A stretch of DNA of 64,000 bases from Eledone cirrhosa (lineage: Eukaryota). Location of the stretch: the NCBI GenBank assembly GCA_964016885.1, contig OZ024741.1, positions 126,170,001-126,234,000 of the forward strand, written 5' to 3'. The notes under the pieces were generated by a model. That model was not told the DNA's origin, ran no database searches, and worked only from the letters and a program-made list of their open reading frames with translations. How positions within the stretch are numbered: position 1 is the stretch's first letter; every line of letters begins with the position of its first letter. The translations under genes were made by a program, and so were the position numbers. Below are positions 1-64,000 of the stretch, piece by piece.

Positions 1-176
1 ATATAGAAGTTTATCTAGTGTAACGTTTATTCGAAATATTTGGAGCATCAACTTTTAGGGTAGCTTAATTTTTCATGAAGAATGTTTAAATAAAAAATAA
101 TAAAATAAAAAAATAAAAAGAGAATCAAAGATTTATCGGCTAGTTTCCCATATAATTAAAAATCAAACTAAATATA

Positions 177-2513
177 CTACATTTTAAATTTAAATTTATA
201 TTTAAACGTTGAGTTTAATCTATGTTTGCAACAACTGAATAAATTTGTCCGTAGATTAAGGGAATTTTTAGATTTTAGTATAAAGAATATCTCCTCTGCG
301 CAGAGGTCACATGTCTCAGAGGATGAGTTAAAAGGAATCCCTCTTGAGACTATATTCCAAGCCGTCGAATATCTAACGTTATCTAGCCTAAGTTGCCATA
401 GTACGCCTGATAGTGCCGTTGAAGATTTTTTGCTTGGATCTGTGAAAGAATTCTTGTGGTTATTATAGCGAAGTTTAAATTCCGTCGATGTGGAACCGAC
501 GTAGTTAAAAGAATTAGAGTCAGTATTAACATTACAATTGTATACTATATTTTTAACTAAGCAGTTGTTATTTAACGGACATTTAGATCTATCTCTACAG
601 TTACATTTCTTAACTTGTATATTATTTATGCTATTATCACTAGGTTTTAAGTTCCTATTATTTATTCTATTGATATTTTGTGCTAAATTTTTGGTGGATG
701 AGTAGGTTAATTTTATTGTATGTCTATTGAAAATTGAGTGATATCTATGTGTTCTAGGGAAGCGATTATCAAGAGCTTTAAAGAATAGTTTAGCGATGTG
801 GGTTTTAATGTTTAGTGAGAAAGGGGGGGCAAACCAAATTATGTTCCTAGTTCTATTTCTTTTTTGGCCTTTGGAATTATTGTAATGCTTTCTATTATAG
901 TTGTTAAGGATGTTGCCGTAATTAAAAAAGTTGTTACTTTGTTTAGTTTGTCTATCATTATCTATGTACACAATCTGATCAGCATATCCTGCTCTAGCTA
1001 ATGCTTCATTGTAGTATTGGGCTTTTTCGTCGAAAATCTTTCTATTCGACGAGATCCTAGAGATACGTTTTTGAACAGAGTTTACTATAGTGTTCTTGAC
1101 AGATCTGGGGTGGTTAGAGTTAAAGTTTACATAGTTTAAGTTTTCATTCAACTTGTGAAAAGGATAGTGAAGACATGTGTTGAGATTTAATGTTATATCT
1201 AGGAAATTGACTATTCTATGGTTGTTCTCAATTTCTATTTTAAGATTAAAGTAATTAAAAAATTGTGTAATTTGTTTACATTTTCTATTTAGTTCAGAGT
1301 TATTATTATCAATAATTAAAAGCATGTCGTCTCTATATAAACCTCCGGTAGTACCGGGTATTTTCCTATGTAGCGAATTGATTAAAAATAAGCCCACAAG
1401 GTCAGTTACCTGGGCTGAGTCGGATGATCCCATAGTAATGTCAAAATTGCTATCTCTATCTGCTCTGGTCCATAGTTGGTCATTAAATTCTATCAAAGTT
1501 TTCCTAGCCGATAATATAATATGCATTTCATTGCTAGTTAGGTCAGTATGTTTGAATGCGTAATTTAGTGCCTTATTTAGTAGATTAGGGGTAATAGAAG
1601 AATAATAGTTAGCTATATCAAGTTGAATAAACTTATTATTATTGCTATATTTATTTTGCTTAAACCACTCAACAACCTCTCCAGTTCCCTTCCACAAGCT
1701 CAGGTTAGATAAACAATCCAAGTTCTTAATTTGCTGTATCACCCTGTCAAGAATGTTTTTGCTTAATTTGCCCAGGTCCGATTTTGATGGTGCGATCAAT
1801 CTAACTGGCAGGTCATTTTCAAAATTCCGCTTGTGATCTTTCATATTGATCTTCGGTTTCCTGGGCACGAAAGGTTGTGTTCTGTTCTCAATTTCCAACT
1901 CGTGCATTATACAAGATGCTTCGACATTCATTTTCTCAAGCTCGGCCTTATCTGCTACCTTGTACTTTTTCCTCAGCTCTTTCAGTATGAGGCCATTATA
2001 CATGTCTTTCTGCAACCCATAGAGGTTGTTGGTCTTGTCAGATTTCACCAAGATCTTCTCAGTTTTCTCTAAGCTCTCAATGTTATCCTTAATGCCTTTC
2101 AGATATTCCTGGCCTTTGAAGTTTCTCTTGAATTTGACCCCTTGTATGATAGAAATTATATCGTTTTCAAAGTCAGATAAAAGTTTGTTAGGGGGTGGAT
2201 TTCTTTTAGATTTGAAAACTTTGTTTAAGTCCGAGACATTTTCGTTTGTATTAGATTTATCAAAGTGGAATGCTCGCCACCTGATTCTCCTTATAAAAGA
2301 GTCAGATTTATCTATTAATTGTTTTATAAAGTCTTTGTTTCTAGGTAGAGGTATGTCTTTTGAAATGATCTTTGGTAGAGGTATGTCTTTTGAAATGATC
2401 TTTGGTAGAGGTATGTCTTTTGAAATGATCTTTGCTAGATGCGATTTGATAGATAATTTTTGGCTTATCTGTTTTTCGACTCTGATGTTTATAATGAACT
2501 TGGCAATATATTG
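177..2513 (-). CDS. Penelope-like element ORF (RT + C-terminal GIY-YIG endonuclease), open stop-to-stop for 778 codons
   Basis: Motifs: KSDKT, LDIANYYSSI, MGSSDSAQVTDLVG, YRDD, FLDITL, SNHP, IIWFAPPFS, CNCR..CPL..NCL, IVY..YVG..R..H. The frame continues upstream of the called TTG at 2051 (SKDIPLP...FIRRIRWRAFHF) to a TGA at 2514-2516. Confidence 0.93.
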   Translation of the reverse strand, partial: QYIAKFIINIRVEKQISQKLSIKSHLAKIISKDIPLPKIISKDIPLPKIISKDIPLPRNKDFIKQLIDKSDSFIRRIRWRAFHFDKSNTNENVSDLNKVFKSKRNPPPNKLLSDFENDIISIIQGVKFKRNFKGQEYLKGIKDNIESLEKTEKILVKSDKTNNLYGLQKDMYNGLILKELRKKYKVADKAELEKMNVEASCIMHELEIENRTQPFVPRKPKINMKDHKRNFENDLPVRLIAPSKSDLGKLSKNILDRVIQQIKNLDCLSNLSLWKGTGEVVEWFKQNKYSNNNKFIQLDIANYYSSITPNLLNKALNYAFKHTDLTSNEMHIILSARKTLIEFNDQLWTRADRDSNFDITMGSSDSAQVTDLVGLFLINSLHRKIPGTTGGLYRDDMLLIIDNNNSELNRKCKQITQFFNYFNLKIEIENNHRIVNFLDITLNLNTCLHYPFHKLNENLNYVNFNSNHPRSVKNTIVNSVQKRISRISSNRKIFDEKAQYYNEALARAGYADQIVYIDNDRQTKQSNNFFNYGNILNNYNRKHYNNSKGQKRNRTRNIIWFAPPFSLNIKTHIAKLFFKALDNRFPRTHRYHSIFNRHTIKLTYSSTKNLAQNINRINNRNLKPSDNSINNIQVKKCNCRDRSKCPLNNNCLVKNIVYNCNVNTDSNSFNYVGSTSTEFKLRYNNHKNSFTDPSKKSSTALSGVLWQLRLDNVRYSTAWNIVSRGIPFNSSSETCDLCAEEIFFILKSKNSLNLRTNLFSCCKHRLNSTFKYKFKFKM
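2344..2433. repeat. 3 x 30-bp perfect tandem repeat, in frame within the PLE ORF
   Basis: ggtagaggtatgtcttttgaaatgatcttt x3; encodes KIISKDIPLP on the minus strand. Confidence 0.95.
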
Positions 2514-3610
2514 TCAATTAATTTTGAAGGGTTGATCTTTGTGGTTTATTTTATTTTTATTATTGTAGTATTTCCTAATATTTTTATTTTTAATATTTTT
2601 AATATGTAAATTTTTTAATATGTAATATTTTTAATATGTAATATTCTTTCGTAATATTTTTTAGTTTTCTATTTTATTATTACTTATTATTATTATTGTT
2701 ATTTTTAGTTTTGTTTCTGATATATTTTTATTTTTATTAGTATATTGAAATCTGCTCTATTTTTGCTTGATAGATAATCTTGTAGAGTAAAGACGGAAAT
2801 AGTAATATTGACTCTATATATATTTGTGTGTATATATATACACATATGTGTATACTTAAATTTTTATACCACATTGAGAATGTTTTCCGTGAGCTTAGGG
2901 TTTGCAGAGTTGATCATGTAGATTCACATAGATGTTTGTAATTATCACATAAACATATGAATTTTTTTTAAAAAACTAAACATAAGATCATTAATTTTCA
3001 CACATTGTGGATACATGTCTCATTCAGGAATACTGATATTTACAATGTAGTGGCTGGTTTTGTAAATACTAATACCTCTACATTAAAACAGAGGTTTTTT
3101 ACGCCTGTGTCTGGTTATTTTTAAATTTTTCTCTCTTTAAATTTTTCTCTCTCTATATTTTTTTCTCTCTCTATATTTTTTTTCTCTCTCTATATAACAG
3201 CTGGTTTCTCTCCATATATCTCCCTTACATTAATACTAGAGCTAAATAAATAAATAAATAAATAAATGTATCATTGATACGTTATTCAACAGACGTCCCA
3301 CTACCTAGTTTTCTATATATATCTATCTATCTCTATTTCCTCTCTCTCTCTATATATATATCTCTTTCTGTTTCTTTACATGAAGTTCTTCTCTTTATCT
3401 ATCTTTCCATCTCTCTATTTTGTTCCATGCATTTCTTCTTTTTCTTCTTTTTCTTCGTTTTCTGTCTTTCTTTCCTTTTTTTCTCTCTTTTTTTTCTCTC
3501 TTTCTTTCTCTCTGTGTACAATTTTTTCACTACCAAATCAACCTTTTCAAATGCAAGTCGATGTTGTTACGGTATGTCGAATCTATTTATCTATAAAACT
3601 GTTTATATTG

Positions 3611-3676
3611 TATTTTGTCTGAGGAAGGCATAGCATATTGTTAATATGATATCCCTGAAATATATATAATGAAATA
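3611..3676 (+). ncRNA. Type I hammerhead ribozyme (TATATA stem III, family A)
   Basis: tattttgt-CTGAGGA-stem II-GAAA-tatata-TA-atgaaata; stem I pairs with G.U wobbles; same family as 7925-8190. Confidence 0.75.
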
Positions 3677-3741
3677 AATATGGTTTTAGAAAATAATGAA
3701 ATAAATATGGCTTTATAAATATAGTTTCCATTTATTTAATA

Positions 3742-3789
<48 letters not shown>

Positions 3790-3895
3790 ATAATAATAAA
3801 TTTGAAGACTAAATCCAAAGAGGGCTCAATAAGGATAAATATATATCAAATATATAAGAACCGTAGAGCAAATATTTATTAAAATAACAGATTAA

Positions 3896-3946
3896 AGTTT
3901 AAGCAAAGAATCGCTGCTTTCACCCTTAACGGGATCTTCTGAAACT
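3896..3946 (-). ncRNA. Degenerate hammerhead (core CAGAAGA); more decayed + strand relative at 6671-6722
   Basis: agttt-CAGAAGA-tccc gttaa gggt-GAAA-gca..tgc-TT-aaact. Confidence 0.5.
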
Positions 3947-4370
3947 AAAAAGTCAATCTGTAAACGCAGAAGTGGATATTTAAAAAAACGTTGCAACCGT
4001 TTTTTGAAATATCTCTCTATATATAATGTATATATATATATAATGTACGTCATGTACGTCAATATATATATGTACGTCATGTACACGTCAATATATATAT
4101 GTACGTCATGTATATATATATGTACGTCATGTATATATATATATGTACGTCATGTATATATATATATATGTACGTCATGTACGCCAATATATATATGTAC
4201 GTCATGTACATCAATACTCATCTTTTTCCATTTATCTGAGGGTTCTAAACCCCATTATCAGACTAAACCCCATTATCAGACTAAAATTTCTTTAGTCAAA
4301 AATACGGTGAAAGCTATTCTATTTTCTAATTTCAAACCTGCTCACTGTTTCAAAACATACTTACTTATAT

Positions 4371-4511
<141 letters not shown>

Positions 4512-5042
4512 CGATCTCTATCTATATATATATGTATATACACAATTGTGTGTATGTATATATGATGTATGTATATATTATGTATATATATATTACTACA
4601 TATGTGTGTTTGTGTGTAATGATACAGTATTAAAAATCAACAAAGAACTAAAACACATTTGAATACATTCGAATTAATAATGGCTCTTACACAAAGAGTT
4701 AGAAGAAACATACCACAATAACTATAACTGCAATGAACGATCTTCAATGTATTTCTCATAAAATTATTGGCAAATGGATTTATATCCAATACTTTTCAGA
4801 AGAGTATATTTTTATTACTTATTTCTATCCATCTAAATATACGTATATGTGGTTTGTTTATGATGCTAACCGTATTTCGTTATCATATTTCTAATAAATA
4901 AAACTGCCTATAATTTTGAAATAATTGTTGAAGGGATTTATCAATATAAATAGCTTTATCATTTATCTGGTGTTTCGAACGTCACAAAGAAAGGTTCGCA
5001 CATAAAATTATGACTAACATTTTTTAGATAGATATAAACACT

Positions 5043-5260
5043 TTAACCCTTTCCTTATTATATTTCTAATAGTTTTCAAATAATTTTGAAAATAATCAAA
5101 CATTTTAAGGGACCTAATTATATAATTACTTTTCTCATTGTTTATCTGGTGTTTGGAACACAACAAACGTTTGTACATACATTGATCACAGAAAGCTTTT
5201 AGATAAACAGTATCGTAGAACCAAAGGCGGGTTTAGAAAGTTTGGTATGAAAAGGGTTGG
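5043..5260. mobile_element. Possible decayed piggyBac-like MITE
   Basis: Begins TTAACCCTTT and ends AAAGGGTT; a diverged partial copy lies at about 4867-4985. Confidence 0.35.
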
Positions 5261-5486
5261 TTCACCTTATAGAAGTTTATATAATGGTATAGCGTCTAAT
5301 GCACTAAGTGATTCTCTTGGTTTTTTCGGAAAAGATCAGAGATAATATATATATATTACATTAGCTCGACTAAGAAGTAATAAGCAAACGGCTTCCTAAA
5401 AGGATATGAGTGTGTGTTCGCGCGCGTATACAGCACCAAGAAAGGCCACACACCATCACCTGTGCTTTGTGTGTGTATGTGTGTGT

Positions 5487-5563
<77 letters not shown>

Positions 5564-5795
5564 TCGCGCGTATGTATGTTGAATATGGCACCAGTCCAAT
5601 GATTAAAATTAGTGAAAGAATTAAAGAACACACACACACACACATCATTAGTTAGATCAGTGACATATAAAGGTACTTAAGTTTCGTTGGGTTATATACT
5701 CCAACTCATTCAGCCTGTATTATTAAAAAAATTAACTCGTCCTGTAAACTGAGTGCTCTTATCTTTGGATATTGCTACCAAACTTGTACTACAGT

Positions 5796-5900
<105 letters not shown>

Positions 5901-5913
5901 CGTGTGCGCGCGC

Positions 5914-5981
<68 letters not shown>

Positions 5982-5996
5982 ACGCGCGTGTGTGTG

Positions 5997-6029
<33 letters not shown>

Positions 6030-6507
6030 AACATACAAACGGCACAGTAAAATGAAGAAATATATTATTAGTTTTACGCTTGATATTGTAGGAAAAGATT
6101 TTTAACGTTTCAAACACCAGTCCTTCATTAGAGAATAGAATGAAGAATTAAAGAAAAAAATAGAAACATAGAAGAGAATGGACAGTGGCAGAAACGACAA
6201 AAGACATTTCTTAGATTGGCACGGCAGAGGAAAAACACGGGCGGTGGTGAAGAGAAGAAGCAAAAACACGGGTGATGAGTAAAGTAAGATGGGAGAGGAA
6301 AAAAGACTGTGGTATCGAGGTGAGAGATAGAATGGTGAGAAGAGAGGAGTCGGAACAGAATAGTGGAGGAAAAGAGGTAGTGAGTCTTGGTGTATTGGTA
6401 TACAACAAACAGATATAAGAAAATCCAGTGATCCGAAAAGATATCCAAGTGGAAGAGTCCGGATAAATATACAGTTCCATGGTGAACATCTACTGTAGGA
6501 ACCCAAC

Positions 6508-6556
<49 letters not shown>

Positions 6557-6619
6557 GGAAAAGAGTCAGGACCTCGACGGCTGAGCTCCGGCCGTTTCGA
6601 CAGCTAGATCTGAACTAAG

Positions 6620-6668
<49 letters not shown>

Positions 6669-6742
6669 TGAGATTCAAAAGATCACGTAATAGGGTGAAA
6701 GCAGCGATTCTTTGCTTACACTTTAATATGTACTAATATATA

Positions 6743-7768
6743 GGGCGGGTAAAATTCCCGAGATCCATGGACGAGTTCTCTCCAGCGGTCTCTGTCCCTC
6801 ATTATCGCTGCCATGTCCTGCGTCTCCAACAGACCAGTGTCTGTCCTTAGGGCATCAACATACGTTAACCTTGGTCTTCCTCTTCCTTGTCCATGTACGG
6901 GCTCCCAAAGGAGCACTGAGTGCAATGTCAACTCTGGATGTCGGTGAGCATGTCCAGCTAACCTCAGTCTCCTCTGTGTCGCTTTTGAGCTGACTTTTGG
7001 GATGCTCCCATACAGCTCTGAGTTTTTCATCCTCAGTGTATACTGATTAATGTTCAGAGCCATCATCAGCATTCTCGTGTAGCATCCATCTACCATCTAA
7101 GTGAGTTTCTTGGTCAGTGTCCTAGTCTCAGACCCGTACAGCAGCACAGAATCCCCAAGAAGATACTGGACCTGATATCACTGCTCTACACCAACACCAA
7201 AGCCCAAGTCATTACACCTGATGGGATGACAGAGTTCTTTGAGATACTGGCTGGAGTGCTCCAGGGAGATACATTGGCTCCATACCTTTTTATCATCGTA
7301 GTGGACTATTGTATGCGCCTTGCACTGGAGAAACACCAGGACTCTGGCTTTAATGTAGCACCGGCTCAGAGCAGGAGAGTGAAGGCGAAAAAGATATCCG
7401 ATGCTGAATTTGCCGACGACATAGTTTTGGTGACAAATACAGTGAAGGAGGCAGAGGATTTGATGCAGGAGGTTGAGACTGTGTCGATTAGTGTTGGGCT
7501 GAGAATAAATGAGACTAAAACAAAATATCTGGTAGAGAATGTTGAGAAGCCAGAGGGGATCACTAATGTAGGCGGGAAGCCGCTAGAATTGGTTGAGAAC
7601 TTCCTGTATTTTGGAGCAAAGATTGGGAATACGGAAGATGATGTGGTTGAGAGGAAGAGCAAAGCCTGGGCGGCGTGCCACAGCTTGAGATCGGTGTGGA
7701 AGTCGGACCTTCGTAAAGACCTGAAAATCCGCCTCTTCATTGCTGTAGTGGAGTCTGTGCTGCTGTAC
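6743..7768. mobile_element. 5'-truncated RTE-clade LINE with internal inversion (3' part minus 6743-7150; upstream part plus 7151-7768)
   Basis: GVLQGD and FADD RT motifs on +; LRLAGH..GRGRPR C-terminus on -; same family as 46652-49578. Confidence 0.9.
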
Positions 7769-7770
7769 CT

Positions 7771-8190
<420 letters not shown>

Positions 8191-8366
8191 AACCTTCTCC
8201 AAAATCTGTTGAGTGCTTTTATATCAGTTATAAAATATTTACTCGTTGTAACCCTACAATTTTAAATAAAACTTTTGCATATATATATATATATATATAT
8301 TAGAAAGTGAGGTTTTTTTTACAAAATGAAAAATAACCGAGGTGTCCTACACGAGTGAAAGTATAA

Positions 8367-8658
8367 AGAAAAAGAGATGAAATCGAAAATGCAACTGGAG
8401 TCTTATTTAAAAAAAAAATATATATATATTTATTTGGTTCCTTTACCGGTTTCGCAGTTCTTCTGCTTTTCAAAAGGTGAGTTGAGATGGAGGGTCTGTG
8501 GTTTTTCTCACATGTGAGAAAAACCACAGACCCTCCATCTCAACTCACCTTTTGAAAAGCAGAAGAACTGCGAAACCGGTAAAGGAACCAAATAAATATA
8601 TATATTTAAAAAAAAAAAATAAGACTCCAGTTGCATTTTCGATTTCATCTCTTCTTCT
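8367..8658. repeat. Fold-back palindrome centred at 8512/8513 carrying U3:A8 hammerheads (8440-8477 -, 8548-8585 +)
   Basis: cctt-TTGAAAA-gcag aagaa ctgc-GAAA-ccgg-TA-aagg; flanked by (TA)n. Confidence 0.8.
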
Positions 8659-10048
8659 TTATATATATATATATATATATATGAGAAAGAGAAAGTGAGA
8701 GAGTATGGGGTTAACCGAACAAGGATGTGTGGACCACATTATGGTCTGTTCGTTGTGAAGCAGATAAAAAGATATATATATATTTATATATACACATATA
8801 TACGTGTGCTGTGTTGACGAAATTCGGTACTGGGGTCAATATGATCGACTAAATTCCATAGAAGGCGATGCACCTGTATGACTGCAGTCTAATGACTGAA
8901 ACCTGTAAGCGAATCAAATATTAAAACAACTTGTCCCTATAGTTAATCTAGTGTTGTTTTATACCGTTCTCATTTCATTTCTTCTGTATTCTAGTCTCGT
9001 TTCTTTTTCTTCTTTTTTATCATTTTATTCTTTTACTTGTTTCTGTTAGCTCACGTAAACGCAGCATTTCTAGGTTCAATCCCACCGCATGTCATCTTGA
9101 GCAAGTGTCATTTACAATACATTCGGGTTTAGTCATGCCTCGTCAATGAAATTAGGTTGATGGAAACAGTTTGAAAGCACAAGCGACAGATCGTAGCCGT
9201 GTCTCACACTGTGTCACACTGAATCCCCCTGAGAATTACCTTAAGGGGTTACACGTGACTGTTGAATATTAGACTGGTACTTTATCGACCTTGAAAGAAT
9301 GAAAGGTTGGGTATGATGTCAGTACGCAGAGAACCGGAGTGAATAATGGAAAGCATTCTATATGACATTCTAACGATTCTACCAATTTACTCTACACACA
9401 CACCTTTCTCTTTTCAACGTTATGCTGTTCCACATCTTTTTCTTCCTTTGCCGTTCTTTATGGTTCATACCATGAGTGGACATGAACATTTAGCGTTCTG
9501 GGCTTGCCCTAGAATGTGTGTCACCTTCTTCTAGACATGCATCCTCTTTTCCAAAATAAAATAATTTTAATTTGACAAAACCTACTTTTTAACACTTCTT
9601 ACTCTGAGCATGCGAAGAAAATTAGTTAGCCTGCATTTTCCATTATACAGTCCACACTCACCCACGCTAACTTCTGTGATAGCTCATAACACTAGATGAC
9701 CCTTTCCACTACTTTAGATATTTCAGCAACGCTGCAACGTGACAAATATATTTAGCGTTTATTTATTCATTGCCGGAAATTATTATATATTTAAGGCTCT
9801 TAACTGGGGTGCCATAAGCGGTGGTTATCTAGTTGGGTTTAATAGTAGCGCTAGCCTTCGCTGTGAGGCAAGGATGATCAGTAATTTATTTATTGGTCGT
9901 AGGGAATAATTATATATTTAAGTTAGTTAGAGTTTTTATTATATAAAAAAAAAAAATGTAACCATCTAAGTTCAGTAATGCACCACTCTGAAGTCTATGT
10001 CATAGGCGGCAGCCTATTTGAGCTTAATGGCAGCGCCAGACCTGTACG

Positions 10049-10181
<133 letters not shown>

Positions 10182-11584
10182 CACACACACACCCCACACA
10201 CACACATGTATATATTTATTGATTGATCGCAGAAAATTATATATTTAATTCAATTATACAAATTTGTATAACCTCTGATTATTTGTAGTATGCGCCCTTG
10301 ACCTTTTTGGCCCTAATGGTAGCGCCGGTACTACATGCAGCTGATTTCTATTGCTAATCCAGCATTTTATTGTCCTTGTTTATGTCCTCTACCCATTTAA
10401 TTCCCTCCTCTGTATCCCTAGTTCTTTGATTTTTTTTCTCCGTCTCTCTATTCTTCTATTCTATATTTTCCGTACGTCTCTTAAACTTTCACTTCTATTC
10501 ACTTTCTTTAAAGTTCACCACTCATACCGATTCTCTCTTCTCTGTTTTCTCTTCTTGTTGTATCGATTAATTTTGATCAGTCTGATACCGAAGAGAATTT
10601 TCTTCGCTCCATATATCGTTGACATGAATTTATAGTTGACACCAGGACAACAGCAGGAAATGTGGCCATTTTGATCAATAGCAAATACGTTATTTAACAC
10701 TATTCAAACGGATCCTTTAACACTTCTTACGGATTGTTTATTACTGAAATAAGGTTGGTGCTGATAAAAGCAAGTAAGCAAACATCATCAAACAACATTG
10801 GTTCTTCGAGCGAAAGATGGAGAGTCTTTAAGATAGCATTGCAAACTAATAGGAAAACACTGAATTGATTTACAACGAGCAAAAGATATAAAGATCAATA
10901 TTGGTGATACAGTAGAATTGGCTCTGCTAGTATCTTTATAAAACGGAACATATGTCTCAGAATGCAGACGACACGATGTCTCATGGAATGTTATTGTTTT
11001 AACGGAGCTCTCATTGACGTCTTTTACTATTATTAATGTAGTTGTTATGGTATTTCGAGGTTCATTTAGTTGCAGTTAATGATGTTATTGCTTGTCTAGT
11101 CAAATCGTAAGATTCTGGCAAAGGTTCCTTCGATTTTTGGCTTGAAGGCAAAAAAGTTCACTTGATAAATATCACATAAGTTGAAATTGAATAAATCATG
11201 TTTGAAAAATGGTATTCATTCATCCAGTTAACCACTGACACACGAACTGGCACACATACACACACATAAAGTAAGACAAACACATGTGCATGCAGACACA
11301 AAGCAGATGTTCGCACACACAAATGCGCGCACCCAAACACACATGAATACATACATGCTCACGCACTCCCACATATGCTCACACACTTCCACACATGCTC
11401 ACATACTCCTACACATGCTCACATACTTCCACACATGCTACATACTCGCACACATAAACAACCACAACACGCATATAATCATATATATATATACATGCAA
11501 GTACAACCCCCCCCTCCACACACACACATATATACTCACTCGCACAGCATCAGGAAAGTAACTCGTTTATACCATCGATTTCTG

Positions 11585-11960
11585 AAGCCGCGTGGCTTAG
11601 GGGTTAGGGAATTGGATTCACAATCGTGAGGTTACGAGTTCGATTCCTGGACTGATATATTATGTCCTTGAGCATTTCATGTTGCTCCTTCTGCCAAGCG
11701 TTGCGACCGGTATCAGCAAAATATTGTTTCCTTGGTCCCATTTGACGAGTTCTACTCCACTTGGTAAATGCCATCAATATATAGAAAAAGGACGTGCCCG
11801 CCGCCTCCAATTTTGAGGGCCCAGTTTCGATTTCCACTCCATGGCATCTTGGACACGTGCCTTGTAGCATGGCCTCGCGACGATCCAATTCTTGTGAGTG
11901 AACTCAGTTTGTCGGAATTTGTATATCAATTCCGTTGCATTGACTGTACCTGTAATTTAA
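11585..11960 (+). mobile_element. tRNA-derived SINE (diverged)
   Basis: A-box tggcttaggggtt and B-box gagttcgattcc. Related heads or bodies at about 9045-9270, 12027-12086, 25390-25850 (-), 26280-26660, 26820-27170 (-) and 29166-29370. Confidence 0.6.
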
Positions 11961-13610
11961 TTGGCCAACGAAATATCACTCTCTGACACATTTGATACAT
12001 TATATTGCACGTGATACATTACAAGAGCGTGGCTGAGTGGTTAAGCTGCTCAGCTCACGGGTGTAAAGTCGTGATTTCGATTCTCGGTTGTTTTTTTTTA
12101 AATATTTTTCTCTTAATATCAGTATAAAGAAATGAATGAAACCAAACAATGTTCAAAATAAATCCTTATGGCTCACAGACAGAGTAACACAAGTGATCAC
12201 AGCTCTCCAATTATTAAGCCAATTGTACACCAAGCTTTACACGTCACTCACTAAGACAGATGATGTGTTAAATTCGTTTAATTATGAGGAAGCTAATATA
12301 AAAAAAACGACAAAAAGTGAAAAGAGCAATGGGAGAACAGGTGGGATTTAACAGAGCTTCCTATGGTGAATAATTCAGTTTGAATGGCTACAGTTTTTAT
12401 CAATTAACTGCCACAGTAAGAGGAACGTGGCTATCTAAAGAAAACAAATTTGAAAAACATTTGTAGCTAAAATAATATTAAGAAATATTTAAACCCAGGC
12501 TGAAACTAGCTTCAAGAGATTACCCCCGTCATCAACATCATAATCATAATTATTCTGTTTATACAAATAAACAAGCAATATCTTTGCAAATAAACAAGCA
12601 ATATCTTTACAACCGAGATTAATAATGTATGTTGGGTTGTAAGGTAATTGGAATTATATTTCTCCGCTCAACAATAAATTTGATAAAATCATGAGACAAG
12701 TATAAAAGTAATATAAACGCGATAATGAACACAACATATGATATAAAAACATAAAAAAAGCATTCAAGGTTACTTACACACTGTGGGTACCTATTGTTTA
12801 AGTCGAGCTAGAATGCATTATATATAATGCATCTACCATATATCATATCTTCGATAACTTCATCAACAAAAGCACCACATCTTCTAATCAAAGGCACAAA
12901 AGTATGATATCTATTGCTTTCACAGCACACCGAATAAAAGCGAATTGACAGAGTTGTTAGTGTCGCCATTTGAAATTGTTATTCAGTGAAACCAACAATA
13001 GAAAGAGAGACATGTTTATACGTGGAGGAGAAGGAACACCCAATAGTGTGTGTATATTATGTTTTTAACAAAGTACTTAACGTTTGCCTCCTTTTGGACA
13101 CTATTTAGAGTCTCAGGAGACGCAAAATTTGTGCATGCAACCCACTCCTCCCAGAGTAAGTTGCAGAGGCATCGTTAGCTTTTATGACATTGGATGGAGA
13201 GAGACTGTAATATATTTTTTCGAACAGGTCTTTCTACCTAAAGCATGAATGAGTCTCTTGTTACCTCGATTAAAGGACGATGCGGTATGATTGCTTTCAT
13301 TGCAGCTGCCCATACTTCAGTTTTTGGTGGTCTTATTTGCGACAGTCACCAATCTGGTAATTTCTCCAAACCTGCGAAGGCGAAGCTTTTTTAGAGGCAG
13401 ACTTTCTTAACTACATCACTGCGTTGTGAGAGTTTCTTGAAAGCTAACTGTCATCCATTGCTCAATCTTCCCTAGTAGCTTAACGTTGTTTGGTCTGGGG
13501 CTGCTTATTTGTCCGACAGAAACTCACATATCACAACTAACCAGCATATCTGGTAGCCGTATAGCTATCCGCCACCTGCAACCCGTTCAGTTTTGCCGAT
13601 AAAAATCGAT

Positions 13611-13682
13611 AGGCTCACCTGCGACTCAAACCCAAGAACTTTCCTATCTTAAACGAGAATCATACCTCTAGACAAACGGACT
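13611..13682 (-). pseudogene. Degenerate tRNA-Pro-like sequence (pseudogene or SINE head)
   Basis: gtccgtttgtctagaggtatgattctcg...gggtttgagtcgcaggtgagcct resembles eukaryotic tRNA-Pro; several stem mismatches. Confidence 0.55.
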
Positions 13683-14615
13683 GCGAATAACGAGACACTG
13701 GTCTACTAAAGGAATCACTAGTCAGATTTTACGGACAAAACCAACTTGCACGAAACTCAGGGGTAGCCCACGAGCAAGATGGTTGAATAACATCCATGCA
13801 TTTAGTTTGGTTTGCTTAGGGTCCAGCTAGATCAATTGGAGACAGTTGGTTATGATATGACACTCTGGAAAGTGTGTCTGTGGACTCTACACCCCACACA
13901 GGAATAAATGAGCGAAGAAGAAGACCAAAGTACTTGAAATTGTTATACAGCGAGAAAACAATCAAAATAATGAAATGTTTATTCTTAAAGAAGAATGAAT
14001 GCCCAAAGCCTATATACATTATGTTTTTAACAAAGTCATACACACTTTGAACGTAGCTCACAGTACCTACATTGCTAATATCGTGGGCACACATGGGTTT
14101 GCGGACCCAGAACTACTCTAGCTCCTACAATTTCTACGACAGCGTACAAAAACACCAGCGTTTATTTCTCAGAATAACAATAATAGTATATAAGAATATA
14201 ACTACACCATATATCGATCTGTAAAGAATATTGTAAAACAATAATAGTAATAATAATCGTAATCTACCATGTAACCGTTTCTATGTGAATATAATAAATG
14301 CTTTCATGTTCCAAGGCTATTTTATATTGAAGAAAAACAAGGATTCGAAAAATGGATGTTTTCACAGATATATGGGAGGGAGACAACGGACAATAGTTGG
14401 TGAGTGGTGGTGAAGGAGGGAGTTAAATGGTAATAGATAGATATCGAGGGTGCGTGAGAGGAAGAGGATAATTGACGATGGGTTGGTTTGTGTTGGTATT
14501 TTATTGGTTATTGGGCTTTACGAGAATACAGTTAAGTACTTGTCACCATCTCATAATACATTAAATCTCAAGATATAAATAACGTCACATACACACACGT
14601 ACATGATGCACAAAC

Positions 14616-14694
<79 letters not shown>

Positions 14695-14856
14695 TATAGA
14701 TGCACAAATATATATATATATGCATATCTGTATATATATATATATATATACATATAGATGCACAAATATATATATATGTATGTATGTATATACATATTTA
14801 TACATACAGATATACACAAATATATATATATATATATATGCATGTATGTGTATATA

Positions 14857-14892
<36 letters not shown>

Positions 14893-14896
<4 letters not shown>

Positions 14897-15086
14897 AAAA
14901 AGTATGACCCCGACGGCAGAGCTCAAGCCGTTTCGACGGCTATTTCAGTCCAGAAATAGCCGTCGAAACGGCTTGAGCTCTGCCGTCGGAGTCATACTTT
15001 TTCCTATTTCCCACTCTACTACCCTAAGTATTGAGTAGTCTGGTGCGTTATGGTCCATCTAGTTCCTAAGAACAATTCCCTCGCTA
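14893..15086. mobile_element. Solo PLE pseudo-LTR fragment with fold-back (arms 14893-15006); 3' half of a hammerhead
   Basis: Matches the pLTR of the PLE at 38820-39931. GAAA-cggc-loop-gccg-TC. Other copies at 6557-6620 and 49784-49905. Confidence 0.75.
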
Positions 15087-15110
15087 TATATATATATATA
15101 TATATATATG

Positions 15111-15430
15111 ACCAAAGATTAATATGGTTCGTTGATTACCCAACGAATACAGTTTTACAATAGATTAGAAGCACTCAACAAAAAGTTTTCCTGGAGTATT
15201 TAATATTATTAAAAATGTTAACAAATGAAAAATATTCGCATAATCAAAATATATACTTCATTATATATATTTCAAAGGTACTGTGCTGTTTTTTCAGTAC
15301 GTCCTCATCAGACAAAATATATGTTTTGTCTGATGAGGACGTACTGAAAAAACAGCACAGTACCTTTGAAATATATATAATGAAGTATATATTTTGATTA
15401 TGCGAATATTTTTCATTTGTTAACATTTTG

Positions 15431-15438
<8 letters not shown>
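15111..15438. mobile_element. Hammerhead element family B with fold-back (15203-15438); HHRs at 15251-15322 (-) and 15319-15390 (+)
   Basis: atatgttttgt-CTGATGA-ggacgtactg..cagtaccttt-GAAA-tatata-TA-atgaagtatat; (TA)n on both sides; homolog at 31551-31761. Confidence 0.85.
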
Positions 15439-15466
<28 letters not shown>

Positions 15467-15544
15467 GTTATTCCAGGTTGAATCGGAGGTAACCACAGTA
15501 AGTAAGGTACTCAATACATACCAGAGTATAAAAGTTTTAACATA

Positions 15545-15643
15545 GATGAGATTCTACAGGACTAGAACTGTTTCATTATTTAGAAATCATCAGAGATTCC
15601 TGATAATTTCTAAAGAATGAAACAGTTCTAGTCCTGTAGAATC

Positions 15644-15649
<6 letters not shown>
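15545..15649. ncRNA. Small fold-back with a hammerhead (15593-15645 +, core CTGATAA; minus arm keeps CTGATGA)
   Basis: gagattc-CTGATAA-tttct aa agaat-GAAA-cag..ctg-TA-gaatctc. The upstream part (15466-15530) recurs at 56521-56589. Confidence 0.7.
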
Positions 15650-15724
<75 letters not shown>

Positions 15725-16169
15725 TATATTATTCAAAATGTTAACAAATGAAAAATATTCGCATAATCAAATATATATATATATATATAATATAATATAC
15801 ATTCTCATACGTTCCAATTATCCAATTATCGGCGGTTATCAAGAAGTGCTGTTACTCTAATAATGACAGCATCACGCTGATCACTTTACTGTAAAATCAA
15901 TAACACGCATGAACACATGTAATACACGTAACATCTCGGATCTGTCCTATCTCTCTCTTTGTGTATCTTATATATTTAGCTCTATTTATATGCATATATA
16001 TATATGTGTGTGTGTTTGTATGTATATACGTATGTGTGTGTGTGTGCGTGTGTGTCTATGTGTGTGTGCGTGTCTCTCTGTGTGTGTGTGCATGTAGGAA
16101 TGTACTTATCTCTTTCTCCACCTCTCCAGAAATGTACGAAGTAAATGGATAGCATGCACGTTAGAGGTA

Positions 16170-16261
<92 letters not shown>

Positions 16262-16264
16262 TAA

Positions 16265-16309
<45 letters not shown>

Positions 16310-16331
16310 TACATATATATATATATATATA

Positions 16332-16740
16332 TGGTGGCTGCCAACTCGTTTTCGAGTACGGCCACTACTTTATATCCATGTAGGAGAACCCCTACCGATG
16401 CGTTGAACAAGTGTGACTTTTTAGTCCAGCCAGCGACTAGAAAACTCTGGTACAAACACTACACTTGTGACAATTACTGACACATAGTGCTGGGCCCATG
16501 GTACCATGTGATGACAAGTGCAGAGAGATCTCCAGATATAAAGCAATGCCTGTGCGTGAAGCTTTTACAGTGAGCAAAGGCACTGCACAAAGCCAGTCCC
16601 ACTCTCTTAACCAAGATGATATTTACCAAAAAGAAGAACAAGTCAACATCATTGGATACCATCAGGGTTGCAGGTGTTATATCAGAGTTTTCCTTCTCCT
16701 AGAATTCTGCCTTGACAAAGGCTAAGGGTTCATCTCTCCC
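16332..16740 (-). mobile_element. About 410-bp non-coding interspersed repeat, probably a non-autonomous RTE-related element
   Basis: Near-identical copy in the opposite orientation at 22488-22898; both embedded in microsatellites; head motif CTAGGAGAAGGAAAACTCTGA is reminiscent of RTE 5' UTRs. Confidence 0.7.
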
Positions 16741-16903
<163 letters not shown>

Positions 16904-17011
16904 ATATATATCTATATGCATACTCCCAGATATGTGAATATGTATTTCTCACTCCCCATTTCTCTGTCTCTCTATATAATATATATATAACACACGCACA
17001 CATACACACAC

Positions 17012-17043
<32 letters not shown>

Positions 17044-17051
17044 ATATAATC

Positions 17052-17093
<42 letters not shown>

Positions 17094-17765
17094 TATATTA
17101 TGTACACCATATACATACTGAAAGAAAGAGGTATATTACATTCATACATATATATAATAATATATATATATATATATATATATTTATACACACTCACTCT
17201 CTCACACACACTCACTCATACATACACACGCACTCATATATATCACTGTCGCATGTATGTAATATGATGTGTTTATAGTTAATTCAATTCTGTGGTTTTA
17301 TAAATGGAAGTTAAGATTGATTACAATCATTCTGGAATTCCATTTCATTAACTTTCTGAAAGACACAACATAATCCCCCGCTCACACGCACACACACACA
17401 CACACGCACACACACACACACACACATATGACGGAGAAGACGTATGATAAAAGACAATCCAGTCGTGCCGGTCTAGTCTTCTTAGAGGAACATTGGACTA
17501 CATTATTCAACGTGTGTTGCAGAAGTACTGTGAATGACAGTTGCAGTGGTAACTGTTTTGAGCATAATGTAGTGCAGAAACTATCGATGTGAGGGTTTGA
17601 TTACAACTATCATTCCCCACGCGCTGTCGTTTTATTTACTAATTAGCGAAATTGTGTGCACTCAATAGATTTGTATAGTTATAGGTTTGTATTTCTCGCA
17701 TACAAATCTTATAACACCATTGAGTGAGTAAATGGATGCCGGAGTTGCATGGATTCGTAAATTAA

Positions 17766-17810
<45 letters not shown>

Positions 17811-18343
17811 ATTTATCTATCTACCCCCCCCCCTCTCTCTATATATATATATATACATTCATGTATATATATATATATTTCTTGTATTATCTATTACTGT
17901 TTCTACCATTACTATGTTCTCCGTTCCCACTACTAATATTTCACGGTCATCATGTCTTTATCTTCTAGATAGGTCTATCGTTACCGGCATTTTTACTATT
18001 ATCACATTCTTTGTTAATTTTACGATCCTCACTATCATTTTTTTTTCACTCTTATTTATATAATTGTTTAGCTGTTATACAAATATACCAGAAGTGTAGG
18101 TAAGTGTCTGGGAGTAAATGGTATGCGTGCAGGCGTATGTGTGTGGCAGTAGGTAATGCTCGAGTGAGTAAGTTAGATTTTCCTACTGCTCCTTGTCCCA
18201 GTATTATGTCTACCGTTTTCACCACTATGCGGTTACCACTCCTTTATCATCTCTGTTAGGATTATCTCTACAAGCATTTTAATTGTAGTTTTCATCTTTG
18301 TTTATTTTACTATTCTTATTATCATTTCTCTTCATTATTATGT

Positions 18344-18525
18344 ATTGGCAGTATCGGTAGAGGGTCGGACGCCATGCTTTCCAGCATAGTTACATCTCTT
18401 TATGATCTGAGTTCAAATCCCGCCGAGGTTGACTTTGCCTTTCATCCTTACGGGGTCGATAAAATAAAGTACCAGTAATGCACTGGGTAATTGCTGGCCT
18501 TGTGCCAAAAGTAGAAACAATTATT
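18344..18525 (+). mobile_element. tRNA-derived SINE family 1 (about 190 bp)
   Basis: tggcagtatcggtagag A-box, gagttcaaatcc B-box, body gcctttcatccttacggggtcgataaaataaagtaccag, (TTA) tail. Partial copies at 23582-23657, 24392-24503 (-) and 32556-32625. Confidence 0.85.
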
Positions 18526-18786
18526 ATCTATATCACATCATCCATATTAGTAGGTGTAATTGTTTGCATCCGAGCGTAAGTGTGTGTGCGTGACGCTCGA
18601 GTGAATTCCCTATACTCCAAACCATCCTTCACTCCTCCCTCTGTCTTCTTTACTGTTAATTTATAGCCACCGACTGAGCTACACATCCCTTTCTCTTGGC
18701 TAGCCATGAGAGAGAACGGGATAATTATGTAAATAAACCAAATAAGAAGTCTTTTTTTAAATGTTTTTAAGTTTTTCAAGTTCAAT

Positions 18787-19400
18787 GAAATTGTTTTAAA
18801 GGTTTGTTATGCTATATGACGAGCCCAGTCTATGAGATTGATAAGATGAAAGCCATCTAGCCGTAGTCTTTGGCAAAATAAGTATCATGGATATAAAAAT
18901 AAATCTAAATACAACTGCATAAGGCGTTCGATCTACTTAATACTCTATAATGCTCCAGCTATAACAAGCACTGCCTCGTAGAGAGGAGGAGGGACGGGTT
19001 TCTTGCAGAATTACTTCCTACAACGATGATTTGCTATTTTCAACATTTAGCGGTAGTGACGTGGGGCAGAGACTGACCCACTCTTTCGCCGCTGCCCTAG
19101 GGGTCATATAGGGACCGGCCAGCATAGAAACAACATCAACATATTCTGCCGTCTCTTGTATCATGAAATGGAAAATGTTTTCGAGGAAATAAAAAATATA
19201 TATTTCGGGGAATTTAAAAAAATATTTTTTAAGTTGTGCGAAATTGTTATAAAGGTTTTCTTATACCATCTGACGAGTTCAGGCTATCGGAATTGGTAAG
19301 ATGAAAACTATCTAGTCATAGAGCTCAGCGGAATATGTATCATGGAGATAAAAATAAACCTAAATACAATTGTATATGGCCTTCGATCTAATGCTCCGAG
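18787..19400 (+). repeat. Diverged direct repeat (about 453-bp spacing) with a decayed hammerhead-like core
   Basis: 18787-18950 resembles 19240-19400; CTGACGA at 19270, GAAA at 19303, cta-tc-tag-TC; stems imperfect. Confidence 0.45.
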
Positions 19401-19539
19401 TTGTAGCATTTAAACAAGACGATGGACGCTTGTTTTATCTGCATTACAGCCGATCAACTAAAATATGGTTTGAACATCCCTAGTTGGTTAGCCCCATATA
19501 ATACTAATATATGTATATATGTATGTTGTATTTCGTACT

Positions 19540-21285
19540 GACAGGAGGGAGAGAACTGATAGTGGAGTTGCTTTGTACATCCGTGAAGATGTCACACCAT
19601 TAGTACTGTTGCACATTCCAACTCTGTCTGTGATATGTTAATAGTACACGTAAAGTAACTCAAAATGGTAATAAGTGTCACATATCGACCGCCAGATACC
19701 GCCAGACATAAGGACAAAGATAGCCTCAGAAGGATTGAAGAAGTGCTGAGCAATTTGTATCAGTCTCAACATCCTGCTGCTGGGAGATTTTAACGTACCC
19801 AAAGTCAAATGGTCCGAAGACCACCCACTCAAAGGAATGACGGAACATGAACAAAGACAGACAGAATACTTGTTGGACCTTACAAACAAATTATTCATGG
19901 AACAAATGGTATTTCTTCCAATAGAAGGTGAGGATACCCTGGATCTCTGCTTCATGAATGACACGGAGCTCATCCACAACGTGAAGGTGACACCAACAAT
20001 TTTCTCGTACTATAACATAGTAGTACTAGGAATATATAGTCCGAAGAAGACTGTAGATATAGAGCCGACAGGAAGCACTGGGTCTCTATTCAGCTTAAAC
20101 TTCCACAAATCCAAATGGAAAAAGATTCAGGAGAAGCTCCTGAAACAGAACTGGACCGACAGTCTCTCTATGAGTGATGTCAACAACATACAACTTGAGC
20201 AATTCATGGAAATAATACAAGCCATATGCTCCGGAAAGAAAGGCCAACAGACACAAAAATATTATTCTCAGAAACAGGAGAATCCTTATGAGAAGGAGAA
20301 CGAAGATCTCAAACCGACTACATATACTAATAAGTAACAAAAAGGAATCCCATTTGAAGCAGGCACTGTTTTGAATTGAAAAATGAACTCAAACTCTCTC
20401 ATGAAAAGGAGAGTTTAGAAAGAGAAGCTAGGGTTATAGAAAACATAAAGACGAACCCTAAGGCCTCCTTTAAATTTGCAAAAGTAACCGCCTCGGGATA
20501 GGGCCACTTTTTCCATAAAAGTGGCTCACTAACCGCAGAGCCCCTAGGGATAAGTGAGATACTGAATGAACAATACAAAAGTGTTTTCACACTTCCAATG
20601 TGATACATGCAAATAGATAAGTCAGATGAGTTCTTTAACACCACTGCATTACACAGAGGAATTGCAACCATCAACCACATAAATATAAAAGTGAAAAATG
20701 TAATATCAACCATAGACGAAATGAAACCAAATTTAGCTGCTGGCTATACTGGTTTCCCAGCTATCCTCCTAAAAACATGCAAGCGAACATTAGGAAAACC
20801 ACTTCTCTTCCAAAGATCCCTTGCTAGTGGTAAATTATCCGGTAAACGAAAAGAAAGCATATGTCCTATCCATAAAGGAGGAAGCAGAGCAGAGGCTAAA
20901 AACTACAGACCTGTCTCCCTGACTTCATATACCAGCAAAGTCATGGAACGAATCAGCGGAAGGAAACTGATTACTTTTCTAGTGGAAAATGGTCTTCTAA
21001 CTGACACCAACATGGCTTTCGACCGAGTAGAAGTTGTCTTACGCAGCTCTTGCAGCATTATGATTGGATACTCAAACAGCTGCTAGACCGTTCGAAAGTG
21101 GATCTAATATATCTCCACTTTGTGAAGACCTTCGACAAGGTTGATCATGGAATGATATGTAACAAAGTACGTAGCTTTGGGATAGCTGGAAAACTAGGTG
21201 AATAGCTTCATGACTTTTTAAAAACAGAAACCAGACTGTTGCAGGCAACGGGGCCCTCTCAAAGGAAACGTCAATAACAAGTGGA
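19540..21285 (+). pseudogene. Decayed CR1/L2 (Jockey-group) LINE ORF2: AP endonuclease plus N-terminal RT
   Basis: GDFNVPKVKW, TLDLCF, PIHKGGSRAEAKNYRPVSLTS, FDKVDHG; many stops and frameshifts. Confidence 0.85.
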
Positions 21286-22195
21286 AGAAAATCACAGGTA
21301 GACTACATCCTTATCAATCAAAAGTGGAAAAATTATGTTCGAAATGTTGAAGCTTCGTAAGTCTTGGCTCTGATCACGGTTTTGTCAGGATGAATCCAGC
21401 TCAGCTTTCGTACTTGTGCATCACCAAGGAAGAAGCAGGCATATGATTGGAATACCCCGAAAAGCGATAAAGGTCAACAGCAATTGTATGGCATCATGAT
21501 GAAAAATCGATTTGCTGCACTGCAAAGGGGATCGGAATCAACAACAGGCCTTTACCAAGATATAATTACACCTAACGTTAGAAGTGAAAGAACAAATGAT
21601 ACCACCAAAGAAGCGCCGTTCAAAGAATCGAGCTCCAGCAAGGAAGTATATGCAAAAACATTTAATTGCTTTCAAAAGAATGTCACTGAAGAGCATAAGC
21701 TTGAATTTCTTTCCTATGACACAGTTGACGAAGTGCAGTTAGACTGTGTGATTGATTAAGTTAAGATAGCAAATGCAAATTCATGGAAAGCTGGAAACTG
21801 ATTAATGAGATAAGCGGAAGGAATTCAGTGTAATCAGTCATCGTCTCAGGAAACAGCAAGGAAGGGCGTGTTCAAAAGTGGTATCAGCATTTGAGCCAGT
21901 CGCTTGGAATGTCTCAACTTGTTAACAAAGAGGATGAAGTAGTTCAACCTGACTTCAACAATCTCACTTACAAAACCAGACTTTTTGACATGAAAGAACT
22001 TCAGAGTACCAAAAGCAGGCTGAATGAAGGAAAGGCCGCTGGCCCTGACGGAATTCCCCATGAGGTTATCAAAAGATACAATCTGGACGATATAATACTG
22101 GATTTTGCATATAGGCCCTCGCAAAATCAAAAAGCCCTGATCAGCAGTCTGAGAACGATTTGATACCAATACCAAAGTCAGGAAACCTCAGCAAC
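21286..22195 (+). pseudogene. Decayed RTE-like LINE fragment (endonuclease end to pre-RT region)
   Basis: SQVDYILINQKWKN, LGSDH, GKAAGPDGIP. Confidence 0.75.
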
Positions 22196-22197
22196 AG

Positions 22198-22389
22198 CTC
22201 TCTCCACACTTCTGATCTTCTCCATGGTTCTTTTCAATGCCTGATAATACCTTACCGGCGCCACTCGAATAAAGTAATTATTTAACCCATAAATGAGGCC
22301 CTACAGGATTAACTCCATATTCCCCACAGCTCCTGAACTCCCGAACTGAAACCTTGCCACTGGATGCAGTTTAATGTCATACCCAGGAC
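22198..22389 (-). mobile_element. Internally deleted 5' end of the RTE family
   Basis: Matches 49360-49578 joined to a short piece matching 48068-48090. Confidence 0.7.
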
Positions 22390-22487
22390 TTATATGTATA
22401 TATAGATGTATGTATGTATGTATGTATGTATGTATGTATGTATGTATGTATGTATGTATGTATGTATGTATGTATGTATGTATGTAT

Positions 22488-22898
22488 GGGGAGAGATGAC
22501 CCCTTAGCCTTTGTCAAGGCAGAATTCTAGGAGAAGGAAGAATCTTATATAACACCTGCAACTCTGATGGTATCCAATGATGTTGACTTGTTCTTCTTTT
22601 TGGTAAATATCATCTTGGTTAAGAGAGTGGGACTGGCTTTGTGCAGTGCCTTTGCTCACTATAAAAGCTTCACGGCACAGACATTGCTTTATATCTGGAG
22701 ATCTCTCTGCACTTGTCGTCACATGGTACCATGGGCCCAGCACTATGTGTCAGTAATTGTCACAAGTGTAGTGTTTGTACCAGAGTTTTCAAGTCGCTGG
22801 CTGGACTAAAAAGTCACACTCGTTCAGCGCATCGGTAGGGGTTCTCCTACATGGATATAAAGTAGTGGCCATACTCGAAAACGAGTTGGCAGCCACCA
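22488..22898 (+). mobile_element. Second copy of the about 410-bp interspersed repeat, within (TATG)n
   Basis: Reverse complement of 16332-16740. Confidence 0.75.
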
Positions 22899-22979
22899 TG
22901 TATGTATGTATGTATGTATGTATGTATGTATGTATGTATGTATGTATGTATGTATGTATGTATGTGTGTGCGTGCGTGC

Positions 22980-23024
<45 letters not shown>

Positions 23025-23802
23025 TGTGTGTGTATGTGTGTGTATATATATATATTTATTCATTTATTTATTTATGTGTGTGTGTTGGCTGACGCGCAAG
23101 AAAATGTGTGCATGCGTTTACGCGTGGAAGATTGATGGCGTGTTCGCATGTGCGTTCCTATGCACGCGTGTGTAAATATAAGTATGTGTGTAAATGCGTG
23201 CCTATGTATGTGATTACTACACCGTTTACTAACAATATATTGCAATAGTTCACCTTTCCTTATATCACCTGATACGAGTTCCATCAACTGAGAAGAACAA
23301 TAAGATTTCAAAGTCACTACAATACACGATATTTAAGAGACCGCTGCTCTAATTATTAAACAACACTAACCACTTTAGCTGTAATACTCACATAATAGAG
23401 TTAAGCATAGTATAAACACAATGGAAATATATTTATATCCGCAATTATTAACCCCATTCCTCCCCCACCAAATGGCACCACTTTAGAGTAAATTCCTCAC
23501 ATATTTCCCACCGTGATTAAAGATTTTCTTACTATAAAAGAAAAACACGAATAAAAATTATTTTCATTTATATCATTCACGAGGGCGGTGGATTGGTAGT
23601 ATCGGTAGAGGGTCGGATGCCATGCTTTGCAGCATAGAGCTACGGCCCTTTATGATCTTCTTCCTGTCAAACTGATTCATGATGGTGGACTGTGATATCT
23701 TGATGAAAACATGCTGAAGAAACTTTCCTCCTCTGGAAGAAATTTGGAGAGATGATAGGATCCGCTAAATTTCATATACCCGAGACACGCTGTTATGGAC
23801 CG

Positions 23803-23836
<34 letters not shown>

Positions 23837-25188
23837 GCACGTATACACACACACACACGTATATATATACACACACACACGCATACACACACTCACACAC
23901 ATGCGCGAAGATGCTCTAAAATTGCCCATGAAATAGGGTGGAGAGTCTTAAAACTATCTAATTTAAGGCAGCAGAATGTGTGTCAGTCCCTTGGCTTAAT
24001 GGTTTAAAGCTTCTAGCCAGTATCTGGGAAGATATGGGGTTCGATTTCAAATAACTGTCGATGCCGTCTTCTTTTTTTTTCGTCTTTAATGGTCTTCGTC
24101 CTATTTTTTAAGCTACTTCATTGCATCTCCACGCATGAGCACTCCATTCTTTATATTAACTTTATTTCCTCAGCGCTTCGTAAAGGTCCGAGGGATCAGC
24201 TTCATATACATGATATCGTATATGATTTCATATACACCGCTGTTATGTTCTTTATGTATATGAATGTGTGTGTATATGTGAGCTTAAATTTTATTTTAGC
24301 GTTTATGTCGAAATATTTTCTGATATATTAAATAGTTCAGTAATAGTAATAATGTACATGTTTTGAGATAATACTGAATATTAACTATATTAATAACTGT
24401 TTCTACTTTAGGCACAAGGCCAGCAATTACCCAGTGCATTACTGGTACTTTATTTTATCGACCCCGTAAGGATGAAAGGCAAAGTTAACCTCGACAGGAT
24501 TTAACGATAGCACACGAATAGTCATTGCATTAGCAACAATATTCCATGTAATTCAGTACACTAATTGATTAAGGGCTGTATTATCTATTTCAGGAAAATG
24601 TTAGCTAACTGACATTAACTCTTCGTCGTTCTTTATTATTCTTTTTATTTCCAGCTAATTTTCCCCTATAGCTTTATGCTGTTGCATCTAATGATGTAAA
24701 ATAACATTTTTTTCTAACTGAAATAAATATTAGCAGAATATGTTTCCTTTCTCTGAATCTGTACACTTTTCCATCCTGTTGATGTTGTTTGATTTTTTGT
24801 AAGATAAGAATTTTACTTAGAATATTCTTAGAGAAATCTATTTTATTTTTATATTTGTATTTGTTATCTTGGATTATTTTGTCGTCATTCTTACTGAGTT
24901 GTTCATTTCTTAAAAGTTATACCATCGAGGCTGTGAATTGGAAGACACGTTAGAACGTCAGCGGATAGAGTGCTTTACGATATTCGGTCCGGCTCTCTAG
25001 GCTCTGAATTTAAATCCCGACCTTTCATCTTTTAGAGGTCAATAAAAAAGTACCAGTCCACTACTAGGACTGATGCTTTCTCTATATCTCTTTTTCACTC
25101 CTATTCTATCATTTTCTCTCTCTCCCCCGGAGGAAATCTCGGTTAATAGACCCAGAGAGAGTATAGGCTCCACCAGGTTTAAAATGCT

Positions 25189-25281
25189 CAAGATATGGCC
25201 CCCTACGACTCCAAGATATGGCCCCCTACGACTCCAAGATATGGCCCCCTACGACTCCAAGATACGGCGCCCTACGACTCC
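25189..25281. repeat. About 4 x 22-bp minisatellite
   Basis: caagatatggccccctacgact(c) repeated. Confidence 0.9.
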
Positions 25282-27218
25282 ATCAGAAGTTACGGATCCA
25301 TATTTACACACATTACATCATCATTGGTGAATTGGCAGTATCGATAGCAGTCACTTACACATAACTCTGCCCATGAAGTTATGTGTAAGTGACTGACATT
25401 CTATAGCCACGTGTACCTTTAACGTACTTCTCAGGGAGATTCAGCGGTACAAAGGTATTTTTAAAATACAGGTACAGTCGATCAGACGGGTTCTAAACAC
25501 TTTCCATCTACCAAATCTCACTAACAAAGCATGGGTCGACTCATGGCTATGGTAAATGATACTTGCTCAAGATGCCGTGACTGACATTCCATAGACACGT
25601 GTACCATTAACATAATTATCAGGGAGATTAAGCATCATACAGCGTGTGACAAGGCTGACCCTATGAATTACAGATACAGTTAATCTGACGGACCTTCAAA
25701 TAGATTGCATCTTCAAAATTTCACTCACTAGGTATGGGTCAACCCGAGGTTACGTATGGCAAATTACACATGCCCCCAAATGGCACACAGTGGGATTGAA
25801 CCCAGTCCTTAATGATTGCAAAGTGAACTTCTTAATCATTCAGCCACCACTGAATACCCATTGAAGTTTGAACAACTTCGAAAGTTGTTCAACAATTCGC
25901 CTTTCAATTACAACAATTCGCCTTTCTTGTATTATGTTCATTCATTCTTTGGAGATCTGTTTAACTTATTTACTAATGAACATTCTCAAATAATCAACAA
26001 ATATTTTGATATTACTGACGTTTGATGAAGATTTCAACAATTCTCTGGTGTACAATTCTCGTTATACTTCGACCATTACATAAGTTAGTCTGTTGTGGCA
26101 AGTTATTAGCATTATTTCCGTTGGATTCTGTTTGCCATTGTGTGAAACCTCTGATGACATTTGTAAAGTATGCATTAATATCTGCAATACTGCATATCTG
26201 TAGCTGCTGGCTTATATCTTGATAATTTCATGAAATTAGAAAAGCCATTCATCAAAGGCTGTGGTATTATTTTTAGTGTAAAGGCGTATGAACTAGGTTA
26301 GAATGGCTGGCTTACGATCATAAGATCGTGTGCTTGATTCTAGGCGACACAGTGAGTCCTTGAGCAAGACAGTTTATTTCACATTGAGCCAGTCTACTCT
26401 GCTTGAAAAAAATGAGTTGTACTTGTAATTTAGGTCCAGGCTTGGTGTCATGACGAATCTTCTTGACAATTATTTTACATTCTTAATAGATGACGAAATA
26501 TATTTGTAATTCAAAGGTCCAGCTTTGTCACACTGTCACGCTGAATCTCCTTGAGAATTATGTTATGTATACACATGCCAGTGGAATGCTCAGGTACTTA
26601 CACGCCAATTTAACGAGCAGGCTGTTCTGTTGATCGAAAAATTGGAACACTTATCGTTGAAATCAATGGAGGTCAATTCTATCGCTCTATCCTGTTCTAT
26701 CAACGCGATGTCTACTACAGCAAAGCTCACTTCTTCTTCTTCTTCTTCTTCTTTTCTTCTTCTTCTTCTTCTTCTTCTTCTTCTTCTTCCATTTGGAATA
26801 AAACTCTAACTGTCACTCTTCTATTCTTTTACTGGTTTCAAACATTAGACTGCAGTCATTCTAGGGCACCACATTGAAGGCTTTTAGTCGATCATGTCGG
26901 CCCCAAAATATATATTTCAAAATCTGGTACTTATTTTAACCATCTCTTTTATTGAACCGCTAAGTTACAGGATATGAACGTTAACACGCATACATATATA
27001 TACGAAGGGCCTCAACACAATTTCCGTATACCAAATTTTACTCACCAAGCTTTGTTTAACCTGAGTTTATATTAGAAGACACTTGTTCGAGGTGACACGT
27101 CAGACTATAGAGGAAGGCAGTTGTCCGAAGTTCCACGTGGTTGCGAAGCGAACTCCTTACCCACATAGCCTAGCCAGGCCTTGCCTGTAGACATTTCTAA
27201 CTAAATTTAGCGTTTGTT

Positions 27219-27605
27219 GGTGGATTGGCAGTATAGGTAGCGGGTCGGACGTCATGCTTTGACGCATAGAATTACGGCCCTTTCCATTCTGAGTTCAAAT
27301 CCCGCCGAGGTCAACTTTGCCTTTTATCCTTACCGGGTGGATAAAATAAAATAGCAGTAATGTACTGGATAATTACTGGCCTTGTGCCAACAGTAGAAAC
27401 AATTATTTCTTTTTGGTGGATTGGCAGTATCGGTAGAGGGTCGGACGCCATGCTTTGCAGCAAAGAGTTACGGCCCTTTATTATCCGAGGTCAAATCCCG
27501 CCGAGGTTAACTTTGCTTTTTATCCTTACGGGGTCGATAAAATAAAGTACCAGTAATACACTGGAATAATTGATGGCCTTGTGCCAAAAGTAGAAACAAT
27601 TATTT
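27219..27605 (+). mobile_element. Two head-to-tail SINE family 1 copies
   Basis: 27219-27410 and 27415-27605, each with A/B boxes and the conserved body. Confidence 0.85.
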
Positions 27606-29496
27606 CTTTTTGTTTCGAACACAAATTAGAACAAATCAATCGAATTTATTTATTTTTCTTTTGAGTATTTTATTTTACTAATCTGTTTATATAAAACCAA
27701 AACACACTATTAGAGGGAACAAAAAGACAGAAAAAAAAGGGAAATGAAAAGAAAAAAAGAAAAAAAAAAGAATCAAGCAACGGAAGAAAGGGAAAGGGGT
27801 GGGACTGACACTAAATCCCTGTGTGAGCGATGCCGCAGTCGCACCCCGCTGAAAAAAATACAAAAGCGTTACCACAGAGAATGGCCAGAGGCACACGCTG
27901 CAACAACCAGCTTACCCCACGAAGACCCCCCGCCCCTCTTATCTTTCTTTTAGTTTGCAGTAATTGTCACGTGTTCATATGTTTGGAGGTTTCGTGTACA
28001 TACAATATTTCGATCTTTTAAAAGACCTCCGAATGAAACAAATTGTTAATGAATGAACTAATGAGTAATTGGCAATACGAATCAACCTTTAAGGAATTAT
28101 TCCCTAATGTATTGCTATACCATTGTTTATTTAGGCTTAGAATTGCTTCACCCGGATAATTCAAAGAATGGACAAGAGGCAGTAGAAGGAAAGCAGAATA
28201 TCTAGAGAAGTTAATTGCAAGCTTAACTCAATCTGCTGTTTAGTTTTTCTTGGCATTGAGTAGAACAATGCTGTATTAATCACCTTATCTTCCCATTTGA
28301 ATTATTAGCTAACATAAAATAGCTCTTACAACAATTCGTGATAGGCAGCATACACTTCAATAGTTTCTCCTTGTTAGAGGAATACCTAACATGAGAGATA
28401 TTCACTTGATAGCTTCTTTGTTAATTCATTAAGTCACCAAACGTTTGTTTATTCGTTAGTCGTCTGTGCAAACAGAAGCAGATATATTTAAAGTATGTTA
28501 AAAGTACTCAGAAGATAAGGTGATGACACCATCGACATTGTAACGGCATGGCTACTTCAAATGAGTAGTTTAAACTACTTCACAGTCTGCTGCCACCAGA
28601 TGTGTGTGTGTGTTGGACCTCCGTCAGTTTCATCGGGACAGCTTATTCGTGAAATTAACGCCGAACTCAACTTTGTCTTTCATCGTCTTTCTCTTTCGAC
28701 GTCGATAAATAGCCTACCAGTTCAGTATTGGGGTTGATTCTTTCTCTCTTTTTCAGCATTCTCTCCCTCTCCCTTCTCTCTATCTATTTCTTACCCCTTC
28801 TCTCTATCTCATCCATTCTTTCTAGAATAAAACGTCTGTATTCAGACCTGGAGAGAGATGGACTCCACCAGGTTGAAATATCCCAGACATGCCGTATATC
28901 CCTACGGTGTTCCTACGTCCTCACCAGGAGTTAAAAGCCCATAGCATAGCAAAGATTTATTAATGAAAATTAAAACTCAGTCACCATGGCTTATTCTCGA
29001 TAAAAATTCTACAGGAAATTAATGTTCCATCCAGATATCAAATATCTGGACACCGGAAGTAAGTCGACTTCTTATATCTCGTTAGTTTCAAAGTTAAATC
29101 AATCTTCTGTTATTTCACAACGACATTTTGGCAATATTTTCTGTGGAGCATAGAGGTGATAGTTGTGGATGGCCGAATGGTTAAGTTCACTTTGTAGGCA
29201 TTAGGTCTCGGGTTCGATCCTAAATTGTGACATCATGGACACGTATCATTTACCATAGACCCAGATTGACCACCACCCAAATTCCCTCACCTGGTATAGG
29301 TCGACCTAAGGCTATGGTAAATGATACTTGTCCAAGATGCTATGGTGTGGGATCAAACGCAAGACCTAATGATTTCGACCATGGGGGTCCACTATCTGTG
29401 GTTGTGACAATAAGATTAACAAAGTTTCTGTTTACAAAGTTAACATGAAATTTCAAAATTTATTCAAGCCAAAAATTGTGTATGAAATGTATTCTT

Positions 29497-30720
29497 ATTG
29501 GCAGTATTGGTAGAGGGTCGGACGCCATGCTTTGACGCATAGAATTACGGCCCTTACCATTCTGAGTTCAAATCCCACCGAGGTTAACTTTGCCTTTCAT
29601 CCTTACGGGGGTCGATAAAATAAAGTACCAGTAATGCACTGGGTAATTGCTGGCCTTGTGCCAAAAGTATAAACAATTATTTCTAATCTGAGGGTGGGGA
29701 ATTGGCAGTATCGATAGAGCGTCGGATAACATGGTTCGCAGCATAAAATTACGGTCCTTTATGTTCTGAGCTCAAATCCCTCCGAGGTTAGCTTTGCCTT
29801 TAATCCTTACGGGGTCGATAAATTAAAGTACCAGTAACGTACTGATTTCGATTTAATCGATTTTCCCTGCCTCCAAAATTGCTGGCTTTGTGCCTATATA
29901 AGAAACCATTATTTCTAATCTGTTAAGGGGGCGGATTGGTCGTATCGGTAGAGAGTAGGACAACATACTTTGCAACATACAGTTACTACCCATTACATTC
30001 TGAGTTCAAATCCTGCCGAAGTTAGCTCTGCATTTCATTCTTTGGGGTCGTTAAAATAAATCAACGCACTGGGGTTAATTTAAACGACTTTCTCCTCGAC
30101 CCAAATTGTTGGCATTTCCGAAACCATTAGATTGGTAGAGTATCGGGACACATCTATTGGGGTCGATTTGATCGACTTTCCTTTTCCCTTCAAACTGCTA
30201 GTATTTTGACAAATGTATTGACAATTATTTCTAAACAAACTGTTAGTGCGGTGATAAATGATTTTGATCTCTACAAAATGGTAAAAGGTGGTGGATTACT
30301 AGAATTATTAGAGCGTAAGACACAATGCTTGACGGTATAGTTGCTTCGGCTCTTTATATTCTCTGTCCAAATCCCGTTTATATCGACGTTGCCTTTCTTC
30401 CTTCCGAGGTCCAAAAAATAAAGTACCATTCAAGCACTTGAGTTGACATAATGGACTATCAACGTAACATTTCATTCAAAATTGCTGGCCTGATGCCCAA
30501 ATAAAAACTCATTAAGGGTGGTGTATTGGCAGAATCAAAAGAGCGTCGGACAAAATGCTTAGTGGAATATTTGTTTTGTTCTGAGTTAAAACTTCAGCTT
30601 TATCTTTCACGATTCCGCGGTCAATAAAATATAGTACCAGTCAAGTACTGAGGTCGATGTAATCGTCTTTCTTATCTCCTTCAAATTGCTAGCCTTGTGC
30701 CTAAATTGGAAGCCATGATT
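29497..30720 (+). mobile_element. Cluster of 5-6 co-oriented SINE family 1-related copies of differing divergence
   Basis: Repeated attggcag..tagagcgtcgga heads and gtcgataaaataaagtaccag bodies at about 29497, 29692, 29927, 30125, 30286 and 30516. Confidence 0.8.
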
Positions 30721-31408
30721 AGAACGTCAAACCTAACAGGAAAATTGTCCAAATTCTGCTTACATACGAGTTTTAAGATACGTACGTTACGCTTATATAA
30801 ATATCATCGGCTATGTGCAGCTATATCAAGTATTTCAAACTTACATTAAATTATAGAAGGATGTTAGCTAAATATGATCAACTTTCCCTTCCCATCAAAA
30901 TTGCTGGTTTTGTGCTAAATTTACAATTGATTATTTTTCTACGTTCATCTTCTTACAATATGAACGGCCACCAGTATTGAACGTGAGCAAAATTCCCCAG
31001 CTTTGAAATGTGTCGTCAAAATGTTAACAATATTGTAAATCAATTCGTCCCTAACCTGTTTCTATTCATAAATTCTCTTCGCGTGTAAGGAATTGGCAAA
31101 ACTATCTAAAACATGCTAATATTGTCTTAGCTTTAATTTAGTTGCCTGCCAGAGGCTTTGGAGTCCAAAACATTTAAATATTTCTGATAAACTAGAGCTA
31201 ATCTCGAGAAAACATGATTGTAAATATAAAGTAACATACTCTGTTCGTTCTATCTGTAACATTGCTCTCATAGATTCAAAATGAATTACAAATTTTTAAT
31301 GAAAAACTTAATTTTGGAATTTCACCCAAAGCAACTCTGACGTTGATTTAAATATGTATTCATCTCACTACATAGGTTCACGATAAGGAATGCTTCCAGC
31401 TATATATA

Positions 31409-31469
<61 letters not shown>

Positions 31470-31550
31470 GTGCGTGTGTGTGTGTGTGTATATATATACA
31501 TATATACATACATATATATGTATATCTATATAGATCTATATATGTATATA

Positions 31551-31761
31551 ACCAAAGATTTATATGGTTCATTGATTACTCAATGAATATAGTTTTACAA
31601 TAGATTAAAAGCACTCTACAAGGAAGTTTTCTGGAGTTATTAATATTATTCAAAATATTAATAAATGAAGACATTCACATAATCAAAATATATGTTTTAT
31701 TATATATATTTCGAAGGTACTGTGCTGTTTTTTCAGTACGTCCTCGTCAGATAAAATACAT
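31551..31761 (-). mobile_element. Family B hammerhead element (HHR 31690-31761)
   Basis: ttttat-CTGACGA-ggacgtactg..cagtaccttc-GAAA-tatata-TA-ataaaa; homologous to 15111-15320. Confidence 0.8.
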
Positions 31762-32647
31762 GAATTGATGTATGACATACCTCAACGGTCTTGATGGTTC
31801 AATTCCAGTATTGGCAGTGATTTATTACAACAAACCTCAACATTTATAAACCACAAATAATAACATAATAAACTTAAATTTAAAGAAGAAAAGGATGTGG
31901 AGCGAGATATGGGTATATATGAAGGGGGTTAATATGAGGAAATGCAAGAAGAAAATAAATAAACAGATACATACATAAATATTTAAATGAGTAAATAGAA
32001 GTATTAGGGAATACATATATAAAAGGAAAAAGGAAGAGAGAGAGAAGTGAAAAGAAGAACGAAGAAATAACGACAAAAAAGAAAGAAAGAAATGAGGTGG
32101 ATAGGTATAAAGACCGTTGTTTTCAAATATTAAGTCAAATTGAGGCAACCAATTAAATAATATGAAATTTTTAATATCTTTTGTATTTGGTTATGTTTAA
32201 GCTAATTATACTTATATATTATATCAAAATTAAACAATATAAAAATATTTTCTATAGCCATCAGATATAGTTTAATTAAGTAATATATTCATTAAATATT
32301 TTGTTACAACATTTAAACATTTTTTATCTTTAAAGCATATTTAGATAATTATTAAATATGTATAGAGCTATTTATTAAAACATATGCATATATCACCATC
32401 AGTATATATATTTTATATTACATTAATATCATTTGTTATCTGAATTATTATATTTTCTTTATAAAATCATTTCAATTCATTGATTGTCATTTCATTACAG
32501 GATTAATTTGTAGTTATATTTATTCTCAAAAGTTTTATTATTCCTAATTTACTTCCATAAAATAAAGTACCAGTAATGTACTGGGTTATTGCTGGCCTTG
32601 TGCCAATAGTAGAAACCATAATTACTTATTATTATATATAGTTTCCC

Positions 32648-32831
32648 GGTGGATTGGCAGTTTGGTAGAGGGTCGGACGCCATGCTTTCCAGCATAGTCA
32701 CGTCCCTTTACGGTCTGAGTTCAAATCCCGCCGAGGTTAACTTTGCTTTTCATCCTTACGGGGTCGATAAAATAAAGTACCAGTAATGTACTGGATAATT
32801 GATGGCCTTGTGCCAAAAGTAGAAACAATTA
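32648..32831 (+). mobile_element. SINE family 1
   Basis: Full A/B box and body. Confidence 0.85.
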
Positions 32832-33199
32832 TATATAATTTCCCTTTAAGGATTACCATATATTATTAAACTGTATAAATCATGTTAAATATACTTTAGC
32901 AAGCTATTCGGACAGAACAAAATTATTTACGAAGAATGCAAACAAAGGAAGATAACTCGTTCATCATATGTGAACATTTAAAACATTTAAGTATTTTGAA
33001 AACCAAAAGATATTTCAAACCACAAATCAAGAAATTTCTAGTTAAACAATGACCTTTCTAAATCCAAACATAGGATACTGAGACACATCATGAGATTAAT
33101 TTACTAGATAAAAACGACAAACAATTTTTACCGGTAAGGCAAAACGTTATATATATAATTTTTTAAGAATTATTAATAGTCAATATTTTTTCAAAATTT

Positions 33200-34846
33200 G
33201 TATAATGCTTGAAAAGTTCTTCCAGACTTATGTTGACAGCTACTAAATAACTCATTTTTCTTATTAATTAAATTACCATAATTTGTAATTATCAATAGTC
33301 TCTAAATTGCAAAGATTGCAATTTGGTGAATTGGATGCATTTCGGTAGGAATCAGTATACTTTAACTTACTCCAAAAAATTGAGTATTTGATATTTTTTT
33401 CCTTCAAAGACCATATTAATTGTGAGAGTGATGTAGACATTTTTTTATCTGGATTAGAAAAAGAATGTTTATGATTATAAAAGCGAAACTTAAACTTAGA
33501 TGAAGTGGCACCAATGTAGTCATATGTATTATTATTATTATTCTTAATAGTACATTTATACACCAGATTCTTGTGAAGGCAGTTATTTTGTAAAGGGCAT
33601 TCTGATTTCCTTCTACAGTTACAATTCATTTCGATGTTATTTCTATAACCTAAACTATTCGTATTATTATTATTATTGGGTGGTGGTTTGGCAGTATCGG
33701 TAGAGGGTCGGACAACATGCTTTGTAGCACAGAGTTACGCCCCTTTCTGATCTGAGTTCAAATCCTGCCGAGGTTAACTTTGTCTTCATCCTTACGAGGT
33801 CGATAAAATAAAGTACCAGTAATGCACTGGGTAATTGCTGGCCTTGTGCCAGTAGAAACAATTATTATTATTATTATTTAGAGGTGTTCTACTATTATTT
33901 GTATTTAAACTATTATTATTGTTATTCCAATTAACTAATGTATTATTATTATTATTGTTATTATCGCTAATTATATGCTGGTTCAAATTAAGATTTTTAC
34001 TATTTATTTTTGCTATATTTTGAGCAATATTCATAGTTGTTGAATAAGAGAGTTTAACTGTGTGTCTATTGATGATAGAGTAAAACTTATCTGATCTAGG
34101 GAAACATTTATCCAAGGCTTTAAAAAATAAATGTGCTAAAGGTGTTTTAATAGCTAAAGATGCTGGCGGAGCATACCAAATTATAGATCTAGTCCTTATT
34201 TTTCCCCCCAATTTATTCCTCAAGTTGTTGTTTTTACAGTCAATTCCATTATTGTTATTATGAATACTGAGATTATAATTAATATTATTTTCTTCTACAT
34301 ACTCAATATTATTTTTATATCCTGCTTTATGTAAGGCTTCATTATAATATACTGCTTTACTATTAAATATGGATCTATTAGCAGATAGATCCATATTTGT
34401 TGTTGGATATTCGTTGTTGGACACTGTTGACTATTGCATTTTTAACACTTTTAGGATGATTAGAGTAAAAACTAACATAATTTAAGTTTCATTGAGTTTA
34501 TGGAAGGGGTAATAGAAGCCTGAATTCAAATTAAGAGTTAAATCTAAAGAATTAACTATTTTATTGTTATTTTCTACTTCTAATTTCAGGTCATAATTTT
34601 TAAAGAATTCTATAATTACTTTCTTTACACTATTTAATTCGCTATTATTATGTCTATCTACAGTAAGTAATATGTCGTCTCCATATAAACCACCGGTAAT
34701 CTCCGGCAGTTTTCTATTTATCATATTAAGGATGAAAATTCCCACAAGATCGGTAACTTGCGCCGAATCAGACGAGCCCATAGTAATGTCAACATTTTTC
34801 TGCCTATCTGATCTAGTCCAAAAATCATTATTAAAATCAATCAAGT
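33200..34846 (-). pseudogene. 5'-truncated, frameshifted PLE (same lineage as 177-2513)
   Basis: MGSSDSAQVTDLVG, YGDD, IIWYAPP, CNCRRKSECPLQNNCL, LVY..YIG; interrupted by a SINE. Confidence 0.9.
33678..33866 (+). mobile_element. SINE family 1 inserted in the poly-Asn (AAT)n tract of the PLE
   Basis: (TTA)n on both sides; the PLE frame continues across the insertion. Confidence 0.88.
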
Positions 34847-34958
34847 AGAATTATTTATATATATATATATATATAAAGAATTCTACTTGATTGATTTTAA
34901 TAATGATTTATATATATTTATTGATATGATTATATATGATTTATATATATTTATATAT

Positions 34959-36374
34959 AAATTGGAATAAATGCTCTGAAATAGCGATATATATGTGAAT
35001 ATAGACATAGAATATTCGAAAATATTCTGTATGTTTATAATAAACATTTTGAAGACCTAATCGCTATAGAATAGAATACGTCACGTATTACAATTAGATT
35101 CTCGATAAAAGCAAGGGAAGTAATCTACGCGTTTCATTCTTGTTAGAAATCTTCAGGACTACATATCCAGTGCTTTTATCGAGAATGACACAGCTAGAGA
35201 CTTATAGAATACTTAGCTGTGTACAGGAACTGGTTTGAAAGAGCGGTTGCCGGTCCGGCAGAAATTAGAAATTGGAATAAATGCTCTGAAATAGCGATAT
35301 ATATGTGAATATAGACATAGAATATTCGAAAATATTCTGTATGTTTATAATAAACATTTTGAAGACCTAATCGCTATAGAATAGAATACGTCATACAGAA
35401 TATAAACATACAGAATATTTTCGAATATTCTATGTCTATATTCACATATATATCGCTATTTCAGAGCATTTATTCCAATTTCTAATTTCTGCCGGACCGG
35501 CAACCGCTCTTTCAAACCAGTTCCTGTACACAGCTAAGTATTCTATAAGTCTCTAGCTGTGTCATTCTCGATAAAAGCACTGGATATGTAGTCCTGAAGA
35601 TTTCTAACAAGAATGAAACGCGTAGATTACTTCCCTTGCTTTTATCGAGAATCTAATTGTAATACGTGACGTATTCTATTCTATAGCGATTAGGTCTTCA
35701 AAATGTTTATTATAAACATACAGAATATTTTCGAATATTCTATGTCTATATTCACATATATATCGCTATTTCAGAGCATTTATTCCAATTTCTAATTTCT
35801 GCCGGACCGGCAACCGCTCTTTCAAACCAGTTCCTGTACACAGCTAAGTATTCTATAAGTCTCTAGCTGTGTCATTCTCGATAAAAGCACTGGATATGTA
35901 GTCCTGAAGATTTCTAACAAGAATGAAACGCGTAGATTACTTCCCTTGCTTTTATCGAGAATCTAATTGTAATACGTGACGTATTCTATTCTATAGCGAT
36001 TAGGTCTTCAAAATGTTTATTATAAACATACAGAATATTTTCGAATATTCTATGTCTATATTCACATATATATCGCTATTTCAGAGCATTTATTCCAATT
36101 TCTAATTTCTGCCGGACCGGCAACCGCTCTTTCAAACCAGTTCCTGTACACAGCTAAGTATTCTATAAGTCTCTAGCTGTGTCATTCTCGATAAAAGCAC
36201 TGGATATGTAGTCCTGAAGATTTCTAACAAGAATGAAACGCGTAGATTACTTCCCTTGCTTTTATCGAGAATCTAATTGTAATACGTGACGTATTCTATT
36301 CTATAGCGATTAGGTCTTCAAAATGTTTATTATAAACATACAGAATATTTTCGAATATTCTATGTCTATATTCA
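34959..36374. mobile_element. Retrozyme-like array: 310-bp monomer, about 1.4 inverted copies (34959-35393) plus about 3.1 tandem copies (35401-36374)
   Basis: Copies appear identical. HHR gtagtc-CTGAAGA-tttct aaca agaat-GAAA-cgcg-TA-gattac at 35588, 35898, 36208 (+) and 35120-35162 (-); stem I extended by attctcgataaaagca/tgcttttatcgagaat. Confidence 0.92.
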
Positions 36375-36417
36375 TATTTATATATATTTATTATAATGAT
36401 ATATATATATATATATA

Positions 36418-36876
36418 TTTTGAGTTTATGTTGGTTGTATACCAACACCTCAGTATGCAGGCTGGAGCACTCGACGAAGTGCGCAGGTTGGTTTGGTTAC
36501 TCCGGAGTAATGTAAAATAAAGTTAAATAAAAAGTCAAATGTTTAAAATTTAGCTTCGTTTATTACTGTTATATATATTTCAGTGACAGCCATCTTTGGC
36601 TGTGACCTCTTCAGGCAGTTTGAATTAGTATGGTATAGACAAGTACATATGTTGTTGAGGTGTATAATATTGTCAATACTCTGATATGCCCAGTTCCTGG
36701 TTGGGTTGTTATTTCACTGAGGAACTGGAATCATATGATTCCAGTTCCTGTACTTGTCTATACCATACTAATTCAAACTGCCTGAAGAGGTCACAGCCAA
36801 AGATGGCTGTCACTGAAATATATATAGCAGTAATAAACGAAGCTAAATTTTAAACATTTGACTTTTTATTTAACTT

Positions 36877-36885
<9 letters not shown>
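36418..36885. mobile_element. Hammerhead element family C with inverted arms; HHRs at 36565-36619 (-) and 36777-36831 (+)
   Basis: actgc-CTGAAGA-ggtcacagcca aaga tggctgtcact-GAAA-tatata-TA-gcagt; homolog at 55798-56056. Confidence 0.85.
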
Positions 36886-36961
<76 letters not shown>

Positions 36962-37042
36962 AAAGGTAAACAGAAATAACACAACCGGTACAGTATATGG
37001 AAGGGATATATTAGCTTAACGCTTGATATAGCAAGAAGAGGG

Positions 37043-37078
37043 TCTTAACGTTTCGGACGCTAGTCCTTCATCAGAAGA
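37043..37078 (-). ncRNA. Minimal hammerhead typical of PLE pseudo-LTRs; decayed relative at 6099-6134
   Basis: tctt-CTGATGA-aggac tagc gtcc-GAAA-cg-TT-aaga. Confidence 0.75.
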
Positions 37079-37617
37079 AAGAATGAGAAATAAGATAGAT
37101 TGAGGGGACGGGCGGGTTGGAATTGGAAAAAATATCTTTAGATAAAAATAACAGGTCCATTCATGTTGACATCTCTTGCAAAACTGTTGGTGCTGGCGTT
37201 TTGTGTATGGTTTATCTTTTAGAAAAGTGGATGATGGTGCGCGTCTACCTGAAATGAAAAAAAAAAACGTTTTGTAAAAAGAGCTATACTTTTGCACGTG
37301 CGTAAGCAATTGTGTGTGTGTGTGTTATACGTCCGTACGAAGCTAAGAAGAAATGTGTGTGTATATGTGAGTAAAAGAGTGTGTGTGCATGTAAGTACGA
37401 AGCTATGAGCAAAAGTATGTTAATATAAGGGTGTGTATGTGTGTATACATAGGAGTGAAGGGAAAAGTGGAGTGAGCATATATAGTCGGCCTGTATTAGT
37501 TGTAAGAGATGTTAATGATCAAGAGAAAGCGATAGGAATCAAGGGGTGTGATATGCGTGTTTGTGTATGTATAAATGTGTGTGTTTGTGCATGTATACAT
37601 ATATATGCATATATGTT

Positions 37618-37664
<47 letters not shown>

Positions 37665-38493
37665 GCACACACCACCATATTCCCATATATTTATGTACTG
37701 CATTTTTATTCTTACTATACATGTTTTTGAACAAAATATAGCATTTAATATTGAATAATTTTCACAGTCAATCAAGACTTCTTTTAAACAGATTTAATTA
37801 GAACTTGTAATAACATTTTGTTTGTTGTTTATGAAGCTATAATGATCTGTAAGATTCCTTCTCTACATAGACTGTTCTTTTAATTATTTCGTATTCTTTG
37901 GCGACATGACTTGCCACTAAACTAGGTAACTTTACATCAGGTTATCAGAGAAAAAAAATTATTTTAACGAATTTAATATCAAAATATCGCAATGAAATTT
38001 TTGCTTTGTTTTATTAAAACTATTTGTAAAAATTCTTAAAAAACCTGAGATCGAAGGAGGTTTTTTTCTTCGTGTAGTTTATTATACAAATATAATTATT
38101 TTGGATAATCAAACGTATTTTCTCACGCTTAAGGATGCTTCATACTAAACGTTAAGTCGGAGTCTTTGGAAAGTACAGGCTAACTAATTAACTTTCATCT
38201 CAGAATTAGTTGATGTGCATTTAATTTACTTTGGTATTTTCGATGATTGAGAAATCAAAAGAATAGCATGGTGTATTATCCATTTCTATCTTCGGTCCGC
38301 GTTTTTAAGCAATTAATTCACTGAACCCTTAACTCTTGATAGGAGTGCCGTTGTAGAATATAATGTGTTTTCGACGTTTTAACTTGGCGGAGCTCATCTT
38401 TTTCCTCTTTCTTGGTTTTAAACAGGCCGATTTCTTATATATATATATATATATATAAAATTTAGAAGTTTACATACACGTAAACTAGACAGA

Positions 38494-38530
<37 letters not shown>

Positions 38531-38536
<6 letters not shown>

Positions 38537-38718
38537 AAGTGAGTCCTTCATCAGTGACCCTCCAACCGTCCTAGGCATTTCATCGCTTTAAGGGCCATAT
38601 GCCTCAGGTTGGTGCGAACAACGGCTAAAAAAAGTCGTTGGGACATGTAAACAAAGGGGACGCCAGGGTAATGCCTAGGACGGTTGGAGGGTCACTGATG
38701 AAGGACTCACTTTTTCAT
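38531..38718. repeat. Inverted repeat (about 48-bp arms, about 90-bp spacer) between (TA)n tracts
   Basis: atgaaaaagtgagtccttcatcag...ctgatgaaggactcactttttcat; has CTGATGA but no complete hammerhead. Confidence 0.75.
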
Positions 38719-38753
38719 ATGTATCCCATTTGCAACGCCGCAGCTCCATTATT

Positions 38754-38819
<66 letters not shown>

Positions 38820-38822
<3 letters not shown>

Positions 38823-39929
38823 CGAAGGAAATGTGGTAAGGAACCAGGTGGACCATAACGCACCAAAGTACTCAATACTTAGGGTAGTAGAGTAGGTAAT
38901 AGGAACGAGTAGGACCCCGACGGCTGAGCTCAGGCCGTTTCGACGGCTAATTCTGGACAAATTACCACTCTATTACCCACTCTACAACCCTAAGTATTGA
39001 GTACTTTGGTGCGTTATGGTCCACCTGGTTCCTTACCACATTTCCTTCGTTATCTAGCTCCTATTCCCGTAGTAGAGCACTTTCCGACCCTACCACGCCG
39101 TATTCAGACTTTTCCGCTAAGCTCAAGTTCTTTCACCCGCACCATGCGAAAACACAACATCGACTTCTCTACCAAGAACATCCCAGTTCCACCGAAAAAA
39201 CTTTACCTTTGGATGCTCACGCAAAAAATCGATCTATTTGCGAAAAGACTTAGATGGAGAACTTTTTTCTACGACAGATATTGCGACAATCAGGACTTCG
39301 GTACCAAGGAGAGATTCGGATCTAATACCTACAAATCTCCCCCTCCGAACCTTATGCTCTCACCCTTCGAGAATGACCTTTTCCAACTGGTCAAGAACAT
39401 TAAATTCAAACCCAGACGCAACCGATTCCTACAAAAACTCCGTAGCAACTTAACAGATTATGATAACACCAATGACATCATGGTGCACTCGGATAAAACT
39501 GGTAACCTCTACTTTGTCAACCCCGACAGATACCACACACTGATCAGGAGCAGCCTAAACTCCACCTATAAAAAGGCTAACCACTCATGCATCGAGGACA
39601 TAAATCGAGATGGACAACAAATTACCTCCAGCCTCGGGGTCGCCGACCGCACGGAACTCCTACACCCACGGACACCCTACTTCACACTGAAGGACCACAA
39701 ATCCGATTTCGACCGTAAACCTTCTATCAGGCTTATAAACCCAACGAAGTCCGACATAGGGAGAATCAGCAAAGAAATCCTAGACCACGTTATACCAAAA
39801 GTTAAGCAACACGCCAGACTTAGCCTATGGGTCAACACACAGGAAGTAATCTCATGGTTCAGCAATATAAAAGAGTCCAGAATTAGCCGTCGAACGGCCT
39901 GAGCTCAGCCGTCGGGGTCCTACTCGTTC

Positions 39930-39931
<2 letters not shown>
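38820..39931 (+). mobile_element. Rearranged PLE: inverted pLTR, direct pLTR piece, 5' third of the ORF (ATG 39144 to about 39872), then another pLTR piece
   Basis: FSTKNIPVP, KRLRWRTFF, HSDKTGNLY, TLKDHK, RLINPTKSDIGRISK; the ORF breaks before the RT core; (TA)n on both sides. Confidence 0.88.
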
Positions 39932-40009
<78 letters not shown>

Positions 40010-40317
40010 TGGCAACCATTCACAGTGTGGCTCAATGACGAATTAATTAATTAAATCAACAATAAGAGCAATATATAAGAAAGTAAGTCCTTAGAATCAT
40101 TAGATAAAATATATACACTATTTCTTCTCCCAATCAGCATAATCAACCATACAAAAAATCATTTAAACGAGGCTATAAGTTTAAAATATACCTACAAAGA
40201 AATAATAGATAAATAAATGATAGCTTTTTATCCGCGATTCACAGCCACAGAAAATTTACCTAGTATTTCTGATAATTTTTAGTTATAACGTCCGTGATAT
40301 TTGCTCTGATCTGAACA

Positions 40318-40531
40318 AACATCACGGACGCTCTATCTCAAAATTATTTTTGAAAAGCATTAGAAATGCGCAACCGGTAAAACTTAAAACCAAAACTGAA
40401 TACTAACCAATACAATTACTAATTCTCACTTATTCCTAATTAAACTATTTTTCACTGAACAATTTGTCAGCATTTTCTATTCCGTTTACCAATATATAAT
40501 AACTTGTGTGTTACACCTCTATTCTTTTAAA

Positions 40532-40608
<77 letters not shown>

Positions 40609-40624
40609 ATATGTATGTGTGTAT

Positions 40625-40684
<60 letters not shown>

Positions 40685-40764
40685 ATATATATATATGTAT
40701 ATATATATGTATATATATATGTATATATATATGTATATATGTATATATTATATATGTATATCTA

Positions 40765-40837
<73 letters not shown>

Positions 40838-40860
40838 GTGTGTATAAGTGTGTACATATA

Positions 40861-40893
<33 letters not shown>

Positions 40894-41288
40894 TTAAAAG
40901 AATAGAGGTGTAACACACGAGTTATGATACATTGGTAAACGGAAAAGAAAATGCTGACAAATTGTTGACAGTGGAAAATACTTTATTAGGAATAAGCGAA
41001 AATTAGTAATAGTATTGGTTAGTATTCAGTTTTGGTTTTAAGTTTTACCGGTTGCGCATTTCTAATGCTTTTCAAAAATAATTTTGAGATAGAGCGTCCG
41101 TGATGTTTGCTCTAATCTGTGATGTTTGCTCTATCTCAAAATTATTTTTGAAAAGCATTAGAAATGCGCAACCGGTAAAACTTGAAACCAAATCTGAATA
41201 CTAACCAATACTATTACTAATTTTCACTTATTCCTAATTAAACTATTTTTCACTGTGAACAATTTGTCAGCATTTTCTTTTCCGTTTA

Positions 41289-41293
<5 letters not shown>
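40318..41293. mobile_element. Three alternating-orientation copies of an about 200-bp element with a hammerhead-like TTGAAAA..GCAA-ccgg-TA motif
   Basis: 40318-40532 (+), 40892-41110 (-), 41128-41293 (+); motifs at 40347, 41043 and 41145. Confidence 0.75.
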
Positions 41294-41373
<80 letters not shown>

Positions 41374-41454
41374 ATATATATATATGTGTGTATATGTATA
41401 TATATACATATGTGTGTGTATGTGTTTGTATATGTGTGTCTGTATATATATGTG

Positions 41455-41517
<63 letters not shown>

Positions 41518-41555
41518 TAGCGAGATTTTTTATATGAAATCGTGTGTCGAAACAA

Positions 41556-44530
41556 ATATTGTTATACTTGGGGAGGGTCATATTTGTGTAATATTGCCAG
41601 AATTAATAACAGAAAACACTCACTGTTTGGTTGGTTTTCGCTTCTCGCTGTCTTTTATATCTGCGATCTAACTTAATCGGTCCTCAATGTTGCCATTGAC
41701 TGACCGACGGTCAAAAATAATACAGATACAATATAGACACAAACACATATATATAGTTTACATAATTTACATAAATCTTTCGTTGCACATCTGCAACATC
41801 GTCAGTGGTGTTATATTTTTTCCTCCTGTTGTGTTGTATGCCTACGCCATTTTTTATTCAGTCTGTCTATATATTTATTTATTTATTTGCTTGTTTGTTT
41901 ATTTTATTTTGTCTTCTTTGCGCATGCGTTTGCGTGTGTGTACCCCACATCACCAACACGAGCGAAGTTGCACAACAAACACACGATGGGAGAGAAAAAA
42001 TCCTCAACGCTCACATGATGATGTGGACTGACATCCTAAAGCCAAGCAGACGCACTGCCAACAACTTCCAGGCGTCTAACAATGGCATACCACCCTTGTA
42101 TGGGCTCCGCAAAGACCACAAGACAGTCGACGACCCGACAACAGGACCACCAACAAGACCCGTATGCTGAGCTAATATAGCTAGCAACTACAGGATCTCC
42201 TACTTCCTCTCGATGGTTATACGCCCCATAATCAAGATGTCCCCAGATGTATGTGAAAGTACAGAGGACCTCCTCAGCAGAATCAGTGAGTGCAACAAAA
42301 ACAGGAGCCTATCCAACTGCATAATAGGCAGCATGGATGTGGTGTCACTGTACCCATCCATTAACATTGATTTTGCTGTGAAAAGATGTGTGGAGATGAT
42401 CATCGAGAGTGAGGTGGAGTTCTGCGACGTCGACACACGAACTGGGCCTCCTACTTAGACTTACCTACGACACTGACTACCTAGACAGCCATGACCTTAG
42501 ATGTTTCTGCCCTAGTAGACCTATAAGAGGTAGACCCCCCCACCATAACCTCAATGGCAAAAAAGACTCCCATGGGAAGGTGGATTGGGTGGACCAAAGC
42601 TATACGGACCCCCCAAAACAATGATCAGGTAAGAAAAATGGTCGCACATGCAATAGGGGCTAGTATCAAAACTACCCTAAAGGGCCACATATTTAAGTTC
42701 AATGAGAAAATCTACACCCAAAATGAAGGAGCAGCCATCGGCGTCAGCATAGCTGGTGATGTTGCCAACCTTTTCATGGTATGGTGGGAAAGGAGACTTA
42801 AAGATCTCCTTAATGAAAGCTCCATAGACCTCATCATGTACTCTCGTTATGTAGACGATATCAATATAGTTATAAGAACACCCCCACTAGAGAGCACTAA
42901 CAAGTTCGAATTAGAACGTAGCACAATGGAAAGCATCCAGCAGATAGCTAATTCCATACACCAGAGTATAACTGTAACTATCGACTTCCCTTCCAAACAC
43001 CCAACAATAGACTACCTGTATTAGACACAGAACTCTGGATTAACACTATAGACGAGAGAGCCCAAATTCTCCACTCACACTATGCTAAACCCATGGCCTC
43101 TAAATACCTGATACTCAAAAACTCAGCAATGTCCAGTAGTGCTAAGTTTAATATTCTGATCGCAGATTTGGTACGAGTGATGAAGAATGTGTCCAGCATG
43201 TGCGACCCAACAGAAATGGAAAGACACATCCAACACTTCATCAACCGCATGCAGTTCTCTGGCTACAACCAAAGAGACAGAGTCAGAGTATACGAAGGAG
43301 CCATGGAAAAGTATAAGACCCTAATAGAACTGGACATGAAAGGAATTTGCCCATTATACAGGAGCAAATCATGGAATAGCTTAGATAGGGCTAGACATAA
43401 GATAGGGAAGGCCACATCATGGTACGACAACCAGAGATATCAGAGTGTCATGTTTGTGGACGCCACCCCTGGAGGGAAATTAGCTAACCAGTGTAGAAAG
43501 GCCCTGAGAAAGACCCACTTAAAAATAAAGGTGGTAGAAAAGCCAGGAACCACCATAAAATCCCTGATCAGCAAAGCCTACCCCTTTAAGAAAACCCACT
43601 GTACCAATAGGAAATGTATCATATGTAAGGTGAACCCCCGGATAAACTGTAAAACTAGAAACGTAGTCTATAGCATAAGATGTACAGAGGGTACTTGCAG
43701 AAACATGACAACAACATACATAGGCGAAACAGCTCGTAGCATAGGTGAAAGGATAGACCAACACTGGGGGGAACTAAAAGGACGAAAAAACGGGTCAGTA
43801 CTATACGAACATGCTAGACAACAACATGACGGTAACATAGACAACATAGAAATTAGAATAATATCTAAACATAGGAATGACCCAGCAGATAGGCAAATCA
43901 GAGAGGCCAGTGAAATAGAAATTAGAAGACCAAAGCTAAACAGAAAGAATGAGTGGAACAACAACAACACCCAAACAAACAATACTGACCTAAGAGAAGT
44001 ATAAATAAGTAAATAAAATAAAATAAAATAAGATAAATAAATACATACACAAGCACAATAACAACAAGCACATAAACACACACTAGTCACCCAGCAGACA
44101 CAACACTATACACACTAATCACACAGCAAACGTAACACTATACACACACGCAAACGCATGCGCAAAGAAGACAAAATAAAATAAACAAACAAGCAAATAA
44201 ATAAATAAATATATAGACAGACTGAATAAAAAATGGCGTAGACATACAACACAACAGGAGGAAAAAAAAATATAACACCACTGACGATGTTGCAGATGTG
44301 CAACGAAAGATTTATGTAAATTATGTAAACTATATATATGTGTTTGTGTCTATATTGTATCTGTATTATTTTTGACCGTCGGTCAGTCAATGGCAACGTT
44401 GAGGACCGATTAAGTTAGATCGCAGATATAAAAGACAGCGAGAAGCGAAAACCAACCAAACAGTGAGTGTGTTCTGTTATTAATTCTGGCAATATTACAC
44501 AAATATGACCCTCCCCAAGTATAACAATAT
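41556..44530 (+). mobile_element. 5'-truncated PLE flanked by an inverted pLTR pair (41556-41942 and 44141-44530); RT + GIY-YIG pseudo-ORF 41943-44004
   Basis: LYGLRKDHK, MDVVSLYPSI, GAAIG, RYVDD, VVY..YIGET..R..H; one in-frame TGA and about 3 frameshifts; pLTR has CTGACGA-tgttgca gatg tgcaac-GAAA at 44281. Confidence 0.92.
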
Positions 44531-46651
<2,121 letters not shown>

Positions 46652-49578
46652 CTAAGACGGGTAAAATCCCGAGATCCATGGACGAGTTTTCTCCAGCGGT
46701 CTCTGTCCCTCATTATCGCTGCCATGTCCTGTGTCTCCAACATACTAGTGTCTGTCCTTAGGGCATCAACATACGTTAACCTTGGTCTTCCTCTTCCAAT
46801 GTGTCCATGTAGGGGCTCCCACAGGAGCACTGAGTGCAATGTCAACTCTGGATGTCGGTGAGCATGTCCAGCTAACCTCAGTCTCCTCTGTGTCACTTTT
46901 GAGCTGACTTTTGGGAGGCTCCCATACAGCTCTGAGTTTTTCATCCTCAGTGTATACTGATTAATGTTCAGAGCCATCATCATCATTCTCGTGTAGCACC
47001 CATCTACCATCTAAGTGAGTTTCTTGGACAGTGTCTCAGACCCGTACAGCAGCACAGACTCCACTACAGCAATGAAGAGGCGGATTTTCAGGTCTTTACG
47101 AAGGTCCGACTTCCACACCGATCTCAAGCTGTGGCACGCCACCCAGACCTTGCTCTTCCTCTCAACCACATCATCTTCCGTATTCCCAATGTTTGCTCTC
47201 AAAAACAGGAAGTCCTCAACCAATTATAGCGGCTTCCGGCCTACATTAGTAATCCCCTCTGGCTTCTCAACATTCTCAACCATATATTTTGTTTTAGTCT
47301 CATTTATTCTGAGCCCCACACTCATCGACACAGTCTCTACCTCCCGCATCAAATCCTCTGCCTCCTTCACTGTATTTGTCACCAAAACTATGTCGTCGGC
47401 AAATTCAGCATCCGATACCTTTTTCGCCTTAACTCTCCTGCTCTGAGCCGGTGCTACAGTAAAACCAGAGTCCTGGTGTTTCTCCAGTGCAAGGCGCATA
47501 CAAGAGTCCACAACGATGATAAAAAGGTAGGGAGCCACTCTATCTCCCTGGAGCACTCCATCCAGTATCTTAAAGAACTCTTTCATCCCATCAGGTGTAA
47601 TGACTTGGGCTTTGCTGTTGATGTAGAGCAGTGATATCAGGTCCACTATCATCTTGGGGATTCCATAAGCCTGTAAGATCTTCATCAGGCAGTGACGGTC
47701 CACAGAATCAAAGGCCTTCCCAAAGTCAATGAAAACCATGACCGCAGCTCCTTCTCCAGTGCCTGGTTACAAAACCCCAAGATGATATCATCAAAATCAC
47801 ACCTCTTCATCACCTCTGATGCCACTCCATATCTCCATGAACCTTGCCCTCCTTGATCTTCTTGGCTTTCTGAAGCTCCTCTCTGGTGAAGGGCTCTGTC
47901 TCAATATCCAGTTCTTCAAACAGCCTCCTGATCTCCCCAGTGCTCTGGGTTGTGGAGGGCGGCTCTCCTAGTAGGGTCCTAAAATGGTCTAGCCATTTCC
48001 TCTTCCTAGCCTCGGGCCCTGTTCCCTGGATCTGACTCGAACACCTTCTCTTCCTCCCTGTGATCCGCTCTCTCCACACTTCTGATCTCTATCCGTGCCT
48101 CCTATCTGACCTCAGTGTAAGTGGTACAGAATTCTTCCCTCATCACCTCCACAGTCTCCTTCTTCTCCTCCGTAGGATCAGCATAGAATTGGTCCTTGGC
48201 AGCTTTCAGGTATTCTCTGGCTGCACACACTTTTGGATCTGCAGAGCTGACGTGCTTCCTTTTGTTCTTTCTCCTCGGCACCAGGGTCTCACTTGCTTCC
48301 GCCACTGCATTGGTGAAGTGCCCGTACCTCCTCATCACACTCTCCTCAGTCCATCCAATTTCTCTCCCCTCTGTTTCTCCACACAGAGCACTTAACCTGT
48401 TCCTTACTTCCACTGTGAACCTCTCATGTAGCTTGTCATCGTCCTTGAAAGCTCCCCAGTCATAGATTGCTCTCCGGGGCTAAGACTTGCTCTTTCTTAA
48501 GCTCACCCGGACCTCACTCATAACAAGCCGGTGGTCACTACCCAGTGTACTGAAATAGTTGTATGGTTCTGTGTTCAGAATACTATTCCGCCACTTTTTC
48601 CTCACCAGAATGAAATCAATCTGGGACTTGGACAGGTGCCTATCTGAGATGTAGGTCCACATCTTCCCCGGATTCTTCCTAAACCTTACGTTGGTCGCTA
48701 TCAAGTTCGCCTCCAACAGGGTGTCACTCAGTAGTCTTCCATTTCGGTTGGTGTTGTTATGGAAGTACCAGCAAGGATCTTCACTGCCCTCCTTACTCAG
48801 ATGTGCATTGAAGTCCCCCAAAACAAGCAGGATGTTGTGGGATTGTGTGGTGTTGATAGCTCTACACACCTCCTCATAGAACTCTTCCGCAGGTTTCCAT
48901 TGAAGGTCACCCTCAACACTCGCGGGGAGATATGTATTATTTCCCTCACCAATAGACTGGTTTTTGTACTGAAAATAAAACCCACTCCTCCCACTGCATT
49001 ATGGGTATTGTACCTCACTGCCGATGTGGTGATGAGCTGGCTCATCTTCCCAATCATCACACTCCTCACGGGCTCATCATGTAGGATCCTATGTTCTTGG
49101 ATCGCAAGTATCTGTATACCACTCTCCTCGAACAGATGTCCCAACTCCTCTCTCTTCTCCAGCGTCCGAATAGTCCTCACATTCAAAGTGCCCATGTTGA
49201 TGGCTCTTCTGCAGGACAAAACTGCATTCTTTATATCCATCAGCTGATCCATCATCCACTGACCCTCCATGTGGCTCTAAGCCAGCAGAGCCATAACGAC
49301 CAGACTGCTTCTTGACAGTGTAATTGGGGGCTCTAACCCTAGTGCTGTTAGATAGACTCTCCATATTTCTTTTCAATGGGTGACAATACCTTACCGGCAC
49401 AACTCGAATAAGGTAGTTATTTAACCCATAAATGGGGCCCTAACAGGTACCACTACTCTGGGCCAGAGCAGACCTGGGAGTTATGACAACTAAGGGGTAA
49501 CTCCACATTCCTCACAGCTCCTGAACTCCCGAACTGGAGCCTTGCCACTGGATGTAGTTTAATGTCATACCCAGGACA
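46652..49578 (-). mobile_element. Near-full-length decayed RTE-clade LINE (5' UTR, AP endonuclease, RT)
   Basis: GTLNVRT, ILAIQEHR, GDFNAH, SDHRLV, FIDFGKAFDSV, GVLQGD, FADD, LRLAGH; frameshifts and a deletion near 47745; (TA)-rich tracts at both ends. Confidence 0.93.
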
Positions 49579-49631
49579 CACATATATATATATATATATA
49601 CATATATATATACATACATATATATATACAC

Positions 49632-49664
<33 letters not shown>

Positions 49665-49749
49665 CATACATATATATATATATATATATACATATATATA
49701 CACATATATATACATATATATATATACATATATATACATATTTATATAC

Positions 49750-49784
<35 letters not shown>

Positions 49785-49899
49785 ACGAAGGAATTGTGGT
49801 GTGGAACCAGATGGACCATAACGCACCAGAGTACTCAGTACTTAGGGTAGTAGAAATAGCCGTCGAAACGGCTTGAGCTCTGCCGTCGGGGTTATATCT

Positions 49900-49942
<43 letters not shown>

Positions 49943-49947
<5 letters not shown>

Positions 49948-50284
49948 AAATGAAAATCTGAAGGCAAGGTAAAATTCCAATCAATTAATCACGACACATG
50001 TTTCAATAAGAGATAGATCGATTGTGAAGTCATGATCGATTATAACTGTCTCATCAGGTGAAAATGAATTGTCTTCAAATTCTTGATATGAGGGAGAAAA
50101 AAAATAACGATGTTCTCTCACAGAATTCATTCCCTCATATTTTTTTTTCTCCCTCATATCAAGAATTTGAAGGCAATTCATTTTCATCTGATGAGATCAG
50201 TGATAATCGATCATGCTCTTATTGGAACATGCATCGTGATTAATTGATTGGAATTTTACCTTGCCTTCAGATTTTCATTTTGAT
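49943..50284. repeat. Imperfect fold-back; hammerhead 49989-50061 (-) with a decayed partner at 50184-50239 (+)
   Basis: tcac-CTGATGA-long stem II-GAAA-catgtg-TC-gtga; the partner has GGAA and a deletion. Confidence 0.7.
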
Positions 50285-50424
50285 ACTTATACTCCGTTTT
50301 ACATCAACTAGCTGTTCCCTTGAATGGAATTGGAGATATACAAAAGCGTGGAGAACTTAATATTGCTAACATAAAGTTATTGGATCATTTTACACAACCA
50401 ATAATGCACCTTACTATATAACAA

Positions 50425-50522
<98 letters not shown>

Positions 50523-50940
50523 TGGGATTCGAAACCGATCGGTAAAGGTAACTATAGTAGGTAAAGTCAATTTTTTAAAATTTATTTTGAAACTTTTTCA
50601 TTATTTGCTAAACCTTGTTTATATTTGTTCTGGCTCGTTAATTTATTAACCTGCCATTGAACCACACTGGCATTTGGTTGGACAATACATGCGTCCCTTA
50701 GCGCCTTGTGCGTGAAGGAACACATATCCTATTATTATTATATATATATATATATATAGATATATATATAGAATTAATAAATCTGTACTCCAATGTTACT
50801 AGGTAGTCACATTGGATGGAGTCAACCGACGTCGGAGATTGCTCAACGTATAATAAAATATAATAAAATATGCTTTAAAATCCGGAGAAAATATGAAGAA
50901 AAAGTTTATGAAACGGAAATGCGGGTATAAAGAATTTACT

Positions 50941-51054
50941 AGGTAACAATTGTTTCTATATTGTGTGGGTTACCTATACCTCGCTATTTGTATAATATAA
51001 AAATATTATCATAAATCGTAGGTACACTGTAAGATTCACCATGTCGTCAGACCT
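50941..51054 (-). ncRNA. Candidate hammerhead with a long stem II insertion
   Basis: aggt-CTGACGA-(about 87 nt)-GAAA-caattg-TT-acct; stem II pairing is weak. Confidence 0.5.
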
Positions 51055-51059
51055 TTATG

Positions 51060-51513
51060 GTGAATTTGTCACTACTTTAAAACAATAGCTTACGGTCTTC
51101 AAAATGCTTTTAATTAAGCATAAAGTGTATTGTAAAATACGTTATATATACATCCATATATATATTGCTACTTCAGAGCTCCAATTCTAATTTTTAATTT
51201 CTACCTGACCAACAATCGCTCTGCATAATCAGCTCCTGATTATTTACTAGATTTCTATAAGAATATTACATCAATGATCTCAGTAGACAGGTAGGGTAGT
51301 TGGCCTTGATAAGCTTCAACCAAAGCGAAACAAGTCTTGTCGGCTTATCTCCCCTGTTTGCTGAGATCAAAGTGAGTGAATTTGTCACTACTTTAAAACA
51401 ATAGCTTACGGTCTTCAAAATGCTTTTAATTAAGCATAAAGTGTATTGCAAAATACATTATATATACATCCATATATATATTGATATTTCAGAGCTCCAA
51501 TTCTAATTTTTAA
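51060..51513 (+). mobile_element. 316-bp monomer, about 1.4 tandem copies, with a U3:A8 hammerhead (51302-51345)
   Basis: ggcc-TTGATAA-gctt caacca aagc-GAAA-caagtcttg-TC-ggct; stem I extended by gatctcagtagacagg/cctgtttgctgagatc. Confidence 0.82.
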
Positions 51514-51530
51514 TATATATATATATATAT

Positions 51531-52623
51531 ATATTAGAAAGATCGAGTATCGAAAAATCGGCGCACGAGTTCACGATAAACAATATTCGAAATGAGCGGC
51601 AGAGGGCTCAATAATTCAATTGAATCAGAGCTATAACTATCGTTAAAATACCGTCACACATAGAACAAGTCTACAATCAACCATACGATAAAAAATCGAT
51701 AATAGAAGATTCGGGACAAACAGATAAAAAATATCAATAAAACAATACATCAATAATTTAAATGAATGTAAAATCATACCCGGACCCACTAGAAAGGTGT
51801 TAAATCTAGCTTCTTGGGTTTCTGTAAATCCTTAGACTGTACTCTATCAGCTCACATATAAATATAAAAGCCTACTAGAGCAAGAAGAATGGAGTTTACT
51901 TCATCAACGAGCTTTTTTCCTAGCGGATAAGGGGCTAACCACCAGTGAAAAACGCACATGGCATTCGACAAGGGAGATAACCTCTACATCCGCGAAAACT
52001 ATTCGAGGAAATGTGGAAATACACATATCGAATAAGAGTGCTCAATAGACATGTTAAAATAAAACAAAAGCTATTCATCACTCAATAGAATCGACAAAAA
52101 ATGAGCAACAAAATTAACTGGTGGATAGCTATGTCAAGAGCTAAAAATATTAGAAAGATCGAGTATCGAAAAATCGGCGCACGAGTTCACGATAAACAAT
52201 ATTCGAAATGAGCGGCAGAGGGCTCAATAATTCAATTGAATCAGAGCTATAACTATCGTTAAAATACCGTCACACATAGAACAAGTCTACAATCAACCAT
52301 ACGATAAAAAATCGATAATAGAAGATTCGGGACAAACAGATAAAAAATATCAATAAAACAATACATCAATAATTTAAATGAATGTAAAATCATACCCGGA
52401 CCCACTAGAAAGGTGTTAAATCTAGCTTCTTGGGTTTCTGTAAATCCTTAGACTGTACTCTATCAGCTCACATATAAATATAAAAGCCTACTAGAGCAAG
52501 AGGAATGGAGTTTACTTCATCAACGAGCTTTTTTCCTAGCGGATAAGGGGCTAACCACCAGTGAAAAACGCACATGGCATTCGACAAGGGAGATAACCTC
52601 TACATCCGCGAAAACTATTCGAG
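51531..52623 (-). mobile_element. 616-bp monomer, about 1.8 near-identical tandem copies, with a candidate U3.G8 hammerhead (51778-51912, 52394-52528)
   Basis: gctcg-TTGATGA-agtaaa..tttaca-GAAA-ccca..tggg-TC-cgggt; flanked by (TA)-rich tracts. Confidence 0.7.
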
Positions 52624-52707
52624 ATATACATATATATATATACATATATATATATATACATATATACATATATATACATATATATATATATATTCATATA
52701 TATATAC

Positions 52708-52740
<33 letters not shown>

Positions 52741-53061
52741 CATATATATATACATATATATATATACATATATGTATATACATATATATATATACATATA
52801 TATATATACATATATATATACATATATATATATACATATATATATACATATACATATATATATACATATATACATATATACATATATATATATACATATA
52901 TACATATATACATATATATATTTATATATATACATATATACATATATATATTTATATATATACATATATACATATATATATTTATATATATACATATATA
53001 CATATATAAATATACCAATATATATATATATATACATATATATACATATATATATACACAC

Positions 53062-53092
<31 letters not shown>

Positions 53093-53167
53093 CACATATA
53101 TATATATATATACACATATATATATACACATATATATATATATATATACACATATATATATATATAT

Positions 53168-53221
<54 letters not shown>

Positions 53222-53277
53222 TATATATATATACATATATATATACACTTATATATATATACATATATATATATGCA

Positions 53278-53309
<32 letters not shown>

Positions 53310-53324
53310 CATATACATATATAT

Positions 53325-55193
53325 ATAAATTGAAACAAAATGAAAACGAAATTTCATTTCTCACTCTTAGTATGGCACTTACTTAAATGTAAGTATGCAT
53401 GTATACGTACATACAAATATGTATAAAGACGTACAGTAGCATGCACATATATATATATATATACATATATATATACATATGCATACAGGTACACATACAT
53501 ATATGCACGTATCAGTTTAGCGGCGCTAACGTCGCTTTGTTCGTTTGTAAACAAACTGAACAGCCTGAATTTATGCCATACGGTGTTAAGGCAACCACGT
53601 CACCTTTTTGTTCAACACTGACACAGGAACGATGTACTAGTTTCAAGCTTGTTAGCTATCATCAGCACCGTTTACCCATCTGCCAGATAGTTGAACGTTC
53701 GAAAGTATATACTTTCCTTATGAAAATTAACGGCTGAGCAGCCTAATTTGCATATTGAGTGAGTTAAATCGGTCAGGCATACCGAAAACGATAAATTGAA
53801 ACAAAATGAAAACGAAATTTCATTTCTCACTCTTAGTATGGCACTTACTTAAATGTAAGTATGCATGTATACGTACATACATATATGTATACAGACGTAC
53901 AGTAGCATGCACATATATATATATATATACATATATATATACATATGCATACAGGTACACATCTGGCAGATGGGTAAACGGTGCTGATGATAGCTAACAA
54001 GCTTGAAACTAGTACATCGTTCCTGTGTCAGTGTTGAACAAAAAGGTGACGTGGTTGCCTTAACACCGTATGGCATAAATTCAGGCTGTTCAGTTTGTTT
54101 ACAAACGAACAAAGCGACGTTAGCGCCGCTAAACTGATACGTGCATATATGTATGTGTACCTGTATGCATATGTATATATATATGTATATATATATATAT
54201 ATGTGCATGCTACTGTACGTCTGTATACATATATGTATGTACGTATACATGCATACTTACATTTAAGTAAGTGCCATACTAAGAGTGAGAAATGAAATTT
54301 CGTTTTCATTTTGTTTCAATTTATCGTTTTCGGTATGCCTGACCGATTTAACTCACTCAATATGCAAATTAGGCTGCTCAGCCGTTAATTTTCATAAGGA
54401 AAGTATATACTTTCGAACGTTCAACTATCTGGCAGATGGGTAAACGGTGCTGATGATAGCTAACAAGCTTGAAACTAGTACATCGTTCCTGTGTCAGTGT
54501 TGAACAAAAAGGTGACGTGGTTGCCTTAACACCGTATGGCATAAATTCAGGCTGTTCAGTTTGTTTACAAACGAACAAAGCGACGTTAGCGCCGCTAAAC
54601 TGATACGTGCATATATGTATGTGTACCTGTATGCATATGTATATATATATGTATATATATATATATATGTGCATGCTACTGTACGTCTGTATACATATAT
54701 GTATGTACGTATACATGCATACTTACATTTAAGTAAGTGCCATACTAAGAGTGAGAAATGAAATTTCGTTTTCATTTTGTTTCAATTTATCGTTTTCGGT
54801 ATGCCTGACCGATTTAACTCACTCAATATGCAAATTAGGCTGCTCAGCCGTTAATTTTCATAAGGAAAGTATATACTTTCGAACGTTCAACTATCTGGCA
54901 GATGGGTAAACGGTGCTGATGATAGCTAACAAGCTTGAAACTAGTACATCGTTCCTGTGTCAGTGTTGAACAAAAAGGTGACGTGGTTGCCTTAACACCG
55001 TATGGCATAAATTCAGGCTGTTCAGTTTGTTTACAAACGAACAAAGCGACGTTAGCGCCGCTAAACTGATACGTGCATATATGTATGTGTACCTGTATGC
55101 ATATGTATATATATATGTATATATATATATATATGTGCATGCTACTGTACGTCTGTATACATATATGTATGTACGTATACATGCATACTTACA
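53325..55193. mobile_element. Retrozyme-like array: 466-bp monomer, about 1.4 inverted copies (53325-53960) plus about 2.6 tandem copies (53961-55193)
   Basis: HHR aacggtg-CTGATGA-tagct aaca agctt-GAAA-ctag-TA-catcgtt at 53977, 54443, 54909 (+) and 53628-53672 (-). Confidence 0.92.
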
Positions 55194-55248
55194 TATATAT
55201 ATACATATATGTATGTACGTATACATGCATACTTACATATATATATAC

Positions 55249-55297
<49 letters not shown>

Positions 55298-55331
55298 CAT
55301 ATATATACATATATTTATGCATATATATATT

Positions 55332-55363
<32 letters not shown>

Positions 55364-55495
55364 CATATATATATACACACGTATATATATTTATACATAC
55401 ATATATATATACACACACACATATATATATACACACACACACATATATATATATATATACACTTATATATATATATATATATACATACAAATATA

Positions 55496-55526
<31 letters not shown>

Positions 55527-55731
55527 CACTTATATATATATATACATACATATATATAATATATATATATATACACTTATATATATATATATACATACAT
55601 ATATATAATATATATATATATACATTTATATATATATATACATACATATATATAATATATATATATATACACTTATATATATATATACATACATATATAT
55701 AATATATATATATATACACTTATATATATAT

Positions 55732-55797
<66 letters not shown>

Positions 55798-55801
<4 letters not shown>

Positions 55802-56056
55802 AGTATATGTTGGTTGTATACCAACACCTTAGTATGCAGGCTGGAGCACTCGACGAGGTGCGGAGATTGGTTTGGTTACCCCGGAGTAATGTAAAATAAA
55901 GTTAAATAAAAAGTCAAATTTTTAAAATTTAGCTTCGTTTATTACTGCTATATATATATTTCAGTGACAGCCATCTTTGGCTGTGACCTCTTCAGGCAGT
56001 CCGAATTAGTGTGGTATAGACAAGTACATATGTTGTTGAGGTGTATAATTTTGTCA
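55798..56056 (-). mobile_element. Family C hammerhead element (HHR 55944-56000)
   Basis: Homologous to 36418-36675; stem III is one TA unit longer. Confidence 0.82.
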
Positions 56057-56096
56057 CTTATATATATATATATATATATACAGACATATATATACA

Positions 56097-56390
<294 letters not shown>

Positions 56391-56589
56391 TCTATATATT
56401 GTATTTTTAAAGTGCCCAGAAAAACTGTTTCCTTTGAGCTCATTTAATTACAGGATTATACGCGAGTCCTTTGCTCCGTTATTTTTACTATATATATTTA
56501 TATATATATATATATATATACGTTATTCCGGGTTGAATCGGAGGTAACCACAGTGAGTAAGGTACTCAATACATAGCAGAGTATAAACG

Positions 56590-56789
56590 NNNNNNNNNNN
56601 NNNNNNNNNNNNNNNNNNNNNNNNNNNNNNNNNNNNNNNNNNNNNNNNNNNNNNNNNNNNNNNNNNNNNNNNNNNNNNNNNNNNNNNNNNNNNNNNNNNN
56701 NNNNNNNNNNNNNNNNNNNNNNNNNNNNNNNNNNNNNNNNNNNNNNNNNNNNNNNNNNNNNNNNNNNNNNNNNNNNNNNNNNNNNNNNN
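56590..56789. other. Assembly gap (200 N)
   Basis: Run of N. Confidence 1.
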
Positions 56790-57406
56790 GTAGTTGGAAA
56801 GATAACGTTGGTAGTCATGGAAAAGGTGTGACGTCAACAGTGTAACCGCCGCCAACTACAAACATGACACAGCGTTACTTCCATTAGCGTGCGTGAAAAT
56901 GCAAACACGATGCTCTCGAACGGTATAGAGATCGTCTTGGTTCACGTGCTAAATTGGAAGAAGATATGACATATATATATACACACAGAAGAGATACAAC
57001 GAATGTATGACAAAATGTGCTGCAGCTGTTAGTGGAGAGAGCAGATTCTGTTATTGAAGCAGTTGTGTGTTGTTGCTTTATGCTGATTGAACTGCTTTCT
57101 GTCGATTGAACGTGTGTTGCTCACATTTTTAGTTGTAGCTCCTTTCATACAGGAAAGACAGGGGGACGTTGGATACTGAAGCAAGCGTGTGTTTATTGCT
57201 TTAGTGTCGGTTACTATGTTGATCGCGTGCCACTTATTTACTTTGCTTTCTTTATCTTTGACAAACATATAAACAAATGAATATAGGTCCAAATGCGAGG
57301 AAAACCTATTCCTGAGTCTAGGGAACTCACATCCCATGACAAGTTTGAACATAATTGGTTCACTGGTGTTTAAGTACAGAGGGGACAAATATACAAATAA
57401 AGGAGC

Positions 57407-57458
<52 letters not shown>

Positions 57459-57461
<3 letters not shown>

Positions 57462-58429
57462 TGAAAAATGGCGTGCTGCGTTGTTGTGAATATGAACATA
57501 TGAATAAAAATAGACCGAGAAACAGGACAAGTCCGTCATCAGTAGTCTGCTGATTCTCATTGGTATTTCTTCGCATTAAAGACTAGATACCTAAAGTCAG
57601 TGCGAGCGATAACTAAATTAAGTTATCGGGACAGAGGAAAGTGAACAAACAACATGGTAATAACGCAACGCAAAGAGAGGAAAAGAGAGACAAGTCAATG
57701 AATATTGTGGGCTTAAGTCCGACAAATCAAATGACGAAAAGAAAACAGACACGTCTGAGCCACGAAAAAAGTGAGAGTAAAGAATTAACGCAGGTCAGAC
57801 GGGAGGAAGTGAGAGCGGTGGAGTAGCAGAGAGTGAGTGAGTGAAAGTGTGAGGAAGGGGCCAGCTGAGAGTGTGTGACCAGCAGCGGGGATGGAGGAAA
57901 GCAAGAGGTAAGGGGGAGAGAGAAAGAAGAAAGCAGTAAGGTAACAGAAAAAATATGAACCACAGCGAAAGTAAAATATATGTGAATGAAAAAATGGCGT
58001 GCTTCGTTGTTGCGAATGTTTTATTCATATGTTCATATTCGCAACAACGCAGCACGCCATTTTTCATTCACATATTTTCCCTTCGATGTGGTTCGTATTT
58101 TTTCTGTTACCTTACTGCTTTCCTCTTTCTCTCCCCCCCCTTACATCTTGCTTTCCTCCATCCCCGCTGCTGGTCACACACTGTCAGCTGGCCCCTTCCT
58201 CACACTTTCACTCACTCACTCTCTGCTACTCCACCTCTCTCAATTCCTCCCGTCTGACCTGCGTTAATTCTTTACTCTCACTTTTTTCGTGGCTCAGACG
58301 TGTCTGTTTTCTTCTCGTCATTTGATTTGTTGGACTTAAGCCCACAATATTCATTGACTTGTCTCTCTTTTCCTCTCTTGACGTTGCGTTACTACCATGT
58401 TGTTTGTTCACTTTCCTTTGTCCCGATAA
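57459..58429. repeat. Inverted plus direct pseudo-LTR-like repeat at the 5' end of the downstream PLE
   Basis: 57623-58012 is the diverged reverse complement of about 58040-58429; 57459-57509 repeats the inner end. Confidence 0.8.
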
Positions 58430-61400
58430 CAAAAGAAGGCATCACCTCGCCCCTACCCCTACATCCTCCACACAACTACCACGCGGATTCCCAAGCAACA
58501 AATATAGTAATAGAGAATCAGCTACAAGATAGACACTACAACTTCTCTCCCACCAGGAGAAACCATAGAATCCCCCACACTTACAACCCCCTAACATCCC
58601 CACACAACAAACCCACAACCATCATTACTTTCAACATAGAACAAAAAATAGACAACTACCACGCATGCCACATAGGGTCTCACAACCACACACCAACTAT
58701 AAGGAAACCCTAATCTACCCTCCTCCCCTAACCACATCCTACTACAACAACACCAGCAAGGGACAGTACAACCACACGAGACCACCCTAACCACTACAAC
58801 CAGCATAACTACACACCACACAACAACAACAGCAGGACTCAATATAACCACACAAGACAACCCTACTATAAATACCACCAAGTCTAAACACCCTACAACA
58901 GCAGCAGGGCTCAACACAACCATACGATACAACCCAACTTCAACAACCACCACAACTTCACACCCTATAACCACGTCCATCAAATCTGCACACCCTACAA
59001 CAACAACAGCAGAGCTCAATACAACCACACGATACAACCTAACTTCAACAACCACCACAGCTACACACCCTCTAACAACAACAGCAGGGGCCAATACAAC
59101 CATAAGCGACATCCAAACTTCAACAACCACCACAACTTCCGTAGTCATTTTTTAGACAGCACACAGGGTAACACGATAACACAAAACACACAGGAGACAT
59201 AAAATGTAATACAAATCGTTAATTTAACCTCAAAAGAATTAACAACAGACCAAATCAACATACTCTCCAAAGGTGTTCAATTTACACCAACTTCCCAACG
59301 ACCAAACTACCTCGAAATGAAGGAAGATATTGTAGAATTCTGTAGAAAACTAAGACTCAGCGAGCAACTATACGACAAATACAATGAGGATGACTCAATA
59401 GCCAGAAATAGAAGCAACTTCACCCCACCAAAAGCAAGAACAAATTCCTCGATCAATTCTGCGAACACATTACTAATAACCTTTAACAGGATTGATGATT
59501 GATGGTCGTTAGTTGCCAGTGTGGTAAGTGATAGTATCCTCGTTGGATTATCTTGTTGACATAGACGTGAGGGAAGGTCCCTCGATCTATTTACAATATT
59601 CCTTTCGTCAGGTCGCCAATTCCAGCAGCATGGATTATAGATGTTATTGAGACACGAGTAACATAATAATGATTTCAACAGCAGTAATTAGAGATGAAAT
59701 GTATGTTTATTTTTGATGTAGCACAAACAATGTTTGTTAACTTATATGGTTGAAGTTACAGATAAAAAGAGGTTACAAAAGGGAATGTGCCATTAAGCCG
59801 GCGAGGCTAGGGTGCAAGATCTCACCATTACATTATGCGTGTTGCTGGCTTGAAGTTTCCGGTACAAGAGGAAGATTCTTCAAATCTTCGCGGGGAATTT
59901 CTTTCCCAGGGCGCGTAGGGATACATCCTCTTCTACTGGCGCTGATTGGCTGAACTGAGCCAAATCACGCACAGAGAATGTATGTGAGCCCGCGGAATGT
60001 AGGTCACTACAATACCCCCTTTCTAGACGGTAGTCGATACAGATTATTAAATTAGCAAGAACAAATGCTGAAAGAGCACATCAGTGACAAAACAGTTGAG
60101 CAGAAGGCTGCATGCAAGAAAAAATGAGGCGCTACGGGCCGTGTTGAGCCGCTGTGTCAAATGACCAGTTGTTTTGTTGTTTATACGTGACCGCCAAAGG
60201 TCTAACAAAAACGGATAAAGTCTGACATGGGCGAAGTTGCTGTTCTTGCATTAAATGTCAATGGCAAGTGCTGCACCAGTAGCTGTGGACGAAGCTATTA
60301 TGGTAGTTCACCAGTGCTGGCAAGAAGATGATGGGTAGGCGAGAAAATGTTGGCCTCCCAGATATATTGCCGAAAGTGCTGTGGAGCCAGGAAAAAATGG
60401 CTGGTTGCTTTGTAAAGAAAAAAAGGCAAGTTTAATCTGTAGGTGGGTTGCAGTGTAAATTCCACAATTCGGGCGAATCCACAGAAGTGGCCGAAATGCT
60501 GACAAGTCCAGTTCAATTTGTTGCTTTCCCAGCGAGTCGGGCAAAAACAACAAGACGGATGGCCGTCATGGACGATCAGTGTGCAACGAGGTGCGAAGCT
60601 GTTTGAGTTCAGCTGCAATTAGTATTCTCGTGTTGCGGTGCCTATTTGAATCCAGTGGATTAAGCTCTGTGAGCTGCTAGCATGTGACAGCACCTCAACC
60701 AGGTGAAAAGGGACTCGCAGAATATTACGTTTGAAGAACATATACCAAGAACAACATGTTGGTGTGTGATAAAATAATGTGTGCATATGCAGGCATGTAA
60801 AACAGCAAAGAATGTGAATGAACAAAAACCATTAGCAAGCAAATAGCAAAAGAGCACAAAACAAGTAAATGCATTGCACAAAGAAATATGTGAATGTAAC
60901 AAACTAATAATTCAAAGTCAATCTAAGGGAGCAGAGAAATTGCTCAATAAGTTCAAAGTTTTTCAAAGTCAAATAGTTCACACATCACCAGTGTACAGAC
61001 ATTAGTTCTATCTGAAAACTGAAAAAGAAGTTTGTTAATGCCGTTAGGGGTTAGATGTATGGTGTTTTTGTGAGTTTTCGTGGCCATCTTGTGTGGCATA
61101 AGGTTGTGTTGCTTATTGTTAAAGCAAAGTCAAAGAATCTTCTGTAGAGTAGCAGTCACCAAACATGGCAGCCACGTCTGACGCCATAATGGTGAGAAAA
61201 CTACTGTCTCAATTTCTCGAGTCCCTGTGGTAACGAGACAGAAGGTATGGTGGTTGCGTCGGTAAAGTTACAAGCCGTTTTGAAATTTCCGATGTGTGGT
61301 GGTTTGCGTCGGTAAGGCTATGAAGCTGCCACTCACTGTTCCTTGTATTGGTCAGTGGTTAAACAACGCTGTCGCTGCTGCTGTCGTTGTTGTTGTCAAG

Positions 61401-64000
61401 TGTAGTTAGGACTTGTCGGTAGCCAACTTGAAAATTTTTCGTGGCGAAAATGTTTTTGAAATACTGCCAATTTTCAAAAAATTTTGAAAGGAATATATTG
61501 TATTTTCGCAAGTTGCGAAAAAGGTTGGCAACGTGGCAATAAAAGTTCAACTGAATGAAAAAGAAGGGCTGCGTTAAATTCTTACGTCGGTCATCACTTT
61601 AACAGGATTGATGATTGATGGTCGTTAGTTGCCAGTGTGGTAAGTGATAGTATCCTCGTTGGATTATCTTGTTGACATAGACGTGAGGGAAGGTCCCTCG
61701 ATCTATTTACAATATTCCTTTCGTCAGGTCGCCAATTTCAGCAGCATGGATTATAGATGTTATTGAGACACGAGTAACATAATAATGATTTCAACAGCAG
61801 TAATTAGAGATGAAATGTATGTTTATTTTTGATGTAGCACAAACAATGTTTGTTAACTTATATGGTTGAAGTTACAGATAAAAAGAGGTTACAAAAGGGA
61901 ATGTGCCATTAAGCCGGCGAGGCTAGGGTGCAAGATCTCACCGTTACATTATGCGTGTTGCTGGCTTGAAGTTTCCGGTACAAGAGGAAGATTCTTCAAA
62001 TCTTCGCGGGGAATTTCTTTCCCAGGGCGCGTAGGGATACATCCTCTTCTACTGGCGCTGATTGGCTGAACTGAGCCAAATCACGCACAGAGAATGTATG
62101 TGAGCCCGCGGAATGTAGGTCACTACAAACCCATACCACCACCTACACAGACATAAACAAAAACCAAACCTAAGCAAAAAAGAATGGAATGGTCTTAACA
62201 GTCTAAAGAACGACAAAACCCTAACAATCAAAGAGGAGGATAAAGGGTGTGCAATAATCCTTATGAGGACAGATTACTACACGACTCTAGTACTCTCAAC
62301 TCTAGAAAACCATACATATTACGAAAAGGCCCAACACTACACACAACAGAAAATAATGAGAAACCTAAAATCCCTAATAACCCTTTACAAAGAAGGCCTT
62401 ACCGACAAGGAATACAACTTCATCACAAATTTCAAAAGCAGAACCAGCCTCTTCTACGGTATCCCAAAGACACACAAAAGCGAAGTAATAGGCAGAGCCT
62501 GCAAGTAAGCCACAGACATTTACATCAATATACCCCCTCCTGATGACCTTAAATTAAGACCCATAATAGAAGGTACCACATGTGAAACACACCACATAAG
62601 CAACTCCCTAAATATTCTGCTTAAACCTTTCCTAAAACACATAAAAAGCTTCATAAGGGATGACCTTGACATGCTCAACCACCTCCCAACAACACTTAAT
62701 AATGGACATACCCTACTAGTAACCTTTGATATCATCAATCTATATTCCAATATCCCACACAACCTAGGTATAGAGGCAATACAATTCTGGCTTGAAAATT
62801 TCCCTAATGAACTTCCGCAGCGCATCCCTAAAGAATTTGTGTTGGAGGGACTCAAATTCATCTTGGAAAACAGCTTCTTCGAATTCAATGCCAAATACTA
62901 CAGACAGAAATCTGGGACTGCCATGGGCACGAAAGTAGCCCCTCATACGCCAACCTTGTCATGGGATATTTGGAAACCACTCTCAACCGCAAAGTTCTAG
63001 ACAAATACAGTAACCACTTCTACCGACACATAGAAAAAAACTGGAAGAGATATCTGGACGACTGCTTCATCCTCTGGCATACAAGTATAGAAAGACTGAT
63101 TGAGTTTAAAACCCTTCTAAATGGACTCAACACAAACTTACAATTTACAATGGATTACAGCCATGAACAACTCCCTTTCCTCGACATCCTCATCAAGAAA
63201 ACAAACAACAAAATAGAAACAGACATATACTACAAACCCACAGCCTCCACACAATATCTTCCATTTAACTCGTGCCACCCTCGCTATACCAAAATTGCAA
63301 TTCCTTATAACCTAGCCAGAAGGAACTGCACAATAGTTTCAGATAAATACACATGCTACACACGACTAGAAGAATTAAAGAACGCACTTATCAGCAGAAA
63401 CTACCCACCTTCCCTAATCAACAATGGATTCCAACGTGCCCTAAAGCTCAACATCCAGGAACTCAGACACCCCAAACCCAGGAATGAACCGCAACAGAAA
63501 ACTCTACTACACATCTCCACACACAACCCCCTCAACAATGAGGCATTCGAGACCATCCTCCAGAACATTCCTTTACTAAAATGACACTCAAGAATGAACA
63601 AAATCCTCCAAACACACAACATCATAAACAGCAAAAGACAACCTAAATCCATAAAAAAACATCCTCACACAAGCCAAAATCCAATCAACCCTCACGATGA
63701 ACCCTACAGTAAAAATAATGCGGAAGGCCCAACTGTGGCATCTAATAGATAGTTCAACATACCATTTTAAACAAGGACAACATTTCACAGTTAAACACAA
63801 CTTTACATGTGCATCTGAAAACCTAATCTATGTTTTGACCTGCTCAGGTTGTCAAGAGCACTACATAGGACAGACAAAAAAAACAGCCTTCGACAACTTA
63901 TGACCGTCCATAGATCACAAATCAAAATACGGGAATACAGAAAATTTGCTTTTAGTGAACATATCGCCAATTGTACACCTAACCAACATCCAAACTTAAA
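58430..64000 (+). mobile_element. Decayed Neptune-like PLE (RT + GIY-YIG), split by an LTR element at 59482-62127 and running off the window
   Basis: IVNLTSKELT..LSKG.QFTPT, IKEEDKG, FYGIPKTHK, FDIINLYSNIPH, GTAMGT, RYLDD, FLDI, SCHP, FTCASENLIYVLTCSGC..YIGQT; stops and frameshifts. Confidence 0.9.
59482..62127 (-). mobile_element. Non-autonomous LTR retroelement: 530-bp LTRs (59482-60011, 61598-62127), 1.6-kb internal region, AACC target duplication
   Basis: LTRs differ at 2 sites that I could see; they start TGTAGTG and end GTTAAA on the minus strand; PPT AGAAAGGGGG at 60015-60024; PBS-like TGATGACCGACGT next to the 5' LTR. Confidence 0.92.

Follow-up and report, generated by a model that had tools for sequence, protein, structure and literature searches.

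The hammerhead-bearing array in the 64,000-nucleotide stretch of Eledone cirrhosa DNA analyzed here, which we call the window, is best read as one very recent insertion of a noncoding, non-LTR retrozyme with a predicted hammerhead ribozyme. Its 310-bp unit has over 1,000 insertions in (TA)n targets, and by analogy with published Penelope-like element (PLE) insertions these were most likely moved by a PLE enzyme acting in trans. The reading that we favor, at a probability of roughly 0.7, is that the usual template is a monomer circle of the retrozyme, copied in trans by a PLE enzyme that primes at both ends of the target. The retrozyme class has already been published, and the 310-bp family is a new member of it with clear marks of PLE insertion. 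Most telling among its features are two fixed ends, which mark Penelope-type priming and which were absent from the initial annotation of this DNA.

Both arms of the window array point outward, with AT repeats at both ends (Table 1). The + arm is a 974-nt perfect 310-bp tandem in which the three full units are letter-identical; it holds three consecutive hammerhead cores and two complete cut-to-cut monomers (35625-35934 and 35935-36244). The − arm is a 435-nt perfect inverted match. The initial annotation had described about 3.1 identical tandem copies and about 1.4 inverted copies of a 310-bp unit without coding capacity, and that description holds: the measured values are 3.14 and 1.40, and the longest stop-to-stop frame in the unit, which has a GC content of 34%, is 59 aa. 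Unit positions are numbered from the first base 3′ of the predicted cut, so that window position 35625 is position 1. The 7-nt insert at the junction of the arms likely arose from a slip on the template before joining. A 16-nt word at 34939-34954 (also at 34906) recurs at 36376-36391 and is a possible target-site duplication, with an offset and a third copy. The array is neither chance nor a local artefact, as the exact 30-mer across the cut site has 14,048 copies in the genome (3.0 Gb) and the control has 0.

Table 1. Features of the 310-bp array, in window coordinates
Feature	Position	Strand	Details
Degenerate (TA)n target, left	34906..34958	.	Contains the 16-nt word
Inverted arm	34959..35393	-	1.40 units, from unit position 43 to 167, with "tail" start site B at the outer end
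Hammerhead core, inverted arm	35126..35156	-	Only one in this arm
Head-to-head junction	35394..35400	.	7 extra bases repeating a nearby stretch of the unit
Tandem arm	35401..36374	+	3.14 identical 310-bp units, from unit position 87 to 130, with start site A at the outer end
Bulged helix I, copy 1	35564..35652	+	Proximal 6 bp, 35588-35593/35625-35630; distal 16 bp, 35564-35579/35637-35652
Hammerhead core, copy 1	35594..35624	+	CUGAAGA, GAAA, ACGCGU palindrome, GUA triplet; predicted cut after 35624
Stem II of core copy 1	35602-35605/35610-35613	+	4 bp, U.U-closed
Start site A, one unit	35754..35763	+	Positions 130-139, short AT run
Start site B, one unit	35789..35796	+	Positions 165-172; the A-to-B stretch is the Penelope-like tail
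Hammerhead core, copy 2	35904..35934	+	
Hammerhead core, copy 3	36214..36244	+	
Degenerate (TA)n target, right	36375..36418	.	

Other hammerhead-like repeats are present in the window. Two lie to the right of the array, at 36510-36886 and 37030-37080, the first of them an inverted pair. A second two-armed hammerhead array occupies 53329-55194, with a 466-bp unit in 2.6 identical tandem copies plus an inverted arm; it has a U.U-closed helix II and a palindromic helix III, and its arm ends differ, lying ∼60 nt apart.

The 310-bp unit is predicted from modeling to encode an axolotl-like type I hammerhead that would act as a dimer. We take the CTGAAGA...GAAA elements to match the consensus hammerhead core, and an internal loop separates the proximal and distal parts of helix I. 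An Rfam scan of the window gave no hammerhead at the gathering score or at E ≤ 10, where three chance matches were returned; the evidence for a ribozyme is therefore the consensus core, covariation, and folding. Monomer folds have z = −5.2 when linear and z = −4.8 when circular, with 0 of 100 shuffles equally stable in either case, and the unconstrained best dimer fold is a double hammerhead, at −109.3 vs −90.0 kcal/mol for two single ones (19 lower). Among 16 sequences from five subfamilies, two-sided changes occur in 12 of 17 named pairs, a count that 0 of 500 shuffles match, that leaves aside the proximal helix I and helix III (where the alignment shifted), and that is of a kind inflated by related sequences. 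The covarying pairs include all four helix II pairs and C3-G8, which changes to U3-A8. Across subfamilies, 7 of the 12 distal helix I pairs tested show two-sided changes, and pairing falls from 93% to 34 to 50% in slid control structures. Loop II is AAC-like in five subfamilies. Most insertions (L081, L091, L112, and others; runs X1, X2, X3, and X6) carry the core CTGATGA where the window has CTGAAGA, and in haplotype 287A an A-U pair takes the place of the basal U.U of helix II.

The initial annotation called this a minimal hammerhead. The palindromic stem III and 16-bp distal stem that it reported are both present, while "minimal" fits poorly, because helix II contains four pairs that covary and helix I is a long, bulged stem. 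Minimal PLE-type hammerheads are described in PMC7229834 as having atypical helix sizes and no tertiary contact between helices I and II; placing the unit in that class is contradicted by its 4-pair helix II and long bulged helix I. A plant LTR retrozyme, with type III hammerheads in LTRs and a 4-bp TSD, was rejected as well, since helix I is an open stem and the arrays are multimeric. The ribozyme combines a palindromic short helix III, as in HHR_Amex1, with a U.U-closed helix II, as in HHR_Amex2 (PMC7229834). In the passages of that paper drawn on here, hammerheads of axolotl retrozymes whose helix III loop is palindromic, or whose helix II has a U.U at its base, cleave poorly alone but well as dimers, and they form circles in vivo (PMC7229834); for Xenopus, the main text of bioRxiv 10.64898/2026.07.22.740005 gives 8 of 9 dimers without cleavage. 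Cleavage and circles have been demonstrated for published retrozymes; for the 310-bp family both are predictions from sequence.

At 14,048 × 310, the family occupies at least 4.3 Mb of the genome. Exact junctions of (TA)n with the B end (position 165) number 1,013 and those with the A end (position 130 or 139) number 1,178, a total of 2,191, with 0 in each reversed control; (TA)n flanks were also found at BLAST-picked loci, which had been selected without regard to TA. Along C1 as far as 222 Mb, end motifs number 181 and fall into 126 sites, and by scaling from C1 we infer roughly 1,500 insertions genome-wide. Non-fixed variants amount to 0.08 to 0.1% (137 in 178,838 nt and 80 in 80,417 nt), a low rate that implies a very young family. 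Older relatives comprise a 312-bp subfamily and three subfamilies of ∼316 to 325 bp, one of which is 69% identical over 397 nt. An older relative is also present in the window at 51000-51514 (+); it has a 316-bp period and ∼74% identity over part of the unit, and its core has U3 and A8, not C3 and G8. As to the assembly artefact of which the initial annotation had warned, the same design recurs at over 1,000 sites, and short-read contigs carry head-to-head joints at many positions (one sample, which may be the source of the assembly). Runs X2, X3, and X6 each yield one 340-nt contig of the unit, with one or two differences; these were set aside as RNA evidence because tandem DNA yields the same contig.

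The outer ends of the arms are fixed, one site per arm. The 39 loci picked by BLAST comprise 32 two-armed head-to-head insertions and 7 one-armed ones. Where both ends of a two-armed locus are in view, 29 of 30 pair an A end (127 to 139) with a B end (164 to 172), and the other pairs a B end with an end at 74. Outward-facing pairs on C1 up to 222 Mb, called by motif positions alone, are A+B in 55/55 cases. Loci with a partnerless motif (n = 40) resolved into 27 A+B insertions with a variant end, 12 one-armed insertions, and 1 cut by the sequence edge. No A+A or B+B insertion was seen among the 55 C1 pairs, the BLAST-picked loci, and the partnerless-motif loci. The commonest gap between ends A and B is 35 nt, and an older subfamily has the same two ends as the 310-bp family. 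An older subfamily with a shorter AT run also ends at this place, which weakens the idea that site A is set by long pairing of the (TA)n target with the AT run of the RNA. The insertion at L044:4366-5420 is not in a pure (TA)n run and may be flanked by a 12- to 14-nt target-site duplication. At L058:5610-5672, an AT run is followed by a second copy of a short piece that ends at 165, site B having apparently been primed twice.

The inner (5′) ends vary in position, the two of a pair independently of one another, with a mild unevenness across the unit (chi-square P = 0.011); the cut site shows no excess of them, 4 of 174 lying within 5 nt of it vs 5.6 expected. The median length is 1,051 nt for the 89 A arms and 1,115 nt for the 81 B arms, and 152 of these 170 arms are longer than one unit; the lengths of paired arms show no significant correlation (rho = 0.22; P = 0.11; n = 55). 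Arms meet through a 0- to 5-nt overlap or a short re-copied insert. We rejected the possibility that the two arms are one broken concatemer, as their 5′ ends are neither continuous nor related in phase (Rayleigh P ∼ 0.9; n = 55). An arm starts where the other stopped in 3/55 and 2/55 cases, vs 3.7 expected for each. In L1 twin-priming, head-to-head arms that meet through microhomology arise from two primers on a single RNA. The 310-bp insertions resemble its products in their head-to-head arms, their short overlaps, and the proposed use of two primers on one RNA; they differ in that each start is fixed and in that neither arm takes up where its partner left off.

PLE insertions are described as having an adjacent inverted 5′-truncated copy, a 30- to 40-bp tail often at one end, and (TA)n targets (PMC8557442), and a PLE protein cuts and extends both target strands, with two internal start sites that define the tail (PMC11167929). 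The fixed ends, inverted arm, tail, and (TA)n target of the 310-bp insertions thus point to a PLE enzyme in trans as the most likely mover. In vitro, no difference in PLE start sites was found from one strand to the other (PMC11167929), whereas the 310-bp family keeps strictly to one site per arm. Our literature search, with supplements and subscription papers outside its scope, returned no published description of such a one-site-per-arm rule in retrozymes.

PLE fragments are common neighbors of 310-bp arrays, likely because the (TA)n target is shared. In the window, a degraded, 5′-truncated Hydra-type PLE lies at 33194-34850 (−), 110 bp from the array with AT repeats between; it begins near residue 340, and an abundant short repeat interrupts it near 33680-33870. 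At 177-2513 (−), there is a 778-aa open RT-GIY-YIG frame with the motifs RWx, DKT, and CxCx5C, which are those of the Hydra clade (PMC8557442). This frame has 102 scored genome copies at 97 to 100%, many of them long and open and some in outward-facing pairs. Pfam gave 0 families for six PLE-like frames, the 778-aa frame included, so the clade call rests on the motifs of PMC8557442. The ends of the Hydra-type PLE cluster ∼60 and ∼150 nt after the hammerhead GAAA, ∼90 nt apart, and its 3′ region has no convincing similarity to the 310-bp unit; it is therefore a candidate partner by target only. No autonomous PLE terminus similar to the unit was found among 44 ORF groups in 1.2 Mb, a sample that covers a minority of the PLE families in this genome. 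Two other PLE-like families are represented in the window by frameshifted frames, at 42527-44004 (+) and 62119-63584 (+); the family of the former has 96 to 98% identical copies in L037, L093, and L160. The initial annotation had considered that the unit might be an ordinary pLTR attached to a PLE ORF. Against a panel of PLE frames from the sequenced loci examined, 0 of 99 loci (39 + 60) have a PLE frame leading into an arm at its 5′ end, and tblastn found none joined to an arm in 60 loci of two older subfamilies.

Sixty insertions were picked by end motif only for haplotype analysis, and 39 of them have two full arms. A single haplotype fills every unit of both arms in 37 of the 39 (18 haplotype classes), where the chance agreement of two independent arms is ∼0.14; the two arms of an insertion thus share a single RNA or a single source. 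The initial annotation had proposed rolling-circle reverse transcription in one event, and the haplotypes fixed across both arms support it. The 80 variants in 80,417 nt, none of them fixed, were set aside for this question because their 39 loci had been chosen by identity to the query. L070, L071, and L156 entered pooled scans only, and L072 and L073 fell outside the 60-insertion count on account of length. With start points 130 to 170 nt past the cut, and with 152 of 170 arms longer than one unit, the arms cannot have been copied from a single cut linear monomer. The ends lying off the cut site, the arms exceeding one unit, and the lack of a 5′ pile-up leave a circle or an uncut multimer.

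Two variant patterns point to a monomer template. Variant 88T is found in 46 units at five loci; L075 has 11 + 13 of these units, and a run of 10 is found at no other locus, which leaves the assembly without a linear parent. Single 88T units in L147 (a terminal unit) and L150 (an older subfamily) were not counted as parents. The combination 14A+210A+294T is carried by 8 never-adjacent units among the 46 of a mosaic array at C1:217.8 Mb, and it fills all units of both arms of L217 (3.1 and 3.5 units) on C3. No other homogeneous 310-bp 14A run was found among 100 of 103 listed matches, with 16 other 14A loci examined. Five of six 210A insertions examined (L098 and L152-L155) lack 14A, which means that the C1 array is not a direct or general 210A parent, and 210A in it may be a recurrent change. 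A parent array may also be missing from a single assembly. A parent-daughter test for 81A+84A gave no daughters, all 9 copies lying in one array. Where the two arms cover the same unit rank, 45 non-fixed variants are unmirrored and 7 are mirrored (3 loci).

Four loci show other patterns, which the initial annotation had not anticipated. In both arms of L129, one common haplotype gives way to another after unit two; at L109 one variant occurs at the same rank in both arms only; at L117, 276G is in all units of one arm and 2/6 of the other; and L147 has an arm that stops exactly at the cut site and carries 88T in its last unit only. These patterns fit multimeric templates, template switches, or gene conversion, and they fit an uncut multimer template better than a circle. 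Long arrays grown in DNA remain mosaic, and their variants are never fixed. At L144-L146 (C1:217.79-217.81 Mb) and L072-L073 (C1:97.46-97.48 Mb), one arm has more than 40 units with mosaic block duplications, and we regard these as a retrozyme turning into a minisatellite.

On the favored reading, a tandem array would be transcribed, and neighboring units would pair as a double hammerhead whose predicted cleavage would free monomers with their ends held in helix I. Each monomer would be closed into a 310-nt circle, which would be slow to recut because it has one core only. A PLE enzyme would then cut both (TA)n strands and start two cDNAs on a single RNA, from site A (130 to 139) and from site B (165 to 172), where the ends are observed. 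Each cDNA would circle the template ∼3 to 4 times at the median and stop at a variable point, as the observed lengths show, and the two cDNA ends would be joined head-to-head through the 0- to 5-nt overlap or short re-copied insert seen at the junctions. Some long arrays have since grown by block duplication, as their mosaic patterns show. We give slightly better than an even chance to a more specific form, in which a single ribozyme-made monomer circle is engaged by two RT active sites at fixed staggered positions, each rolling round it and one serving each target end.

With the same two-site priming by a PLE enzyme, the usual template might be an uncut or partly cut linear multimer transcribed from a homogeneous array, in which case the hammerhead would matter little and circles would be rare or absent. 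We consider this unlikely, though it is the most serious competitor: it accounts for L129, L109, and L147, it agrees with in vitro PLE data in which hammerhead cleavage was unnecessary and unprocessed RNA was the main substrate (PMC11167929), it suits a weak, U.U-closed ribozyme with a one-pair helix III, and many homogeneous arrays are possible sources. However, it needs homogeneous parents longer than the daughter arms, and these are absent for 88T and, on the 310-bp unit, for 14A among 100 of 103 listed matches. Long DNA-grown arrays stay mosaic with their variants unfixed, mirrored variants are rare (7/52), and the covariation of the ribozyme fold over ∼30% divergence would go unexplained. 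Linear, hammerhead-cut monomers copied by repeated end-to-end template jumps of a PLE enzyme, with no covalent circles, would give the monomer bottleneck equally well, and in the fold helix I holds both monomer ends. Yet 14,048 copies read without a single mismatch across the unit joint at the cut site, per-unit indels in the arms examined are not clustered there, and no 5′ ends pile up there. Template jumps, from work on R2, usually leave extra or missing bases. We hold this route to be improbable.

An even smaller chance attaches to the unit being an ordinary pseudo-LTR of a coding PLE, with the arrays as truncated ends. Its PLE-type ends, the degraded PLE ORF pieces 110 bp from the window array and near several other loci, and the small part of the more than 1,000 insertions covered by the loci examined all leave it some room. 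On the other side, arms run to tens of units without an ORF, the counts of joined PLE frames are 0/99 for family loci and 0/60 for older-subfamily loci, and the ORF beside the window array is broken, starts from about residue 340, and lies beyond AT repeats, while the array is without mutation. Hardly credible to us is a pLTR-born minisatellite spread by DNA-level unequal exchange, or an assembly artefact. Block duplications do occur in long arrays (L031, L048, L051, L072-L074, L077, and C1:217.8 Mb), DNA-level amplification is discussed in bioRxiv 10.64898/2026.07.22.740005, and inverted repeats are prone to misassembly (PMC8557442). Unequal exchange, however, would not be expected to give dispersed sites, fixed ends, and a one-A-one-B rule, nor rare variants common to both inverted arms; most loci are homogeneous with fixed ends, and mosaic growth comes only later, in long arrays. 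The short-read joints described above, from one sample that may be the source of the assembly, argue against an artefact.

The metazoan non-LTR retrozymes described in the main texts of Cervera and de la Pena 2020 (PMC7229834) and Li, Clavereau and Pollet 2026 (10.64898/2026.07.22.740005) share with the 310-bp family a noncoding tandem unit of 150 to 450 bp with a GC content below 50%, a type I hammerhead in each unit, and PLEs in the same genome. At 310 bp and 34% GC, with consecutive hammerheads, no coding capacity, and arms made of the unit only (no LTR pair), the unit belongs among them. Both papers propose, without showing, circles as a transposition intermediate and an enzyme supplied by PLEs. 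Nearly all insertions of the 310-bp family are two-armed with fixed ends, whereas the published retrozyme main texts are without inverted arms: the word "inverted" occurs 0 times in PMC7229834 and once in 10.64898/2026.07.22.740005 (in a reference title), and supplements may show such structures. The main text of the 2026 preprint has neither "tail" nor "haplotype."

With EN+ PLE insertions, as described by Craig et al. 2021 (PMC8557442) and Frangieh et al. 2024 (PMC11167929), the family shares partial tandems, an inverted 5′-truncated copy, a 30- to 40-nt tail at one end, (TA)n or AT-rich targets, and two internal start sites downstream of the hammerhead cut. Unlike them, the 310-bp element has no RT or GIY-YIG ORF, and it forms many whole units, not a partial tandem. 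Chlamys MRC1 (PMC8557442) is a nonautonomous PLE with multicopy head-to-tail insertions, as in the 310-bp family. The Chlamys nonautonomous PLEs resemble an autonomous family at the 3′ end, whereas no such partner was found for the 310-bp unit, and the passages of PMC8557442 drawn on here describe the Chlamys and Naiad PLEs as being without canonical hammerheads.

With more than 1,000 insertions at ∼0.1% unit divergence, the 310-bp family lets models of transposition be told apart by reading the genome itself, and its 310-nt unit with mapped start sites is a substrate for the in vitro PLE system of PMC11167929. If a single circle is indeed engaged at two staggered positions, the insertions would be a fossil record of the PLE mechanism and genomic proof of rolling-circle target-primed reverse transcription in animal retrozymes, and the PLE tail would reflect an asymmetric two-site complex.

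Follow-up and report, generated by a model that had tools for sequence, protein, structure and literature searches.

Non-LTR retrozymes are tandemly repeated units of 150-450 bp that carry type I hammerhead ribozymes and are expressed as circles, and Penelope elements have been proposed as their helpers (PMC7229834). Retrozymes have also been argued to be non-autonomous Penelope derivatives; in Xenopus they are homologous to pseudo-LTRs, and one of nine predicted retrozyme dimers was cleaved in vitro (10.64898/2026.07.22.740005). Penelope-like insertions are described as containing partial tandems, an inverted truncated copy and a tail of 30-40 bp, with microsatellites as targets (10.1101/2021.04.23.441226). 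According to a 2020 review, the repeats lack any conserved motif from which the mobilising enzyme could be recognised (PMC7761336).

Natural U3:A8 covariation has been reported in several hammerheads by a study that also reports earlier in vitro activity (PMC3088659), and about 1,300 U3-A8 minimal motifs have been described in the Penelope elements of Schistosoma mansoni (PMC4209133); two of the three supplementary files of the latter study contain no mention of cephalopods or of U3-A8. In a squid genome, 235 Rfam hammerhead matches have been counted (PMC6962438). The literature searched, which covered few subscription papers, yielded no description of a retrozyme unit with U3:A8 or of octopus hammerheads.

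Here we describe a 316-bp non-coding repeat with a U3:A8 hammerhead from the octopus Eledone cirrhosa. In our judgement it is quite likely to be a non-autonomous non-LTR retrozyme that Penelope-like enzymes copy into (TA)n. All positions refer to the window, the whole 64,000-nt stretch of DNA that was analysed.

The 316-bp unit and its hammerhead

The retrozyme-like insertion occupies positions 51060-51513 on the plus strand, 454 bp that amount to 1.44 copies of a 316-bp unit, and its 3' end enters a (TA)n target at 51514-51534. A block of 144 nt (51060-51203) recurs at 51376-51519 with a period of 316; between the two partial copies there are 4 differences in 138 positions (97% identity), and homology to the unit has its left limit at 51060. 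A 316-bp tandem unit with a type I hammerhead falls within the size range of non-LTR retrozymes, and the GC content of the insertion, 34%, is below the 50% by which retrozymes are recognised. The insertion contains no ORF, its longest stop-to-stop frame being 63 codons and its longest Met-started frame 28, and it shows no terminal repeats beyond the tandem overlap; neither an inverted copy nor a target duplication of at least 6 nt was found, and the right end lies inside (TA)n. Within the tandem, unit end and unit start are joined directly with no intervening ORF, and the unit lacks the RT and GIY-YIG ORF between pseudo-LTRs that marks an autonomous Penelope-like element. The frame at 51836-52045, the sole adjacent frame examined, gave no Pfam match. 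Outside the ribozyme, the unit folds weakly (z -1.8).

The type I hammerhead domain (51275-51369, plus strand) is framed by an extended and a proximal stem I. The core strand, U3-U4-G5-A6-U7-A8-A9, lies at 51306-51312, with U3 (51306) and A8 (51311) replacing C3 and G8; the core is otherwise canonical (U4-G5-A6, A9, G12-A13-A14, A15.1-U16.1, H17), and the 3-8 Watson-Crick pair is U-A. It is followed at 51313-51326 by stem II (4 bp, 51313-51316 with 51323-51326) and its 6-nt loop 2, and at 51327-51341 by GAAA (51327-51330), helix III (51330-51340) and the GUC site (51339-51341), with the cut predicted after C51341. Stem I comprises a proximal part of 4 bp (51302-51305 with 51342-51345), an irregular stretch and then a 17-bp extension (51275-51291 with 51353-51369). 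Helix III is a near-palindrome of 4 bp with a 3-nt loop; alone it gives no fold (0.0 kcal/mol), and the duplex that it could form between two copies was computed at -10.1 kcal/mol. With three helices of 4, 4 and 4 bp plus the extension, and with helix I open, the motif has the type I layout. These features bear out the preliminary description, which had claimed a U3:A8 hammerhead in a 316-bp tandem monomer, with a GUC site, paired stems II and III and a long extended stem I, in about 1.4 direct copies ending at (TA)n.

A strict U3:A8 type I descriptor matched the window 3 times, whereas 100 dinucleotide shuffles gave 0.04 matches on average and never more than 1. The fold of the 106-nt domain had a z of -6.45. 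Rfam gave no match at gathering level across the whole window. Relaxing the threshold yielded 7 matches, the best of them to Hammerhead_HH9 (RF02275, E 5.5e-4), whose gathering score of 52 places the motif, at 25.3 bits, outside that family. Loop 2 resembles that of HH9 and of other families in the window; with the majority allele at 51321, its central AACA is identical to that of the 310-bp and 466-bp families described below. The motif at 51306-51341 is a real U3:A8 type I hammerhead motif, with predicted self-cleavage.

A relaxed descriptor picked out 11 loci in the window, with 20 distinct type I cores between them: 16 were C3:G8, three U3:A8 and one C3:A8 (15600). The U3:A8 cores are those at 8473 and 8552, which belong to one inverted insertion, and that at 51306. 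At 3 of 20 cores and 2 of 11 loci, U3:A8 is therefore a real minority in the window. The preliminary description had put the pair forward as a rare covariant that two families in one window suggested to be common in this genome, which overstates the case; the pair is rare but had already been published (PMC3088659), about 1,300 times over in S. mansoni (PMC4209133).

The window is AT-rich and microsatellite-rich and holds many retroelement pieces. The U3:A8 inverted pair at 8362-8663 (8473 on the minus strand, 8552 on the plus) has relatives at 40290-40381 and 41044-41193 (69-74%), which keep U3:A8 and carry GCAA in place of GAAA. The mismatched C3:A8 hammerhead (15544-15649) has a long helix III and a stem II like that of the 310-bp family. 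It was considered as an evolutionary intermediate and rejected: the inverted copy of this motif has C3:G8, which suggests one recent substitution. A TA-repeat helix III and a long stem II characterise the C3:G8 hammerheads at 3619, 8025/8090, 15311/15330, 31750, 36782 and 55995; several of them form inverted pairs, and they are likely Penelope pseudo-LTR motifs. A further C3:G8 hammerhead (45598-45763), whose stem II is very long, has an 86% partial copy, of the 3' half only, at 50522-50624, 0.5 kb left of the 316-bp insertion.

Other neighbours include a decayed LINE on the minus strand (46650-49400) with Pfam matches to RT (E 5.5e-21) and endonuclease, and a 56-nt inverted repeat at 50049-50196, 96% complementary, with its halves 36 nt apart and set within longer inverted arms. 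Directly past (TA)n, the stretch 51526-52623 holds 1.8 copies, almost identical, of a 616-bp unit, which has only broken frames and in which a hammerhead was not found; on its minus strand the last 7 letters before (TA)n are those of the element at 8300. Two tandem SINE-like units of 196 bp, 87% alike, occupy 27217-27612 and may resemble octopus SINEs.

Kinship with a 310-bp family, and the insertion ends

The 310-bp family (34956-36383) comprises 3.2 direct copies at 35401-36383, 99% alike, and an inverted copy at 34956-35393. Its C3:G8 hammerheads, at 35156 (minus strand), 35594, 35904 and 36214, have a palindromic helix III. The array adjoins a decayed relative, on the minus strand (33194-34844), of the frame at 180-2513. 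A 466-bp array at 53325-55197 holds 2.6 identical direct copies and an inverted copy, with four C3:G8 hammerheads, in which helix III is palindromic and stem II has a U-U pair at its base.

A block at 51084-51265 (plus strand), which includes the position of the 3' terminus, is common to the 316-bp unit and the 310-bp family. The two units align at 74% over 145 bp (E 1e-19), their score of 106 comparing with at most 34 in 500 shuffles, and sub-blocks outside the TA run scored 55 and 32 against shuffle maxima of 31 and 24. Because of this homology with a C3:G8 family, the 316-bp unit is not a free-standing family. The preliminary description had presented it as a separate one, a claim that stands towards the 8473/8552 family but gives way towards the 310-bp family. 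Kinship with the 8473/8552 family, and likewise with the 466-bp unit, was tried and rejected, the best alignment in each case being the TA run only.

Similarity between the two ribozyme domains themselves was not significant (score 12, shuffle mean 15.8), and common descent of the ribozymes therefore rests on how they are placed and built: in each unit 45 nt, with no gap, separate the core from the last shared word, the core strands are 14 nt apart in both, and the extended stem I is similar. Compared at this level, the sequences make a core swap between C3:G8 and U3:A8 within one lineage likely. The dissimilar domains would also fit a history in which the two units share the flanking block only and the U3:A8 ribozyme is a separately acquired module, in which case they would form no natural swap pair; we consider this unlikely in view of the identical ungapped 45-nt distance, the 14-nt spacing of the core strands and the similar extended stem I. 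More tentatively, and at somewhat less than even probability, the core-swap reading can be extended to a retrozyme superfamily in which a two-step core swap separated a C3:G8 from a U3:A8 lineage while a conserved block and a fixed 3' end were retained; that end would be the point at which a Penelope enzyme targeting (TA)n starts to copy.

No more than about 4 nt separate the 3' end of the 316-bp insertion from the position at which the inverted 310-bp copy ends (34956), and both enter TA repeats. The direct end of the 310-bp array stops about 37 nt short of the inverted end, which leaves a tail of ~37 nt. The 466-bp array is laid out like the 310-bp array; its overhang is longer, and its last hexamer ahead of (AT)n is similar. 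Together, the shared 3' ends and the structure of the 310-bp array lend inferential support to a Penelope enzyme having made the copies by target priming, and by analogy with published insertions the 316-bp unit is likely to be a passenger of Penelope-type retrotransposons.

A candidate helper element is represented by an uninterrupted frame of 778 codons on the minus strand (180-2513), with RT-like and GIY-YIG-like parts. From its motifs we take this frame to be Penelope-like. Its nearest clusters, at 0.96-0.98, are mostly eukaryotic, and several of them contain GIY-YIG or RT families; Pfam gave no match for 12 of the 15 window frames, this one among them. Relatives of the frame lie at 33194-34844 and 39171-39878. 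The 316-bp insertion gave no match to any Penelope flank or to the surroundings of any Penelope-like frame in the window.

A different account of the termination at (TA)n would make the 316-bp unit a pseudo-LTR of an autonomous Penelope-like element, a truncated remnant that does not propagate itself as a short unit. Penelope pseudo-LTRs do have type I hammerheads, U3:A8 ones included (PMC4209133), and the homology of Xenopus retrozymes to pseudo-LTRs (10.64898/2026.07.22.740005) points the same way. However, the end of the 316-bp unit meets its start with no ORF between, the homologous 310-bp family forms a 3.2-copy array, the 4-bp helix II and HH9-like loop 2 are not of the minimal Penelope type, and nothing beside the Penelope-like frames of the window matches the unit, all of which renders a pseudo-LTR origin of this kind rather improbable.

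Variation among other copies and predicted folding

Words of the stretch were present in 11 of 16 sequencing runs (8 studies), none of which was recorded as RNA. Four runs were compared at 80% likeness, with small-share entries left out. One of them, X1, which gave 2 contigs with 4 differences over 261 nt, is possibly the source sample and was left out of the support. Other copies were represented by 25 contigs in X2, 1027 contigs in X3 and 2657 reads in X14, and the many variant contigs and reads in these three runs indicate a multi-copy family; X14 is reduced-representation DNA, and its depth therefore gives no copy number.

Forty of the 63 substitutions were listed, and among these, 14 entries at 11 positions fell within 51275-51369. 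Seven of the changed positions are paired, with pairing kept at all seven, four are unpaired, and none is among the 13 core positions. Both partners change at 51276/51368 (G-C to A-U) and at 51333/51337 (A-U to U-A, each with a summed depth of 7585 and 4 contigs in X3), where linkage on one molecule is inferred from the matching depths and the copies, being related, are not independent. One-sided changes that keep the pairing turn A-U into G-U at 51282 and G-U into A-U at 51286 and 51302. Random placement equalled the observed pattern in 3 of 200,000 cases, or 85 of 200,000 with transition bias, and the zero count of core variants was not significant by itself (P = 0.18). Of eight insertions, four enlarge loop III, two lie where stem I is irregular, and two, at low frequency, are in the extended stem. 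In more divergent contigs, two loose ends still carry the U3:A8 core. A back-joint from 51445 to 51172 in two X2 contigs is consistent with tandem units.

Fold-compatible changes, with the core untouched among the listed substitutions, argue for selection on the hammerhead fold, and on this comparison of sequences the fold in the 316-bp family is probably under selection. Conservation of the fold in other copies, on which the preliminary description had made its proposal depend, is thus seen in the differences listed from X2, X3 and X14 (40 of 63). Metagenome scans with a first pattern gave 0 matches and with a second pattern 5; the latter were set aside as chance, since they cover 19-21 nt only and the rest of the unit is absent.

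Fold energies, which leave out tertiary contacts and Mg2+, place the active fold of the 51306 copy 6.6 kcal/mol above its minimum-energy fold, in which helix III pairs with the U3 strand and C17 with G51302. Ensemble probabilities in this copy are 0.017 for proximal stem I and about 0 for stem III. This gap narrows to 3.9 when 51302 carries the majority allele, present in most X14 reads (114 of 188 and 113 of 176), and to 1.3 when the helix III swap is added. The 51306 copy is thus predicted by the model to misfold. With one hammerhead, the insertion at 51060-51513 is a monomer-class copy. Because its ribozyme is single, it lacks the two consecutive units with complete hammerheads by which a retrozyme is called active (Li et al. 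2026), and by the monomer route the locus would undergo one cut and release no unit-length RNA of its own. The locus is probably a passive daughter copy.

The predicted misfolding and the Rfam score under threshold might instead mark a satellite-like relic whose U3:A8 ribozyme no longer cleaves, the compatible changes stemming from earlier activity or reflecting a long hairpin only; few predicted retrozymes, after all, cleave in vitro (10.64898/2026.07.22.740005). A relic has only a slim probability, since compatible changes occur also in helix III and proximal stem I, beyond the hairpin, U3:A8 ribozymes have been reported active in vitro (PMC3088659, citing earlier work), and the two partial copies are still 97% identical. 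That the motif is a chance match in an AT-rich repeat, as its short consensus and the lack of an Rfam match at gathering level might suggest, is scarcely credible against the shuffle null (3 against a mean of 0.04), the fold z of -6.45, the fold-preserving variation among other copies and the hammerhead that the homologous 310-bp family has in the same register.

Proposed propagation and comparison with known systems

If the 316-bp unit is a non-autonomous retrozyme, as we favour, its tandem copies would be transcribed, as inferred from published retrozymes, and each hammerhead would cut after GUC (C51341), either as a monomer or through a helix III formed by two copies. A host ligase would then circularise the unit-length RNA. 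A Penelope-type reverse transcriptase, primed at nicked (TA)n, would start at the defined 3' end and continue round the circle past unit length, giving the 1.4 units. Within such a cycle, U3:A8 may be a compensatory swap that preserves the 3-8 pair.

The U3:A8 covariant alone is confirmatory, being known in nature and in animal retroelements. With a U3:A8 family homologous to a C3:G8 one, retrozyme counts made with standard descriptors may well be too low, and the 316-bp and 310-bp units offer a natural pair for probing the effect of the 3-8 pair on rate and misfolding. The shared 3' terminus, the inverted copy and the tail are relevant to the identity of the enzyme that mobilises retrozymes in animals. 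Should the core-swap reading be true, U3:A8 retrozymes would be a class missed by CUGANGA-based censuses, the two lineages would be a natural experiment on core-pair tuning, and the ends would be a structural footprint of Penelope mobilisation, for which the published support consists of co-occurrence and homology.

Among described ribozymes, Hammerhead_HH9 shares with the 316-bp ribozyme the type I layout, stem II, loop 2 and the GUC site, and its full model could be aligned; the 316-bp ribozyme differs in U3:A8 and in a shorter proximal stem I. The 310-bp array is like Penelope-like insertions (10.1101/2021.04.23.441226) in its partial tandem, inverted truncated copy, tail and TA-rich target, whereas the 316-bp insertion differs from them in being non-coding and without an inverted part. 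The Cercyon Penelope hammerheads of S. mansoni (PMC4209133) likewise place U3-A8 in a repeated animal element. Cercyon motifs, however, are minimal and mostly single, with a long helix II, in contrast to the 4-bp helix II, real helix III and short tandem unit found here. From metazoan non-LTR retrozymes the 316-bp unit, known here from DNA alone, differs in its U3:A8 core and the 17-bp extension of stem I. In common with them (PMC7229834; 10.64898/2026.07.22.740005) it has a tandem unit with a type I hammerhead, a GC content below 50%, no ORF, copies both monomeric and multimeric, and co-occurrence with Penelope-like elements.

Follow-up and report, generated by a model that had tools for sequence, protein, structure and literature searches.

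The window, a 64,000-nt stretch of DNA, carries at positions 53325 to 55194 an array of a 466-bp unit, composed of two arms of opposite orientation and embedded in a TA-rich microsatellite. Its features are given below, with monomer positions numbered from the predicted cleavage site.

52624..53324, unstranded: left (TA/CA)n target microsatellite, adjoining the 3' end of the inverted arm
53325..53962, minus strand: inverted arm, 638 bp or 1.37 monomers, with 2 mismatches (53416 and 53426)
53961..53962, unstranded: head-to-head (5'-to-5') junction with a 2-nt microhomology, AT
53961..55194, plus strand: tandem arm, 1234 bp or 2.65 monomers, running from monomer position 413 to a 3' end at position 248
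54481..54946, plus strand: one full monomer, bounded by predicted cleavage sites (these fall after 54014, 54480, and 54946)
55157..55244, plus strand: 44-nt tandem duplication across the right end, made up of the final 38 nt of the element and 6 nt of TA flank
55195..55797, unstranded: right (TA/CA)n target microsatellite, adjoining the 3' end of the tandem arm

The copies of the tandem arm show 0 mismatches. The inverted arm has its 5' end at monomer position 139 and its 3' end at position 308–310, inside the left TA run; the two outer 3' ends of the array thus lie 62 nt apart on the monomer, both facing outward into TA-rich DNA. The junction is asymmetric and devoid of a palindrome, the inverted arms being separated by 190 nt. 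An earlier note on this DNA had described about 1.4 inverted and about 2.6 tandem copies in TA-rich DNA, in agreement with the measured values of 1.37 and 2.65. A target duplication, which exceeds 4 bp in non-LTR retrozymes when present, is unreadable within the microsatellite flanks, and the 44-nt duplication at the right end reflects either a second priming at one site or slippage at a later time.

The unit is non-coding: the frames of at least 120 aa that overlap the array are all of low complexity, and an ORF of the RT plus GIY-YIG kind between pLTRs is absent from the frames checked. The GC content is 0.37 across 54001–55000, and a gap of 200 N is located about 1.4 kb from the array. Directly left of the microsatellite, a near-perfect 477-bp direct repeat with a period of 616 (51531–52623) lies between two TA runs; it has a partial-tandem layout, with no hammerhead detected.

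Hammerhead ribozyme of the 466-bp unit

The array carries four hammerhead motifs, with cores at +53984, +54450, +54916, and -53665, i.e. three consecutive complete hammerheads with a period of 466 and an inverted one; non-LTR retrozymes are defined by two or more in succession. In all four copies the motif reads CTGATGA / T-AGC-TAACAA-GCT-T / GAAA-CTAG-TA, with the CTAG palindrome and the U.U pair at the base of stem II, as previously noted. The anatomy is detailed for the middle copy.

53623..53679, minus strand: hammerhead of the inverted arm, by motif
53970..54026, plus strand: tandem-arm hammerhead, copy 1, by motif
54436..54492, plus strand: type I hammerhead, middle copy, by motif and fold reading
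54441-43/54487, plus strand: 3x1 internal loop of stem I, middle copy
54444-49/54481-86, plus strand: stem I, 6 bp, middle copy
54450-56 and 54471-74, plus strand: intact core, middle copy
54457/54470, plus strand: U.U pair (10.1/11.1) at the base of stem II, middle copy
54458-60/54467-69, plus strand: stem II, enclosing loop II (54461-66), middle copy
ACTAGT, plus strand: stem III of the middle copy, 2 bp with the CTAG palindrome; the cleavage triplet is GUA
54902..54958, plus strand: tandem-arm hammerhead, copy 3, by motif

This anatomy fits the canonical metazoan type I, with an intact core, an NUH triplet, a helix I of 6 bp, a helix II of about 4 bp, and a palindromic helix III of 1–2 bp; the class is described as cleaving in dimeric form and as having a helix I of 6 bp, a helix II of 4 bp, and a helix III of 1–2 bp whose loop is palindromic (PMC4209133). 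The same U.U pair at the base of stem II is reported for the axolotl HHR_Amex2, and axolotl motifs of this type are reported to cleave slowly as monomers (PMC7229834). According to another report, only one of nine predicted retrozyme dimers cleaved in vitro (bioRxiv 10.64898/2026.07.22.740005). The palindromes of this unit and of the 310-bp unit (see below) give predicted 6-bp duplexes, with energies of -6.8 and -9.5 kcal/mol. The predicted 466-nt circle has an energy of -152.4 kcal/mol (z -8.6 against 60 shuffles) and is 67% paired, a high pairing that is owed in part to the TA hairpin; the hammerhead fold is predicted to lie 2.1 kcal/mol above the minimum. In a whole-window Rfam scan, hammerheads were absent among the best 150 of 240 rows, which are microsatellite- and miRNA-type noise.

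Comparison with the 310-bp and 316-bp families

Two other hammerhead-bearing units of comparable length are found in the window.

34959..36374, unstranded: 310-bp retrozyme array, with the same layout as the 466-bp array
34959-35393, minus strand: inverted arm of the 310-bp array, 1.40 copies
35401-36374, plus strand: forward arm of the 310-bp array, 3.14 copies
51060..51514, plus strand: 316-bp unit, a third family, about 1.4 copies, ending in a TA run

The 466-bp and 310-bp arrays share, as the earlier note proposed, one architecture of head-to-head arms, outward 3' ends, and TA-rich flanks. The 310-bp hammerhead reads CTGAAGA / T-TTC-TAACAA-GAA-T / GAAA-CGCG-TA. The 3' ends of its array fall on monomer positions 167 and 130, a distance of 37 nt; its junction contains a 7-nt templated insert whose source lies just within the forward arm, and there is a possible 16-bp target duplication, of low complexity. 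The absence of overall similarity between the two units holds outside the ribozyme: their best local alignment is equalled in 17/500 and 203/1000 shuffles under two scoring schemes, and their global alignment without the hammerhead in 36/300. Overall significance was reached under none of the three scoring schemes used. At the 3'-end site there is one weak colinear block, equalled in 56/2000 shuffles and in 83/5932 and 48/5939 control windows. This TGCCNGACCG block, just past the site, is not relied on as a trace of homology, being borderline at best (1723/12639 window pairs) and belonging to different predicted hairpins.

The 316-bp unit is about 74% identical to the 310-bp unit over 145 nt. 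Its hammerhead carries a U3-A8 core variant, a CAACCA loop II, a G10.1-C11.1 pair, a UAG/U bulge, and a longer stem III. We considered a decayed hammerhead cut after 51336 and set this reading aside: the U3-A8 pair and the longer stem III, judged by eye, favour a variant core that would cut after 51341. The U3-A8 covariant is reported in Schistosoma PLE hammerheads (PMC4209133). The 316-bp and 310-bp units are related and bear different hammerheads, suggesting exchange of the ribozyme module or divergence.

Hammerhead-like motifs are also found as an inverted pair at 15540–15642, with the stem II of the 310-bp unit, a loop two bases shorter, and CTAG within a longer stem III loop, the core being broken in one copy. 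A related end recurs at about 56481–56587, ahead of the N gap.

Loop II, the stem I bulge, and their variation

Of the 10 occurrences of CTAACAAG in the window, 8 fall within the 466-bp and 310-bp hammerheads. The loop II sequences of the two families are identical, as claimed by the earlier note; in place of an AACA tetraloop, however, a hexaloop UAAYAA closed by C-G is the better reading; it takes the form UAACAA in both arrays and is not invariant. The hexaloop pattern YAANNA is preferred because the 316-bp unit has C and A at the positions that hold U and A elsewhere.

Variation was surveyed by aligning 4596 contigs of the public run X1, which may derive from the very sample of the window, to a 406-nt piece of the array; the number of matching contigs reveals a large family of high copy number. 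Position 4 of loop II is U in 52% of X1 depth and in 67% in run X6, and N7 varies in 42% of X1 depth; between 54450 and 54482, no other variant of at least 3% is listed in X1. Free variation of the loop, named earlier as grounds for refutation, is not observed, and the five invariant loop bases carry little power, as only about 23 of roughly 350 covered X1 sites vary. What seems to count is that both variable hammerhead sites also differ between the families. In stem I, a compensatory pair is formed by 54483 T>G, with a share of 38% in X1, and 54447 G>T, with one of 6%; these shares do not agree, and the pair is seen in phase only in a single low-depth contig of run X12.

In stem I, beyond six pairs, a 3x1 internal loop is common to the three families. 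Its sequence is UAA/U in the 466-bp unit (UAU in 43% of X1 depth), UAU/U in the 310-bp unit, and UAG/U in the 316-bp unit. Covariation is seen in stem II and the 3-8 core pair among only five sequences, the 466-, 310-, and 316-bp units and two metagenome contigs: 4 of the 6 pairs change on both sides, giving a score of 0.77, which is reached by 0/500 shuffles, while slid controls attain at most 0.17. Loop II and the stem I bulge of the 466-bp unit align with those of Rfam HH9 (18.5 bits, E 0.058; gathering score 52); for the 310-bp unit no Rfam match was obtained. Conserved contacts between loop I and loop II are described as standard for type I hammerheads (PMC6155905, PMC3088659). Since all three families oppose loop II with a UAN/U bulge in stem I, the shared loop is likely this known contact and no new recognition motif. 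The tertiary contact put forward in the earlier note thereby gains support, from the bulge and from the HH9 alignment, as a predicted contact of an already known type. The loop common to the 466-bp and 310-bp units appears best explained by ribozyme folding together with a shared ancestry of the hammerhead module, and is of modest interest, most likely reflecting known hammerhead architecture.

The metagenome contigs L001 and L002, the only two matches, carry the same loop and U.U pair with a third, fully paired stem, TCC/GGA, which hints at a broader hammerhead subtype. Stems I and III of these contigs look imperfect. The strict loop pattern gave 0 matches among the viral and prokaryotic contigs searched. 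The six viral matches of a looser pattern were taken as chance, stem II being paired in 0/6. A literature search for UAACAAG together with hammerhead found no related paper.

Loose ends in X1 near 54348 and 54508 reveal variant subfamilies: in one, the hairpin downstream of the hammerhead is fully re-paired, and some have TA/CA directly before position 54328. In X6, a loose end near 54474 reveals another family with the same stem-loop II and TGCA as the palindrome. Parts of the stretch are present in twenty runs under many organism labels; the depth in X6 is about 1000-fold below that in X1, and the raw run X24 gave 0 reads. We draw no host range from these runs, since a repeat of very high copy number may turn up as carry-over.

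Marks of a probable Penelope-type insertion

The 466-bp and 310-bp arrays probably share one insertion mechanism, with the published signature of Penelope-like elements (PLEs). This supports the single mechanism suggested earlier: both arrays have an inverted 5'-truncated copy, offset 3' ends (62 and 37 nt, respectively), and a TA target. Reported marks of PLE insertion are an inverted 5'-truncated copy, a tail of 30–40 bp, and a bias for (TA)n (PMC8557442); the head-to-head orientation is described as the most frequent one and the joints as showing microhomology (PMC3846280). The tail of the 310-bp array, 37 nt, lies in this range, and that of the 466-bp array, 62 nt, is beyond it. Both arrays are flanked on both sides by (TA)n, with one locus per family. 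Opposite-strand joints are found at other positions in three contigs from two runs (two in X1, one in X12), and the inversions therefore recur. A purified PLE protein is reported to cut and extend both strands of AT-rich DNA and to start at two adjacent internal RNA sites, which define the tail; in this sole PLE reconstituted in vitro, hammerhead core mutants left insertion unchanged (PMC11167929).

The window is rich in microsatellites and in LINE and PLE fragments, and it holds a possible source of the enzyme:

177-2513, minus strand: open frame of 778 aa with marks of Hydra-clade PLEs (RWR, DKT, CxCX5C, plus a region resembling GIY-YIG at the C-terminus)

This frame has 249 homologues with identities of up to about 40%, and its protein is a candidate autonomous partner. 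Broken ORFs with Hydra-clade marks lie at 33273–34850 and 38994–39902. The assignment to Hydra rests on motifs (PMC8557442), Pfam having no match on 5/5 RT-like frames; this clade is described as favouring (TA)n and bearing hammerheads (PMC8557442). For a PLE-like ORF of the window, the three named matches among the 120 listed are from Argonauta hians, which makes an octopod the likely host. Within the 64-kb window, no sequence ties the retrozyme units to a specific autonomous PLE or to its pLTR. Further PLE-like RT/endonuclease fragments are found at 42527–44004 and 62119–63584, the latter adjoining a 537-bp direct repeat (59481–60017, 61597–62132), and large inverted repeats at 40313–41112 and 57622–58430.

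Minimal-hammerhead elements, with a long stem II and a TATATA stem III, are located at 3584–3786, 7885–8279, 15087–15438, 31527–31790, 36418–36886, and 55797–56056. They are mostly outward-facing inverted pairs in TA runs, with one short 3' end and the other about 100 nt longer, and are probably 5'-truncated PLE ends. The short elements at 8025/8090, 15311/15330, and 36614/36782 form the same outward-facing pairs as the arrays and have an unrelated stem II. One minimal-hammerhead family, 93% identical between 36418–36675 and 55797–56056, follows the TA run of each array; the same microsatellites may have been targeted. The 310-bp array also adjoins a decayed Hydra-type ORF at its 5'-truncated end (34822–34909); around a TA run, this ORF has a 30-nt inverted copy of its own, and the array is much younger.

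A candidate signal near the 3' ends

A motif shared by both arrays is found close to the left end of the 466-bp array.

53334..53342, minus strand: CATTTTGTT, 3' arm of a predicted hairpin, 7–9 nt ahead of the left 3' end

Internal copies of CATTTTGTT are present at 54307, 54773, and -53808. In each array the left end stops at CAATTT, 7–10 nt past a CATTT(T)RTT motif; in two minimal-hammerhead families, as in both arrays, this motif precedes one 3' end by 7–17 nt. Counting both strands, the window contains 32 occurrences of it, half of them (16/32) in hammerhead-bearing elements. Within 30 nt of clean TA-run borders it is found in 5 of 103 cases, all five being at hammerhead elements and the expectation being 0.64 (p 0.0005, or p 0.03 when counted by the three families); the pattern had been set post hoc from these ends in AT-rich DNA. 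The left end of the 310-bp array is a sixth case, outside the border filter. By family, the motif is found at one end in four out of six and is missing from the 316 and 36782 families, as well as from the right ends of both arrays.

As a lead only, CATTT(T)RTT may be a better candidate cis signal than loop II. It is conceivable, and we put it forward tentatively, that CAUUU(U)RUU, about 7–17 nt before the end and shared with the minimal-hammerhead PLE fragments, is the short U-rich signal by which ribozyme circles of unrelated sequence recruit a single Hydra-type Penelope enzyme, and that this enzyme primes both ends of the TA break and rolls from two start sites. If so, the arrays would provide junction-level proof, and a defined cis element, for the mobilisation of retrozymes by PLEs.

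Proposed mechanism and alternatives

The 466-bp array is, with good probability, an animal non-LTR retrozyme, whose type I hammerhead is predicted to self-cut and circularise and which was likely copied into TA microsatellites by a PLE RT-endonuclease. The array would be transcribed right through, and the multimer would self-cleave after GUA into unit-length RNAs, probably as a dimer since stem III is palindromic and has only 2 bp; this step would be assisted by loop II (UAAYAA) docking on the stem I bulge, UAW/U. The unit RNA would be ligated into a circle. A PLE enzyme would then cut (TA)n on both strands, each DNA end priming reverse transcription from its own start site (about 310 and 248), and each cDNA would run around the template more than once, the 5' ends being finally joined by the 2-nt microhomology. 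Hydra-clade PLEs are the likeliest donors because they are present in the window and have a known (TA)n preference.

The main rival keeps the same element and the PLE enzyme and invokes a single priming event: the cDNA begins at the right end and makes 2.65 turns, after which it folds back by microhomology and serves as its own template, while the left end results from endonuclease resolution or microhomology joining. We regard it as possible, though rather unlikely. Both arms carry one haplotype although the family has several sites at 40–50%, and the identical arms fit fold-back on one cDNA equally well; the junctions show microhomology or a short templated insert, self-priming has been put forward to explain head-to-head PLE copies (PMC3846280), and endonuclease resolution has been suggested to produce the tail (PMC8557442). 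Yet neither junction is palindromic, both being asymmetric, the same CAATTT context marks the left end of each array, and the PLE protein extends both strands in vitro and has two start sites (PMC11167929).

Two other explanations fare less well. That loop II and the U.U pair form a protein-recognition motif, used by unrelated retrozymes to recruit a common mobilising enzyme or ligase, as the earlier note envisaged, would account for an identity between the 466-bp and 310-bp units (closing C-G, U.U, UAACAA) that goes beyond the generic YAANNA and for the same module in two contigs from elsewhere. We consider it improbable: loop position 4 is either C or U, the 316-bp family, with CAACCA and G-C, still ends in a TA run, minimal-hammerhead elements with an unrelated stem II insert alike, and PLE insertion in vitro is unaffected by hammerhead mutants, albeit of the core and not the loop (PMC11167929), while the matching stem I bulge accounts for the loop without a protein. 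A short satellite, amplified as DNA by unequal crossover or replication fold-back from one pLTR-derived copy with no RNA circle, or an inversion created by the assembly, seems very improbable. Amplification at the DNA level is a model discussed in bioRxiv 10.64898/2026.07.22.740005, and the 200-N gap at about 1.4 kb could point to an artefact; against both, the copy numbers are non-integer and circularly permuted, two unrelated units have the same layout and TA ends, the variation preserves the structure, and opposite-strand joints are found in short contigs of public runs. We thus favour the retrozyme copied into TA microsatellites by a PLE enzyme, with twin priming.

Relation to known systems

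A link between retrozymes and PLEs has already been proposed (PMC7229834; bioRxiv 10.64898/2026.07.22.740005). The way in which animal retrozymes move is still a hypothesis, drawn from co-occurrence with PLEs and from pLTR phylogeny; young, mismatch-free arrays with PLE junction marks name candidate start sites, a candidate 3'-end signal, and an enzyme clade, which opens it to the existing in vitro PLE assay format. In the main texts of these two reports, no inversions or tails were found for retrozymes, the first makes no mention of cephalopods or octopus, and the second none of molluscs; their supplements may differ. Our literature search found no paper on cephalopod retrozymes, and the supplements of the retrozyme papers may hold such cases or this loop consensus. 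In giant squid, 235 Rfam hammerheads have been counted (PMC6962438).

In its core, its 6-nt loop II starting with YAA, and its equidistant stem I internal loop, the 466-bp hammerhead resembles Rfam Hammerhead_HH9 (RF02275, clan CL00010), to which we do not assign it: it scores 18.5 bits versus a gathering score of 52, has a short stem III and a U.U pair in place of G-C, and is repeat-borne. The array as a whole resembles the insertions of endonuclease-bearing PLEs (PMC8557442; PMC3846280; PMC11167929) in its partial tandem and inverted 5'-truncated copy placed head to head, its offset 3' ends, its (TA)n target, and its microhomology junction. Unlike these, it lacks an ORF, both its arms exceed one monomer, its hammerhead is canonical and not minimal, and the offset is 62 nt. 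The closest likeness is to animal non-LTR retrozymes (PMC7229834; bioRxiv 10.64898/2026.07.22.740005), especially the axolotl Rtz_353/HHR_Amex2 and the mussel units of 350–390 bp, with which the 466-bp unit shares non-coding tandem units bearing one canonical type I hammerhead each, a short palindromic helix III, a GC content below 50%, and a highly self-paired predicted circle. Its 466 nt are slightly above the size range of 150–450 given in PMC7229834 and within that of 51–972 given in bioRxiv 10.64898/2026.07.22.740005, and the 466-bp retrozyme belongs to an already known class of animal RNA parasites.
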